Source of the DNA: Ravibacter arvi
GTDB lineage: Bacteria > Bacteroidota > Bacteroidia > Cytophagales > Spirosomataceae
DNA length: 24,000 nt
Reading direction: 5' to 3'
Assembly (NCBI RefSeq): GCF_039540405.1
Contig: NZ_BAABEY010000001.1
Coordinates: 5,493-29,492 of the forward strand
Part shown: positions 1 through 24,000 of the stretch, in pieces
Numbering within the stretch: the stretch's first letter is position 1
Layout of the letters: every line of letters starts with the position of its first letter
Notes under the pieces: generated by a model
What the model saw: the letters and a program-made list of their open reading frames with translations, nothing else
The model's database searches: none
Told to the model about the DNA's origin: nothing
Program-made: the position numbers and the translations under genes

Positions 1-46
1 AATTAAATATCCGGTAGTAAGGAGTCACATTTTAAAACTTCAAATA

Positions 47-3000
47 ATGAAAAGGCAATTTTCCTCCACATTGTATCTATTCCTACTGCTTTTAGCGTAT
101 ATGGATGTCTACGCTCAAACATTCACCCTCGCTACTCCTGCTGGCAGTGACACGTATGGGACGAGCATCACCGTTCTTACAAATGGCAATTACGTGATCG
201 CCGACCCCACCTGGCGCCACCCTTCCAATAACTATCGGGTCGGAGCTGTATACTTGTACAGCGGAAAAACTCATGCGCTGATCAGCACACTTACCGGTGA
301 GTATAATGATGACAGGGTGGGATCCGGTGGAGTGGTGGCGCTAAGTAACGGTAATTATGTTGTACTCAGCCCCAATCGGAATGGCGGTACAGGTGCTGCA
401 ACCTGGGGGAATGGCACGACAGGTATTTCCGGTATCGTAGGTTCCTGGAACTCCCTGATCGGAACTAACACTTCTGACAGAATTGGATCCAAGGGTTGTG
501 TTGCCCTGAGCAATGGCAATTATCTGATAATCAGCCCAAATTGGAAAAATGGTTCCGCCAGTAATGCCGGAGCAGTCACATGGGGCAGCGGCACCACGGG
601 TATTTCCGGTATAGTAGGGCCTGACAACTCCCTGGTGGGTAGTACGTCCGGGGATTTAGTTGGCAATGACGGTTCTATCCAGTTAAGTAACGGAAATTAT
701 GTCGTAGTTAGTAATACCTGGGACAATGGCCCCGCCACGGATGCAGGCGCGGTTACTTGGGGTGACGGCACAAATGGTATTTCCGGCGTCGTGGGTATTA
801 CCAATTCGTTGGTAGGAAGCAGTGCAAACGACAGGATTGGCCATAATCCTGGTGGAACCGGAACTCCGAGTGTTATTATTTTAAATAATGGTCATTACGT
901 AGTGCGAAGTCAAACCTGGGACAATGGCACTACTGCTGATGCTGGTGCAGTCACCTGGGGCAATGGTACTACGGGTATTTCCGGTATGGTAAGCCCAGGC
1001 AATTCCCTGGTAGGAAGTGCTGTTGGAGATAATGTCGGTAGGGTCATAATAGCGCTTGCCAATGGAAACTACGTAGTGTGCAGCAGTAATTGGGATCATG
1101 GCCCACTCACCGATGTTGGTGCTGTAACCTGGGGCGACGGTACCGCTGGCATTTCCGGTGCAGTGAGCTCGAGCAATTCCCTCGTAGGAAGTTCAGTTGG
1201 AGATAATGTAGGGAGCGGAGCGGTGGCCCTGACCAACGGAAATTATGTAGTAAGAAGCCCTTCCTGGAGAAATGGAGATATCGCTACAGCCGGCGCAGTG
1301 ACCTGGCGGCGGGGAGACATTGCCACCTCTGGTATTGTTAGCACTGCTAATTCACTGGTGGGAAGCACTGCCAGCGACTTGGTGGGTCTTGGTGTTGTAG
1401 CGTTGAGTAATGGTAACTATGTGGTAAGCAGTGAGCTTTGGAACAATGGAGATGCTTCAGCCGCCGGGGCAGCCACTTGGGGCAACGGTACTACCGGAAC
1501 CGTTGGCGTGGTGGGCTCTGACAACTCATTGGTGGGTGGTAAATATCTTGATAAAGTAGGCAAAATAGACCCTGTAACAGGTTTAGGGGTTATCGCGCTC
1601 AGTAACGGACATTATGTGGTCAGAAGTCCGGATTGGGATAACGGTGATGTGGAAGATGCGGGTGCGGTCGCTTGGGGCAATGGCATTACCGGTACCAGCG
1701 GCATCATCAATTCCAGTAATTCGTTAATCGGGAATACTGCCTATGACCGGATAGGAAACGTAACCAAAGGTGTAGTTGCCCTCAAAAATGGCAACTATTT
1801 GGTGAAAACACCCAATTGGGGCGCTGGTATCGCTTTTTCCGGAAGCGAAGGGTATGGTGCCGTAACTTGGGGAAACGGTAATGGCGGCACTACTGGTGTG
1901 ATCAACGCTACCAACTCTCTCATAGGCAGCAAAAATGGTGATAGGTTGGGAGAGGATTTTATAAGCGGAGAAGGTGTTACTATCTTGAATAACGGGGATT
2001 ACGTCGTGACCAGCCCCCGATGGGACAATGGCACACTCGGTCAGGTAGGGGCAGTCACCTGGGGGAATGGTACTACCGGTACTGTTGGACTCGTAAGCCC
2101 GGCCAATTCACTGGTTGGAAGTATTCCCGGGGAAATGGTAGGCTCCGGGGGCATAACTGCGCTCAGGGATGGCAATTATGTAGCAAAAAGTGCTGAATGG
2201 TCCAACTCGAGGGGTGCCCTTAGCCTTCTGGGGTATGGAGCCTTTGCCCTAACAGGCCCTATCAACACTTGTAATAGTGTAGTAGGTGGACAATATCAGG
2301 GGGTTCACTGGTCCGTCTTTGCTCATAATGAGGTACATGGATACCTGGTTGTCGGCTTCCCCCGGGAAAATAAAGTGGTGATTTACAACCGTCAAAATAT
2401 TAGTCTGGCTGTTTCCAGCACCAATACAGCGGCAACAATAAGCGGCAGCGGCAGGCTGCCCTTTACTGATTCTCAGTGCCAGCTTCTCCTGTCGCTCTCT
2501 GTTGAAGGTGCTTCTATGGGCAACACGCTCGCCAAAGTATGGATTGACGATACCCAAAACGCCGCGTATGTGAAACGGCACTATGAGATCACACCTGCAA
2601 CCAACACCACTACTTCTACCGCAAAAGTCACTTTGTATTTCACCCAAAGTGACTTTGACGATTTCAATCTTACGAATCAACTCAAGTTACCCGTCGGGGA
2701 AAACGACGCCGCCGGAAAAGCGAACTTACTTATTGAAAAAAGGCCGGGCAGCAGCACCGGAGACGGTACTCCTACCAGCTATAGCGGTACTCCTATCAAT
2801 ATCGACCCGGCCGATGAAGATATCGTTTGGAATTCAGAGCTCGATCGCTGGGAGGTGAGCTTTAACATAACTGGGTTCAGCGGTTTTTTTGTCAAGACCA
2901 CACCTTCTCCCTTACCCGTGACTTTAGTCGACTTCTCTGCCGAAAAACAGGAAAATACGGTCGTGCTACGGTGGCAAACTACCGTAGAAAGCAACAGCGA

Positions 3001-3460
3001 CCATTTTGAAATCCAACGCAGCAGCGACGCTCAAAAATGGACAGGAATCGGAAAGGTACAGGCAAAAGGCGAAAGCCAGGAGTTGACGGTCTATACATTT
3101 AATGACGGTCAACCGTTCCTGGCCGAACCGTCTCGTTCGGTCCTTTATTACCGGCTCAAAATAGCCGACAAGGATGCCAGCTCGGCTTACTCCCGTATCG
3201 CATCAGTTCGGATGGAAAATACTGCCACAATCATAATATACCCCAATCCGGCCATTGATGAAATTACCTTTAGTGGTTCAGTACATGTAAACGGCTACAG
3301 AATTCTCAATCCGGACGGACATACTATTTTGGAGAAACGCAATATAGACGTGATAAGTGGAAAAATAGCCTTACCCTTTTTACAAGCTGGATTGTACCAT
3401 CTGGAATTGTATGGAAAGGGAGGATATAGGCGCACCCACAAAATTGTGATCAGCCGTTAA
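47..3460 (+). CDS. Secreted repeat-rich (beta-propeller-like) surface protein with T9SS C-terminal sorting domain
   Basis: ATG at 47. The N-terminus MKRQFSSTLYLFLLLLAYMDVYAQ is signal-peptide-like. About 11 tandem ~60-aa units carry the recurring pattern SNGNYVV.S..W.NG...AGAVTWGNGTTGISG.V...NSLVGS..D.VG. The C-terminal ~75 aa (IIYPNPAIDEITF...GLYHLELYG...HKIVISR) fits the T9SS type A sorting domain pattern. Confidence 0.85.
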   Translation: MKRQFSSTLYLFLLLLAYMDVYAQTFTLATPAGSDTYGTSITVLTNGNYVIADPTWRHPSNNYRVGAVYLYSGKTHALISTLTGEYNDDRVGSGGVVALSNGNYVVLSPNRNGGTGAATWGNGTTGISGIVGSWNSLIGTNTSDRIGSKGCVALSNGNYLIISPNWKNGSASNAGAVTWGSGTTGISGIVGPDNSLVGSTSGDLVGNDGSIQLSNGNYVVVSNTWDNGPATDAGAVTWGDGTNGISGVVGITNSLVGSSANDRIGHNPGGTGTPSVIILNNGHYVVRSQTWDNGTTADAGAVTWGNGTTGISGMVSPGNSLVGSAVGDNVGRVIIALANGNYVVCSSNWDHGPLTDVGAVTWGDGTAGISGAVSSSNSLVGSSVGDNVGSGAVALTNGNYVVRSPSWRNGDIATAGAVTWRRGDIATSGIVSTANSLVGSTASDLVGLGVVALSNGNYVVSSELWNNGDASAAGAATWGNGTTGTVGVVGSDNSLVGGKYLDKVGKIDPVTGLGVIALSNGHYVVRSPDWDNGDVEDAGAVAWGNGITGTSGIINSSNSLIGNTAYDRIGNVTKGVVALKNGNYLVKTPNWGAGIAFSGSEGYGAVTWGNGNGGTTGVINATNSLIGSKNGDRLGEDFISGEGVTILNNGDYVVTSPRWDNGTLGQVGAVTWGNGTTGTVGLVSPANSLVGSIPGEMVGSGGITALRDGNYVAKSAEWSNSRGALSLLGYGAFALTGPINTCNSVVGGQYQGVHWSVFAHNEVHGYLVVGFPRENKVVIYNRQNISLAVSSTNTAATISGSGRLPFTDSQCQLLLSLSVEGASMGNTLAKVWIDDTQNAAYVKRHYEITPATNTTTSTAKVTLYFTQSDFDDFNLTNQLKLPVGENDAAGKANLLIEKRPGSSTGDGTPTSYSGTPINIDPADEDIVWNSELDRWEVSFNITGFSGFFVKTTPSPLPVTLVDFSAEKQENTVVLRWQTTVESNSDHFEIQRSSDAQKWTGIGKVQAKGESQELTVYTFNDGQPFLAEPSRSVLYYRLKIADKDASSAYSRIASVRMENTATIIIYPNPAIDEITFSGSVHVNGYRILNPDGHTILEKRNIDVISGKIALPFLQAGLYHLELYGKGGYRRTHKIVISR
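179..2230 (+). repeat. Intragenic tandem repeat, ~180-bp (~60-aa) period, about 11 units
   Basis: The (A/T)W(G/R)xG...NSL(V/I)G...NGNY(V/L)V motif recurs at regular ~60-residue spacing through residues ~45-715 of the 1137-aa ORF. Boundaries are approximate. Confidence 0.7.
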
Positions 3461-3522
3461 CAGGCAATTCGCTGTGTGTAACTTATTTTCAAATCCTATC
3501 TATCCATTTAACACTTTTGACT

Positions 3523-5964
3523 ATGAAGAACCTCCTCTTTACAATTTGTCTGGCAGGAATGGTCGCCCTGAATAACGCTTCAGCTGAAACGTTTCCAGTA
3601 AGGTTGGCAGTTGTTTATATGGATGTACCACCGGGACAAAGTGAATCACAGAAAGTTATTGCGAATCTGAAGCTGAAAAGCATACACGATGGCTATCCAA
3701 AATATTCTGCGAATGCAATAGGATTTTTCCCAGAGAGAGAGCTCTATTTTGACGGGACGCGATGGGTTTTTGTCGAGAAACCTCTTTCCGGGCCTGATAT
3801 TGTCAAATGTCATAACTCTTCAGTGTCGATACGGCCTCCCACCGGGCGATGGACGAATTGCGTCTCGGTGTCTGTAGATGGCGAACAGATGTGCACGCCT
3901 CCCGAGCTTGTCGTTGAAATCAAGCGTTATACGCCTCTGGAGCAGCATGACGGTTATTATCTGACACTGGTTTCCAAATTAAATGGCACCGATGATACCA
4001 AGGCATCTTTCACATGGCTGCCCGGAGGGAAAACAGGTGAGAGCATCGAGGTACATGTTGATAAGCCAACCATTTATACTGCAACTGCCCTGCTAACCGG
4101 GTCTTGCGAAGGACTTTTAGAGATTTCTCAAACTATTCAGGTTCCGCCCCCTACCCCGGGATTGATGGCTGACGCAGGAAAAGACAATCTGGAATATTGT
4201 GGCACCAGATTACGCCTTCAAGCAAACAATCCACCTTTAGGTTGTAGCGGGTATTGGTTCGGTTCGCGATCGGAAGTGCAGGCGTTTTCGGATGACAGAG
4301 CCCCTGATTCTTTCTTTACCGGCGCTCCCGGCGAGTCGTATTCCCTGCTTTGGTATCTGACCGATGGGTATTATTCAAGTAAGGACGAAGTAATGATTTC
4401 GTTTAATAAATACAAGGCTGACGCCGGACCAGATCAGGTCGGGACTACATGCGGACCGATAGTTCTTACCGGAAATGTGAATGAGTTTGGGGTTAAAACC
4501 AAGTGGCGTATAATTAACGGTTTAGGTGGAAACCTTGAAAACGATAGCGATTTTCAAACCAAGTTTATCGGGTTCAATAACAATACATATATAATTAGGT
4601 TTACGGTTTTTGCTGATTTCTGCGTTACGGAGGATGACATAACTGTTCAATATAAAGAAAAACCATCAATTGCGTCGGCCGGTCCGGATCAACTTAAAGC
4701 GGACAAGTGTGATCTGCCCATTATTGGTCTTGCAGCCGACCAGCCACTTATCGGATTTGGCGAGTGGAGCATTGTGTCGGGTAGTGGCGGCAGTTTTACG
4801 GATCGTTCCAACCCGGCCTCGGTCTTCAAAGGAGCACCCGGTACAGCCTATGTTTTGAAATGGTCGACCACAAATCCCCCCTGTGAAGCATCCCATGATG
4901 AAGCAACTGTGAGTATTGGAAACATACCCGCTTTGTCTGTCAATGCAGATGCACAGCAAGCATTTGTTGGTGATAATATTGATTATAACCTCATCACACC
5001 GGAGTGTCGTATTATTGCGACCGTCAATGGAGTCGATCTTACGGATGGCATCAATCCTTTTTACGGGAGGGTTACGATTGACAATTCTGTTCTTAATTAT
5101 GCCGGGCAACCTTGTTTGCAACGACATTTTCAATTTACAACCGGCAATAGCGCTGCTACAGCTGACGTCATACTCTACGTGAATAAAAGCGAAATGATGG
5201 CTTTCAATGCATCCAGTACCAAAAAGCTACCTGTTGACCCCTCCGATGACAAGAGTAATTTGCGAGTTTGGCAATGGCATGAAGCGAGTGCAACCGGTCC
5301 GCCTGACAAGACAATTGACCCGGATGACAATGATATCGAATGGGATGAGATGCTGGGGGCCTGGAAGATAAAATTTCCTGTCTCAGGGTTCTCATCATTT
5401 TATCTCACGGCCGAAAACGCGGCGCCGCTACCGGTCACTTTGGTCAGTTTCTCAGCAGGGCAAAATGAAAAGGGTGTGACGCTCTTCTGGCAGACCACCG
5501 AAGAAATCAACAGCGATCATTTCGAAATCCAACGCAGCAGTGATGCCAGAAATTGGACCGGTATTGGAAAGATACAGGCAAAAGGTGAAAGTCGTGGAGT
5601 AACAACCTATTCATTCATCGACAGCAATCCGGCGCCAGGTTTCGCTCCTACCTATTACAGGCTCAAAATAACAGACCGAGATGCCACCTTCATCTATTCC
5701 CGTATTATATCAATTTCGGTGGAAAATAATCCCACAATTACAGTTTTTCCAAATCCTGCGAGTCATATGGCTACTATTCGGAGCGCGGAGCCGATTTCAG
5801 GCTATGAACTGTTTTCCGGAAATGGAATGATGATAAAAGGGATGGGAATGCGAACCGCTCGCAATACGGAAATTAATCTGAGCTTTGTTCCTGCTGGTTT
5901 ATACCTGCTCAGACTCAAGTTTGAAAACGGGGAAACCGTCTATAGAAAACTGGTGGTTGAGTGA
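3523..5964 (+). CDS. Secreted adhesin-like protein with three ~85-aa ADAG.D-type repeats and a T9SS C-terminal sorting domain
   Basis: The ORF opens at a TTG (3517). The first ATG at 3523 gives MKNLLFTICLAGMVALNNASAE, which is signal-like. Three repeats begin ADAGKDN / ADAGPDQ / ASAGPDQ and end in G(A)PG..Y.L.W. The C-terminal ~270 aa are paralogous to the previous protein (PLPVTLVSFSA...HFEIQRSSDARNWTGIGKIQAKGES...YYRLKI.DRD) and end in VFPNPA...GLYLLRL...RKLVVE. Confidence 0.85.
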   Translation: MKNLLFTICLAGMVALNNASAETFPVRLAVVYMDVPPGQSESQKVIANLKLKSIHDGYPKYSANAIGFFPERELYFDGTRWVFVEKPLSGPDIVKCHNSSVSIRPPTGRWTNCVSVSVDGEQMCTPPELVVEIKRYTPLEQHDGYYLTLVSKLNGTDDTKASFTWLPGGKTGESIEVHVDKPTIYTATALLTGSCEGLLEISQTIQVPPPTPGLMADAGKDNLEYCGTRLRLQANNPPLGCSGYWFGSRSEVQAFSDDRAPDSFFTGAPGESYSLLWYLTDGYYSSKDEVMISFNKYKADAGPDQVGTTCGPIVLTGNVNEFGVKTKWRIINGLGGNLENDSDFQTKFIGFNNNTYIIRFTVFADFCVTEDDITVQYKEKPSIASAGPDQLKADKCDLPIIGLAADQPLIGFGEWSIVSGSGGSFTDRSNPASVFKGAPGTAYVLKWSTTNPPCEASHDEATVSIGNIPALSVNADAQQAFVGDNIDYNLITPECRIIATVNGVDLTDGINPFYGRVTIDNSVLNYAGQPCLQRHFQFTTGNSAATADVILYVNKSEMMAFNASSTKKLPVDPSDDKSNLRVWQWHEASATGPPDKTIDPDDNDIEWDEMLGAWKIKFPVSGFSSFYLTAENAAPLPVTLVSFSAGQNEKGVTLFWQTTEEINSDHFEIQRSSDARNWTGIGKIQAKGESRGVTTYSFIDSNPAPGFAPTYYRLKITDRDATFIYSRIISISVENNPTITVFPNPASHMATIRSAEPISGYELFSGNGMMIKGMGMRTARNTEINLSFVPAGLYLLRLKFENGETVYRKLVVE

Positions 5965-6157
5965 ACAGGCTCGGCCCGTAGAATACAGGTCTGTTTATGC
6001 GGAAAATAAAATATAAAATGGAGCTGGTTTGGCTAATGATATCGCTACTAGCCATTCTTTTAGCCATTATCGGCCTGTTGATGACATAAGGTTTTGAAAG
6101 CCAGTATTGCAAGTTCGATATCAAATATGTAGTTTTCCTCCTAACTCATACTTCTCT

Positions 6158-6775
6158 ATGAATCGTGTACTCGTGGTCGATGATCATCGGATTTTTACAG
6201 ACGGAATCTGTTTCCTGATCGGGCATACGACTGATCTGGAAGTAGCAGGAGCCCTGCATCAGGGCAAAGACGTACTCCCTTTTCTTGTGGGTCGTAAAGT
6301 CGACATTCTGTTGCTGGATATCGACATGCCGGATCAGTCCGGCTTTGACATTGCAAAAGCCGTAAAACAGCACTATCCCCACATAAAAATACTCGCACTT
6401 TCTATGATTGATGACGTCATTTCCATGGAAAGGATGTACAGCATTGGCGCAGACGGTTATTGCATCAAAAGTAGCGGTCGGGAGGAGGTTTTCAAGGGAA
6501 TGCGGGTCGTTCTCGGGGGCGCTGCATTCTGGCCTGCTGCTTTTAAGAGTTTATTATCGAAGCAAACGGAAAAATTGGAAAAGTATCTGTTGAGCAAACG
6601 TGAAACAGAAATAATTCAATTGATCTGCGAAGGTGTTACTTCATTTGAAATCGCCCAAAAGCTGTACTTGAGCGTCCGGACAGTCGAGACACATAGGAAG
6701 AATATCTATCGCAAACTGGGTGTGCATAATAATATGGAACTGGCCAATTATGCACGTAAACGACTGGATCTTTAA
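6158..6775 (+). CDS. Two-component response regulator, NarL/FixJ (LuxR HTH) family
   Basis: The ATG at 6158 gives MNRVLVVDDHRIF, a receiver domain with phospho-acceptor context ILLLDIDMPD. The C-terminal LuxR HTH reads LSKRETEIIQLICEGVTSFEIAQKLYLSVRTVETHRKNIYRKLGV. The longer ORF start at 6107 adds a non-conserved leader. Confidence 0.9.
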   Translation: MNRVLVVDDHRIFTDGICFLIGHTTDLEVAGALHQGKDVLPFLVGRKVDILLLDIDMPDQSGFDIAKAVKQHYPHIKILALSMIDDVISMERMYSIGADGYCIKSSGREEVFKGMRVVLGGAAFWPAAFKSLLSKQTEKLEKYLLSKRETEIIQLICEGVTSFEIAQKLYLSVRTVETHRKNIYRKLGVHNNMELANYARKRLDL

Positions 6776-6791
6776 ACTCAATACCGAATTG

Positions 6792-9700
6792 ATGCGCTGC
6801 TCCGTCGTATGGCTGATCTGGCTTTTGACCACGTTTCATGTTAACGGGCAACATACAACGGACATTGCGTCCGTTCCATCCCAAAATCATTTCTTTTTTG
6901 AGCATTTTTCCCAGGAAAGCGGGCTTTCGCAGGGTACGGTGTATGCCATCAGTAACTATGACGGTTATATGTGGTTTGGTACACAGGATGGATTGAACAG
7001 ATTTGACGGGCATGTTTTCAAGACGTTCAGGGCTGGAAGGAGCTCTGGAAACTCCTTGAATAACAACTGGATTCAGACACTTCTGGCTGATAGCCAAGGC
7101 CGTCTCTGGATTGGTACGCAGGAGGGGCTCTGCTTGTATGAGGCACGAAAAGACCGTTTTCAAAGGTTCTCAAGCGTTGTAAAGAAAAATCACCCGGTCG
7201 ATTCCGTCTCGGTGAAAAAGCTGCTAGAAGACCGAAGCGGCAATATCTGGATAATGACCGGTGGGCAAGGACTTTTTTGTCTCTATGTCTCCAGCGGTAA
7301 AGTGGTTTCGTATATGCAGGAAAGTGATAAACTCTACGATTTCTGTCTCGCCCCCGACGGAACGGTGTGGCTGTCGACCTATGACGAGGTGTACCGCTAT
7401 GATGCTAAAAATGATCTCTTCAAAACTACTGGTATCAGGAAGAAACTGAACAAGTATCTCTCCGCGAAGTCGCTAATCCAATCCATTTTCGTGGATTCAA
7501 AAGAAAATCTCTGGGTTGGAACCTATCAGGAGGGTTTGTTTAGGCTTGACAATCCTTTGGAAAGGGGCAGGGTTTCGCATTATGTCAAAGGCACAAGTAA
7601 TAAGAATATTGCCGGCAATGAAATACGCGATTTTTTGGAAGACCGTAATGGCAGGGTATGGATGGGGGTTAAGGATGCAGGGATATCAGTGTTTAATTAT
7701 TCAGACGAGACGTTCGAACACGCTACCGGAGATGAAGTGCGCAGTTTATATGAAGATCATCAGGGAATTATCTGGCTTGGTCTGAGCTACAACGGCGTTA
7801 ATAAATATGATCCGGCCAAACATGTGTTTAAATTTATTCGAAAGCGGGAAAGTCAGTATCAGAATGGTTCTGTTTATACTATTTATGGAAAAGGCGAGAA
7901 TTTGTACATCGGAACTGCCAACAGGTTGATGATTTACCCCATCGGCGCACGTCAATCTGACAATGATCGTGGTCATCGCTTGTCAGGTGTAAATTTCGAA
8001 GTCTATAATATCTCCGAAGACAACCTAGGAAACCTGTGGATTGTATCAACCGATAAAGGTTTATACCGATTCGATGATAAAAGAGGCTACGTGCCTTACT
8101 CAAACGTAAGTGGCGCAGACCGGTTGCAATATTTTCTATATGCAGTTAAGGCACTGAAGAGTATTCCCGAAGTATGGGTAGGCGGACACCGAGGGCTGGA
8201 GAGGTTTGATTTGAAAACACTTAAGTGGAGGGATTGGGATGAAATGCCTCAGATCAAAACGGCAGCGAATTATACTGTTAGAATGATCTATGAGGATTCA
8301 GAACAAAACGTGTGGTTGGGAACGTTAGGTCATGGGTTGGTTTGCTACGACCCGAAAAAAAAGAAGCTCACTGTTTTCGATAAGAAAAACGGGCTTGTAT
8401 GTGATAACATTCGAAGTGTATTACAGGATGGCACTCTCCTGTGGGTGGGGACAGATTGCGGGCTTTTTTTACTTGATATGAAGCGACTCCGGGTAATGTC
8501 ACACTATTCCGAAACGACGTCTGCTCCTTTTAACTTACCTAATGAGGTCGTCTACAGTATCTTGAAGGAACCGGAAGGTGATCTATGGCTTAGCAGCAAC
8601 AAGGGACTCGCGAAATTTTCGCCAAAGAAGGGAGTTCTTAAAACCTACGATGTTACAGACGGTTTGCAAAGTAATGAATTCAATACCAACTGCGCCTATA
8701 AACACACCGACGGAACAATGTATTTCGGAGGAGTAAACGGCATCTCCTATTTTAATCCGAAGGAGCTTAGAACCAATACGTTTGTCCCTCCTGTTAAAAT
8801 TACGGGTATCACTGTATCCGACAGCTCGTATTCACCTAACCTCGAATTCATAACGCTTCCCTACGACCGAAACTTCGTTACCTTCGAGTTTGTCGCACTC
8901 AATTTTTCCAACACAAAAAAGAATCAATACCGATACCGCATGGAAGGTGTCGATCCCAAATGGGTACAGGCAGGTAGTCGAAGGTCTGCCAACTACACGA
9001 ACCTGCAGCCGGGTAAATATATCTTCAGGGTTACAGGCAGCAATAACGACGAAGTTTGGAATAAAAAGGGGATTTCTGTGCGACTTACAATCCTGCCGCC
9101 GTGGTGGGCGACCTGGTGGTTTAAATCTGTATTGATATTGATGCTGGTCAGTGGTGTTTACGGATTGTTTAAATACCGGCTTGCTCAACAAATACAACAA
9201 CGTGAAGCCGAGATACGAGGCTCGCTAATGGCCCAGGAAGCCGAACGACAACGGTTTTCACGTGAGCTTCACGACGGTGTCGGAGCCAATCTTTCGCTTT
9301 TAAAAATGTACCTATCTTCGTTCGGCGACGCCGATATTCCCTTGGCTGAACTGAAAGAACGTTCAGAAAAGCTGTTGGCGGGCTCAGTAGATGAAATCCG
9401 CCGACTGATTCATGACATGCACCCCAGAAACCTTGGATCGTTGGGGTTGGTTAAAGCAACCAATGAAATGGTACAGCTTGTAAATCTTGGCAATCAACGA
9501 CAGGTCATTTTCAGAGTAGAAAATGTTCCTGATCATTTGCCTGAGGTCGTAGAGATTAATCTTTTCCGAATCATCCAGGAGCTCCTACAAAATGCAATAA
9601 AGCACTCCGAAGCACAAACGGTATGGTTGGATTTGCAATTTACTAACCAAAAACTAAGCCTTTCTTACAAGGACAACGGAAAAGGTTTTGATACCTCGTC

Positions 9701-9827
9701 ACCTACACAGGGAAATGGATTGTTGAATATACGGAACCGGGCGACGCTATTGAAAAGTGAGCTCCACGTAAGTTCTGAAGTCGATAAAGGCACTTTCCTC
9801 CAGATATCTTTACCGTTATCTTTATAG
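6792..9827 (+). CDS. Sensor histidine kinase with periplasmic two-component-regulator propeller repeats and a Y_Y_Y domain, one TM, HisKA_3 and HATPase_c
   Basis: The ATG at 6792 lies 17 nt after the regulator stop and gives MRCSVVWLIWLLTTFHVNGQ, which is signal/TM-like. W.GT..GL propeller repeats recur. The Y_Y_Y motif is NQYRYRMEGVDPKWVQAGSRRSANYTNLQPGKYIFRV, the TM is WWATWWFKSVLILMLVSGVYGLF and the H-box is ERQRFSRELHDGVGANLS. C-terminal ATPase motifs are present (QELLQNAIKHS, DNGKGF, GNGLLNIRNR). Confidence 0.9.
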   Translation: MRCSVVWLIWLLTTFHVNGQHTTDIASVPSQNHFFFEHFSQESGLSQGTVYAISNYDGYMWFGTQDGLNRFDGHVFKTFRAGRSSGNSLNNNWIQTLLADSQGRLWIGTQEGLCLYEARKDRFQRFSSVVKKNHPVDSVSVKKLLEDRSGNIWIMTGGQGLFCLYVSSGKVVSYMQESDKLYDFCLAPDGTVWLSTYDEVYRYDAKNDLFKTTGIRKKLNKYLSAKSLIQSIFVDSKENLWVGTYQEGLFRLDNPLERGRVSHYVKGTSNKNIAGNEIRDFLEDRNGRVWMGVKDAGISVFNYSDETFEHATGDEVRSLYEDHQGIIWLGLSYNGVNKYDPAKHVFKFIRKRESQYQNGSVYTIYGKGENLYIGTANRLMIYPIGARQSDNDRGHRLSGVNFEVYNISEDNLGNLWIVSTDKGLYRFDDKRGYVPYSNVSGADRLQYFLYAVKALKSIPEVWVGGHRGLERFDLKTLKWRDWDEMPQIKTAANYTVRMIYEDSEQNVWLGTLGHGLVCYDPKKKKLTVFDKKNGLVCDNIRSVLQDGTLLWVGTDCGLFLLDMKRLRVMSHYSETTSAPFNLPNEVVYSILKEPEGDLWLSSNKGLAKFSPKKGVLKTYDVTDGLQSNEFNTNCAYKHTDGTMYFGGVNGISYFNPKELRTNTFVPPVKITGITVSDSSYSPNLEFITLPYDRNFVTFEFVALNFSNTKKNQYRYRMEGVDPKWVQAGSRRSANYTNLQPGKYIFRVTGSNNDEVWNKKGISVRLTILPPWWATWWFKSVLILMLVSGVYGLFKYRLAQQIQQREAEIRGSLMAQEAERQRFSRELHDGVGANLSLLKMYLSSFGDADIPLAELKERSEKLLAGSVDEIRRLIHDMHPRNLGSLGLVKATNEMVQLVNLGNQRQVIFRVENVPDHLPEVVEINLFRIIQELLQNAIKHSEAQTVWLDLQFTNQKLSLSYKDNGKGFDTSSPTQGNGLLNIRNRATLLKSELHVSSEVDKGTFLQISLPLSL

Positions 9828-10620
9828 TTACGGAAATACGCTCTAAACTGGACAGCTATTAAAAATTGTAACTGGATCAGTTGTGATTTATCAAATACTC
9901 CACACTCACATATATTTTGTTTCATACTGATCCACCAAAAGCAGCGCTTCATATTCATGCAGTGAAAAGCTTGTGGTCCGGATGATCCAACCCCCGTCGT
10001 AAGGCGCAGGGTTAAGCAAAGCAGATTGATAAATCAGGGCCTGATTTGTCTTAAACCCCTATAAAGAGGACAGATTATTCAAAAAGTTCAGCTAGTTCCA
10101 TCTCGTCATCCCGGGCAGCTGTGAGGCAAAGATAGGCCGGTGGGCTGTCGTTGTCAAGGCTGTACGAAGCGGACCCCTGGCACGTATCTTGGCGGTCCGG
10201 CATATTTGTCTGTCAGCAGAAAACCATGGGTATGGCCACGAGCATCCTCAATAAAGACCCTCGCGAGGGGCCTAGCGCCAATATTTGCTAAGAAATGAAC
10301 TGATGCAGAGGAATGGCAAAAAGGGGTTCCAGAATGCATGGCGAAATGAATGCTCCCGGGGTTACCGATGAGTTTTTCTAAATTAACAGTGGCTTATCAA
10401 AAAGCGCGTACCGGGGTATACAATAGCATCAGTTCATTATTCAGGCGCTTTCGTTTCAACGACTGCTCGATTATCTATCGGATTGGTTAATTTCAGTTGA
10501 CTGCGCCATTCTGTCAAAAAAAGATAAAATGGAATCAAATGTTCGATAGAGATTTCTTTCTCTCTACTCATGGTGTTGTAAATGAGTGAGTTATAAATAA
10601 ACTACACTTTCTTACACACA

Positions 10621-10660
10621 AAAGAGCCCTGAACAAACAGTTCGGGGCTCTTTTGTTTTA
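10621..10660. terminator. Rho-independent-type hairpin with flanking A and T tracts (bidirectional)
   Basis: AAAGAGCCCTGAAC-AAACA-GTTCGGGGCTCTTT is followed by TGTTTT. The stem is about 13 bp with one T/G position. The A-run upstream lets it work on either strand. Confidence 0.6.
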
Positions 10661-10831
10661 CTTCTGAACATACCAAGCATTCCCCAAACTTGGAGAAGGG
10701 TAGAGGTCAAACTTTCGATAAACCTACCCTTGTCCAATTTTGGACAGGCATACTTAACTCTGTTAACTGCTCACCGAATTGCTCACCAAAAATTTGGGCT
10801 TTTAGGAACAATTTGATGAACGGCGAACAAT

Positions 10832-10867
10832 AAAAAAGCCTGTAAATCAACGATTTACAGGCTTTTG
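10832..10867. terminator. Strong bidirectional rho-independent-type terminator
   Basis: A perfect 11-bp stem GCCTGTAAATC (10838-10848) / GATTTACAGGC (10853-10863) encloses a 4-nt loop AACG. It is preceded by AAAAAA and followed by TTTT. Confidence 0.7.
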
Positions 10868-10909
10868 ATGCTTTTTGATTTGATTCTCAGCGGGCTGGGC
10901 GGGAGTGTG

Positions 10910-10954
10910 ATCGAACCTATGGTGCCGTTGCTAGTGTTTCTGGATGAGTTGGAA
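10910..10954 (+). repeat. Left copy of a 45-bp direct repeat (partner at 17122-17166)
   Basis: ATCGAACCTATGGTGCCGTTGCTAGTGTTTCTGGATGAGTTGGAA versus ATCGAACCCCTGGTGCCTTTGTTGGTGTTTCTGGATGAGTTGGGA gives 39/45 identical in the same orientation. Looser gapped similarity (GATTC...GGGCTG) extends ~30 bp upstream. Confidence 0.8.
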
Positions 10955-11237
10955 TTGGGGTAATATTTGTGGTGGTGTGTCAGGCAAACTCATTTCGAAT
11001 GATATAGGCGGAATAGCTAATGTTAACCTCTGTTTTTGCTTTTTGTAGTCGTTTTGGGGAAACAAGTTTTAGCGTTTTTGACAGCCTTATACCAGGAGAG
11101 TCTGAGAGCTGGGTTTGCCTCTGCATCCCGGAATAGGATGGTCCGTCGGCCGGATCTTGACTCAGAGATGAGCACGAAGGCGAACCACAATGCTAACAGT
11201 TCATAGTTACATGTACCTGAGACTCTATGATATCACA

Positions 11238-12026
11238 CTACATCCACACCCTCTCTAGCGTCTGCCTAAATACTTCATTAAGCTTTTCCGTGTCAGGCTG
11301 ATTTTGTGGTCCTAACCCCCTGACGTACTCCGTGTAGAATTGGATCTTTTGTTCAAGAAAACTGTTCAGTACCTGAATTTTCGGTTCCTCATCCAGTTCC
11401 TCCCCTGACACTTTTCTGTTAAGCAGGTTCCGGATTTCATTCTCAACACCCGTATCTATCACCTGACTGTCGAGGAGCTTTTGAAACTCCATAGGAGCCA
11501 TGGAGTTGGTTTTCCTGATCCAATCGCAGGCAAGTATCGGACGCAATACGTAGAAGTATTTCTTCACGCGTACCTTCTCCCCCTGCAAATACGTCTTGTA
11601 ATTGCCTTCGGCCATATGCAGGTAATGATACAAACAGGATTTCGGGTTAAAATACATCTCCGTCAACTCCCGAAGCCTTTCAGCAAAGAAACCACGTTGC
11701 CAATAGACCATCGGACTTCTCAACCACTCCAGCATAGCAGGATTTGATTTTCGAAAAAGACGCAAGGCCTTCTTCAGTTCCCACCCGGCCAGATCGATAT
11801 CGTTGGGCAGTATTTCCTCCTGGCTATCCTTTTTGTCGTCGATGTCCAAATACCATTCAGGCTGATGAACATACATGTATCGCACATCCCAATCGCTGTC
11901 AACGGATGCGAAACCCCAAGCCCGGCTGCCGCTTTCGACAGCATAGAGGATTTTGATAGCATGTTGCTGTTCGAGGCGTAGAAGCTCCCTTTTTATTTCT
12001 TCTGTCATCACTTGCGGTATTGTCAT
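11238..12026 (-). CDS. RlaP-type (Pol-beta fold, PF10127-like) nucleotidyltransferase associated with RNA ligase operons
   Basis: The nucleotidyltransferase core reads ILYAVESGSRAWGFASVDSDWDVRYMYV (GS...D.D). It is followed by LKKALRLFRKSNPAMLEWLRSPMVY, typical of this family. The ORF opens at GTG 12095. ATG candidates are at 12026 and 12008, so the start is uncertain by about 20-90 nt. Confidence 0.8.
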   Translation of the reverse strand: MTIPQVMTEEIKRELLRLEQQHAIKILYAVESGSRAWGFASVDSDWDVRYMYVHQPEWYLDIDDKKDSQEEILPNDIDLAGWELKKALRLFRKSNPAMLEWLRSPMVYWQRGFFAERLRELTEMYFNPKSCLYHYLHMAEGNYKTYLQGEKVRVKKYFYVLRPILACDWIRKTNSMAPMEFQKLLDSQVIDTGVENEIRNLLNRKVSGEELDEEPKIQVLNSFLEQKIQFYTEYVRGLGPQNQPDTEKLNEVFRQTLERVWM

Positions 12027-12133
12027 ATGATCTCTGAAAACCGGCTTTTTACTTCGAAATGGTAATCTCCGGTGATCCTTAAAATGCAGAATCACTGGAG
12101 GTTAACCGGCCATTCGATAAACTACTAAAAACA

Positions 12134-12230
12134 GAAAGAGCGACAAGCCAGCTGTACATTTTCAGGATTCGAACCTGGGCTGTTTTCACAGCTTCTACCA
12201 GCGAAGTATTACATCTGTACAGCATCTTTC
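12134..12230 (-). ncRNA. Y-RNA-like module A (tRNA-like: D-like arm, GAAA-capped hairpin, T-arm; closed by terminal helices)
   Basis: Minus strand: GAAAGA-U-GCUGUACA...CUUC-GCUGGUA-GAAG, CUGU-GAAA-ACAG, CAGG-UUCGAAU-CCUG...UGUACAGC...GUCGC-UCUUUC, then a U5 run. The terminal helix is GAAAGA/UCUUUC and the inner 8-bp helix is GCUGUACA/UGUACAGC. It lies downstream of rsr in an ORF-free gap. Ends are approximate. Confidence 0.65.
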
Positions 12231-12238
12231 ATTTTGTT

Positions 12239-12371
12239 AAGAAGGGTAAAAAAGCAATGCATGGAATATACACCTTACGGCGCTCTGCTCTACCCACTGA
12301 GCTACCCCGCCAGGGCGGGAGCCAGACTCGAACTGGCGACACGAAGTAACACACATTTACGACACCTTCTT
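12239..12371 (-). ncRNA. yrlA: YrlA-type Y RNA module B: circularly permuted tRNA mimic (T-arm, loop-closed acceptor stem, D-arm)
   Basis: On the minus strand the T-arm is GCCAG-UUCGAGU-CUGGC (plus 12321-12337). The acceptor-like hairpin is UCCCGC-CCUG-GCGGGG (12305-12320). After UA comes the D-arm GCUC-AGUGGGUA-GAGC (12287-12302). The flanking 7-bp terminal helix is AAGAAGG (12365-12371) / CCUUCUU (12239-12245). There is no anticodon arm and no free CCA end. It sits next to rsr, as bacterial Y RNAs typically do. Confidence 0.7.
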
Positions 12372-12389
12372 ATTTCTTTATAATAATGG

Positions 12390-12514
12390 TAAGGAGCGAC
12401 AGGCAAAACGAGACGGGGGACCGCCGTTGAGGACTCGAACCTCCATCATATGTTGCCATACAATGCCCTCCCCCTCAAATGCTAGCGAAGTAACCCGTTT
12501 TTACGGCATCCTTA
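12390..12514 (-). ncRNA. Y-RNA-like module C (paralog of module A: D-like arm, GCAA-capped 9-bp hairpin, T-arm)
   Basis: Minus strand: UAAGGA-U-GCCGU...CUUC-GCUAGCAUUU-GAGG, then CAUUGUAUG-GCAA-CAUAUGAUG (plus 12444-12465), then GAGG-UUCGAGU-CCUC (12429-12443), then ACGGC...GUCGC-UCCUUA. It shares the 5' motif UGCYGUA...UACUUCGCU and the 3' motif UGUCGCUCYUU with module A. Ends are approximate. Confidence 0.65.
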
Positions 12515-12561
12515 TTTTATGGATAGAAATCAATCAGTCTGGCCTCAATTCCCCAACTCCT

Positions 12562-14157
12562 TCACAAGAAGCCGGGGGAACACGAAGCAATGTCGATACG
12601 CTCGATTTCATCTAGCGCTTTTCCGCCGTTTTCCAGGGCATCAAGCACGCCGAAGATCTTATCGCTCCATCCGGCCAGCAGGTAAACCTCATTCTGGATG
12701 ATCTGTACGGGTGGGCGTCCATACCCCATCAGGTCAAAAAGGTATAACCTTGCATCGGGCGCTACAGTACGTTTGTATTCCAGCCATAACGCGTAGATGT
12801 TTTTTGTACCGGTCATGCTGTTCCACAACTGACAGTCGGTAAATAGCATCACTTTGTCCATTACTACTTTCTGTTTCAACAGATCCTCAATCACGAGAAA
12901 ACCATTGGTGGAGTAGCCTACCTCTCCTTCCCGCCTATAAAACTCCTGTACATTTGCCAGGACGTTGTTCTTAGGCACCGGGATCAGCTTCCAGGTATCT
13001 CCAAACATCCCGACCCTTACGTTCCTGCACCGGCTTTGAAGCAGCATAGCCAACATCAGTCCTACATCATAGAGCAGGACCTTCGACTTTGGTGAGACAG
13101 GCTTCTGCATGGAGCCCGATATATCACACGCAAGCAATATCCTGGTATTTTCATCAAACCCGGCTATCACGGATGCACTTTGAACAACAGCTTTTTCAAG
13201 CGCTTCCAGTAGCTCGCCTACATATCCATCACTCCCGGTGAAAAAACTTTTCAGCTTTTCAGAAAGGCCGCTCTTTCCAGTAGGCAAAGACAGCAACTCG
13301 CGGTAAGCTGCCAGGTACCGAAAAGGGAATTGTTTTGCATTAGCCACTTTCTCCGGCGCAGAAAGCTGATCCGCTACCTTGCGGATGTGCGGGTGAGATA
13401 CGCCCGCCTCCAGCATATTCCGCAGGTTACGAAGCGTAGCCATGTGACCCAATTTCCCACTATCGATCAGTTCTTCCCATTTAGCTTTAAATGCAGCTTC
13501 CTTTTCAGCGTCACACTCATAGGAAACCTGGCCCAGGGCTGACAGCTCTGTCTCCCAGGTATAAGGTGTTTCAAGCCTGTCGTCTGCAATTTTGTTAAAA
13601 AGATGTTGCTGCGCTTCATCTTTCGGCTTCGGGTGCACCATGAAAAGCGCATCCCGCAACCGGATTTCGGCCGGACGATTGTATTTGGCAAACTGGTATT
13701 CGTCAAACCTGTTAAAAGCCGTAGACAATCCTTTCTGCAATTGTTTGGACAGGCCACCCAGCTTTTTAAAGCCTTTGCGCTTGTTTAAGACCTGGTAACA
13801 GGCCAACAGCTCCGTGATCTCGTCAGCACGTGCAATGACCTTTGCAGTAGCTTTGGACACCAGGTCGTCACCGGAATGTACCCGGGCCAGTTCGGTCAGC
13901 AGCACCAGCGGCGCTGACCGCATATACATTTTATAACGGGTGTAAACTGCCAGCTTTGCGACAAACAACGGATCATTCTCCGCTATCAGCTTCCTGACGC
14001 GCAGCAGGCGATCATTATCCTTTTCGTAAAACGAATCACTGACAGACCACGTCACTACGGCGGTATATAGCTCCATTGCAGGGTCAAGCCTGAAGGTCTT
14101 CTCTCCTTCATAGTTTTTAATCTGCATGCTCCCGTTGTTGACTGTATTAAACCTCAT
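12562..14157 (-). CDS. rsr: Ro60 ortholog Rsr (TROVE domain plus C-terminal vWA domain with MIDAS motif)
   Basis: The protein is about 530 aa. Its N-terminal two-thirds are helical and TROVE-like (FRLDPAMELYTAVVTW...FYEKDNDRLLRVRKLIAE...FVAKLAVYTR...MRSAPLVLL). The C-terminal vWA domain carries DISGSM (DxSxS). It lies next to rtcB and the tRNA-like RNAs. The ATG at 14157 is preferred over the TTG at 14199, which falls inside the upstream palindrome. Confidence 0.85.
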   Translation of the reverse strand: MRFNTVNNGSMQIKNYEGEKTFRLDPAMELYTAVVTWSVSDSFYEKDNDRLLRVRKLIAENDPLFVAKLAVYTRYKMYMRSAPLVLLTELARVHSGDDLVSKATAKVIARADEITELLACYQVLNKRKGFKKLGGLSKQLQKGLSTAFNRFDEYQFAKYNRPAEIRLRDALFMVHPKPKDEAQQHLFNKIADDRLETPYTWETELSALGQVSYECDAEKEAAFKAKWEELIDSGKLGHMATLRNLRNMLEAGVSHPHIRKVADQLSAPEKVANAKQFPFRYLAAYRELLSLPTGKSGLSEKLKSFFTGSDGYVGELLEALEKAVVQSASVIAGFDENTRILLACDISGSMQKPVSPKSKVLLYDVGLMLAMLLQSRCRNVRVGMFGDTWKLIPVPKNNVLANVQEFYRREGEVGYSTNGFLVIEDLLKQKVVMDKVMLFTDCQLWNSMTGTKNIYALWLEYKRTVAPDARLYLFDLMGYGRPPVQIIQNEVYLLAGWSDKIFGVLDALENGGKALDEIERIDIASCSPGFL

Positions 14158-14195
14158 GACATTCTTTGTTTTAATTGAATGTTCAAATTTCAAAC

Positions 14196-14224
14196 TCAAC
14201 TGCGCGGTCTTTCTGCGCAGTTGA
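14196..14224. promoter_or_regulatory. Palindromic operator-like site upstream of rsr (copy 1)
   Basis: TCAACTGCGC-GGTCTTTCT-GCGCAGTTGA has perfect 10-bp arms. It lies between the rtcB stop (14233) and the rsr ATG (14157). It is nearly identical to the site at 15727-15751. Confidence 0.7.
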
Positions 14225-14232
14225 AACTTTTT

Positions 14233-15687
14233 TTAATCCTCCGGCTTTTCTTTAGGATCGGCCATCCTGACAATCCGCGGCTGGAAGCTGGCGAGGACTT
14301 CTACCAAGTCGGATTGCGCGGCCATCACCGCATAGATATCCTTGTAAACCATCGGCGCTTCATCCAGCCCGGATCCGATCACCGTAATGCGGTTTTCCTT
14401 CAGGTTCCTGTCTACCACTGCCTTGTCGATGGTCTTAAGGGCCGCGCTCCGGCTCATCAACCGTCCAGCGCCATGAGAGGCCGAATGCAGCGACTCAGCA
14501 TTCCCTTTTCCACGAACTACAAACCCAGGGGTGCTCATGGAGCCGGGAATAATCCCGAGGGTATCCGCTCCGGCCGGGGTTGCCCCCTTGCGGTGTACCA
14601 TCACATCCGTACCGTCGGCCAGTTTTTCCTTCCAGGCGAAGTTGTGGTGGTTCTCGATGCGTCTCACCGGCGATACGCCGAGTCCTTTGGCGATCTTGTT
14701 GTGGATCTCATGATGGTTAGCCGAAGCGTAGTCGCCTGCCAGGTTCATCGCGATCCAGTACTCTTGTCCCTCGTCGCTATGAAGGTCCAGCCAGGCCAGG
14801 TGACGTGCTTCTTTTGGAAGCAGGGTCTTCTGCATCGCAATGGCCGAATAGGTATTGGCAATATTCCCGCCGAATCCCCTTGAACCGGAATGGGACAGTA
14901 AGGCCAGGTATCTTCCGGCGGGGATACCGTCCAGCGCATTTTCCGTAATCGTCAGCTCACCCCATTCCACGAAATGATTACCGGTTCCGGAGGTACCCAG
15001 CTGCGCATAAGCTTTATCCTTCAGCGCTTTTACGGTCTTGATTTCATTCCACTCCGGGCGGTCGAACAGCGTCGTATCCAGGTGTACGTTCGTTTTAGCC
15101 CCCATACCGAAGTGCGTATGCTCCATCAGCAGTTTTTCCAGTCTTGGCTTTTCGTGCTCCACCGATGCTGCCGGCAGATCGAAGATGCTCAGGCACATAC
15201 GACAGGCGATGTCCACCCCAACCGCATAGGGGATAATGGTATCCGGCTCTGTCGCCAGTACTCCACCTATCGGCAGACCGTAGCCCTGGTGCGCATCAGG
15301 CATCAATGCCCCTGCCACTGCAATGGGCAACTGGATAGCCGTACGCATCTGCGCCAGGGCGCCCACTTCTATGTGTTCCGGGCCGAAGACTGGGAAAGTC
15401 ATGATTTCCTCCTTTAACTGCTGCACGCTCCGGGCCTGTTTGATGAACTGACCTTTCGCGCGCAACTCAACGATCCGTTCGGCAAGATTCTTGAATTTAC
15501 CGTTCCGTTTCAGCGCATAAGGTTCCGGGTGCTCGATCAAGGCTTCAAGGTTGGCCATAATAGTGGCTTTGTCCATCACCTCGTGCTTCAGCAGGCCGTT
15601 GGCCACGCGGCTGAATGCTACCAGCAAGTCCAGGTCGCTGATTCCCAAAGCGCCTAATTCTCCATTGCTGATTTTTTCTCTTTCCAT
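14233..15687 (-). CDS. rtcB: RNA 3'-phosphate/5'-OH ligase RtcB (with an N-terminal extension of roughly 50-85 aa)
   Basis: Canonical RtcB motifs are present: MPDAHQGYGLPIGG, GVDIACRM, GTSGTGNHFVEWG, HSGSRGFG, NHHNFAWKE, HRKGATPA, IPGSMSTPGFVVRGKG and SASHGAGR (the GMP-histidine context). The ATG at 15687 (MEREKISNG...) is preferred over the TTG at 15720. Confidence 0.95.
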   Translation of the reverse strand: MEREKISNGELGALGISDLDLLVAFSRVANGLLKHEVMDKATIMANLEALIEHPEPYALKRNGKFKNLAERIVELRAKGQFIKQARSVQQLKEEIMTFPVFGPEHIEVGALAQMRTAIQLPIAVAGALMPDAHQGYGLPIGGVLATEPDTIIPYAVGVDIACRMCLSIFDLPAASVEHEKPRLEKLLMEHTHFGMGAKTNVHLDTTLFDRPEWNEIKTVKALKDKAYAQLGTSGTGNHFVEWGELTITENALDGIPAGRYLALLSHSGSRGFGGNIANTYSAIAMQKTLLPKEARHLAWLDLHSDEGQEYWIAMNLAGDYASANHHEIHNKIAKGLGVSPVRRIENHHNFAWKEKLADGTDVMVHRKGATPAGADTLGIIPGSMSTPGFVVRGKGNAESLHSASHGAGRLMSRSAALKTIDKAVVDRNLKENRITVIGSGLDEAPMVYKDIYAVMAAQSDLVEVLASFQPRIVRMADPKEKPED

Positions 15688-15726
15688 GAAAGGTATTTTT
15701 ATTTTGATGCTACAAACCAAACCTCT

Positions 15727-15751
15727 AACTGCGCAGTCTTTTTGCGCAGTT
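15727..15751. promoter_or_regulatory. Palindromic operator-like site in the rtcB / WYL-regulator divergent intergenic region (copy 2)
   Basis: AACTGCGCA-GTCTTTT-TGCGCAGTT has perfect 9-bp arms. It lies about 40 nt upstream of the rtcB ATG and 35 nt upstream of the divergent regulator ATG (15786). Confidence 0.7.
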
Positions 15752-15785
15752 GAATTTATTTCCTTACTTTTCTAAAAAAGTTGCG

Positions 15786-16808
15786 ATGCCTGTCAACCGA
15801 AACGCCCTCATACGTTACCGTACCATTGACCAATGCCTTCAGAACCGGTTCCGGAAATGGACCCTCGACGATCTCATTGAAGCCTGCTCGGCCGCCTTGT
15901 ATGAGTTTGAAGGGATCGACAAAGGTGTGAGCAGGCGGACCGTCCAGGCCGATATAGAAATGATGCGAAGCGACAAGCTGGGCTATGAAGCGCCTATTGT
16001 TGTAGTCGACCGGAAATACTACAGTTATGCGGACAAAAACTACAGCATCGCCCATATCCCGTTGAGCCACCAGGATCTGAAGGTGCTGACCGAAGTATCG
16101 GGCCTGCTGCAGCAATTCAAGGGCTTCAGCCATTCTACCGACCTGACCGAGATGGTCAGCAGGCTGGAGGATAAGATACACGCCCGTAAAACACATTCAG
16201 CCCCGGTCATCGATTTTGAAAAGAACGATCACCTTCGCGGCCTGGAGTATATTGAGGGCATCCGGAAAGCGATCGTTGCCCGGACAACGCTTTATCTTAC
16301 TTACCAATCGTTCAAAGCCCGGCAGGCCAGCTCATTCCACTTCAGTCCATACCTGTTGAAAGAGTACCGGAACCGGTGGTTTATGCTTGGCTTGTCACAC
16401 CAGCGGCATGCACCTTTACTCACACTGGCTTTGGACCGGATACAGGATTTTGGGGAAGACACCGGAGAGCCCCACCGGGAAAATACCCAAATCGATCTAT
16501 CCACCTATTATTCGGATGTGATCGGCGTGACCAAAACTCCGGGGCAGCGCGACTGTGAAGTAATATTCAGGATGGATCACAAAGACGCTCCTTACCTGAT
16601 CACCAAGCCGCTTCATCCTACGCAGAGGGTTTTGAGCGAAGACGCAGGAGGGAAAATTTTCAGTATTAAGGTTGTCTTGAACTTCGAGCTGGAAAGGGAG
16701 ATACTTGGTTTTGGTCCAAGAATACACGTTTTAGGTCCAAGGATTCTTCGTAAAAGGATCAGGGAACAGTTGAGAGAGGCTTTGGAGAAATATGAGTCTC
16801 CAGAATGA
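15786..16808 (+). CDS. HTH-WYL domain transcriptional regulator
   Basis: The ATG at 15786 gives MPVNRNALIRYRTIDQCLQNRFRKWTLDDLIEACS...GVSRRTVQADIEMMR, the N-terminal wHTH typical of Bacteroidota WYL regulators. The central WYL-type strand reads FHFSPYLLKEYRNRWFMLG. A C-terminal extension follows. The gene is divergent from rtcB. Confidence 0.8.
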   Translation: MPVNRNALIRYRTIDQCLQNRFRKWTLDDLIEACSAALYEFEGIDKGVSRRTVQADIEMMRSDKLGYEAPIVVVDRKYYSYADKNYSIAHIPLSHQDLKVLTEVSGLLQQFKGFSHSTDLTEMVSRLEDKIHARKTHSAPVIDFEKNDHLRGLEYIEGIRKAIVARTTLYLTYQSFKARQASSFHFSPYLLKEYRNRWFMLGLSHQRHAPLLTLALDRIQDFGEDTGEPHRENTQIDLSTYYSDVIGVTKTPGQRDCEVIFRMDHKDAPYLITKPLHPTQRVLSEDAGGKIFSIKVVLNFELEREILGFGPRIHVLGPRILRKRIREQLREALEKYESPE

Positions 16809-17121
16809 GATCAACTGTCGTATTACCTTGGAAAATAGATGCTGTTAAATAACGCGGTAACGGAAGGGAGTTCTCTGTGATCCCGCTGGGGTCGCAATTT
16901 GTATTTTAAAGCACCTGTAAGTCAGGATTTTATATCAATTCTTTGTAATGGGTAATCGAAAAGGTAGCCGAATTATTTGACTCGTTTAGACACGGGTTGG
17001 TTGTTCAATGATTCCGTGGTACTAAGATAGTGATTTGGCAAATCAATAAGATGGCAGTAAGTAATTTATTTTCACTTCGTAAGAAACTTGCGATTCAGCC
17101 CCGCTCACCGGACTGGGCTGA

Positions 17122-17166
17122 ATCGAACCCCTGGTGCCTTTGTTGGTGTTTCTGGATGAGTTGGGA
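17122..17166 (+). repeat. Right copy of the 45-bp direct repeat (partner at 10910-10954)
   Basis: See the left copy. It is immediately preceded by a perfect 10-bp hairpin GATTCAGCCC-N13-GGGCTGAATC (17092-17124) that the left copy lacks. Confidence 0.8.
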
Positions 17167-17320
17167 GCAGATTGACTTGATTGGAATCATTGGTCATTTT
17201 TTGTCACATAACCATAAGTATCCGAAATAAAACCTGAAAGCGCATTAAAAAAGAGACTCTCACTCGAAAGTATTAAATTGTAGTTGAGAAACATAACCAA
17301 AGATTCTCCGAATAGTAAAA

Positions 17321-17410
17321 ATGTCACTTTTCAGTCAAATGGTGAGCCAGATTCCGCGAGATAAGTTTGAACTCTTAGTGTCTAAGTACGCTTTATTGGG
17401 CTCCTTGTGA
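17321..17410 (+). pseudogene. N-terminal fragment of an IS4-family (DUF4372-type) transposase
   Basis: MSLFSQMVSQIPRDKFELLVSKYALLGSL* matches the F(S/A)Q(L/M)..S.(I/L)PR..F..LV.KY pattern at the N-terminus of Bacteroidota IS4-like transposases. A stop truncates it after 29 codons and no intact DDE domain follows. Confidence 0.45.
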
Positions 17411-18091
17411 ACCCAGTCTGTCGTATAAAACTCCACATCTGTTCGCACTTTTCAATATTCTAAACTATTTTTCGGGCAAGTTAGGAGCGGAACGCAAGAG
17501 ACAGAATATGCTGTTGAAAGGGTGCTTCCCAACTGGTATGAGTTCATAGACGAACCAGCCCTGGCCGATTGAGGCTATCCGTGACATATTGACTGCTTCG
17601 GCCACCATAACAGAAATTCAAGGAAAGTCCTTGAGAAAGTGAAAACAATAGCGTAGAATTGTTATTCTTTAATCACCGTATTCTCAGTGAACTATGGGGA
17701 CCGGTAAACATTAGAGCGGAATGGGGGTAAACTTTTGTCGGATAAATAAGTAGCCAAGCGAGAATAGAAAATGCAAACAATAGTAAAGAAAATAAAAGGA
17801 CTGAGGGTTTGTGAGCCGTACACACCAGGTGACATATGCACTGTGTTAGGCTGTAGCAAAGTGGCAGATTCTCTTGTAGTCTTCACGATGAGTATATGGT
17901 TTCAGGGGAGAAGGAATCGTTCAATAAACAAGATTTTATCTGTCGGTTTATTTGTAGGGAGTATCGGGTATTCAACGACCATAATGTGGTTGGACAGCTT
18001 AGGCCGCGTAGCATTATTTCTTGTCCATATATATATCAAAATGGAGCATTGATTTTTTATATTTTTTTCTGCCGGTTGAAGCGATTTAATC

Positions 18092-18532
18092 ATGGATTCA
18101 ATATTAAAAAGACTAAGTAAACTATCTGAAGAGCAACATAAAGTTCTAGAAAGTCTACGTTTCAAAGATCAAGATCTATCTACCAAGTTAGGTGCTTTAC
18201 TCGCTTTTTCTGGATTGATGATTGCTACCTCCATAGTTCAGCTTTCAACATCTGAGGGGTCGATAATCCATGTGGATATTAGTTCTGTATGGTTGGTTTG
18301 GTCAAATGTGTTTTCTTTGTTGTTATTGTTTGGTTCTGGTTTTTTTTGTATTTTTGGATTAACGTCAACAGGTAACTATTCTTCTGATGGAGTGGCTGCT
18401 CTTGAAGAGTATAAAACATATTTGAAAAATAAAATGGCGGCATTGAGGTGGTCTGTAATACTTGTTCTTATCGGTAGCAGCCTAGTATTATTGACATTTT
18501 TTAAAGTGATACTAGACCAAGTTTTCCATTAA
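18092..18532 (+). CDS. Small integral membrane protein (3 predicted TM helices), function unknown
   Basis: ATG start. An amphipathic N-terminal helix is followed by hydrophobic segments LGALLAFSGLMIATSIVQL, VWLVWSNVFSLLLLFGSGFFCIFGL and WSVILVLIGSSLVLLTFFKVIL. It lies in an AT-rich island 165 nt upstream of the next same-strand ORF. Confidence 0.6.
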   Translation: MDSILKRLSKLSEEQHKVLESLRFKDQDLSTKLGALLAFSGLMIATSIVQLSTSEGSIIHVDISSVWLVWSNVFSLLLLFGSGFFCIFGLTSTGNYSSDGVAALEEYKTYLKNKMAALRWSVILVLIGSSLVLLTFFKVILDQVFH

Positions 18533-18697
18533 TTCGTCACAACTCCCAATATCCATAATCCCTCATCGAAGCCATTGGATTGAAATTATAAACCCCAACG
18601 CCAACGTTTCTTTTCAGCCGAATCTGACTGCTGCGTTGTCTTTTGCTGAACCACGGTTAATGATTATTGAAGTTGTTCGTGTTTGCTATTTTAAGTT

Positions 18698-19828
18698 ATG
18701 TCTATTTGTAAATTTTGCTTGACTAGAGAAGCTGACAAGGGTAATACTCACTTGTTAGCTCACTCAATGATTAGAAGATCTGTTAACGAGCCAGGAAAAA
18801 AAGGGAGAGATAGAGAGCTTTATTTTGATTTATCGTTTGATGGCTCTACAGTTAGTAATACTCTAAAGATAGGTGATAGTGTGTTGGATATAAAGAGAGA
18901 GGAGATGGAAAGCTTATATCATTCAAAGTTAATAGGGAAAGGAAGAGAGAGAGATTTTGCAGTGGATAATGAGTTTTGCTCGGAATGTGAAAAATCGTTT
19001 GAGTATATTGAAGATTTGTATTCTTCGGAAGTGGTTGGGGAGGTGGAGAAAAAAAGTAAAAATCACTTTCAGGGTGTATTGGAGATCCTCATTACGGATA
19101 GATATCGTATCAATTTATTTTATGCGTTCCATTTTTTGAACATATGGAGATACTCTATTTTTAACTACGACTCAGCTCTATTTTCGAAGAAATTGATTCC
19201 GATTAAACAATATTTGATGGAAATTCTGACTAGTGATAAAGATAAATTAGATCAGAATTTGAAAAAATCGATTGAGTTAACAGCTTTTATTGCCGTGTTT
19301 ATTCTAAAAGTTGGCGGAGAGAGGGATGGTGAAGATATTATTAATGAAAAATTTACTAACTCATTATTTTTTCACAGTTTAGATGAACCTCGATTTTTTG
19401 TGTTTGGGACGACAATAATATTATTGCATAGCAGACAATCTTACTTTAAGACTAGGACGAAGCCTTACTACGGTTTATCAAGTATTTGTAATCTTTTTGA
19501 CGCATCATCCAATTGTGATGTAGTGAAAATTGAAGTTTTGGGTGATGATCATACGTCGACGTTTATGACTAATTGTGCTATTGAAATAAGCGGTATTATA
19601 AAAGAAGAGTTGATCAGAAAGGTGAAATTGATGTATAGTGCTGCCGTATCGATCGGGGTTGGAATCAAGTATACTAAAATAAAGGGAGAGTTTATTGTCA
19701 ATAAGTTTATCGAGAATAATCCGAGTTATTTATGGGATAATTTACCTGCCTTATATGTCTCGCGAGAGTTAGCTTTATTGATAGAATCAAATGAAAGTAT
19801 TCTATCCGACAGTGATAGTAGACGGTAA
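18698..19828 (+). CDS. Hypothetical 376-aa protein with two CxxC pairs, function unknown
   Basis: This is the only long ORF in this AT-rich stretch and it starts at ATG 18698. It has an N-terminal CKFC (residues 5-8) followed by THLLAHSMI, and a second CSEC about 85 residues later. I recognise no other family motifs. Confidence 0.6.
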   Translation: MSICKFCLTREADKGNTHLLAHSMIRRSVNEPGKKGRDRELYFDLSFDGSTVSNTLKIGDSVLDIKREEMESLYHSKLIGKGRERDFAVDNEFCSECEKSFEYIEDLYSSEVVGEVEKKSKNHFQGVLEILITDRYRINLFYAFHFLNIWRYSIFNYDSALFSKKLIPIKQYLMEILTSDKDKLDQNLKKSIELTAFIAVFILKVGGERDGEDIINEKFTNSLFFHSLDEPRFFVFGTTIILLHSRQSYFKTRTKPYYGLSSICNLFDASSNCDVVKIEVLGDDHTSTFMTNCAIEISGIIKEELIRKVKLMYSAAVSIGVGIKYTKIKGEFIVNKFIENNPSYLWDNLPALYVSRELALLIESNESILSDSDSRR

Positions 19829-20268
19829 ACCTTGGAATTGAATTTGGAATCAAGCAATAGACCAAGTTCGTGATCCTGATCATTATTAACCTCTACTCCG
19901 GGAGAAAGAGTATCCTGTCTAATTTTTAGGATTTCAGCTTTACTGACTAGAGAAGAATTTTTACCCACTATTTCATTCAAAACTTTTACTGATTGTTTAT
20001 CTGAGAAAATACAAGCGGCATTTTTGATCTTTAGGCACACGCATAATTTTACCTAATATCTATACCGGTATTTTTTAGTCCTTCCGCAGATTCACTGAAG
20101 AATGAGGCTGTTGATTTCAGAAATTGTTTATTCCGACGTAAGTGGTTCTTCTCAAACATTGGTAATATCACCAAAAGTGACGAAGAACCAGTTTACTCCG
20201 GAATATCCATTTTGAGTTTAGAACTGAGTCTTTGAGGCTCGAATGAGTCGTTATTGATAACTGTGCCA

Positions 20269-20301
20269 CCCGGCTAGGCTATGTCTGCCCGGGGATTTTT
20301 T
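20269..20301 (+). terminator. Possible plus-strand terminator
   Basis: CCCGGC-N12-GCCCGGG is an imperfect stem with one bulge, followed by GATTTTTTAT. It lies in the convergent intergenic region. Confidence 0.3.
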
Positions 20302-20352
20302 ATGTGAACTGGCCGTCGGCAAAGGTTTCTCTGTCCAGGCTGGTTGCAACCT

Positions 20353-23300
20353 TCAACTATAGACGTGTATCTGCTGAAAATCCGCATAAGCCTGATCTTC
20401 ACCCGGATTACGCCGGTCCCACATTTCAAACTGTCCCAAAGAGAGTTTGCGCTCCCCCCACACTGCCCATACCAAAGACATTCCCAATTGATCGAGCAGG
20501 CTGTCCAGTAGATCCTTTCTTAAGAAGAACAGGCGTTCATTGTTTTTTGACGAGTTCTTTGCGTAAAAGTTCTGAAAAGTAACCTGCTCGCTCGAACTAT
20601 TGCGAAGATCCCTGCCCTGCGGTATGGTTGTTAGATCCAGCATTTGGATCAGCTTTTTGTTCAATGTTGAGCCGCCAGTGAATTCTTCAAAAAGTGTTTT
20701 CCCAGGCGTACCAAGGTCGCAGACTGGTTGGATCACCGTGATATCGCGGGTCTGTTGCTGGACGCGCTTCACCATGACCGTTTCCTTCCTGATCTCCAGC
20801 TTTCCGAAATCCTCATCGCTTAGCTCAAGTCTCTCATCGTCTTCATCGCTCGAAAAATCAATAACAGATAAACGAAGCTTATCAAAGAATGAAAGCTCCA
20901 CAGCTATTTCGTTCAAGTAGAACCTGTCCACTTCCTCTGGCTCCTCGACAGTGATTTCAGCCACAACAAAGCGAAGCTCATTCGGTTGCTGATCCGCGAA
21001 ATGGCTACTCCATGGCACTTCTCCGGCGAACGCGCAGCTTTCTTCATATTTTTCTGGCAGCCACCTCCCGCCCAGGCGCTGCTTCTCCAGCAGTGAAACC
21101 AGTTCAGCCTGCTGGTCTTTTGCAACAAAAAACGCCCTGAAAAATCCGAACATACTCCGCCCCCTCCTTTCATCCTTCTGCCCAAGGTGCCCATCCAGAA
21201 GCACCCAAGGACCTGATAGGCCGCCCAATGTCTCCTGCTGAAGGTAAATACCTAGATCTGGTATCTCGCCACTTTTGACCCATTCCTGCGGCGGAATATC
21301 AGGACTGCCCAGCGTGTCCATATCGATAATCCGATCGGCTCTGAGCGGGTAAGGGAAACTGGGGTCGATGTCCGCATCCGATTCACGCCGGTCCAGATAG
21401 ATATCTTCATCTTCTTCATTAGATTGTTCAATTAATCCCTTTTGCTCGAAATAGGCTATCCAGGAATACTTCTTGCCATAACGATCCGTTTTGTCGATAT
21501 CGCTGTCCTCATGCCGGTAAGAGTTTCTTACGTTTTCGATCGAGCGCTCCACTGTTTCAAACGCCTTGAAAGACCAGCCAAGGTCAAATATCCTCCATAG
21601 GATCTTTGACCTTACATCCTTGTATCCCTCGTGGCCGTAATCATAATTTCGCCTGCCGGGCACAAGCCGTCCGATCACATAGTTCTCAAAATCCATCCTA
21701 AATGGAGACTGCCCTCGTTCGGTTTCCTTATGGTATTTCCTTATACTTTTATCACCTTGGGAAGGCTTGGGTGTTTTATAGATTTCGTTGAGCTCTTCAG
21801 GCGAAAATAGTGCGGCGTTCCGGGATTCCGCGAGCTCGATAATCCCTCTTGCATAATCCAGTATAAGTATGTGAGTCGAAAGGCTCTCAGCGTTCAGACT
21901 GAACATCAGCTCATAAATTTGCCTTGCAAAATTAGGCAGTACATCATTGCAAAATTCAGAATTATCTGGATCACAGGCGCGGGCCATGGCTGCCCCGTAG
22001 CTTGCGGCGAGCATACGTTCTGGTATGTAAGGGTCGTTTACGGAAAGGGAACTGATCGCCAGATCGAACAGTTGTTTGGCCGCGCCCCTTCCGTACCAGT
22101 ACAACGCAAGCGTCGCTTTGTGTCGCATTCTATGGCTCGTGCTGGTCAACATCCACATGATCCACCTCGCCATTAGATTGTCGGTTGGAATTCGTTTTTG
22201 AACTTCAGCGGACCAAGTGGAAATAATACCGTCAAGATCGGATTCGAAGCGAGGCTGATTTCTACGTAGCCACTCGCTCCAAATAAGATCCCGTTTGCCA
22301 ACCTCGAGCGACGACAGCACCTGGTCTACAAAAAGTACATTTAGGGGGTGTCTTTCAGTGACACGAATCGGATATAGCCGTCCCAAATATTTGTTTAAGT
22401 TCGGCTCTGATTTTTTGATGCTCTCTGCGACTGCTACAGTAGTTTGGGTATCCAGATATTTTGGCTCCAACAAGATTGCTAATTCCAACGCCTCGTCGCG
22501 TAGGTTATTATCTACCACCTCCCAGAACTGAATATGATGATATTGAGGCAGCAACGCCGTCAAAAACCAAATGATATCATCCCTCAAGGGATGTTGGGTT
22601 TCATAATTGTTATCCAGTGCTTTGGCGGTCGTTTCGTTTTTGATCCAAGATTCAATAGTATCCCTTCCGTTTTTGGAAATTATATATTTGGCGATCAGGT
22701 ATCCGCCTAGAAGATCATATGTTGGAGTGATCTGATACTGATAAGGGAGATTCCCGGGCATTCTCAATAAAAGCCCTTCCTGTTCCATAAAATTAACTGC
22801 GCTATTGTCCCAGTTGCTGCGGTCCTTGATGTCTTCGCGGAACTGCTCCTGGGGTACTTCCCGGGAGTGGGTTTCCCATAAAGCCTGGCCGAACTTGTCC
22901 AAATAGGCAGTGATATCCGCTTGGCGGTATCGGCAATGATAGGGTGATAATTCTTCTATTCTAGCGGCGGCTAGCTCCACGTACTTTTCAAAAAGTGAAG
23001 CGAGCGAGCGCGGAACGGCCTCCATCCCGACGGGCTTTTCACGCGTGGGATTGCACACCTCGCAGAATATCCTCAAGGTCAGCGGATGGCGAAGGAAGTA
23101 ATTATATACCAGATTCGGCTGGGCCTCTATCTTAAAATGTTCAAAATACCTATCCATGGCGTCACCAATATCGTCCCCAAAGTCTGGAATTTCGAATGTG
23201 AGCGTATAGTCAGGCAGGCATTGTTCAACGAAGGGGTGACGCTTTGCTTGTTCAGAGTCGTATTCATAGTCACTCTCTCGATCCCCTCTCCTTGATCCTG

Positions 23301-23979
23301 AACGGAGGGTACAGATAACCAAAATGTTGGGATATTGATCCAGTATCACTTTCAATGAACTCAAATGTAACTTCCATTCCATTGGATCCTCTGCTTCGTT
23401 GAGCCCGTCTATGACCAGTGGCAGGATACATTTTGCCCGCTCCCCCACCGAATTCAGAGCAGCCAGAAGTCCCTGCATGCTCGAAACAGGTTTACCATTG
23501 ATAACTATCCTGCTCGCCAAATCATCGAGTGAACCGCCGTGCTTCAGAAACCGACCGAGCAGTAGTATTCCCGCGGGTCTGCTATCTTGAGGAGTGGTGA
23601 GGGTAGCTGAAAGTTGTGTTTTACCACAGCCGGCGTCAGCTACAATCCCGACCAATCTAGTTTCAAGAAATTTCTTAGTTTTAGACAATAACCTATCGGC
23701 TTCCTTAAGGTCAGCCATAGCATTGGTGGCGATAAGCGCAATCTGTAGCCTGGCTCCACGTAGCTTCCTGGGCAACCCGGCTAACTGCTGAAGCTGCTGT
23801 CTCAGCTCAATAGGAAAGGACTGCTTTAGATGTATAAACTCCCCGCCGTCCAGCATTTTAAAAATGACTTTAAGCTTCTCTGCGTAGGATTCCATGCAAC
23901 TAAGGAACTCACCAGTCATTTCCTTCAAAGCCGCCGGTACCGTCGCGATGCTAAGTCGCATTTCTTTGTGCAGTGCCAT
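20353..23979 (-). CDS. STAND-class P-loop NTPase, NACHT-like, with a ~750-aa C-terminal region of unknown function
   Basis: ATG at 23979. Walker A is VGIVADAGCGKTQLS (about nt 23610-23650). The NACHT-style Walker B is LPLVIDGLNEAED (about nt 23380-23420). Downstream is HPLTLRIFCEV. HEAT-like helical repeats are present (HKATLALYWYGRGAAKQLFDLAISSL). Acidic stretches follow. No N-terminal effector domain is recognisable. Confidence 0.8.
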   Translation of the reverse strand: MALHKEMRLSIATVPAALKEMTGEFLSCMESYAEKLKVIFKMLDGGEFIHLKQSFPIELRQQLQQLAGLPRKLRGARLQIALIATNAMADLKEADRLLSKTKKFLETRLVGIVADAGCGKTQLSATLTTPQDSRPAGILLLGRFLKHGGSLDDLASRIVINGKPVSSMQGLLAALNSVGERAKCILPLVIDGLNEAEDPMEWKLHLSSLKVILDQYPNILVICTLRSGSRRGDRESDYEYDSEQAKRHPFVEQCLPDYTLTFEIPDFGDDIGDAMDRYFEHFKIEAQPNLVYNYFLRHPLTLRIFCEVCNPTREKPVGMEAVPRSLASLFEKYVELAAARIEELSPYHCRYRQADITAYLDKFGQALWETHSREVPQEQFREDIKDRSNWDNSAVNFMEQEGLLLRMPGNLPYQYQITPTYDLLGGYLIAKYIISKNGRDTIESWIKNETTAKALDNNYETQHPLRDDIIWFLTALLPQYHHIQFWEVVDNNLRDEALELAILLEPKYLDTQTTVAVAESIKKSEPNLNKYLGRLYPIRVTERHPLNVLFVDQVLSSLEVGKRDLIWSEWLRRNQPRFESDLDGIISTWSAEVQKRIPTDNLMARWIMWMLTSTSHRMRHKATLALYWYGRGAAKQLFDLAISSLSVNDPYIPERMLAASYGAAMARACDPDNSEFCNDVLPNFARQIYELMFSLNAESLSTHILILDYARGIIELAESRNAALFSPEELNEIYKTPKPSQGDKSIRKYHKETERGQSPFRMDFENYVIGRLVPGRRNYDYGHEGYKDVRSKILWRIFDLGWSFKAFETVERSIENVRNSYRHEDSDIDKTDRYGKKYSWIAYFEQKGLIEQSNEEDEDIYLDRRESDADIDPSFPYPLRADRIIDMDTLGSPDIPPQEWVKSGEIPDLGIYLQQETLGGLSGPWVLLDGHLGQKDERRGRSMFGFFRAFFVAKDQQAELVSLLEKQRLGGRWLPEKYEESCAFAGEVPWSSHFADQQPNELRFVVAEITVEEPEEVDRFYLNEIAVELSFFDKLRLSVIDFSSDEDDERLELSDEDFGKLEIRKETVMVKRVQQQTRDITVIQPVCDLGTPGKTLFEEFTGGSTLNKKLIQMLDLTTIPQGRDLRNSSSEQVTFQNFYAKNSSKNNERLFFLRKDLLDSLLDQLGMSLVWAVWGERKLSLGQFEMWDRRNPGEDQAYADFQQIHVYS

Positions 23980-24000
23980 AATATTTGTTGAAACTTCGGT

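Follow-up and report, generated by a model that had tools for sequence, protein, structure and literature searches.

A conserved palindrome and promoter signal in front of diverse RNA-repair genes points to an HTH-WYL-WCX transcription factor as the common switch of varied RNA-repair sets in Bacteroidota. The case described here is an RNA-repair cassette of approximately 5.6 kb (11232–16797) in the genome of Ravibacter arvi (Cytophagales), where all positions refer to the window, the whole stretch of 24,000 nucleotides that was analysed. Judged as one joint explanation, we favour with moderate confidence that the cassette is a self-contained response to RNA damage and that a DriD/PafBC-like WYL factor placed at the −33 position switches on an RNA-damage regulon.

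Components of the cassette

A Pfam profile search assigned all four open reading frames to the families named in the preliminary description, which are RlaP, TROVE/Ro60 with a vWA domain, RtcB and WYL plus WCX. The arrangement is also as claimed there, with rtcB, rsr, the small RNAs and rlaP following each other on the minus strand and the WYL gene running divergently. Among the large open reading frames of the window, this search detected no domain of RtcA, RtcR or archease, in agreement with the earlier reading, and the same holds for a convincing sigma-54 promoter, as sigma-54-like matches occur at chance level in the window and none falls into the two intergenic regions. The right flank of the window is a defence island with Avs2-like and PycTM-like genes.

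The gene rtcB, for the 3'-phosphate/5'-OH RNA ligase, spans 14233–15687 (minus strand) with ATG 15687 as the likely true start of an open frame covering 14233–15720 (PF01139, E 1.7e-82). Alignment to Pyrococcus horikoshii RtcB shows that the active-site motifs D/C, NH, H, H and HGAGR are kept. The protein is extended at its N-terminus by about 112 aa, which gave no match in the Pfam search and have no family assignment. The Ro60 orthologue rsr, encoding a TROVE ring and a vWA domain, lies at 12562–14157 (minus strand; likely start ATG 14157, open frame 12562–14199). Its product matches TROVE with E 1.4e-27 and passes the vWA_Ro60 cut-off of 27.7 with 28.2 bits, carries a MIDAS-like DISGS, and has the TROVE proteins 9L5Y/9KOP as closest PDB relatives (E 1.8e-20); the score for the NCBIfam Rsr equivalog stays below its threshold (17.9 bits versus 900).

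The RlaP-family Pol-beta nucleotidyltransferase gene rlaP occupies 11238–12026 (minus strand), the likely true start being ATG 12026 in a frame that reaches upstream to a GTG at 12095 (11238–12095). PF10127 is matched over profile positions 1–249 of 249 (E 1.5e-90), the GS...DxD motif is present as ESGSRAWGFASVDSDWD, and a PDB sequence search found no relative. RlaP is described to add one or two NMPs to damaged RNA 3' ends and to be required for over-damaged tRNA to regain aminoacylation (PMC12776372). The window showed no operator ahead of rlaP, so that control of this gene is deduced only from its position.

The divergent regulator gene (15786–16808, plus strand, open frame 15750–16808) probably starts at ATG 15786 and is listed in databases as 'YafY family'. 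Its product is matched by the Pfam profiles WYL (E 4e-11) and WCX (E 9e-12) as well as by the PADLOC WYL models. Fusions to Tpt1/KptA occur in some orthologues, and the length of about 20 of 80 leaves room for a PhyH-like dioxygenase domain, which was confirmed in one.

Between rsr and rlaP, the spacer 12100–12560 holds three minus-strand Y-RNA-like units in tandem, for which neither an ARAGORN tRNA nor an Rfam match at gathering score was obtained. They had been described as three tRNA-like RNAs. This stands insofar as all of them are Y-RNA-like with a T-arm, but a full tRNA mimic, of YrlA type, is seen in the middle unit alone. Unit 2 (12240–12370) shares with Rfam YrlA (RF02553) the succession of closing stem, T-arm, acceptor-like hairpin and D-arm and scores 40 bits (E 3.4e-7), under the gathering score of 69; its internal loop is YrlA-like (5' G-Y-C-G-U-A, 3' CUUGUYGC-type), with the 5' motif reading GYCGUA here versus GNCGAA. 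Rfam matches neither unit 1 nor unit 3, which differ from YrlA in having retained just the T-arm. Unit 1 (12390–12514) combines a closing stem with a G-rich/C-rich helix around a hairpin and the T-arm mimic GGAGG-UUCGAGU-CCUC. The conservation of this type extends to Dyadobacter and related loci, where it likewise comes first behind rsr. Unit 3 (12134–12230) consists of a closing stem, a small hairpin and the T-arm mimic CCAGG-UUCGAAU-CCUG. The stem is held by covariation in 42 aligned units, out of 44 from 14 loci, with 94% of the closing-stem cells paired versus 39–52% in slid controls and 187 double-change cells versus 20–39, although some circularity attaches to helix 1 of this test, whose 3' partner was picked by complementarity.

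The operator/promoter module and its distribution

The palindrome noted in the preliminary description is real, as the 19-bp TGCGCA-N7-TGCGCA occurs twice in the window versus 0.05 expected copies. One copy lies upstream of rtcB and one upstream of rsr, each followed after 13 nt by a TTTG box. The P_rtcB module (15713–15748, minus strand) has its operator TGCGCAGTCTTTTTGCGCA at 15730–15748 and TTTG at 15716–15713; this operator also belongs to the WYL gene on the other side, which has its ATG 38 nt to the right of the operator. The P_rsr module (14184–14219, minus strand) has the operator TGCGCGGTCTTTCTGCGCA at 14201–14219 and TTTG at 14187–14184, ends 27 nt before the rsr ATG, and recurs between rtcB and rsr in loci L001, L002, L006, L007, L023 and L073. 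Because rsr carries its own copy of operator and promoter, a single operon is unlikely, and the locus is probably more than one operon.

The order of the module is an A/T-rich block, the inverted repeat, 13 nt and TTTG. The distance from palindrome to TTTG is 13–14 nt in 65 of 88 sites, and the palindrome spacer keeps its orientation in 81 of them. Bacteroidota promoters have a −7 box with the consensus TAnnTTTG, and we take the TTTG after the palindrome to be the core of this box; the TA is not conserved in the module promoters, which also lack a −33 TTTG. On this assumption, the palindrome therefore occupies the position of the −33 element.

Across Bacteroidota, we recovered 80 orthologous WYL loci with 44–95% identity, and ORF clustering found an RNA-repair ORF within 8 kb in 61 of them. 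The genes nearby encode RtcB (50), Band-7 (19), Rsr (15), RlaP (10), a second RlaP-like protein (8), Pnkp (7), Hen1 (7) and PrfH (7). In most loci the palindrome lies about 40–55 bp upstream of the WYL gene, while extra copies precede non-adjacent repair genes, for instance rsr (7 loci), a remote rtcB (L022), and both rtcB and rlaP2 (L031). Within the phylum the module precedes rtcB, rsr/Y RNAs, rlaP, hen1-pnkp and Band-7 plus tRNA-like RNAs; it also stands before tRNA genes adjoining WYL orthologues. A motif-first metagenome scan gave 121 sites, 66 of them with a divergent WYL gene; among the 112 whose downstream sequence is long enough, 85 precede a gene for RtcB, Rsr, Band-7, Hen1, Pnkp or RlaP, and several others precede Y-like RNAs, tRNA-like RNAs or tRNA genes. 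The earlier proposal that the WYL protein regulates this RNA-repair locus is strongly supported both by the module preceding repair genes beside the orthologues and by the repair genes downstream of 76% of the usable metagenome sites.

Proposed mode of action and its alternatives

According to the model we favour, the locus would consist of two minus-strand transcription units and the divergent regulator gene, the first unit being rtcB alone and the second comprising rsr, then the three Y-RNA-like units, presumably processed from the rsr transcript, and then probably rlaP. A dimer of the HTH-WYL-WCX protein would bind the palindrome and, with its WYL domain loaded with a damage-derived nucleic-acid ligand, recruit RNA polymerase to the −33-less promoters in the manner of DriD and PafBC. 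RtcB would reseal 2',3'-cyclic-phosphate/5'-OH breaks, RlaP would put back one or two missing 3' nucleotides, and Rsr, tethered by the Y RNAs, may handle or present damaged structured RNAs.

Sensing of RNA fragments by the WYL domain, as suggested previously, found no support; the characterised WYL factors close in fold (DriD, PafBC and CapW) all sense ssDNA, which they bind in the WYL domain. It is quite possible, if not probable, that ssDNA from DNA damage or phage attack is the signal here as well and that RNA repair forms part of a wider response to DNA damage or of defence, a reading with which the UV-induced up-regulation of Y RNAs in D. radiodurans (PMC4201824) and the defence island on the right flank are in line. 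However, the predicted regulon consists of RNA-repair enzymes, Y-like and tRNA-like RNAs and tRNA genes, with no DNA-repair gene found among the ortholog loci and motif-first sites, the fusion partners of WYL orthologues are RNA-end enzymes such as Tpt1/KptA, and one comparative-genomics group predicts cyclic-ended RNA as WYL ligand.

Somewhat less probably, the same components and operator could work with the WYL protein as a ligand-released repressor, which would block both divergent promoters and P_rsr from the palindrome until released by a damage signal. Repressors classically show this layout of a palindrome over the −33 region with a divergent regulator gene beside it; CapW and BrxR, both among the fold matches, are wHTH-WYL-WCX repressors (PMC11662680), and one comparative-genomics paper assigns a negative regulatory role to the WYL factors of a different conflict system. 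Yet a repressor needs neither the rigid 13-nt phasing nor the constant spacer orientation nor the missing −33 TTTG, a pattern known from DriD-dependent promoters, where the site bound by DriD overlaps with the missing −35 and keeps a constant distance to the −10 (PMC13004042). Foldseek with the AF2 model of the WYL protein also ranks DriD and PafBC (about 1e-9) before BrxR and CapW (about 1e-4), a preference that is weak evidence because the model is poor (pLDDT 60).

That the palindromes are RNA-level terminator, attenuator or processing hairpins or a dispersed repeat, with the WYL gene a mere neighbour, is highly improbable: both do score as 11–12-bp stems with a T-run on the plus strand and one sits between the co-oriented rtcB and rsr, but the genes run on the other strand than the T-run, conservation is limited to the TGCGCA cores and spacer with no RNA-stem covariation in the flanks, the distances to the promoter-like TTTG and to the start codons are fixed, and the motif accompanies a WYL orthologue at 66 of 121 motif-first sites and is absent from viral contigs.

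Relation to known systems

The cassette resembles the rsr-yrlBA-rtcBA operon of Salmonella Typhimurium in uniting a Ro60 orthologue, Y RNAs that include one tRNA mimic, and RtcB (PMC7790460, PMC4201824), in the divergently encoded ligand-sensing transcription factor, there the CARF/sigma-54 activator RtcR, and presumably in its purpose, a response to damaged tRNA or rRNA. Unlike that operon, it has no RtcR, sigma-54 promoter or RtcA and instead an HTH-WYL-WCX regulator with a palindromic operator; rtcB comes first, rsr has its own promoter, the Y units are three rather than two, RlaP is added, and both Rsr and RtcB are distant from characterised equivalogs.

With DriD of Caulobacter and PafBC of mycobacteria, the best fold matches, the regulator shares the wHTH-linker-WYL-WCX architecture, a target site overlapping the absent −35 at a fixed distance to the downstream promoter element, and several promoters under one regulator. 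Sequence similarity is marginal (E about 0.2–0.7), the predicted regulon comprises RNA-repair genes and small RNAs whereas theirs holds DNA-repair genes, and the sigma factor of the host, like the type of promoter, is specific to Bacteroidota.

RtcB/RlaP, Band-7 with tRNA-like RNA, and Pnkp-Hen1 systems were reportedly catalogued in a comparative-genomics survey by Burroughs and Aravind in 2016. Enzyme families and modular 'syntax' are the same here. RlaP also stands beside an RNA ligase in the Pseudomonas rtcB-rlaP-rtcA set (PMC12776372), where the regulator is RtcR rather than a WYL protein. Two later papers of one comparative-genomics group cite the 2016 survey for the control of RNA repair by WYL factors with cyclic-ended RNA as their ligand; since they credit it with WYL control of RNA repair, the in-silico association was probably noted before. 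Our literature search found no experimental study. As read from the genomic and metagenomic sequences, one WYL regulator and one promoter module would serve interchangeable repair modules across Bacteroidota.

Protein genes of the cassette and their surroundings

A Pfam profile search bore out the four family assignments that the preliminary description had made from the sequence alone. On the minus strand, the rlaP ORF (11238-12095) matches PF10127 over the complete profile (positions 1-249 of 249; E 1.5e-90, 303.7 bits), the rsr ORF (12562-14199) combines a TROVE match (97.5 bits) with a vWA_Ro60 match that, at 28.2 bits, only marginally exceeds its cut-off (27.7), and the rtcB ORF (14233-15720) matches PF01139 (E 1.7e-82, 278 bits versus a cut-off of 27). 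The divergent ORF on the plus strand (15750-16808) carries WYL and WCX domains, with Pfam scores of 43.1 and 45.7 bits that both exceed their cut-offs. Conservation in relatives indicates ATGs at 12026, 14157, 15687 and 15786 as the true starts. The WYL regulator measures 340 aa. Aligned to Pyrococcus horikoshii RtcB (4DWR), RtcB keeps the motifs GVDIAC, GNHF, SHSGSRG, HHN and SHGAGR, which we take from PhoRtcB to be the metal-binding Asp, Cys and His residues and the GMP-accepting His (HGAGR). Both RtcB and Rsr lie far under the NCBIfam equivalog thresholds (161 bits versus 407 for NF007153 and 17.9 bits versus 900 for NF041674, respectively), so that, judged by sequence, they are divergent family members rather than close orthologues of the studied proteins. 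At its N-terminus, RtcB carries an extra segment of about 112 aa (residues 1-112, 15352-15687) that is conserved in the 484-aa RtcBs of Cytophagales and Sphingobacteriales loci and is missing from the RtcBs of Band-7-type loci; no Pfam family matched it, and a search for an archease or other domain in this segment returned no match. In a PDB search, Rsr aligns over its full length to the TROVE structures 9L5Y and 9KOP, the closest solved ones, which may represent the Thermus phage Ro60 homologue of PMC12135203. RlaP, for which the PDB search returned no sequence relatives, carries the Pol-beta GS/DxD motif (ESGS...DSDWD), and its gene shares the strand of rtcB at a distance of about 2.2 kb.

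The locus had also been described as lacking rtcA, RtcR, archease and a convincing sigma-54 promoter, and domain search and promoter scan agree. No RtcA, RtcR (CARF-AAA+) or archease domain was detected by Pfam among the large ORFs of the window, and matches to the sigma-54 consensus TGGCAC-N5-TTGC occur at chance level in the window with none in the relevant intergenic regions. The Ravibacter arvi locus thus differs from the RtcR-controlled rtc operon, whose RtcR activator, sigma-54 promoter and rtcA were not found here.

The block 11232-16797 is 91% nucleotide-identical to positions 3457-9012 of L001, a locus from a related Cytophagales MAG. This identity spans exactly the rlaP-to-WYL block and ends within a few bases of it, the flanks being unrelated, and the block has a GC content of 0.50 versus 0.36-0.44 nearby. 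Based on the block-limited identity, the GC contrast and the defence-type right flank, the cassette behaves like a unit of its own, possibly a movable island, beside a defence island. The AT-rich right flank (16809-23979, GC 0.36-0.40), which looks like a defence island, encodes a 146-aa protein with a weak match to the Pycsar effector PycTM (18092-18532), a 376-aa unannotated ORF (18698-19828) and a 1208-aa Avs2-like STAND NTPase (20353-23979, minus strand). The left flank (47-9827) encodes two proteins with T9SS C-terminal sorting domains, one of 1137 aa with DUF5650 repeats and one of 815 aa; next come a LuxR-type response regulator and a Y_Y_Y/propeller hybrid sensor kinase, the latter syntenic with two Dyadobacter loci (L005 and L017). 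In the 1.4 kb between sensor kinase and rlaP (9828-11237, GC 0.435), ORFs do not exceed 61 aa, Rfam gives no match, and the sole homology in related loci is a 78-nt match to L020; a decayed gene, the scar of an insertion and a non-coding RNA are all conceivable here. Losses are seen in other loci of the comparison: rsr is deleted in L002 with a Y-RNA remnant left, and only rtcB fragments remain in L005 and L029.

A predicted operator and promoter module shared by repair genes

An inverted repeat, (C)TGCGCA-gtctttt-TGCGCA(G), stands upstream of the WYL gene in nearly every locus, and its variants (T[G/A]CGCA ... TGCG[C/T]A) keep the palindrome symmetry. The window contains two copies against 0.05 expected, one between rtcB and the WYL gene (15730-15748, P_rtcB) and one between rtcB and rsr (14201-14219, P_rsr). 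All loci with rtcB and rsr in tandem keep the latter site, and elsewhere extra operator copies stand before repair genes that are not adjacent. Alignment of 38 sites, each oriented towards its repair gene, gave the module consensus aAAataNttTtNaC-TGCGCAAAAAGACTGCGCAg-N12-cTTTGta, often followed by ...TCAA. When all 88 sites were tallied, TTTG was located 13-14 nt past the palindrome in 65 and the asymmetric spacer kept a constant orientation in 81; in the window, about 25 nt separate TTTG from the start codon that follows it at either site. A function of the palindrome as RNA hairpin or terminator was considered and rejected.

Bacteroidota promoters feature a -33 TTTG and a -7 TAnnTTTG element, and the TTTG of the module presumably represents this -7 core. 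The palindrome would then span about -25 to -45, with no -33 element there. A scan with the sigma-70 consensus, which does not apply to Bacteroidota, stayed at chance level. The position of the palindrome relative to TTTG matches the geometry reported for the WYL regulator DriD, whose site overlaps an absent -35 element and keeps a constant spacing to the -10 element (PMC13004042). A Foldseek search with an AF2 model of the regulator, used for ranking families only since the model is poor (pLDDT 60) and was built from a shallow alignment of 30 sequences, all at least 70% identical, returned DriD and PafBC as best matches (about 1e-9), both reached by full-length alignments, with the repressors BrxR and CapW ranking lower (about 1e-4). 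The model places helices at residues 5-61 with low confidence, Pfam found no HTH match in the regulator, and a PDB sequence search gave marginal matches only. Because of the DriD-like geometry and this ranking, activation is the predicted action of the WYL protein, favoured only moderately by analogy and modelling.

The search with the WYL protein yielded 80 loci at 44-95% identity (one genome per species), all in Bacteroidota except for one MAG labelled Burkholderiales. After grouping of the neighbour genes by ORF clustering and Pfam annotation, RtcB was present in 50 of these loci, a Band-7/SPFH protein in 19, Rsr in 15, RlaP in 10, a second RlaP-like protein in 8, and Pnkp, Hen1 and PrfH in 7 each. 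By clustering, a repair ORF lies at most 8 kb away in 61 of the 80 loci; tblastn adds RtcB in four further ones (L014, L025, L050 and L079), and several loci without a repair ORF sit on truncated contigs. Many of the WYL orthologues measure 513-613 aa, and about 20 of the 80 are long enough for a C-terminal PhyH-like domain. Such a C-terminal PhyH-like 2OG-Fe(II) dioxygenase domain was confirmed in one orthologue (L053, 8001-9713), and in one homologue from the databases the regulator is joined to the RNA 2'-phosphotransferase Tpt1/KptA (P0116 is listed with these long or fused regulators).

Metagenome contigs were furthermore searched for the exact palindrome without any protein reference, which revealed 121 sites, 66 of them with a divergent WYL gene upstream. 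A repair gene is the first gene downstream in 85 of the 112 sites that have at least 400 nt downstream (RtcB 31, Rsr 15, Band-7 15, RlaP/RlaP2 12, Hen1 9, Pnkp 3). Among the remaining 27 sites, some without TTTG resemble chance matches and others precede Y-like RNAs, tRNA-like RNAs or tRNA genes. Viral contigs were searched for the operator and none was found. Taken together, the gene neighbourhoods, the conserved module, the motif-first scan and the fusions make a direct regulatory link of this WYL clade to RNA repair hard to avoid.

Y-RNA-like units and other RNAs behind the operator

In the spacer between rsr and rlaP, ARAGORN found no tRNA genes, Rfam gave no match at gathering score, and single-sequence MFE folds were uninformative (z-scores 0.6 to -1.9), so the analysis moved to a comparison across loci. 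At relaxed thresholds, the middle of the spacer (unit 2) matches YrlA (RF02553) at 40 bits with an E value of 3.4e-7, the gathering score being 69, and T-arm, acceptor-like hairpin and D-arm are all visible in this alignment; units 1 and 3 have no Rfam match. Tandem arrays of 1-6 units are found downstream of rsr in 14 loci, from which 44 units were extracted and 42 aligned over their 5' and 3' segments only. The units begin with R-U-G-Y-C-G-U-A...UUACUUCG and end with GC-YUKUY-GC, followed by the complement of the 5' leader. As in bacterial Y RNAs, the two ends pair into a stem that contains a conserved internal-loop motif, which in such RNAs is the Ro60 site. In the resulting 17-pair stem, 94.4% of cells are paired versus 39-52% in slid controls, double-change cells number 187 versus 20-39, and 14 of the 17 pairs show compensatory changes; this test is partly circular for the basal 5-bp helix, because its 3' partner was located by complementarity, and the 2-bp and 8-bp helices were set by a fixed offset and display strong covariation (e.g. 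GC/GC, GU/AC, GG/CC). A T-arm mimic with compensatory stem variants occurs in 35 of the 44 units, plain hairpins make up 9, and a D-arm is also present in about a quarter.

According to the per-unit tabulation, the window therefore holds three Y-RNA-like units on the minus strand, all with a T-arm and one of the full YrlA type. Unit 1 (12514-12390), which begins 48 nt past the rsr stop, and unit 3 (12230-12134) have the T-arm mimic as their only tRNA-like element, and unit 2 (12370-12240) combines T-arm, acceptor hairpin and D-arm. The "three tRNA-like RNAs" initially described hence stand as three Y-RNA-like units with a T-arm each, the full tRNA-like module being confined to unit 2. Rsr, whose gene adjoins these Y-like RNAs, may bind them. 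An imperfect inverted repeat of 10 bp, CTCCAGTGAT...ATCACCGGAG (12067-12100, minus strand), lies past unit 3 and ahead of the probable rlaP start codon and could form a processing or attenuation hairpin.

In several loci, canonical tRNA genes are found behind the same operator. Sixteen of them flank rsr in L086 (374-3712), tRNAs for Met and Lys stand between operator and rsr in L109 and L138, and single genes for tRNA-Arg(ACG) or tRNA-Tyr(GUA) lie directly 3' of the operator (L033, L035 and L037 at about 7180-7290; L043 and L045 at about 7770-7854). tRNA-Arg and tRNA-Tyr are classic targets of colicin D and colicin E5, and the operator-linked genes may provide damage-induced replacement tRNAs, hinting that the response includes tRNA replacement besides repair. 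A family of about 750 aa, with a weak prokaryotic RING-finger match as its sole annotation, follows the operator in six loci (L051, L054, L097, L137, L160 and L165). In the two that were examined, L097 and L160, its gene is preceded by a 119-125-nt tRNA-like RNA with a long insert, scoring 46-48 bits against Rfam tRNA; protein and RNA may constitute another RNA-scaffold module of the regulon. Two near-identical copies of operator plus Y-RNA-like unit, with no rsr nearby, flank transposase-like ORFs in L159 (113-400 and 3732-4020). L084, L086, L109 and L138 share a conserved GC-rich sequence in the first ~500 nt past the operator, ahead of rsr or the first tRNA; it contains no long ORF, gives no Rfam match and may be a structured RNA of a new type.

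Proposed RNA-damage response

In the mechanism we propose, a WYL dimer on the two palindromes would respond to a damage signal by switching on two sets of genes, rtcB in one and rsr with the Y RNAs, probably also rlaP, in the other. RtcB would reseal breaks with 2',3'-cyclic-phosphate and 5'-OH ends, and RlaP would restore one or two 3' nucleotides; Pseudomonas RlaP adds 1-2 nucleotides to 3' ends, and over-trimmed tRNA regains aminoacylation only with its help (PMC12776372). Rsr with Y RNAs would tether or present structured RNA, as its counterparts in Deinococcus and Salmonella suggest (PMC4201824). As for the ligand of the regulator, cyclic-ended RNA has been predicted for WYL domains by one comparative-genomics group, and every characterised relative binds ssDNA; we give cyclic-ended RNA and ssDNA roughly equal weight.

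All parts of the cassette belong to known families, and the RtcB-RlaP and Rsr-Y RNA-RtcB neighbourhoods are known as well. The bare association of WYL with RNA repair has probably been published by Burroughs and Aravind in 2016, since later comparative-genomics papers cite that survey for such WYL factors. The literature searched, in which the 2016 survey is represented by later citations, yielded no description of the operator, the fixed promoter geometry, the second promoter before rsr or one regulator serving interchangeable repair modules. No experimental work linking RtcB, WYL and Ro60 or RlaP and WYL was found in the literature search either, in line with the earlier statement that the combined module lacks experimental characterisation in Bacteroidota.

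To our knowledge, the inducer of bacterial RNA repair and the role of Ro60 and Y RNA beside RtcB have been worked out in no system but the RtcR/sigma-54 one of enterobacteria. The cassette offers another mode of control, unrelated to the first, in which a precisely defined and readily testable 19-bp palindrome keeps a fixed spacing to the promoter core, and its modular regulon unites enzyme sets studied apart so far, namely RtcB, RlaP, Pnkp-Hen1, Band-7 and Rsr. As culturable relatives, among them Dyadobacter, Mucilaginibacter and Pedobacter, carry this regulon, whether a WYL domain can read RNA damage instead of ssDNA is directly testable. We tentatively envisage, as possible rather than probable, an "RNA SOS response" of Bacteroidota, in which one DriD/PafBC-like WYL activator senses broken RNA and switches on a repair kit via a portable promoter module. 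If true, the signal would be, for example, 2',3'-cyclic-phosphate ends or nicked tRNA, and the kit whichever is carried of RtcB, Rsr with Y RNAs, RlaP, Pnkp-Hen1 and Band-7 with tRNA-like RNAs, with even replacement tRNA genes or arrays falling under the same module. Such a response would parallel, on the RNA side, the WYL DNA-damage regulons that sense ssDNA, and it would be independent of the CARF/sigma-54 route taken by Proteobacteria.

What the first reader, a model, noticed from the sequence alone, without database searches (positions are those of the whole stretch)
12134..12514. Three tandem, paralogous tRNA-like RNA modules packed into the ORF-free gap between rsr and the nucleotidyltransferase gene
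Read on the minus strand, each module opens with a purine-rich 6-7-mer: GAAAGA, AAGAAGG or TAAGGA. Each closes with the exactly complementary pyrimidine-rich 6-7-mer: TCTTTC, CCTTCTT or TCCTTA. The sequences differ while pairing is preserved, which is covariation supporting a real terminal helix. All three then share the 5' motif TG(C/T)(C/T)GTA...(T/A)ACTTCG. All three contain a T-arm with the tRNA T-loop consensus GTTCGA(A/G)T. Modules A and C also share the 3' motif TGTCGCTC(T/C)TT. Bacterial Y RNAs are expected next to rsr. Three tightly abutting copies, with spacers of only about 8-18 nt, in two different tRNA-like topologies are unusual. They could be one processed polycistronic precursor.
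Basis: seen in the sequence. Interest (0 to 1): 0.8.

Follow-up and report, generated by a model that had tools for sequence, protein, structure and literature searches.

The report
Three-module Y RNA array beside rsr
The gap after the Ro60-like gene holds three structured small-RNA genes of the Y RNA kind, and they turn out to be a small example of a conserved array of 2 to 8 such modules found next to this gene across the Bacteroidota.

Summary
On the minus strand, 12514-12134 holds three abutting modules: C (12514-12390), B (12371-12239) and A (12230-12134). The shared 23-nt 5' motif occurs 3 times against 0.02 expected by chance.

All three share one frame: a 6-7 bp terminal helix, a bulged U, two pairs (G:C, Y:R), an internal loop (5' CGUA), an 8 bp second helix, then invariant UACUUCG and a variable insert.

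I fetched 80 Bacteroidota rsr loci. They carry about 400 such modules, 1-8 per locus, almost all on the rsr strand. Both frame helices covary strongly.

- B is a YrlA-type tRNA mimic (T arm, closed acceptor stem, D arm). Rfam scores it 40 bits, below the 69-bit cut-off.
- A and C match no Rfam family. Both are conserved classes with covariation-supported folds. C is usually first in the array and A nearly always last.

The context is a WYL-regulated rtcB-rsr-array-rlaP RNA-repair operon.

Best reading: these are Rsr-docking Y RNAs with different effector domains, probably cut from one transcript. Expression, processing and Rsr binding are inferred, not shown. Multiple Y RNAs beside rsr are already known. 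The shared frame, the A and C classes and the phylum-wide ordered array appear to be undescribed.

The parts
12390..12514 (-). Module C (first in the array), 125 nt. Shared frame plus an insert with a G/C helix, a 9-bp GNRA-capped hairpin and a T arm.
   Evidence: Sequence. The C class has 38 members in 34 loci, 29 of them first in their array. Covariation on MAFFT alignment A4: 95% of cells paired against 85% in shuffles, 0/500 shuffles as high. Model R1 matches it at 40 bits through the frame.
12239..12371 (-). Module B (middle), 133 nt. Shared frame plus a YrlA-type permuted tRNA-like domain.
   Evidence: Rfam YrlA RF02553: 40 bits, E 3.4e-7, gathering score 69. RNAalifold on 21 class members recovers the T arm, a 7-bp closed acceptor-like stem and the D arm. 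The class has 140 members in 68 loci.
12134..12230 (-). Module A (last), 97 nt. Shared frame plus a D-like mini-hairpin, a GNRA-capped hairpin and a T arm, in tRNA order. The second frame helix takes the place of the acceptor stem.
   Evidence: Model R1 scores it 87.6 bits, E 6e-22. The class has 30 members, 28 of them last in their array. Covariation.
12509..12514 (-). Module C terminal helix P1, 5' strand TAAGGA. It pairs with 12390-12395.
12502..12508 (-). Module C UGCCGUA: bulged U, then G:C and C:G pairs with GC at 12396-12397, then the loop strand CGUA. This is the candidate Rsr-docking motif, a variant of GNCGAA.
   Evidence: Pair 9/49 covaries across 150 frames: C:G 82, U:A 47. The GNCGAAN0-1G motif is described in PMC4201824.
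12494..12501 (-). Module C second helix P2, 5' strand AAAACGGG. It pairs with CUCGUUUU at 12405-12412.
   Evidence: Fixed-register P2 covariation.
12486..12492 (-). Module C invariant UACUUCG. Its CG, together with the next two bases (12487-12484), can pair with GGCG at 12425-12422. That candidate helix crosses the G/C helix as a pseudoknot.
   Evidence: Helix a-a': 78% of cells paired, with C:G to G:C in 4 sequences and U:A in 1. UAC corresponds to the conserved YUAY of YrlA (PMC4201824; bioRxiv 10.1101/312249).
12471..12474 (-). Module C G/C helix P4, 5' strand GGGG. It pairs with CCCC at 12416-12419.
   Evidence: 3 of 4 pairs show changes on both sides, for example GGAGG/CCUCC.
12444..12465 (-). 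Module C 9-bp hairpin CAUUGUAUG-GCAA-CAUAUGAUG with a GNRA loop.
   Evidence: 97.7% of cells paired; 5 of 9 pairs have changes on both sides.
12429..12443 (-). Module C T arm GAGG-UUCGAGU-CCUC.
   Evidence: 100% of cells paired; the two outer pairs covary (U:A 15, G:C 13, A:U 6).
12321..12337 (-). Module B T arm GCCAG-UUCGAGU-CUGGC.
   Evidence: The close relative L001 carries the compensatory change A:U to G:C in this stem.
12306..12319 (-). Module B closed acceptor-like stem-loop CCCGC-CCUG-GCGGG.
   Evidence: In the class this is a 7-bp stem, and every pair shows a change on both sides in at least one sequence.
12287..12302 (-). Module B D arm GCUC-AGUGGGUA-GAGC, preceded by UA.
12342..12364 (-). 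Module B frame 5' strand: UGUCGUA, P2 strand AAUGUGUG (pairs with CAUGCAUU at 12256-12263), U, then UACUUCG.
   Evidence: Here the Y:R pair is U:A.
12202..12224 (-). Module A frame 5' strand: UGCUGUA, P2 strand CAGAUGUA (pairs with UACAGCUG at 12149-12156, with one A.G mismatch), A, then UACUUCG.
12179..12192 (-). Module A hairpin GCUGU-GAAA-ACAGC with a GNRA loop, at the position of the anticodon arm.
   Evidence: The stem differs between orthologues while pairing is kept: CCGC/GCGG, ACCGU/ACGGU, CAUGUA/UACAUG, UCCC/GGGA, GCUGC/GCAGC. All 5 modelled pairs have changes on both sides.
12163..12177 (-). Module A T arm CAGG-UUCGAAU-CCUG.
12562..14157 (-). rsr (context): TROVE plus Ro60 vWA protein. 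The conserved Met is 14 codons inside the mechanically called ORF 12562-14199.
   Evidence: Pfam TROVE 1.4e-27 and vWA_Ro60. Homologues are named TROVE or 60 kDa SS-A/Ro. M15 is invariant. The closest solved structure is phage phiLo Ro60, 9L5Y.
11238..12026 (-). rlaP (context): RNA-ligase-associated Pol-beta nucleotidyltransferase, 107 nt downstream of module A.
   Evidence: Pfam PF10127, 1.5e-90. RlaP follows the array in 26 of the 80 loci.
14233..15720 (-). rtcB RNA ligase (context), first gene of the operon.
   Evidence: Pfam PF01139, 1.7e-82.
15750..16808 (+). Divergent WYL/WCX-domain regulator (context).
   Evidence: Pfam WYL and WCX. It is divergent from the operon in about half of the loci.
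14196..14224 (.). Palindrome CAACTGCGCAG-N7-CGCGCAGTTG upstream of rsr, with a second copy at 15726-15752 upstream of rtcB. Candidate operator.

Best explanation
The three modules are three paralogous Y RNA genes. They form a short instance of a tandem Y RNA array that sits beside rsr throughout the Bacteroidota.

Shown:
- Each module has the same docking frame. It consists of a 6-7 bp terminal helix, a bulged U, G:C and Y:R pairs, an asymmetric internal loop whose 5' strand is CGUA, and an 8 bp helix. Together with the preceding GY, the loop strand gives GYCGUA, a variant of the bacterial Ro60-site motif GNCGAA.
- The frame is followed by invariant UACUUCG. Its UAC matches the conserved YUAY kink of YrlA.
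- The frame carries a class-specific insert.
- B displays a full permuted tRNA mimic of the YrlA type.
- A displays a tRNA-ordered mini-domain: a D-like loop with an invariant GG, a GNRA hairpin and a T arm. The frame helix stands in for the acceptor stem, the topology described for D. radiodurans Yrn1.
- C displays a T arm and a GNRA hairpin inside a G/C helix, with a possible pseudoknot.

Inferred:
- The array is transcribed with rsr, and perhaps rlaP, from the operator-controlled operon promoter.
- It is cut in the A/U-rich spacers into RNAs of about 95-135 nt.
- Each RNA binds the outer face of the Rsr ring through the frame.
- Each RNA uses its insert, mostly a tRNA-elbow mimic, to tether or gate Rsr with a different partner during RNA damage. 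Candidates are PNPase or another exonuclease, tRNA-binding enzymes, RtcB and RlaP.
- The class-specific stem sequences keep neighbouring modules from mispairing in the precursor.
For: Genomic context:
- The modules lie between a TROVE/Ro60 gene and rlaP, downstream of rtcB, with a divergent WYL regulator.

Recurrence:
- The 5' motif occurs 3 times in the window against 0.02 expected.
- In 80 related loci plus the window it occurs 398 times on the rsr strand and 14 times on the other strand.
- Model R1 finds 286 matches at E<1e-3, all on the rsr strand.

Frame:
- P2 pairs at a fixed register: 6.5 of 8 pairs at offset 9, about 3.5 at other offsets.
- On 150 frames, 88% of cells pair against 61% in shuffles (0/500 as high). 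All 8 P2 pairs covary.
- P1 is confirmed independently of how it was located.
- The Y:R pair covaries: C:G 82, U:A 47.

Classes:
- B: Rfam YrlA, E 3.4e-7. Sixteen further sub-threshold YrlA matches occur in 8 loci. RNAalifold recovers the T arm, acceptor-like stem and D arm.
- A. 23 of 28 pairs have changes on both sides.
- C.
- Classes group by type rather than by genome, and they keep their order in the array.

Close relatives and stems:
- Modules are conserved while spacers and the sequence after module A diverge. A compensatory A:U to G:C change occurs in B's T stem.
- A module's own stems pair 12.4 of 14. Stems of other modules in the same locus pair 8.9 of 14.

Co-transcription:
- Spacers have a median of 16 nt and are 84% A+U.
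- There is no enrichment of the Bacteroidetes -7 promoter motif before or within arrays.
- True tRNA genes are embedded in or adjacent to the arrays of L053 and L072.

Precedent:
- Two or more Y RNAs per species are known, encoded within 4 kb of rsr on the same strand. They are polycistronic in two species, and the second RNAs carry T arms (PMC4201824).
Against: - There are no expression, end-mapping or Rsr-binding data, so transcription, processing and binding are all inferred.
- B does not reach Rfam's YrlA gathering score. A and C match no Rfam family.
- The putative docking motif is GYCGUA, not GNCGAA.
- This Rsr is divergent. It scores 17.9 bits on the NCBIfam Rsr equivalog against a cut-off of 900.
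- Single-sequence folding energies are not better than shuffles.
- UACUUCG and the UUC/GAA stem of class A never vary, so pairing there cannot be tested.
- Alignment A7 was fitted to the model, which favours the modelled structure.
- P1 in alignment A2 was chosen by complementarity. One search corrects for this.
Confidence: 0.8

Rival explanations
1. The modules are mainly substrates, decoys or sentinels for tRNA-targeting ribonucleases rather than Rsr tethers. Their tRNA-elbow mimics would attract anticodon nucleases or other toxins. The cleaved modules would then be repaired by RtcB and RlaP. Alternatively, their fragments would be the ligand sensed by the WYL regulator that switches the operon on.
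For: - The modules are embedded in an rtcB-rlaP repair operon with a WYL ligand-sensing regulator.
- In Salmonella the analogous operon is induced by damaged tRNA fragments sensed by RtcR (PMC7790460, abstract).
- About two thirds of modules carry a T loop.
- A conserved palindrome suggests repressor control.
Against: - About one third of modules have no tRNA-like insert, yet they keep the full frame. The frame, not the tRNA mimic, is therefore the universal constraint.
- The array tracks rsr, directly following it in most loci, rather than rtcB or rlaP, whose positions vary.
- A and C lack an anticodon loop. A GNRA tetraloop sits in its place.
- This reading is not exclusive of Rsr binding.
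Confidence: 0.12
2. The elements act in cis on the operon mRNA. They could be processing or stability determinants, insulators, or a terminator between rsr and rlaP, and not stable trans-acting RNAs.
For: - The modules lie between two co-oriented genes.
- The A class is nearly always last.
- In the window and in the Mucilaginibacter examples inspected, module A is followed by a U-rich tract: UGUUUUUAG in the window.
- No separate promoter motif was detected.
Against: - The number of modules varies from 1 to 8.
- The downstream gene differs or is absent in many loci, while the frame and classes stay conserved.
- The elaborate class-specific folds, which include complete tRNA mimics homologous to a known trans-acting RNA (YrlA), exceed what a terminator or stabiliser needs.
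- P1 is A/U-rich, unlike intrinsic terminator stems.
Confidence: 0.05
3. They are decayed tRNA genes, or a locus-specific repeat or mobile element without function.
For: - T-loop and D-arm sequences are present.
- Real tRNA gene clusters lie in or beside some arrays.
Against: - ARAGORN finds no tRNA, and the Rfam tRNA model gives 15 bits.
- There is strong strand and locus specificity.
- Compensatory changes occur in every testable helix.
- Class order is conserved across orders of Bacteroidota.
- The exact-motif scan of viral contigs gave only isolated matches, at about the number I estimate for chance.
Confidence: 0.02

Closest known systems
YrlA (Rfam RF02553), the bacterial tRNA-like Y RNA of Salmonella, M. 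smegmatis and others (Chen et al. 2014, PMC4201824; crystal structure PDB 6CU1, bioRxiv 10.1101/312249)
   Same: - Module B has the same permuted tRNA domain: T arm, closed acceptor stem, UA, D arm.
- The 5'/3' ends pair into a stem.
- A GNCGAA-like motif lies near the 5' end, with YUAY about 15 nt later.
- It lies next to rsr on the same strand, in an rtcB operon.
   Different: - It scores 40 bits against a gathering score of 69, and none of 17 Bacteroidota loci reaches the threshold.
- The docking stem has its own fixed geometry and conserved 3' strand (..UURC). In Salmonella and M. smegmatis only the 5' strand is recognisable (PMC4201824).
- The motif reads GYCGUA.
- Modules A and C lack the D arm and the acceptor stem.
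D. radiodurans Yrn1 and Yrn2 and the small RNAs a, b and d upstream of rsr (PMC4201824)
   Same: - Several Rsr-associated RNAs are clustered beside rsr.
- They are co-transcribed, with a tRNA gene in between.
- Several carry T arms.
- Yrn1 has the arms in tRNA order, with the intervening stem-loop at the anticodon position, as module A does.
   Different: - There is no detectable sequence similarity. No Rfam Y_RNA match was found even at E up to 10.
- In the Bacteroidota all modules share one frame and form regular head-to-tail arrays with short spacers.
- The YrlA-like and Yrn1-like topologies coexist in one locus, whereas they were described as independent lineages.
YrlB of Salmonella and M. 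smegmatis; Yrl1 and Yrl2 of Thermus phage phiLo (PMC12135203)
   Same: - These are second, simpler Y RNAs encoded beside the first.
- They are long hairpins with a CGAA-type motif and sometimes a T arm.
- They resemble the roughly 70-nt minimal modules seen in the larger arrays.
   Different: - They occur singly or in pairs, not in ordered arrays of up to 8.
- No shared UACUUCG element is described for them.
Metazoan Y RNAs (Ro60 site: bulged helix with GGUCCGA / UUGACU)
   Same: - They have a terminal stem formed by the 5' and 3' ends.
- A single bulged pyrimidine lies on the 5' strand next to conserved G-C pairs.
- There is an asymmetric loop and a variable effector loop.
- Two to four paralogues occur per species.
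   Different: - They are Pol III genes, dispersed or loosely clustered.
- They have no tRNA-like module.
- The resemblance of the binding site rests on my reading of the motifs and was not tested.

Membership tests
Bacterial Y RNA (general definition, Chen et al. 2014) | Encoded within about 4 kb of the Ro60/rsr gene, on the same strand | tested here: met
   The modules start 47 nt after the rsr stop codon, on the same strand. The same holds in the related loci.
Bacterial Y RNA (general definition, Chen et al. 2014) | 5' and 3' ends pair into a long stem that carries the Ro60 site | tested here: met
   P1, the 2-bp step and P2 are supported by covariation in 150 frames and within each class.
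Bacterial Y RNA (general definition, Chen et al. 2014) | Motif GNCGAAN0-1G near the 5' end | tested here: inconclusive
   The modules carry G[CU][CU]GUA at the corresponding place. Positions 1-4 and 6 fit and position 5 is U, not A. This is a near match, not an exact one.
Bacterial Y RNA (general definition, Chen et al. 2014) | Bound and stabilised by Rsr | not testable with these tools
   Needs RIP/CLIP or EMSA.
YrlA (Rfam RF02553) | Score at or above the family's gathering threshold (69 bits) | tested here: not met
   Module B scores 40 bits, E 3.4e-7. A and C have no match. Other Bacteroidota members score 31-43 bits.
YrlA (Rfam RF02553) | Permuted tRNA-like domain: T arm, closed acceptor stem, D arm, with tRNA-invariant bases | tested here: met
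   Met for module B only: GCCAG-UUCGAGU-CUGGC, CCCGC-CCUG-GCGGG, then UA and GCUC-AGUGGGUA-GAGC. Not met for A and C, which have only the T arm.
YrlA (Rfam RF02553) | Modified by TruB and DusA; tRNA-like L shape | not testable with these tools
   Needs biochemistry or a solved structure.
Yrn1-type Y RNA (D. radiodurans) | T arm and D-like loop in tRNA order with a stem-loop at the anticodon position, on a Ro-binding stem | tested here: inconclusive
   Module A has this arrangement, and the hairpin and T arm covary. The D-like UUC/GAA stem is invariant, so it cannot be tested. No sequence model of Yrn1 was available for comparison.
Rfam Y_RNA (RF00019, metazoan type) | Match to the covariance model | tested here: not met
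   No match in 11900-12800 even at E up to 10.
tRNA | Cloverleaf with acceptor stem and anticodon arm, recognised by tRNA finders | tested here: not met
   ARAGORN finds 0 genes. Rfam tRNA gives 15.3 bits against a cut-off of 29.
Pedo-repair RNA motif (RF01715) | Three-stem junction in 5' UTRs of radC operons of Pedobacter | tested here: not met
   I recalled this as a lead, but it is unrelated. The sequence and gene context differ, and there is no match in five Pedobacter rsr loci.

The most novel reading that the evidence does not exclude
Bacteroidota carry an undescribed, ordered Y RNA cassette array. One universal Rsr-docking frame (P1, bulged U, GY:RC, CGUA loop, P2, UACUUCG) displays a repertoire of up to 8 different heads. 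These are full tRNA mimics, Yrn1-like mini-tRNAs, a pseudoknotted T-arm domain and small non-tRNA hairpins. Class-specific stems act as orthogonal zip codes. Under this reading a single Ro60 ring can be re-targeted to many partners, or can sense many tRNA-directed attacks, within a WYL-controlled RtcB/RlaP repair system. It would also unite the YrlA and Yrn1 topologies, previously thought to be independent, in one family.
Probability: 0.3. Interest if true: 0.8.

Novelty: new variant of a known kind. Interest (0 to 1): 0.6.

Why it matters
The role of bacterial Y RNA effector domains is still open, and so is the reason a species needs several Y RNAs. This lineage shows the modular logic plainly. 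The docking frame is nearly invariant, while the heads diversify into conserved classes with a conserved order.

That gives a direct experimental handle. One can swap or delete single heads and ask which partner or stress response is lost.

It also shows that current annotation misses nearly all of these RNAs. Rfam's gathering threshold found none in the window or in 17 related loci. The A and C classes and the frame are ready seeds for new covariance models.

The association with RtcB, RlaP and a WYL regulator links Ro60 RNPs to RNA repair in a phylum that includes gut commensals whose Ro60 has been tied to autoimmunity.

Tried and rejected
- **Thermodynamic support.** Single-sequence and whole-gap folds are no better than shuffles. 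The predicted inner pairings, such as a CCGU-AAAA-ACGG hairpin in C and GCUGUACA/UGUACAGC in A, are contradicted by the family-wide register.
- **CUUC pairing with a GAGG/GGAG partner in every class.** Rejected for C, where the partner is not conserved. Left unresolved for B.
- **Pedo-repair RNA as a known relative.** Unrelated.
- **Exact-motif scan of viral contigs.** It gave only one exact match per contig, about the number I estimate for chance. A looser motif showed no regular arrays. Some pairs spaced 270 nt and 66 nt apart recur, and I did not pursue them.
- **Bacteroidetes -7 promoter motif (TAnnTTTG).** Not enriched before arrays, in spacers, or clearly before rsr. It neither supports nor excludes internal promoters.
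- **Extra modules or RNAs in the ORF-poor stretch 9960-11238.** Only sub-threshold Rfam noise on two terminator-like hairpins.
- **Burroughs and Aravind 2016, and the 2020 Annual Review on bacterial Ro60.** Not held in the library. I therefore could not check whether they mention such arrays.
Full report
**Observation.** Read on the minus strand, 12514-12134 contains three abutting units.
- C runs 12514-12390, B 12371-12239 and A 12230-12134.
- The spacers are 18 nt and 8 nt.
- Each unit begins with a purine-rich 6-7-mer and ends with its exact complement.
- Each carries TG[CT][CT]GTA-N9-[TA]ACTTCG right after the opening strand. The window holds 3 matches against 0.02 expected, and 0 of 100 shuffles reach 3.
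- Each holds a tRNA-type T loop.
- No minus-strand ORF of 60 aa or more covers the stretch. One 62-aa ORF on the opposite strand (12427-12615) overlaps it and was not examined further.
- ARAGORN finds no tRNA, and nothing in the window reaches an Rfam gathering score.
- Folding energies of the single sequences are not better than shuffles. The case therefore has to rest on comparison.

**Context.** The operon on the minus strand is as follows.
- rtcB lies at 15720-14233.
- A TROVE plus Ro60-vWA gene, rsr, lies at 14157-12562, counted from the conserved Met.
- The three modules follow.
- An RlaP nucleotidyltransferase lies at 12026-11238.
- A WYL/WCX regulator is divergent at 15750-16808.

The closest Rsr proteins belong to uncultured Cytophagales (92-93% identity). 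Dyadobacter, Mucilaginibacter and other Bacteroidota follow at 58-74%.

**Related loci.** An alignment of Rsr homologues retrieved 80 Bacteroidota rsr loci.
- Nearly all carry the same 5' motif repeated head to tail next to rsr.
- It occurs 398 times on the rsr strand and 14 times on the other strand.
- Loci hold 1-8 modules, most often 6.
- A covariance model built from class A finds 286 matches at E<1e-3 in the 81 sources, all on the rsr strand.
- Spacers have a median of 16 nt and are 84% A+U.
- The array directly follows rsr in most loci and precedes it in five.
- rlaP follows the array in 26 loci. The positions of rtcB and the WYL gene vary.

The window's three modules are therefore the low end of a phylum-wide array.

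**The shared frame.** All modules have the same ends.
- The order is P1 (6-7 bp), a bulged U, a G:C pair, a Y:R pair, an internal loop (5' CGUA, 3' about 7 nt ending UU), P2 (8 bp), one base, and then invariant UACUUCG.
- The 3' geometry is fixed. The P2 3' strand ends exactly 9 nt before a 6-bp P1 3' strand. Mean pairing is 6.5 of 8 at that offset and about 3.5 at other offsets.
- On 150 distinct frames aligned without gaps, 88% of cells pair against 61% in shuffles (0/500 as high) and 34-54% with slid partners. All 8 P2 pairs show changes on both sides.
- P1 had been located by complementarity, so I checked it independently. With P2 located first, the 6 nt beginning 9 nt later pair perfectly in 61% of 368 modules. 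At offsets 3-8 the figure is 2% or less.
- The Y:R pair covaries: C:G 82, U:A 47.
- GYCGUA sits where bacterial Y RNAs carry GNCGAAN0-1G, the presumed Rsr site. UAC sits where YrlA carries the conserved YUAY kink (PMC4201824; bioRxiv 10.1101/312249).
- A module's own stems pair far better (12.4 of 14) than stems of other modules in the same locus (8.9 of 14). This would keep a tandem precursor from misfolding. That last step is an inference.

**The inserts.** Clustering on insert sequence alone gives conserved classes that group by type, not by genome.
- *Class B* has 140 modules in 68 loci and includes window B. It is the YrlA type. Rfam YrlA aligns the T arm, closed acceptor stem and D arm at E 3.4e-7, but at 40 bits against a cut-off of 69. 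Eight other loci give 16 such sub-threshold matches, up to five in one locus, and none of 17 loci reaches the threshold. RNAalifold recovers the three arms on its own, with a strongly covarying 7-bp acceptor-like stem.
- *Class A* has 30 modules, 28 of them last in their array, and includes window A. After UA it has a UUC/GAA mini-stem whose loop holds an invariant GG. Then comes a hairpin of variable sequence and length, mostly GNRA-capped, and then a T arm. P2 stands where the acceptor stem would be. On the MAFFT alignment 97.7% of cells pair (0/500 shuffles as high). On the model-fitted alignment of 41 sequences, 23 of 28 pairs have changes on both sides.
- *Class C* has 38 modules in 34 loci, 29 of them first in their array, and includes window C. 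A G/C helix encloses a 9-bp GNRA hairpin and a T arm. All three elements covary, with 95% of cells paired and 0/500 shuffles as high.
- In class C, the CG of UACUUCG plus two further bases can pair with a segment after the T arm. That pairing crosses the G/C helix. It is 78% paired, with C:G to G:C and U:A exchanges. It is a candidate pseudoknot or an alternative fold.
- Larger arrays add modules of about 95 nt and about 70 nt with no tRNA-like part.

**Close relatives.** Two Cytophagales genomes, L001 and L002, have the same C-B-A array.
- Modules are almost identical, while the spacers and the sequence after module A diverge.
- B's T stem shows a compensatory A:U to G:C change.
- L002 has a 15-nt insertion at the variable-arm position of B.

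**Mechanism.**
- Shown: three conserved structured RNA genes homologous to Y RNAs, with a common stem and different heads, lie in an rsr/rtcB/rlaP operon.
- Inferred: they are co-transcribed with rsr. No module-specific promoter motif was found. Real tRNA genes lie inside or beside the arrays of L053 and L072. Polycistronic Y RNA precursors are known in M. smegmatis and D. radiodurans (PMC4201824).
- Inferred: the precursor is cleaved in the A/U-rich spacers.
- Inferred: the frame docks on Rsr, and each head, mostly a tRNA-elbow mimic, recruits or gates a different partner.

**Rivals.** The decoy or sensor reading, the cis-acting processing or terminator reading, and the tRNA-remnant reading are weighed in their own section. 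The first is compatible with the main reading.

**Comparison and novelty.**
- Already known: several Y RNAs beside rsr, tRNA mimicry, T arms in the second RNAs, and polycistronic synthesis (PMC4201824). That study reported 355 YrlA-like sequences in 276 genomes, so multiple YrlA copies per locus had been seen.
- Not found in any paper I could search or in Rfam: the common Bacteroidota frame with its conserved 3' strand and UACUUCG, the A and C classes, the non-tRNA modules, the regular ordered arrays of up to 8, and the coexistence of YrlA-like and Yrn1-like topologies in one locus.
- Two key reviews were not available to me, so prior mention cannot be excluded.
- I rate it a new variant of a known kind, with interest 0.6.

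Noticed in passing
window 14196-14224 and 15726-15752: Two copies of a palindrome, (C)AACTGCGCA-N7-(C/T)GCGCAGTT. One lies upstream of rsr and the other between rtcB and the divergent WYL gene. CTGCGC-N9-GCGCAG sits 45-70 nt upstream of the rsr Met in at least 34 of the 80 loci, and upstream of rtcB in several. Its sequence is conserved rather than covarying, so a DNA operator for the WYL/WCX regulator is more likely than an RNA hairpin.
   Followed up: partly
L053:5551-8488 and L072:3981-4465: Clusters of bona fide tRNA genes lie inside or directly beside the Y RNA arrays: at least 15 in L053 and 6 in L072, at 42-70 bits. This recalls the tRNA-Asp between Yrn2 and Yrn1 in D. radiodurans and argues for shared transcription and processing.
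   Followed up: no
window 12134-12126 (after module A); L003, L006, L012, L024 after their last module: In the window and in the Mucilaginibacter and related arrays I looked at, the last-position A-class module is followed by a U-rich tract. The window has UGUUUUUAG. Others have AUUUAUAUUUU or AUUUUUUG. The closing stem of the last module may double as the array's terminator or 3' processing signal.
   Followed up: no
window 12045-12095 (minus strand): An imperfect inverted repeat, CUCCAGUGAUUC...GGAUCACCGGAG, lies between module A and the rlaP start codon. It produced a spurious mir-653 match on the plus strand. It is not conserved in L001 or L002.
   Followed up: partly
window 12562-14199: The mechanically called rsr ORF starts at a TTG inside the palindrome. 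Homologues and the invariant M15 point to the Met at 14157 as the real start. Likewise rlaP probably starts at the ATG at 12026, not at the GTG at 12095.
   Followed up: partly
window 9960-11238: About 1.3 kb downstream of rlaP has no ORF of 100 aa or more. It holds two strong bidirectional terminator-like hairpins (10618-10656 and 10834-10866). Only sub-threshold Rfam matches were found.
   Followed up: partly
L002:1933-1947: The B module of this close relative has a 15-nt insertion right after UACUU, at the variable-arm position. It is absent from the window and from L001. The same site is where other class B members carry long variable arms.
   Followed up: no
L006:5815-5872, L006:6012-6060, L007:5817-5878: G/C-rich hairpin repeats (..CCCCUAAAGGGG..GCUCCCCUUU..GGGAGCCGGGG) are inserted between modules in two Mucilaginibacter arrays. 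They look like small repeat elements that have invaded the spacers.
   Followed up: no
L105, L114, L161 (viral contigs); L095, L165, L181: Among the viral contigs hit by the exact 5' motif, three show a second loose match exactly 270 nt away and three show one 66 nt away. This is probably a conserved phage gene or repeat unrelated to Y RNAs.
   Followed up: no

What the first reader, a model, noticed from the sequence alone, without database searches (positions are those of the whole stretch)
12134..12230. Outer modules (A at 12134-12230, C at 12390-12514) keep canonical tRNA arm order but replace the anticodon arm with GNRA-capped hairpins
Module A reads 5' helix, D-like arm CTTC-GCTGGTA-GAAG, mini-hairpin CTGT-GAAA-ACAG, T-arm CAGG-TTCGAAT-CCTG, then 3' helix. 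Module C reads D-like arm CTTC-GCTAGCATTT-GAGG, a 9-bp hairpin capped by GCAA, T-arm GAGG-TTCGAGT-CCTC, then 3' helix. So the same locus holds tRNA mimics in two topologies. A and C have the acceptor position continuing into the terminal helix. B is permuted. GNRA tetraloops in place of an anticodon suggest a docking or structural role rather than decoding. I do not know of a description of this second topology for Y RNAs, but I cannot check the literature from here.
Basis: seen in the sequence. Interest (0 to 1): 0.65.

Follow-up and report, generated by a model that had tools for sequence, protein, structure and literature searches.

The report
Two extra Ro-associated Y RNAs

Summary
All quoted motifs are present on the minus strand, between rsr (Ro60) and rlaP in an rtcB-rsr-[RNAs]-rlaP operon of a Bacteroidota genome. 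Modules A and C have homologues in about 38 and 58 related rsr loci.

Covariation strongly supports the terminal helices, both capped hairpins and both T arms.

Module A's D-like arm (UA-CUUC-GCUGGUA-GAAG) is a good D-arm look-alike with a conserved GG. It is conserved but cannot covary, because its 5' strand is invariant.

Module C's D-like arm is not supported. Its 3' half belongs to a covarying helix, GGGGG/CCCCC, which encloses the hairpin and the T arm.

The caps are not conserved as GNRA, and Flavobacterium A-types have no hairpin. A specific docking role is therefore unlikely.

The "second topology" is not undescribed. Chen et al. 2014 modelled D. radiodurans Yrn1 this way.

What appears new is this: Bacteroidota rsr loci carry arrays of 2-8 Y-RNA-like modules with one common handle and different apical domains. 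One of these domains is a tRNA mimic permuted in the D loop. None of the non-YrlA types is in Rfam 15.

Verdict: real, new variants of a known kind.

The parts
12134..12230 (-). Module A: A-type Y-RNA-like module, about 98 nt, the last element of the array
   Evidence: The covariance model R1 scores it 85.9 bits. There are 34 homologues at 57 bits or more, plus 4 in Dyadobacter.
12225..12230 (-). A: P1 5' strand GAAAGA, pairs with 12134-12139
   Evidence: 7 of 7 family pairs show changes on both sides.
12218..12224 (-). A: UGCUGUA, a variant of the conserved UGCCGUA motif and the presumed Ro60-binding 5' strand. Its partner strand UUGUCGC lies at 12140-12146.
   Evidence: UGCCGUA is invariant or nearly so in all module types. 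G:C and C:G pairs across the internal loop are predicted, with covariation. It resembles the GNCGAA motif of Chen 2014.
12210..12217 (-). A: P2 5' strand CAGAUGUA in the family register. It pairs with UACAGCUG at 12149-12156 (7 of 8 pairs). A shifted perfect 8-bp alternative is GCUGUACA 12216-12223 with UGUACAGC 12151-12158.
   Evidence: 8 of 8 family pairs covary and 97% of cells are paired. The register was fixed from the Dyadobacter homologues.
12202..12208 (-). A: invariant UACUUCG, shared by modules A, B and C
   Evidence: It resembles tRNA U8-A9-G10CUC13-A14; this resemblance is inference.
12192..12206 (-). A: D-like arm CUUC-GCUGGUA-GAAG
   Evidence: Inner C:G pair 31 of 31, U:A 25 of 29, U:A 22 of 29, outer C:G 10 of 27. 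No pair changes on both sides, because the 5' strand is invariant. Of the 34 aligned A-type members, about 24 keep GG in the loop, counted by eye. The arm is worth -3.7 kcal/mol. It is broken in D. diqingensis.
12180..12191 (-). A: 4-bp hairpin CUGU-GAAA-ACAG, in the anticodon-arm position
   Evidence: 4 of 4 pairs covary. It is absent from 11 of 34 members.
12163..12177 (-). A: T arm CAGG-UUCGAAU-CCUG
   Evidence: 2 of 4 pairs covary and the other 2 are invariant G:C. A compensatory A:U to G:C change is seen in L001.
12390..12514 (-). Module C: C-type Y-RNA-like module, 125 nt, the first element after rsr
   Evidence: The covariance model R2 scores it 122.9 bits. It gave 64 hits, of which about 58 are C-type.
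12494..12501 (-). C: P2 5' strand AAAACGGG, pairs with CUCGUUUU at 12405-12412. P1 is 12509-12514 with 12390-12395.
   Evidence: P1 covaries at 6 of 6 pairs and P2 at 8 of 8.
12470..12474 (-). C: P3 5' strand GGGGG, pairs with CCCCC at 12415-12419 and encloses hairpin plus T arm
Evidence: 82% of cells are paired and 3 of 5 pairs change on both sides. Examples are GGAGA/UCUCC, GAGGAAAU/AUUUCCUC and GGCC/GGCC.
12444..12465 (-). C: 9-bp hairpin capped by GCAA, directly abutting the T arm
   Evidence: 9 of 9 pairs covary. Loop sequence and stem length vary.
12429..12443 (-). C: T arm GAGG-UUCGAGU-CCUC
   Evidence: 3 of 4 pairs covary and 99% of cells are paired.
12484..12488 (-). C: UCGCU, a candidate pseudoknot strand (Px) complementary to GGCGG at 12421-12425, just 3' of the T arm
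   Evidence: The complementarity is present in most homologues and beat all 1000 within-sequence shuffles. It did not beat permutation among sequences (272 of 2000 as good). Compensatory-looking variants appear in the wider set. Tentative.
12243..12373 (-). Module B: permuted YrlA-type Y RNA (T arm, closed acceptor-like hairpin, D arm)
   Evidence: Rfam YrlA RF02553 scores 40 bits, E = 3e-7, below the gathering score of 69.
12562..14199 (-). rsr (Ro60 orthologue, TROVE plus vWA domains)
   Evidence: Pfam. 72% identical to Dyadobacter Rsr.
14233..15720 (-). rtcB RNA ligase
   Evidence: Pfam PF01139, E = 1.7e-82.
11238..12095 (-). rlaP nucleotidyltransferase (PF10127)
   Evidence: Pfam, E = 1.5e-90.
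15750..16808 (+). Divergent WYL/WCX-domain regulator
   Evidence: Pfam. A homologue lies within 4 kb in 39 of 80 related loci.

Best explanation
Modules A and C are two further Y RNAs, paralogues of the YrlA in the middle. They are encoded on the same strand between rsr and rlaP, with no convincing terminator-like site in the spacer, so they are probably co-transcribed with rtcB-rsr and rlaP and cut out of the transcript (inferred).

Each has two parts. The first is a handle common to all modules: P1, an internal loop UGCCGUA / YUGUUGC, P2, then UACUUCG. By analogy with characterised Y RNAs, this is where the Ro60 ring (Rsr) binds.

The second part is an apical effector domain built around a canonical T arm.

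In A the order is D-like arm (with a conserved GG), a short capped spacer hairpin, then the T arm. The GG most likely docks into the T loop to make a tRNA-elbow mimic, with the terminal helix taking the acceptor position.

In C an extra helix (P3) closes a junction that holds a long capped hairpin stacked against the T arm. There may also be a pseudoknot between UCGCU and the strand 3' of the T arm. C has no D arm.

Functionally, the modules would tether or gate Rsr and present different fragments of tRNA shape to tRNA-recognising partners in an RNA-repair or degradation pathway. Candidates are RtcB, RlaP, PNPase, RNase P and modification enzymes such as TruB.

Shown here: conservation, helices, synteny. 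Inferred: Rsr binding, elbow formation, partners, expression.
For: Operon context from Pfam.

The shared 5' frame occurs three times against 0.03 expected.

R1 found 303 modules with this handle across the window and 81 related loci, nearly all downstream of rsr on its strand.

A-type: P1 7/7, P2 8/8, hairpin 4/4 and T arm 2/4 pairs change on both sides; 91% of cells are paired against 38-48% with slid partners.

C-type: P1 6/6, P2 8/8, P3 3/5, hairpin 9/9 and T arm 3/4; 90% paired against 43-55% slid.

The order C-B-A is kept in L001 and in four Dyadobacter-like loci.

Published work supports the general model. Y RNAs lie next to rsr, their termini form the Ro60-binding stem, a GNCGAA-like 5' motif is conserved, and a T arm is present in M. 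smegmatis YrlB and D. radiodurans Yrn1 (PMC4201824). In YrlA the D-loop GG docks into the T loop to form the elbow (bioRxiv 10.1101/312249). RlaP adds 1-2 nucleotides to damaged RNA 3' ends, including tRNA (PMC12776372).
Against: There are no expression, processing or Rsr-binding data for any Bacteroidota module.

The Ro motif here is GYCGUA, not the published GNCGAA.

A's D-like stem has no covariation. RNAalifold recovers only one of its pairs. It is broken in D. diqingensis, and a competing UACU/GGUA stem is possible.

Px and P3 cannot both be nested. The covariation support for Px is not significant in the 33-sequence test.
Confidence: 0.72

Rival explanations
1. One reading: both A and C are unpermuted tRNA cloverleaf mimics (acceptor-like terminal helix, D arm, GNRA hairpin in place of the anticodon arm, T arm). 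The GNRA tetraloops would serve as specific docking modules.
For: All the strings exist. A's D-like arm matches the D-arm pattern, with a conserved GG. In C, CUU can pair with RRG in 28-31 of 33 homologues.
Against: In C the outer pair forms in 9 of 33 homologues and no pair covaries. The GAGG overlaps P3, which does covary. C's putative D loop lacks GG. GNRA caps are present in 16 of 34 A-types and 21 of 62 C-types; UUCG, 3-nt and 6-nt loops and complete absence of the hairpin also occur.
Confidence: 0.15
2. The modules are cis-acting tRNA-like punctuation or stability elements of the operon mRNA, for example RNase P/Z processing sites that separate rsr from rlaP, rather than trans-acting Rsr-bound RNAs.
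For: They lie between two co-oriented genes. The scan found no promoter-like site on the minus strand in the spacer, and its only terminator-like site there is a weak 5-pair match inside module C. T arms are RNase P/Z determinants (established knowledge). M. smegmatis YrlA is cut by RNase P.
Against: The same handle, with a Ro-motif-like sequence, is kept in up to 8 tandem modules per locus. This is also true in loci where no rlaP follows: rlaP is present in only 10 of 80 loci. That fits a protein-binding handle better than a processing signal. The two roles do not exclude each other.
Confidence: 0.1
3. They are decayed tRNA or YrlA pseudogenes, or repeat debris, with no function of their own.
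For: ARAGORN finds no tRNA and Rfam gives no hit for A or C. The thermodynamic z-scores are weak.
Against: There are compensatory changes in essentially every helix across several Bacteroidota families. Array position is conserved: C is usually first and A is last.
Confidence: 0.03

Closest known systems
YrlA (Rfam RF02553; Chen et al. 2014; Wang et al. 2018)
   Same: Next to rsr and on the same strand. The termini form a long stem with a 5' Ro-motif. The YUAY-like UUAC/AUAC sits at the exit of the stem. The T arm has a UUCGANU loop. The setting is an RNA-repair operon.
   Different: YrlA has T arm, then a closed acceptor-like hairpin, then a full D arm (a permuted tRNA). A has D-like arm, capped hairpin, T arm. 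C has P3[hairpin, T arm] and no D arm. Neither A nor C is detected by RF02553, even at E <= 10.
D. radiodurans Yrn1 as modelled in Chen et al. 2014, Fig. 2E
   Same: D-loop features, then a stem-loop in the anticodon-arm position, then a T arm. The Ro-binding stem sits where the acceptor stem would be.
   Different: A different phylum. Yrn1 keeps both strands of the metazoan-like Ro helix. Its 'anticodon' stem-loop is 5 bp with a 6-nt loop, and its D arm was not confirmed (no dihydrouridine). Sequence homology to A was not tested here.
YrlB of M. smegmatis and S. Typhimurium; Yrn2 of D. radiodurans
   Same: They are second Y RNAs encoded beside YrlA or Yrn1 and rsr. M. smegmatis YrlB also has a possible T arm.
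   Different: They are described as long hairpins with small pyrimidine-rich loops. No conserved family or covariation model exists for them, and their sequences were not compared here.
tRNA
   Same: T-arm consensus with G53:C61-type pairs. In A: a UA dinucleotide, a 4-bp stem, a 7-nt loop with GG followed by UA, and the canonical arm order.
   Different: No anticodon loop, no free acceptor end or CCA, a 4-bp T stem, and spacers of non-canonical length. ARAGORN and the Rfam tRNA model are both negative.

Membership tests
Bacterial Y RNA (Rsr/Ro60-associated ncRNA) | Encoded within a few kb of rsr, on the same strand | tested here: met
   A and C lie 47 nt and 331 nt downstream of the rsr stop, on the same strand. 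The same holds in related loci.
Bacterial Y RNA (Rsr/Ro60-associated ncRNA) | 5' and 3' ends pair into a long stem | tested here: met
   All P1 and P2 pairs covary in both families.
Bacterial Y RNA (Rsr/Ro60-associated ncRNA) | Conserved 5'-strand motif GNCGAAN0-1G (Chen 2014) | tested here: inconclusive
   All modules carry G(C/U)CGUA(R)AA at the equivalent place; module A of the window has GCUGUA. It is similar to the published motif but not identical.
Bacterial Y RNA (Rsr/Ro60-associated ncRNA) | Bound and stabilised by Rsr in vivo | not testable with these tools
   Needs immunoprecipitation or Northern blots in wild-type and rsr-deleted strains.
YrlA (RF02553) | T arm followed by a closed acceptor-like stem-loop and a D arm | tested here: not met
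   A and C have neither an acceptor-like hairpin 3' of the T arm nor a UAGCUCA...GAGC D arm. Module B does.
YrlA (RF02553) | Score at or above the Rfam gathering threshold | tested here: not met
   No hit for A or C at E <= 10. B scores 40 bits against a threshold of 69.
Yrn1-type unpermuted tRNA-like Y RNA | Order D-like element, stem-loop in the anticodon position, T arm, with the Ro stem at the acceptor position | tested here: inconclusive
   In A, the order, hairpin and T arm are supported. The D-like stem is conserved but without covariation. In C, the D-like arm is not supported and P3 is favoured instead.
Yrn1-type unpermuted tRNA-like Y RNA | Sequence or model homology to D. radiodurans Yrn1 | not tested
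No Rfam Y-RNA family other than YrlA matched the region.
tRNA | Cloverleaf with a 7-nt anticodon loop and a free acceptor end, detectable by tRNA finders | tested here: not met
   ARAGORN finds no gene in the window. The only Rfam tRNA match in the region is a spurious 15-bit hit spanning B into the 5' part of A (12199-12311).
tRNA | T-loop UUCRANY closed by G:C, and a D-loop GG able to form the elbow | tested here: inconclusive
   The T loop is met in A and C; the inner G:C pair is invariant in both families and the second G:C is invariant in A-type and 49/63 in C-type. GG is present and conserved in A's loop but not in C's putative D loop. Docking itself cannot be tested here.

The most novel reading that the evidence does not exclude
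Bacteroidota rsr loci encode a combinatorial set of Y RNAs. One conserved Ro60-binding handle is fused to different fragments or permutations of tRNA:
- elbow-only, in canonical order (A-type);
- a hairpin/T-arm junction with a pseudoknot (C-type);
- T arm, acceptor-like hairpin and D arm (YrlA);
- a near-complete tRNA-like domain permuted in the D loop (the ~138-nt type in relatives).

The A-type would then be a monomeric-tRNA-derived Y RNA, complementing or challenging the dimeric-tRNA origin model for YrlA. The different heads would recruit different tRNA-handling enzymes to Rsr, or act as decoys for tRNA-targeting toxins.
Probability: 0.3. Interest if true: 0.8.

Novelty: new variant of a known kind. 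Interest (0 to 1): 0.58.

Why it matters
Only one bacterial Y RNA family (YrlA) has a curated model, and what its tRNA-like head binds is still unknown.

Two further conserved families share the same handle but carry different partial tRNA mimics. Relatives hold a third permutation as well. Together these form a natural dissection series. It shows which tRNA features are kept in every T-arm-bearing head (the T loop; where a D-like loop exists, its GG) and which are dispensable (acceptor hairpin, full D arm, anticodon-arm hairpin).

That narrows the search for the effector to proteins that read the T loop or elbow. It also gives a direct test of the proposed tRNA origin of Y RNAs. Finally, it shows that RF02553 under-detects Y RNAs in Bacteroidota.

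Tried and rejected
- **Rfam and ARAGORN.** Rfam at gathering threshold and ARAGORN found nothing in the window. In E-value mode Rfam gave only sub-threshold YrlA for module B and spurious isrK / ZFAT-AS1 hits for A.
- **Single-sequence folding.** It was uninformative or misleading. The z-scores were -2.0 for A and 0.06 for C, and the MFE of A breaks the T arm that covariation supports.
- **Plain MFFT alignment of C.** The MAFFT alignment misplaced the 3' spacer, so P3 and Px looked weak. A model-based realignment was needed.
- **Px pseudoknot in C.** It beat within-sequence shuffles but not permutation among sequences. It is kept only as tentative.
- **My own regex module finder.** It missed most modules and was abandoned in favour of the covariance model.
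- **Viral-contig scan.** The 14-base frame gave 120 hits, but of the 80 fetched and searched only L152 holds a real module. The rest are presumably chance matches.
- **Sigma-70 promoter and terminator scan.** It gave nothing convincing in the RNA region, and Bacteroidota promoters are not covered by that tool.
- **Supplementary tables of Chen 2014.** These are not held in the library, so I could not check which Bacteroidota YrlAs they listed.
- **An early misreading.** I first read L001's two substitutions in A's terminal helix as helix-breaking. The Dyadobacter homologues showed that the family P2 register is different and is 7/8 paired in the window.

Full report
**Where it is.** The finding lies on the minus strand, in the 466-nt spacer between two genes of one operon. 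Pfam identifies, all on the minus strand, RtcB (14233-15720), a TROVE/vWA Ro60 orthologue, Rsr (12562-14199), and RlaP (11238-12095). A divergent WYL/WCX regulator sits at 15750-16808. The closest named Rsr relatives are Dyadobacter (72%) and Mucilaginibacter (about 67%), so the window comes from a Bacteroidota genome. The middle element (module B, 12253-12357) matches Rfam YrlA at 40 bits, below the gathering score of 69. ARAGORN and Rfam at gathering threshold report nothing.

**Observation.** The three modules share a frame, TGYYGTA-N9-TACTTCG. It occurs three times in the window against 0.03 expected.

**Related sequences.** I collected three sets of related loci:
- a near relative, L001 (Rsr 93% identical);
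- 80 Bacteroidota rsr loci from one genome per species, L002-L081;
- four Dyadobacter-like loci, L202-L205.

nhmmer already found full-length homologues of C in more than 30 loci and of A in about 13. A covariance model built from 20 A-type sequences (R1) found 303 modules across the window and 81 loci. Nearly all lie downstream of rsr on its strand. Every module shares the same parts: P1, UGCCGUA, P2, UACUUCG, and the 3' strand YUGUUGCUC. The apical domains differ. A-type proper (57 bits or more) has 34 members, plus 4 in Dyadobacter. The model for C (R2) gave 64 hits, about 58 of them C-type. C is usually the first element after rsr and A is the last. The order C-B-A is the same in L001 and in the Dyadobacter-like loci that keep all three modules.

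**Module A.** On the model-based alignment of 34 sequences, P1 (7/7 pairs), P2 (8/8), the capped hairpin (4/4) and the T arm (2/4, the other two invariant G:C) all show changes on both sides. In all, 91% of cells are paired, against 38-48% when partners are slid.

The D-like stem cannot be tested this way, because its 5' strand belongs to the invariant UACUUCG. Its inner C:G pair is present in 31/31, the two U:A pairs in 25/29 and 22/29, and the outer C:G in 10/27. RNAalifold recovers only one of its pairs.

Several points favour the D-like arm:
- The loop keeps a GG in most members.
- UA-CUUC-GCUGGUA-GAAG parallels the canonical UA-GCUC-AGUGGGUA-GAGC.
- In relatives, a ~138-nt module type has ...CUUC|GG-UUA-GAAC..., whose GAAC pairs with a distal GUUC. 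That pairing covaries with GAGC/GCUC. A's GG-U-GAA therefore looks homologous to a genuine D-loop/D-stem half.

Several points count against it. D. diqingensis has AAA in place of GAA, a UACU/GGUA alternative exists, and there is no covariation.

My reading is that A probably forms a minimal tRNA-elbow mimic in canonical arm order. The D-like stem remains plausible rather than shown.

**Module C.** P1 (6/6), P2 (8/8), the 9-bp hairpin (9/9) and the T arm (3/4) covary; 90% of cells are paired against 43-55% slid. The long-range P2 has compensatory variants, GGCAAG/CUUGCC and CAGG/CCUG. Replacing P2 by the local hairpin costs 3.0 kcal/mol without P3 and 3.7 with it.

That helix is GGGGG (12474-12470) with CCCCC (12419-12415). 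It encloses the hairpin and the T arm, and it covaries: GGAGA/UCUCC, GAGGAAAU/AUUUCCUC and GGCC/GGCC, with both strands deleted together in L041.

A further complementarity links UCGCU, just after the invariant CUUC, to the strand immediately 3' of the T arm. It recurs with compensatory-looking variants: GUCU/AGAC in Flavobacterium, and GGUA/UACC, GACG/UGUC, GUCA/UGAC elsewhere. It would be pseudoknotted with P3. It did not pass a permutation test in the first 33 sequences, so I list it as tentative.

**The caps.** Among A-types, 16 of 23 hairpins have GNRA loops, and 11 of 34 members (mostly Flavobacterium) have no hairpin. Among C-types, 21 of 62 have GNRA loops; one has UUCG, 20 have six-nucleotide loops, and stems vary from 7 bp to long interrupted helices. 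The cap is a generic stabiliser of a variable spacer arm, not a conserved docking element.

**Literature.** Chen et al. 2014 (PMC4201824) established that Y RNAs lie next to rsr and that a 5' GNCGAA-like motif is conserved. They also noted that M. smegmatis YrlB has a possible T arm. They modelled D. radiodurans Yrn1 with D-loop features, a 5-bp "anticodon arm" and a T arm, and stated that the orientation of the T and D arms, and the identity of the stem-loop between them, differ from YrlA.

Wang et al. (bioRxiv 10.1101/312249) showed that the YrlA elbow forms through D-loop GG / T-loop contacts. They proposed an elbow-reading effector, and they cite a dimeric-tRNA origin model. RlaP was recently reported to add one or two nucleotides to damaged RNA 3' ends, including tRNA (PMC12776372).

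I found no description of the A-type, C-type or D-loop-permuted modules in the searchable library, and none is in Rfam 15.

**Mechanism.** The most likely reading is that A and C are Rsr-bound Y RNA paralogues. They use the common handle to sit on Rsr and expose different T-arm-based heads. Shown here: synteny, conservation, helices. Inferred: co-transcription and processing, Rsr binding, elbow formation in A, and recruitment of tRNA-recognising partners.

In A, P2 (8 bp) plus the T stem (4 bp) adds up to the 12 bp of a tRNA acceptor/T stack. In C, the hairpin (9 bp) abuts the T stem (4 bp) with no spacer. Both facts are noted as observations only.

The genomic context is conserved. A WYL regulator lies within 4 kb in 39/80 loci, rtcB in 40/80 and rlaP in 10/80.

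**Verdict.** The families themselves, and the array organisation around them, appear to be new variants of a known kind.

Noticed in passing
L002 6273-6412; L004 6305-6441; L005 6560-6698; L006 6234-6371; L009 6929-7055; L013 6485-6625; L019 6057-6182: A module type of ~126-141 nt whose head reads CUUC|GG-UUA-GAAC-A-[5-6 bp hairpin]-AGGAC-[T arm]-[closed acceptor-like hairpin]-UA-GUUC-AG|. This is a near-complete tRNA-like domain permuted in the D loop, with the Y stem inserted between about nt 15 and G18. The split D stem covaries (GAAC/GUUC against GAGC/GCUC). It is a third topology and is not present in the window.
   Followed up: partly
L002-L081 downstream of rsr, e.g. L006 5631-6470, L013 5631-6733, L015 5632-6655: Arrays of 2-8 tandem Y-RNA-like modules per rsr locus, in a semi-conserved order. 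Besides the C-type, YrlA and A-type they include a ~99-nt type without a T arm and a ~75-nt short type (GCCUGUCACGC...).
   Followed up: partly
window 14198-14222 and 15727-15751; L001 778-802: A near-identical palindrome, AACTGCGC-N9-GCGCAGTT, occurs twice: once in the rtcB/WYL-regulator divergent region and once at the rtcB-rsr junction (0 expected by chance). It is also present in the closest relative but not in the other 80 loci. It is a candidate operator for the WYL regulator, or an RNA hairpin.
   Followed up: partly
L026, L035, L037, L042, L066, L072: Some rsr / Y-RNA loci are flanked by arrays of 7-17 genuine tRNA genes (ARAGORN). This is reminiscent of phage or mobile-element tRNA clusters and bears on the proposed tRNA origin of Y RNAs.
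   Followed up: no
L204 4116-4193: A C-type module truncated to 78 nt, apparently by deletion between the two TTCGA repeats (the one in the invariant CUUCG and the one in the T loop). This suggests a way short modules can arise.
   Followed up: no
L013 5922-6062: A C-type module with a 19-nt hairpin inserted inside the T loop (GGGGGTTCG-TCCCGATAGCTATCGGGA-CCCC).
   Followed up: no
L032, L035, L037, L041, L042, L054, L056, L061, L064, L066 (C-type modules): A subgroup of C-types has the loop UGCAAAU in place of the T-loop consensus UUCGANU, while the stem is kept.
   Followed up: no
window 12253-12357 (module B): The window's own YrlA scores only 40 bits against RF02553 (gathering score 69). 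The Rfam model therefore under-detects Bacteroidota YrlAs. The alignment also skips this module's 5' GUCGUAAAU motif.
   Followed up: no
L152 3881-4015 (IMG/VR contig 3300037587_000181): A single Y-RNA-like module carrying the Bacteroidota handle on a predicted viral contig, in an ORF-poor stretch with weak T-arm-like hits nearby.
   Followed up: partly
window 14157-14199: The rsr ORF as listed starts at a TTG 14 codons upstream of the methionine at which all homologues begin (M15 is invariant in alignment A1). The true start is probably near 14157.
   Followed up: no

What the first reader, a model, noticed from the sequence alone, without database searches (positions are those of the whole stretch)
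12239..12371. Middle module is a circularly permuted tRNA mimic with a loop-closed acceptor stem
On the minus strand the order is T-arm, then acceptor hairpin, then D-arm. The T-arm is GCCAG-TTCGAGT-CTGGC. The 6-bp acceptor-like stem TCCCGC/GCGGGG is capped by CCTG. After TA comes the D-arm GCTC-AGTGGGTA-GAGC. The segment GCGGGGTAGCTCAGTGGGTAGAGCA is almost indistinguishable from the 5' third of a genuine tRNA. However, it follows the T-arm rather than preceding it. This is the architecture described for YrlA: a tRNA-like effector domain with no free CCA end, joined to the Ro-binding stem through the stem equivalent to the anticodon stem. The linking stem here (TTAC..CGT / GCG..GTAA) is short and interrupted, which is consistent with a kink.
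Basis: partly seen in the sequence, partly recalled or inferred. Interest (0 to 1): 0.7.

Follow-up and report, generated by a model that had tools for sequence, protein, structure and literature searches.

The report
Ro-linked circularly permuted tRNA mimic (YrlA-type)
The flagged segment is a real small RNA gene of the known "YrlA" type, a Y RNA whose middle folds like a tRNA with its ends swapped; it sits right after the gene for its partner protein Ro in an RNA-repair operon of a Bacteroidota bacterium, so it is a correct but largely expected find, from a divergent and unannotated branch of the family.

Summary
On the minus strand, 12337-12287 reads T-arm, loop-closed 6-bp acceptor hairpin, UA, then D-arm. 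The whole 12371-12239 unit closes on itself. The independent Rfam YrlA model aligns all three arms (40 bits, E 3.4e-7) but stays below its curated cut-off of 69.

The unit lies 191 nt after a Ro/TROVE gene, inside an RtcB-Ro-RNAs-RlaP operon with a divergent WYL regulator. It is the middle of three tandem modules that share one 5'/3' closing module.

Eighty related Bacteroidota Ro loci carry 1-9 such modules each (median 5), on Ro's strand. A covariance model built without the window or its two closest relatives finds the unit at 98.5 bits. Across 150 homologues, 30 of 31 base pairs show compensatory changes, and the tertiary 15:48 pair covaries (G:C or A:U).

The proposed linking stem (TTAC..CGT/GCG..GTAA) shows no covariation. 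GUAA is the tetraloop of a conserved hairpin after the D-arm, so the link is a three-way junction above an 8-bp stem.

Verdict: a divergent YrlA-type Y RNA. The kind is known; this subfamily has a variant Ro-binding motif and is missed by Rfam's threshold. Ro binding and function are inferred, not tested.

The parts
12239..12371 (-). Module M2: complete YrlA-type Y RNA unit (about 131-133 nt)
   Evidence: R1 gives 119.6 bits over 12370-12240. The leave-out model R2 gives 98.5 bits, E 5e-25, full length. Rfam YrlA gives 40 bits, E 3.4e-7 over 12357-12253.
12365..12371 (-). Closing stem A, 5' strand AAGAAGG (pairs with 12245-12239)
   Evidence: RNAfold. Helix 1 is 97.4% paired with 8/8 pairs compensatory across 150 homologues.
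12357..12364 (-). Putative Ro-binding strand U-GU-CGUAA. U12364 is bulged; G12363-U12362 pair with C12246-A12247.
   Evidence: In 150 homologues U7, G8, C10, G11 and U12 are invariant or nearly so, and Y9 covaries with R on the 3' strand (C:G 78, U:A 65). It occupies the place of the GNCGAAN0-1G motif of Chen 2014. Ro binding is inferred.
12350..12357 (-). Stem B, 5' strand AAUGUGUG (pairs with 12263-12256 CAUGCAUU)
   Evidence: Helix 2 is 96.2% paired with 8/8 pairs compensatory. RNAalifold predicts it independently.
12342..12349 (-). UUAC-UUCG, nearly invariant junction motif. UUAC corresponds to the YUAY motif of YrlA, whose UA makes the kink in the Salmonella structure.
   Evidence: In 150 homologues U27 is 150/150, A28 142/150, C29 150/150, U30 143/150, U31 150/150 and C32 150/150. 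YUAY is described.
12338..12342 (-). Variable-loop equivalent GUGUC (tRNA positions 44-48). C12338 is the Levitt partner of G12301.
   Evidence: 15:48 covaries in the family: G:C 110, A:U 21.
12321..12337 (-). T-arm GCCAG-UUCGAGU-CUGGC
   Evidence: Compensatory A:U to G:C change relative to L001 and L002. Helix 3 is 98.9% paired.
12305..12320 (-). Acceptor-stem equivalent closed by a loop: UCCCGC-CCUG-GCGGGG (6 bp)
   Evidence: Helix 4 has 6/6 pairs compensatory; its total length varies from 10 to 34 nt among homologues.
12287..12304 (-). UA (U8 A9) plus D-arm GCUC-AGUGGGUA-GAGC
   Evidence: Helix 5 is 98.3% paired. UA occurs in 133/150, A14 in 141/150 and GG in the D loop in 129/150.
12270..12283 (-). 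Hairpin H: GCGCC-GUAA-GGUGU (GNRA tetraloop) between the D-arm and stem B
   Evidence: RNAfold. 100% paired with 4/4 pairs compensatory on MAFFT alignment A6. A hairpin at this position is present in 19/45 V-less and 13/105 V-type homologues.
12239..12255 (-). 3' strand of the Ro-binding internal loop (GCUUUUUU), AC, and the stem A 3' strand CCUUCUU
   Evidence: Conserved G, U and UU positions, and R covarying with Y9.
12390..12514 (-). Module M1: same closing module, different head (T-like arm 12443-12429, GCAA-capped 9-bp hairpin)
   Evidence: R1 37.9 bits and R2 38.9 bits, full-length through the shared termini. The head was read from the sequence.
12134..12230 (-). Module M3: same closing module. 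The head has an anticodon-arm-like hairpin (12192-12179) and a T-like arm (12177-12163), with no acceptor or D stem.
   Evidence: R1 31.7 bits and R2 33.7 bits. The head was read from the sequence.
12562..14199 (-). Ro60/Rsr orthologue (TROVE + Ro60 vWA domains)
   Evidence: Pfam PF05731 at 1.4e-27 and PF25045. Homologues are Bacteroidota TROVE proteins.
14233..15720 (-). RtcB RNA ligase
   Evidence: Pfam PF01139 at 1.7e-82.
11238..12095 (-). RlaP nucleotidyltransferase (true start probably the ATG near 12029)
   Evidence: Pfam PF10127 at 1.5e-90. Conservation with L001 resumes at the ATG.
15750..16808 (+). Divergently transcribed WYL/WCX-domain protein (putative regulator)
   Evidence: Pfam PF13280 and PF25583. 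Divergent from the Ro operon in 36/80 related loci.

Best explanation
M2 is a YrlA-type bacterial Y RNA. It is probably transcribed with rtcB and rsr on the minus strand and cut out of the polycistronic transcript. Its 5' and 3' ends pair (stem A, bulged U, G-Y:R-C, internal loop CGUAA/GCUUUUUU, stem B) to form the module that binds the Ro ring encoded just upstream. The distal part folds into a tRNA-shaped L, made of a T-arm, a loop-closed 6-bp acceptor stem, U8-A9, a D-arm, a 5-nt variable loop and the G15:C48 Levitt pair. This L has no anticodon loop and no CCA end. The L would present a tRNA elbow to a tRNA-binding partner, so that Ro is tethered to it or competes with it. Candidate partners are a nuclease such as PNPase, the co-encoded repair enzymes RtcB and RlaP, or a tRNA-cleaving toxin. 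Shown here: the anatomy, the conservation, the covariation of all helices and of one tertiary pair, and the linkage to Ro. Inferred from work on Salmonella, Deinococcus and Mycobacterium Y RNAs: Ro binding, processing, modification by tRNA enzymes and the tethering or decoy role.
For: The Rfam YrlA model aligns T, acceptor and D arms at E 3.4e-7. The unit lies 191 nt downstream of, and on the same strand as, a TROVE/Ro gene in an RtcB-Ro-RlaP operon. The permuted order recurs in at least 55 of 80 Bacteroidota Ro loci by regex. CM R1 gives 363 hits, almost all on Ro's strand. The leave-out CM R2 finds M2 at 98.5 bits, E 5e-25. 96.9% of cells are paired, against 70.5% in shuffles and at most 48.6% when slid, and 30/31 pairs are compensatory. 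RNAalifold on a MAFFT alignment returns the same five helices. The Levitt pair covaries, G:C 110 and A:U 21. G.U pairs in stem B, the acceptor stem and hairpin H, together with minus-strand-only CM hits, fix the transcribed strand. Published properties of YrlA come from Chen 2014 and Wang 2018.
Against: The Rfam score is below the curated cut-off (40 against 69 bits). The 5' motif is GUCGUAA, not the published GNCGAA. No expression, processing, Ro binding or modification data exist for this organism. The energy z-score of the single sequence is weak (-1.8). The joint between the tRNA-like head and stem B is unresolved: at most 3 bp (UUC:GAG) can form, and these positions are invariant, so covariation cannot support them. 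The covariation alignment A4 was fitted to the model, which inflates pair counts.
Confidence: 0.82

Rival explanations
1. M1, M2 and M3 are not three separate Y RNAs. They are domains of one long structured RNA, for example a leader or attenuator for rlaP or a 3' UTR of rsr, and M2 is only a stabilising or regulatory domain.
For: The modules are only 10-20 nt apart, with no promoter-like or convincing terminator-like site between them. They lie between two co-oriented genes.
Against: Each module closes on itself through its own covarying 5'/3' stem. Module number varies from 1 to 9 between loci, and RlaP follows in only 19/80 loci, so the modules are autonomous units not tied to rlaP. Y RNAs of M. 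smegmatis and D. radiodurans are processed from polycistronic precursors.
Confidence: 0.1
2. The tRNA-like head has no partner of its own. It is simply a very stable, nuclease-resistant fold that protects the Ro-bound RNA from decay.
For: Chen 2014 proposed this as one possibility. M1 and M3 carry different, incomplete heads, yet share the same Ro-binding module.
Against: D- and T-stem sequences that are not needed for the fold are strongly conserved here (GCUC/GAGC; G53:C61 in 138/150), as in other YrlAs. The invariant UACUUCG next to the head also suggests specific recognition.
Confidence: 0.15
3. The segment is a degenerate pair of tandem tRNA genes, a tRNA pseudogene or a permuted tmRNA, detected by accident (T-arm of one gene followed by the D-arm of the next).
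For: Chen 2014 warn that dimeric tRNAs can mimic this pattern. The 5' third matches the tRNA model.
Against: ARAGORN finds no tRNA or tmRNA in the window. Only 4 nt (CCUG) separate the two acceptor strands. There is no anticodon arm, the Rfam tRNA score is 15 bits, and the enclosing stems A and B covary.
Confidence: 0.02

Closest known systems
Salmonella Typhimurium YrlA (Rfam RF02553; crystal structure PDB 6CU1, Wang et al. 2018; Chen et al. 2014)
   Same: The order is T-arm, loop-closed 6-bp acceptor stem, UA, D-arm. It has a 5-nt variable loop with a Levitt pair, a YUAY motif before the head, no CCA end and no anticodon loop. It is encoded next to rsr on the same strand, in an operon with rtcB.
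   Different: M2 scores 40 bits against the family cut-off of 69, and the Ro-binding half of the Rfam model is largely not matched. The 5' motif is GUCGUAA instead of GNCGAA. An extra GNRA-capped hairpin makes a three-way junction. The motif CUUCG is invariant. There are three tandem modules. The operon has RlaP and a WYL regulator rather than RtcA and RtcR (the Salmonella operon composition is).
Mycobacterium smegmatis YrlA
   Same: A permuted tRNA-like Y RNA bound by Rsr, processed from a precursor that also holds a second Y RNA.
   Different: The mycobacterial RNA has a 7-bp acceptor stem, is cut by RNase P and receives CCA. M2 has 6 bp, like the Salmonella RNA, which is not cut. The mycobacterial gene lies upstream of rsr.
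Deinococcus radiodurans Yrn1
   Same: A Ro-bound Y RNA with a T-arm that tethers Rsr to PNPase. The window's M3 (anticodon-like hairpin with a 6-nt loop plus a T-arm, no acceptor) resembles it more than M2 does.
   Different: Yrn1 lacks a full D-arm and an acceptor hairpin. M2 has both.
Other tRNA-like elements: tmRNA tRNA-like domain, TYMV 3' TLS
   Same: An L-shaped fold with a D-loop/T-loop elbow.
   Different: Those elements have a free CCA end and are aminoacylated. M2 has a closed acceptor stem. ARAGORN detects no tmRNA.
Circularly permuted tRNA genes of Cyanidioschyzon merolae and some archaea (own knowledge, not tested)
   Same: The 3' half of the tRNA is encoded before the 5' half, and the acceptor ends are joined by a short linker.
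   Different: Those genes are matured into normal tRNAs. M2 has no anticodon arm and is enclosed by a conserved Ro-type closing stem.

Membership tests
YrlA-type Y RNA (Chen et al. 2014) | Encoded within 4 kb of a Ro60/Rsr (TROVE) gene, on the same strand | tested here: met
   The Ro ORF is 14199-12562 (-). M2 starts at 12371 (-), 191 nt after the stop codon.
YrlA-type Y RNA (Chen et al. 2014) | Conserved T-like and D-like stem-loops, in the order T then D, separated by a third stem-loop (the acceptor-stem equivalent) | tested here: met
   The three helices covary in 150 homologues and are predicted by RNAalifold.
YrlA-type Y RNA (Chen et al. 2014; Wang et al. 2018) | tRNA tertiary-interaction nucleotides: UA between the acceptor stem and D-arm, A14, G18 G19, the UUCRA T-loop, a pyrimidine at the end of the variable loop, and the Levitt pair 15:48 with compensatory changes | tested here: met
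   M2 has U8 A9, A14, G15:C48, GG, A21 and UUCGAGU. In the family, G:C occurs 110 times, A:U 21 times and other combinations 14 times.
YrlA-type Y RNA (Chen et al. 2014) | YUAY motif just 5' of the variable region or T-arm | tested here: met
   UUAC at 12349-12346. U, A and C are invariant or nearly so in 150 homologues.
YrlA-type Y RNA (Chen et al. 2014) | GNCGAAN0-1G motif near the 5' end (presumed Rsr contact) | tested here: inconclusive
   The literal motif is absent. The same position holds GUCGUAAAUG, and the family consensus is G-Y-C-G-U-A-R, nearly invariant. This is a one-base variant. Whether it binds Ro was not testable.
Rfam RF02553 (YrlA) | Score at or above the curated gathering threshold (69 bits) | tested here: not met
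   M2 scores 40 bits (E 3.4e-7). Sixteen homologous modules, in all seven Bacteroidota loci searched in E-value mode, score 33-49 bits. No YrlA hit reaches gathering in 15 loci.
Bacteroidota Ro-linked module family (defined here, models R1/R2) | Full-length match to a covariance model built without the window and its two closest relatives | tested here: met
   R2 gives 98.5 bits, E 5e-25, model positions 1-128 of 128, with no non-standard pair flagged.
Y RNA (general) | Bound by Ro60/Rsr in vivo; stability depends on Ro | not testable with these tools
   Needs co-immunoprecipitation and a Ro deletion strain.
YrlA-type Y RNA | Substrate of tRNA modification enzymes (TruB pseudouridine-55, DusA dihydrouridine) | not testable with these tools
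   The target nucleotides U55 and the D-loop U's are present. Modification itself needs an experiment.
tRNA / tmRNA | Cloverleaf with an anticodon arm and open acceptor ends, or a tag reading frame | tested here: not met
   ARAGORN finds 0 genes. Rfam tRNA scores 15.3 bits against a threshold of 29.

The most novel reading that the evidence does not exclude
Bacteroidota Ro loci may encode arrays (1-9 units) of Ro-tethered, circularly permuted, near-complete tRNAs rather than 'tRNA mimics with a long variable loop'. In many homologous modules the hairpin before the T-arm has the size and signature of a true anticodon arm. It is 17 nt long, is followed by a 5-nt RGGUC variable loop, and its 7-nt loop carries Y32-U33-NNN-R37. 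The Ro-binding stem enters at position 26/27 or 28/29. With RtcB and RlaP in the same operon, such arrays could act as decoys or sentinels for anticodon nucleases, or as guides that bring Ro and the repair enzymes to damaged tRNAs. On this reading M2 is an anticodon-less derivative: a close relative (L002) keeps GAU-CUGUCAC-AUC exactly where the window has a 15-nt gap.
Probability: 0.2. Interest if true: 0.7.

Novelty: new variant of a known kind. Interest (0 to 1): 0.38.

Why it matters
The tRNA-like architecture itself has been known since 2014, and its crystal structure since 2018, so the flagged feature is not a discovery of kind.

Three points go beyond it. First, a whole Bacteroidota branch of these RNAs escapes the curated Rfam threshold, so it goes unannotated in genomes, including Bacteroides and other gut and soil taxa. 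Second, the branch has its own nearly invariant closing-module motifs (GYCGUAR, UACUUCG). These give a testable definition of the Ro-binding site in this phylum. Third, the RNAs come in arrays with interchangeable heads, next to the tRNA-repair enzymes RtcB and RlaP. This offers a natural system for asking what the tRNA-like head of bacterial Y RNAs actually recruits, which is still an open question.

Tried and rejected
Rfam at gathering threshold found nothing in the window; only the E-value mode revealed the YrlA match.

ARAGORN found nothing, which rules out tRNA and tmRNA.

The sigma-70 promoter and terminator scan gave no convincing site on the minus strand, and it is of doubtful relevance for Bacteroidota promoters.

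I considered a 3-bp 'anticodon-stem' equivalent: UUC:GAG in the window, or UAC:GUR in other modules. It cannot be supported, because the 5' strand is invariant and the 3' partner is often non-complementary. The joint is left unresolved.

My first 3'-end heuristics mis-trimmed the window and L001, and MAFFT mis-registered the 3' end by one base. The covariance-model realignment corrected this.

Supplementary tables of Chen 2014 are not held, and the 2020 Annual Review is not held. I therefore could not check whether Bacteroidota YrlAs were already listed.

Literature searches for Bacteroidetes Y RNAs found nothing specific.

The viral-contig pattern scan gave 52 hits. Only about a third are real modules by CM, and the rest are likely chance matches.

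The ORF-poor 1.3 kb downstream of RlaP gave only weak, both-strand Rfam noise.

Full report
**1. What is in the sequence**

All coordinates here are on the minus strand.
- The stretch 12371-12239 opens with AAGAAGG-U-GU-CGUAA.
- Next come AAUGUGUG, then UUAC-UUCG-UGUC.
- The T-arm GCCAG-UUCGAGU-CUGGC lies at 12337-12321.
- A hairpin UCCCGC-CCUG-GCGGGG lies at 12320-12305.
- UA follows, then the D-arm GCUC-AGUGGGUA-GAGC at 12302-12287, then A.
- After that come GA, the hairpin GCGCC-GUAA-GGUGU, and AUAUUC.
- The 3' side closes with CAUGCAUU, GCUUUUUU, AC and CCUUCUU.

RNAfold returns the three adjacent hairpins enclosed by the AAUGUGUG/CAUGCAUU and AAGAAGG/CCUUCUU stems. The energy is only modestly better than shuffles (z = -1.8), so thermodynamics alone would not carry the case.

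A generic pattern for the permuted order matches once in 24 kb and never in 100 shuffles.

ARAGORN finds no tRNA or tmRNA. Only four nucleotides separate the two acceptor strands. This excludes the tandem-tRNA artefact that Chen et al. warn about.

**2. Independent recognition**

Rfam at curated thresholds reports nothing in the window. In E-value mode the YrlA model RF02553 matches 12357-12253 on the minus strand at 40 bits, E 3.4e-7. T, acceptor and D helices align column for column, while the Ro-binding half of the model is largely not matched. The same segment matches the 5' end of the tRNA model, from position 1 through the D-arm into the start of the anticodon stem.

**3. Genomic context**

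The minus strand encodes, in order:
- RtcB, 15720-14233
- a TROVE/Ro60 protein, 14199-12562
- the RNA region
- an RlaP nucleotidyltransferase, 12095-11238

A WYL/WCX protein is transcribed divergently at 15750-16808.

Ro homologues are Bacteroidota proteins from Dyadobacter, Mucilaginibacter and others. The closest loci are uncultured Cytophagales.

The 5.6-kb cassette 11232-16797 is 90.8% identical to locus L001, but the flanks are unrelated.

In 80 related Ro loci, within 4 kb on either side of the Ro gene, the WYL gene is present in 36, RtcB in 30 and RlaP in 19. Ro plus the RNAs is therefore the constant core.

**4. M2 is one of three modules**

Covariance models hit three adjacent units, all end to end through shared termini:

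| Module | Coordinates | R1 (bits) | R2 (bits) |
|---|---|---|---|
| M1 | 12514-12390 | 38 | 39 |
| M2 | 12370-12240 | 119.6 | 98.5 |
| M3 | 12230-12134 | 32 | 34 |

The shared part is the closing module: stem A, the bulged U, G-Y:R-C, CGUAR, stem B, and YUAC-UUCG.

The heads differ. M1 has a T-like arm and a GCAA-capped hairpin. M3 has an anticodon-arm-like hairpin with a 6-nt loop plus a T-like arm. Only M2 has the full T/acceptor/D set.

**5. Related loci**

A regex scan found the T, closed acceptor hairpin, UA, D order 87 times in 55 of 80 loci plus the window.

Model R1 was built from 10 sequences with the five helices I specified. It gives 363 hits at E <= 0.01 in 736 kb, nearly all on Ro's strand and within about 1.5 kb downstream.

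The 5' closing motif occurs 401 times on Ro's strand and 10 times on the other strand. Each locus has 1-9 modules, with a median of 5.

Model R2 was built without the window, L001 and L002. It still finds M2 at 98.5 bits, E 5e-25, full length. That is the unbiased membership test.

**6. Covariation**

On the 150 best hits:
- 96.9% of cells form standard pairs, against 70.5% in column shuffles and at most 48.6% when partners are slid.
- 30 of 31 pairs show changes on both sides.
- All five helices are supported.

That alignment is fitted to the model, which inflates the numbers. However, RNAalifold on the plain MAFFT alignment A3 predicts the same five helices with no structure imposed. Against L001 and L002, which carry G:C at this position, the window's T stem has A:U, a compensatory difference.

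The tertiary Levitt pair also covaries: G15:C48 110 times, A15:U48 21 times, other combinations 14 times. Chen et al. used this same signature for the L-shape.

In tRNA numbering, M2 has G44 U45 G46 U47 C48, U54 U55 C56, A58, G53:C61, U8, A9, A14, G15, G18 G19, A21 and A26. The canonical tertiary contacts listed for YrlA can therefore all form.

**7. The part of the reading that fails**

I tested this on a MAFFT alignment of 15 homologues that have a hairpin after the D-arm.

| Structure tested | Cells paired | Shuffle level | Compensatory changes |
|---|---|---|---|
| Hairpin GCGCC-GUAA-GGUGU | 100% | 78.7% | all four tested pairs |

For the hairpin, L001 has GCAUC/GGUGU, L002 ACACC/GGUGU, others GCACC-GCAA-GGUGC, GCCUU-GUAA-AAGGU and ACACC-GAAA-GGUGU. 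Further homologues carry unrelated hairpins at the same place, such as AAGC-AUUUU-GCUU and CAGC-AUU-GCUG, or none at all.

So GUAA is a GNRA tetraloop. The head, hairpin H and the 8-bp stem B meet at a three-way junction.

At most three pairs (UUC:GAG) could continue the D stem as an 'anticodon stem'. Their 5' strand is invariant, so this can be neither supported nor excluded. The conserved UA of UUAC is the dinucleotide that makes the kink in the Salmonella structure. A kink here is plausible but untested.

**8. Relation to the known family**

The features Chen et al. (2014) and Wang et al. (2018) describe for YrlA are these: proximity and strand relative to Ro; T/acceptor/D order; a closed acceptor stem (6 bp, as in Salmonella); the UA linker; the Levitt pair; YUAY; and no CCA or anticodon loop. 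All are met.

Two features are not met.
- The 5' motif is GUCGUAA, with a nearly invariant family consensus GYCGUAR, instead of GNCGAA.
- The Rfam score is below the cut-off. This holds for the whole clade: no YrlA hit at gathering in 15 loci, and 33-49 bits in E-value mode.

I therefore treat M2 as a divergent, Bacteroidota-type variant of the YrlA kind. It is neither a plain member of RF02553 nor anything categorically new.

I could not check whether Bacteroidota entries were already in Chen's supplementary tables. Full-text searches found no paper on them.

**9. Likely mechanism**

By analogy with characterised Y RNAs, the closing module binds the Ro ring. The tRNA-shaped head offers an elbow and D/T stems to a tRNA-recognising partner.

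The operon partners are tRNA-repair enzymes. RtcB is a ligase. RlaP adds one or two nucleotides to damaged RNA 3' ends and restores aminoacylation of over-trimmed tRNA.

Published hypotheses for the head are:
- tethering Ro to a nuclease such as PNPase
- competitive inhibition of an anticodon nuclease
- simple protection from decay

The data here cannot discriminate between them. The strong conservation of D/T-stem sequence and of UACUUCG argues for specific recognition rather than stability alone.

With a 6-bp acceptor stem, M2 is unlikely to be an RNase P substrate.

**10. Side observation with the most novelty**

In most homologous modules, 24-27 nt rather than 12 separate stem B from the T-arm. 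The mode is 26 nt, which equals YUAC (4) plus a 17-nt hairpin plus a 5-nt RGGUC linker.

Among 24 clean 7-nt loops, position 32 is a pyrimidine in 21, position 33 is U in 22 and position 37 is a purine in 23. Shuffles give about one third at positions 33 and 37. Examples are UUCGA-CUGUUAA-UCGGA and UUCGA-UUGUCAC-UCGGC.

The published reading of this element is a class II-like long variable loop. The size, the loop signature and the 5-nt linker fit an anticodon arm better. The Ro stem would then enter at position 26/27 or 28/29.

L002, which is 91.6% identical to the window across its 2.2-kb aligned stretch (12126-14268), has GAU-CUGUCAC-AUC-CC exactly where the window and L001 have a 15-nt gap. 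M2 thus looks like an anticodon-less derivative.

This was only partly followed up and does not change the verdict on M2.

**11. Verdict**

M2 is a YrlA-type Y RNA of a divergent, unannotated Bacteroidota subfamily. Interest is moderate to low for the flagged feature itself, and higher for the array and anticodon-arm observations around it.

Noticed in passing
window 12514-12390 (M1) and 12230-12134 (M3), minus strand: Two further modules share M2's closing (putative Ro-binding) module but carry different heads. M1 has a T-like arm (12443-12429) next to a 9-bp GCAA-capped hairpin. M3 has an anticodon-arm-like hairpin with a 6-nt loop (12192-12179) plus a T-like arm (12177-12163), reminiscent of Deinococcus Yrn1.
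   Followed up: partly
L001-L080, mostly 0-1.5 kb downstream of Ro (e.g. L006 5664-6800, L018 5635-6650, L060 5683-7400): Bacteroidota Ro loci carry tandem arrays of 1-9 such modules (median 5). The 5' motif occurs 401 times on Ro's strand and 10 times on the other strand.
   Followed up: partly
L060 7273-7405, L055 6529-6659, L052 6061-6186, L044 5872-6014, L002 1904-2048 and others: The hairpin before the T-arm (published as a long variable loop) has anticodon-arm dimensions and signature: 17 nt followed by a 5-nt RGGUC linker, with U33 in 22/24 and R37 in 23/24 clean 7-nt loops. These modules look like near-complete permuted tRNAs. The window's M2 lacks the hairpin through a 15-nt indel relative to L002.
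   Followed up: partly
L040 2761-2819, L055 6073-6133 and 6196-6260, L060 6189-6256 and 7277-7344: Inside the arrays, the Rfam tRNA model gives above-threshold matches on Ro's strand. The L040 2761-2819 and L055 6073-6133 hits cover only model positions 7-64, that is D, anticodon and T arms in normal order without an acceptor stem, which may be a different head type. The L055 6196-6260 and both L060 hits span the full model (positions 1-71).
   Followed up: no
window 11232-16797 versus L001 1399-6954: The WYL-RtcB-Ro-3 RNAs-RlaP cassette is 90.8% identical to a Cytophagales MAG contig, but the sequence on both sides is unrelated. The cassette therefore sits in different neighbourhoods in close relatives.
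   Followed up: partly
window 9958-11238: About 1.3 kb between the hybrid sensor kinase (6720-9827) and RlaP has no ORF of 100 aa or more. It gives only weak, both-strand Rfam noise from palindromic hairpins near 10600-10900, and it is not conserved in L001.
   Followed up: partly
window 12120-12051: An inverted repeat (CUCCAGUGAU...AUCACCGGAG) lies between M3 and the probable RlaP start (ATG near 12029). It is not conserved in L001 or L002. The GTG start at 12095 given by the ORF list is probably too far upstream.
   Followed up: no
L109 2885-3011, L106 7400-9820, L124 11680-12130, L118 5098-5347 (IMG/VR contigs): Predicted viral or prophage contigs carry the same module family (up to 99 bits with R2). 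Some also have a Ro homologue of 31-55% identity nearby (L109, L118 and L124, but none detected in L106). The other pattern hits in viral contigs look like chance.
   Followed up: partly
L022 6243-6389: One homologous module has a roughly 16-nt insertion in its T-loop region in the MAFFT alignment (GGUUCGUCCCGAUUAGCUAUCGGGACCGGC), which looks hairpin-forming by eye, while keeping the rest of the architecture.
   Followed up: no

Follow-up and report, generated by a model that had tools for sequence, protein, structure and literature searches.

A conserved palindrome in RNA-repair promoters of Bacteroidota as the candidate site of an adjacent WYL regulator

A palindrome that occurs twice in the window (the whole 24-kb stretch of DNA that was analyzed), once upstream of rtcB and once upstream of rsr, is most plausibly the DNA element bound by the WYL-domain regulator encoded beside it, as had been proposed in a first-pass annotation of this DNA, and it appears to serve RNA-repair promoters across Bacteroidota. 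Sequence comparison shows that the site is conserved, that it keeps a fixed place in the promoter and lacks selection for pairing between its arms, that it goes with the regulator, and which genes make up the regulon. To our knowledge, RtcR is the sole characterized regulator of RtcB/Rsr RNA repair, and we know of no account of its control outside Proteobacteria. For a major phylum, the finding thus names a candidate regulator, pins down a 23-bp site within a constant promoter layout, and allows a regulon to be predicted from the DNA alone.

The first target gene is rtcB, which encodes an RNA 3'-phosphate ligase (14233..15687, minus strand, ATG at 15687; PF01139, E 1.5e-82), and the second is rsr, which encodes a Ro60/TROVE plus vWA protein according to Pfam (12562..14157, minus strand, ATG at 14157). 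Three tandem tRNA-like or Y-RNA-like units lie 3' of rsr (12126..12520, minus strand) and include a YrlA match at 12253-12357 whose 40 bits (E 1.8e-7) are under the gathering score. These units probably share the transcript of the rsr promoter, and rlaP, the gene for an RNA-repair-associated Pol-beta nucleotidyltransferase (11238..12095, minus strand; PF10127, E 1.5e-90), is probably the final gene of the rsr unit. Divergent from rtcB is the gene for a predicted HTH-WYL-WCX regulator of 340 amino acids (15786..16808, plus strand; Pfam). The identities first assigned to these genes, namely TROVE/Ro60, RtcB, and WYL plus WCX, agree with the Pfam matches.

Both palindromes were found where the first-pass annotation had placed them: site 1 at 14196-14224 (TCAACTGCGCGGTCTTTCTGCGCAGTTGA), inside the 75-nt spacer between rtcB and rsr, and site 2 at 15727-15751 (AACTGCGCAGTCTTTTTGCGCAGTT). 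Of the 29-nt common stretch with two differences that had been described, the two differences stand, but the length is 28 nt; likeness between the sites reaches 35 nt at 86% identity. The 23-bp core of site 1 (14199..14221, minus strand) reads ACTGCGCA-GAAAGAC-CGCGCAGT on the rsr coding strand, and that of site 2 (15728..15750, minus strand) reads ACTGCGCA-AAAAGAC-TGCGCAGT on the rtcB coding strand, so that both follow the form ACTGCGC(G/A)-N7-TGCGCAGT. At one position of its promoter-proximal half-site, site 1 carries a C where 90 of 91 related sites carry a T. The distances from core to ATG, 41 nt for site 1 and rsr and 40 nt for site 2 and rtcB, are nearly equal, as had been noticed at the outset, and site 2 also falls in the region common to the divergent WYL gene, 35 nt upstream of its ATG (15786), again as noticed. 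When AACTGCGC-N9-GCGCAGTT was searched with up to three mismatches, sites 1 and 2 were the sole matches in the 24 kb, compared with an expectation of 0.06 from dinucleotide shuffles; none of 100 shuffles gave two matches.

Each palindrome is followed on the coding strand by a TTTG that begins exactly 11 nt past the core. The earlier observation of this TTTG, and its assignment to the -7 element of Bacteroidota promoters, gain weight from the related sites: TTTG stands at offset 11 in 91 of 110 copies and at offset 10 or 12 in none, and this spacing stays fixed while the distance from palindrome to ATG varies from 37 to 232 nt. The predicted -7 boxes, which match the sigma-A consensus TAnnTTTG (PMC7366714, PMC9723704), lie at 15713..15720 for rtcB (TTGGTTTG) and at 14184..14191 for rsr (GAAATTTG), both on the minus strand. 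With the box placed at -12..-5 after PMC9723704, the predicted start sites fall near 15708 (rtcB) and 14179 (rsr) on the minus strand. Given the exact 11-nt spacing, the palindrome covers approximately -42 to -20, the usual position of the -33 element, and therefore lies outside the RNA made from that promoter, upstream of the start predicted from the -7 box.

The related sites share further features that define a module of about 70 bp, comprising an A/T-rich block, ACT(G/A)CGCA-N7-TGCG(C/T)AGT, 11 nt, and the TTTG of the -7 box. In the aligned sites TTTG is preceded by T(T/A)nC and followed by TAtCrTCAAA, and the flanks of the palindrome are conserved. The spacer between the arms is oriented, reading AAWA(C/G)A(C/T), and it fills the position of the -33 TTTG, which is absent from the related promoters. 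Only 36% of them have the A of the TA in the -7 box; the boxes thus are often sub-consensus, and the promoters are likely weak at base level. In the window, an A/T-rich element that agrees with the conserved AAAWTAWTTTTY block abuts site 2 on its upstream side (15751..15762, minus strand; aaataaattcaa on the coding strand) and may have a role like that of an UP element. Similarly, an A/T-rich element lies upstream of site 1, adjoining the rtcB stop codon (14222..14233, minus strand; aaaaaagtttca on the coding strand). Both palindromes belong to copies of one promoter module, in keeping with the duplicated promoters that had been suspected. On the other strand, a weak -7-like box of the WYL gene can be proposed with low confidence at 15766..15773 (plus strand; TACTTTTC), 15 nt past site 2, and a similar TAnnTTT[TC] is found at the same offset in related loci.

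A search for the motif at orthologous loci, which had been recommended as a check, found sites in 73 of 81 related sequences, compared with 0-8 in Markov simulations. The collection contains 110 copies of the palindrome in 80 related Bacteroidota loci, and in 66 of these loci a site lies no more than 400 nt upstream of the WYL gene. An unanchored scan of metagenomes, in which the search was independent of the regulator, returned 124 instances of the module. The first gene 3' of these instances encodes RtcB in 39 cases, Rsr in 29, Hen1 in five, RecA in three, and RlaP in two, and the module is also placed before Y-RNA-like genes. A divergent WYL gene stands directly upstream in 57 of the 124. 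In Chitinophagales, the module is found upstream of recA, whose leaders carry it in addition to non-canonical LexA-type SOS boxes. By comparison, 2.9 million viral contigs yielded two matches, a number that resembles chance.

The regulator carries a WYL domain (PF13280, E 4.2e-11, residues 155-221) and a C-terminal WCX dimerization domain (PF25583, E 8.2e-12, residues 257-333). Its N-terminus matches HTH_11 at E 0.016, which is under the cut-off, and residues 1-81 form three helices and a beta hairpin in an AlphaFold model with an overall pLDDT of 48. A PDB sequence search with residues 1-90 gave no match, and the protein as a whole gave only marginal matches to DriD, PafC, and CapW among PDB sequences. 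A profile search matched DriD chains in the WCX region only (E ~0.008), and PADLOC matches were to generic WYL models. From the low-confidence model and the sub-threshold HTH_11 match, the recognition helix is predicted at approximately residues 50-61 (GVSRRTVQADIEMMRS). Variation in this helix provides a link to the site. In three loci (L071, L073, and L077), all sites read TGTGCA..TGCACA, with both arms changed from TGCGCA, and Q54R, E58N, and M59A in helix 50-61 are confined to the regulators of these loci; the other 77 regulators all keep Q54. This co-variation is limited to a single clade and so counts as one evolutionary event.

How the regulator might act is suggested by the layout of its promoters. 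A homodimer of the wHTH-WYL-WCX protein would dock on each palindrome as double-stranded DNA, after its WYL domain had taken up a single-stranded nucleic-acid damage signal in the manner of DriD. Once docked, it would bring RNA polymerase to otherwise weak promoters, and at this locus rtcB and the rsr/Y-RNA/rlaP unit would be turned on. In other genomes hen1, tRNA-like RNAs, and sometimes recA would respond in the same way. Physical binding, the activating sign, and the ligand are what we infer from the comparative data. Activation is favored over repression with modest confidence, given that the site geometry, the overlap with the -35 equivalent, the fixed distance to the -10 equivalent, and the divergent regulator gene all agree with DriD.

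The main competitor keeps the regulator and its site but reverses the sign, as the first-pass annotation had done when it proposed a repressor that also controls its own gene. Like CapW or BrxR, the protein would block RNA polymerase at -42..-20 until a WYL ligand releases it, and it would also repress its own divergent gene. The palindrome does overlap the core promoter, and many loci have a site only 34-42 nt from the WYL ATG. Furthermore, the strongly conserved TTTG and the A/T-rich block could mean high basal activity, and an invariant TTTG with such a block could yield a promoter that needs a repressor. CapW and BrxR are themselves wHTH-WYL-WCX proteins, and these members of the same protein family repress by binding ~20-bp palindromes within bidirectional promoters (PMC11662680). 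For a repressor, however, overlap alone would suffice, yet the 11-nt spacing is constant over the classes of the phylum and over target genes, and the promoters have no -33 element and often no conserved A in the -7 box. Known WYL repressors guard phage-defense operons, whereas the targets found here are rtcB, rsr, hen1, rlaP, noncoding RNAs, and recA, with no phage-defense association. Moreover, the characterized damage-response WYL regulators that the literature search found (DriD, PafBC, SiwR, and an Acinetobacter regulator) are all activators. A palindrome in place of the -33 element, with constant spacing to a -7 box that is often sub-consensus, corresponds to the layout that DriD activates (PMC13004042). 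Autoregulation, for its part, may not apply here: DriD leaves its own gene unregulated in an analogous divergent layout, and the promoter geometry on the WYL side is different and weaker. Overall, the repressor reading is possible but doubtful.

It is very unlikely that a different factor, such as an alternative sigma factor or a regulator that is not linked to the site, binds the palindrome and that the WYL gene is nearby only incidentally. In its favor, about half of the metagenome instances have no WYL gene on the contig, which is often short. Against this reading are the frequency with which a WYL gene lies beside the site in both the anchored and the unanchored collections, the coincidence of recognition-helix Q54R with the half-site change, and a dyad with an N7 spacer that reproduces the geometry of the DriD site.

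The most improbable alternative, to the point of being hard to credit, is that the palindrome acts as a nucleic-acid hairpin, either a stem-loop in the 5'-UTR of the rtcB and rsr mRNAs, which the first-pass annotation had held in reserve, or an intrinsic terminator. Stable folds are predicted for both copies (-15 to -21 kcal/mol, z-scores -3.3 to -6.5), symmetric variants occur among some arms, and a consensus scan marks both copies as a hairpin plus T-run on the plus strand. Nevertheless, a leader hairpin is rejected on the grounds that the site precedes the -7 box at fixed spacing, outside the predicted transcripts, and that its arms lack pairing selection. At arm pair 4-20, which is mid-stem, 33 of 91 sites (36%) are not Watson-Crick: the counts are G/C 53, A/C 21, G/T 12, and A/T 5 (odds ratio 1.05, p=1), and A.C is commoner than G.U on the coding strand (21 versus 12). 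This is the only position that varies, and the arms change there independently of each other, evidence against selection to keep them paired. The outer arm pairs are mismatched in approximately 30% of sites. The arm sequence itself is conserved phylum-wide, which fits sequence-specific recognition. As for a terminator, the T-run past the stem is missing in most other loci, where the sequence is A-rich (e.g., gaaaaataattt), and no plus-strand gene ends at site 1 or site 2. Rfam searches at both palindromes returned no family, whether gathering thresholds or E<=10 was applied.

Two other readings of the sequence were discarded. TGCGCA is self-palindromic, and the core might be taken for two direct copies of it, but the variants TGTGCA..TGCACA and ACTACGCA..TGCGTAGT retain inverted rather than direct symmetry. 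A plus-strand promoter upstream of site 2, which would put the palindrome in the leader of the WYL mRNA, was also considered; the TTTGA there is no more than the rtcB start region read in reverse complement, and the TTTG is not conserved in Mucilaginibacter.

If the palindrome is the WYL site, control of the RNA-repair genes becomes open to direct testing. If the activation reading is also true, WYL activation in the style of DriD and PafBC would reach the unusual sigma-A promoter of Bacteroidota, and would cover responses to RNA damage as well as to DNA damage. Through the module, RNA repair is connected with recA in Chitinophagales, and new noncoding RNAs and tRNA arrays become probable participants in the response. 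A more speculative extension, offered tentatively and rather unlikely to hold, is that the WYL domain senses products of RNA damage, for example tRNA halves or other single-stranded RNA ends, instead of or in addition to single-stranded DNA. The regulator would then stand in Bacteroidota where RtcR stands in Proteobacteria, as the first WYL activator to respond to RNA damage, and would command a phylum-wide nucleic-acid-damage regulon through palindrome-N11-TTTG. In this same tentative proposal, the regulon would include RNA ligase, Ro/Y-RNA, Hen1, RlaP, unclassified tRNA-like RNAs, possibly spare tRNA arrays, and the Chitinophagales recA beside a LexA-like SOS system. A gene neighborhood of WYL and RNA-repair genes may, reportedly, already be recorded by Burroughs & Aravind 2016 (NAR 44:8525). 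A later paper cites that work and Makarova et al. 2014 for 2',3'-cyclic RNA ends and for cyclic-nucleotide-recognizing WYL domains. The literature search found no paper tying a WYL regulator to rtcB or rsr in Bacteroidota.

Among known systems, the functional analogue is RtcR, the CARF-AAA+ sigma-54 activator of rtcBA or rsr-yrlBA-rtcBA in Proteobacteria, which likewise is a divergent, ligand-sensing regulator of an RtcB/Rsr/Y-RNA operon (PMC7790460). The protein families are unrelated, however, with CARF and AAA+ domains in place of wHTH-WYL-WCX, and RtcR works from sigma-54 enhancer sites, not from a dyad at -33. The Bacteroidetes LexA boxes (CTAA-N5-TTAG and GGA-N5-TCC) are palindromic damage-response sites in the same phylum, but the motif is another one and the regulator is an S24 peptidase repressor; the paper describing these boxes mentions neither WYL nor TGCGCA. 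CapW and BrxR share the domain architecture and a palindrome of similar length in a bidirectional promoter by the regulator gene, but they are repressors released by single-stranded DNA that guard CBASS and BREX operons, in contrast to the RNA-repair targets and invariant site-to-box spacing seen here. Mycobacterial PafBC is a WYL damage-response activator that works by sigma adaptation and is triggered by single-stranded DNA, with a box fixed upstream of the -10 in promoters without a -35. It is a heterodimer with a non-palindromic box, whereas here there is a single gene and a dyad-symmetric site.

The closest parallel is DriD of Caulobacter crescentus, a homodimeric wHTH-3HB-WYL-WCX activator (PMC13004042, PMC9186387). 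Its site, ATACGAC-N7-GTCGTAT, overlaps the -35 at an equal distance from the -10 in all targets, which have poor -35 elements, and its gene, itself unregulated, is divergent from a target operon with one common site (PMC13004042, PMC9186387). The regulator described here likewise has WYL and WCX domains, with a putative wHTH at its N-terminus, a 7-nt-spaced inverted repeat ([A]CTGCGCA-N7-TGCGCAG[T]), and one site between its gene and the divergent operon. With respect to the predicted start, the site overlaps the -35 equivalent, keeps a fixed distance to the -10 equivalent, and accompanies a poor upstream element. In both systems there is a recA promoter that carries the site and a LexA-type box. 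The differences are equally clear: sequence similarity is marginal, the half-site sequence differs, the promoters are of the Bacteroidota sigma-A type, and the regulon consists of RNA-repair genes (rtcB, rsr/Y RNA, hen1, and rlaP), whereas that of DriD consists of DNA-damage genes.

Both copies of the palindrome lie in the window sequence exactly where the first-pass annotation had placed them, and a search for AACTGCGC-N9-GCGCAGTT allowing up to three mismatches returned only these two sites in 24 kb, versus 0.06 matches expected from dinucleotide shuffles. The 23-bp core of site 1 (14199-14221) is located 41 nt upstream of the rsr start codon, whereas that of site 2 (15728-15750) lies upstream of two divergent genes, 40 nt from the rtcB start codon and 35 nt from the regulator gene. 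The sites have 35 nt in common at 86% identity. Pfam assigns the neighboring genes to RlaP (11238-12095, minus strand), Ro60/TROVE (rsr; 12562-14157, minus), RtcB (14233-15687, minus), and the WYL+WCX regulator (15786-16808, plus). Related promoter sites have TGCGCA in 90 of 91 cases, but the promoter-proximal half-site of site 1 (at 14206) is CGCGCA, a change also present in the close relative L001; the site at rsr may be weaker than the one at rtcB. The rsr-rlaP gap is occupied by three tandem tRNA-like, YrlA-like units at ~140 nt spacing (12126-12520, minus strand), and a T-arm resembling that of tRNA (GGTTCGAATCC) is found in every unit. Rfam YrlA hits the middle one with 40 bits (E 1.8e-7), short of its gathering score of 69. 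ARAGORN calls no tRNA among these units, which are probably divergent Y RNAs.

The regulator is 95% identical to that of a Cytophagaceae MAG, and the window is related to Dyadobacter. Identity exceeds 70% across Cytophagia and Sphingobacteriia and is 54-60% in Chitinophagia, Saprospiria, Flavobacteriales, and Kapaibacteria. Among 80 genome loci fetched via the regulator, rtcB, rsr, or rlaP is usually divergent from the regulator gene, and 66 have a motif copy within 400 nt upstream of that gene. Presence of the motif at related loci, which had been set as a check on the original proposal, was confirmed by a tolerant search for ACTGCGCA-N7-TGCGCAGT: 110 copies were found in 73 of 81 sequences, compared to 0-8 when the same 928 kb was simulated with a first-order Markov model. 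Two regulator paralogues, ~70% identical to the query, are present per genome in Desertivirga xinjiangensis (L007 and L045) and Mucilaginibacter bin.146 (L017 and L019); in Desertivirga, one is beside rtcB/rsr and the other beside hen1, with the same motif at both. In the 534-aa homologue P0116, PF01885 (RNA 2'-phosphotransferase Tpt1/KptA) is joined to the WYL regulator, through true fusion of the genes or through a merged gene call; it is a further link to RNA-end chemistry.

The palindrome is embedded in a longer module, whose consensus is AAAWTAWTTTTY, then ACT(G/A)CGCA-AAWA(C/G)A(C/T)-TGCG(C/T)A(G/C)T, then N7-T(T/A)nC-TTTG-TAtCrTCAAA. On the coding strand of the downstream gene, TTTG occurs exactly 11 nt after the palindrome in 91 of 110 copies and at offset 10 or 12 in none of them, a constancy that bears out the suggestion that it is a -7 element. 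The spacing is kept whether the start codon is at 37 or at 232 nt, and wherever a leader is longer, the additional sequence always follows TTTG. The primary sigma factor of Bacteroidota uses TAnnTTTG as its -7 box, mapped at -12 to -5, and a weaker TTTG is found at ~-33 in promoters of this phylum (PMC7366714, PMC9723704). Because TTTG would be this -7 box, the palindrome is predicted to lie at ~-42 to -20, replacing the -33 element, and thus upstream of the transcription starts, which in the window would be near 15708 for rtcB and 14179 for rsr. The -33 TTTG is absent from the module promoters, and the conserved A of the -7 box is often missing (present in 36%). Furthermore, the palindrome spacer is asymmetric, its orientation matches the promoter direction, and in loci with two sites (~100 bp apart) the divergent genes each have their own site in their own orientation.

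The regulator is assigned to the wHTH-WYL-WCX family, which includes both activators (DriD, PafBC) and repressors (CapW, BrxR) (PMC11662680). The first-pass annotation took the regulator to be a repressor, which is conceivable but less likely, as spacing without drift would not be required by a purely occluding repressor. Toward the regulator gene, the -7-like box closest to site 2 is a weak one (TACTTTTC) at a distance of 15 nt, with TTT beginning at offset 18 versus 11 in the module; thus, autoregulation is no more than a possibility.

The proposed alternative of a 5'-UTR hairpin is very unlikely: a stable RNA fold is predicted for both copies, and both look terminator-like on the plus strand, but a structural role as RNA hairpin or terminator is argued against by the position upstream of the predicted starts and by the comparative data, which favor recognition of the palindrome as a DNA site. 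At arm pair 4-20, the only frequently variable position (G/C 53, A/C 21, G/T 12, A/T 5), the arms vary independently (odds ratio 1.05, p=1), leaving a mid-stem mismatch in 36% of sites, and on the coding strand A.C is commoner than G.U. A T-run following the stem is specific to the lineage of the window, and it is the arm sequence itself that is conserved phylum-wide. The sole fully compensated change (C-G to T-A, pair 5-19) is found at all five sites of the related loci L071, L073, and L077, and only there does helix 50-61 of the regulator have Q54R, E58N, and M59A, the other 77 proteins all having Q54. This may be the third helix of the predicted wHTH, an assignment of low confidence based on an AlphaFold model that is itself of low confidence and on an HTH_11 match below threshold (residues 47-79). 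A genome-wide site switch accompanied by a helix change is as expected for a transcription factor co-evolving with its operator, and is suggestive rather than proof because it represents a single evolutionary event.

At loci anchored on the regulator, the gene that comes first downstream of the module encodes RtcB (46), Rsr (20), RlaP (3), Hen1 (3), or an SPFH protein (1). No ORF follows in 15 cases, and tRNA-like or Y-RNA-like RNAs located directly downstream are predicted to be driven directly by the module. Metagenome contigs scanned with the 38-nt module, with no regulator anchor, yielded at least 124 instances on at least 120 contigs, with RtcB (at least 39), Rsr (at least 29), Hen1 (at least 5), or RlaP (at least 2) first downstream and a divergent WYL gene directly upstream in at least 57. 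Other instances listed involve ncRNAs, a recurrent ~145-aa protein, an SPFH protein, a DUF2828/DUF7788 protein, S24 peptidases, and RecA (at least 3); the module is essentially absent from phage contigs. Hen1, the RNA 3'-end 2'-O-methyltransferase of the Pnkp/Hen1 repair system, is downstream of the module at L005:4880, L030:5942, L045:5943, and on at least five metagenome contigs, as are SPFH/Band-7 (L048, L143) and DUF2828/DUF7788 (L152) proteins, and all three are predicted targets. The ~145-aa protein, which has no Pfam match, is first after the module in L098, L132, L135, L158, L170, L172, L176, and L179; its gene is often divergent from the WYL gene, and it is an uncharacterized predicted regulon member. 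Genes for S24 peptidases (LexA/CI-like) are downstream of the module at L114:3023-3075, L177, and L092:7694-7731; in L114 and L177, TTTG is found at offset 11 from a single palindrome on each strand, which makes the module bidirectional.

The module-RecA contigs (at least three) are assigned to uncultured Chitinophagales, and of the three Chitinophagales lineages whose independent recA loci were examined, two have the module. In these recA leaders (L100:661, L117:2030-2067, L194, L203, L207/L208), the module is distal, and CTAA-N5-TTAG boxes, the non-canonical LexA motif of Bacteroidetes (PMC8565304), are proximal, beside a consensus TACATTTG -7 box. This combination implies dual control of recA.

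A conserved structured RNA of ~200 nt is located directly downstream of a WYL-type promoter at L063:5616-5811 and L068:5619-5814 (both minus strand) and in L074, L079, L121, and L157. Its acceptor stem and T-arm resemble those of tRNA, compensatory changes are seen in 11 predicted pairs, and no Rfam match is obtained even at E<=1; it may represent a new class of Y-RNA-like molecules. Arrays of 6-17 tRNA genes with varied anticodons flank WYL/rsr loci of several Bacteroidota MAGs (L066:1710-3273 and 7020-8233; L071:4570-5714; L080:4029-5083; L056:3747-4011 and 7313-7549). The L066 array occupies the usual place of Y RNAs after rsr, and such tRNAs may be damage-inducible spares. Between the -7 box and ATG, Mucilaginibacter rtcB leaders (L006, L011, L013, L014, L018-L020, L023, L024, L026, L032) have a conserved G+C-rich hairpin and then a T-run (gccccctctc...gagaggggtttt), which could be a repeat element or a leader terminator/attenuator.

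Dyad sites are already known for other WYL regulators. In the literature searched, no description of this regulator, motif, or promoter module was found, and an earlier comparative-genomics paper may mention WYL/RNA-repair adjacency; how RtcB/Rsr repair is regulated in a major phylum becomes directly testable. To our knowledge, the ligand of all characterized relatives is ssDNA. Since the regulon is one of RNA repair, damaged RNA would be an attractive ligand candidate here.

The DriD site, ATACGAC-N7-GTCGTAT, overlaps the -35 position, and its distance to the -10 element is identical across all promoters under DriD control, in which -35 elements are poor (PMC13004042, PMC9186387). The driD gene and an operon that DriD activates are divergent and have one site between them; the operon alone is activated, not driD; the protein also binds a recA promoter with a LexA box (PMC13004042, PMC9186387). 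This precedent argues against assuming autoregulation. The N7 spacer is the same as that found here and the arm length is similar, and the layout agrees with DriD on every testable point. Given this likeness, the lack of a -33 TTTG, the frequent loss of the -7 A, and spacing without drift, a DriD-like, ligand-triggered activator is favored with modest confidence over a repressor.
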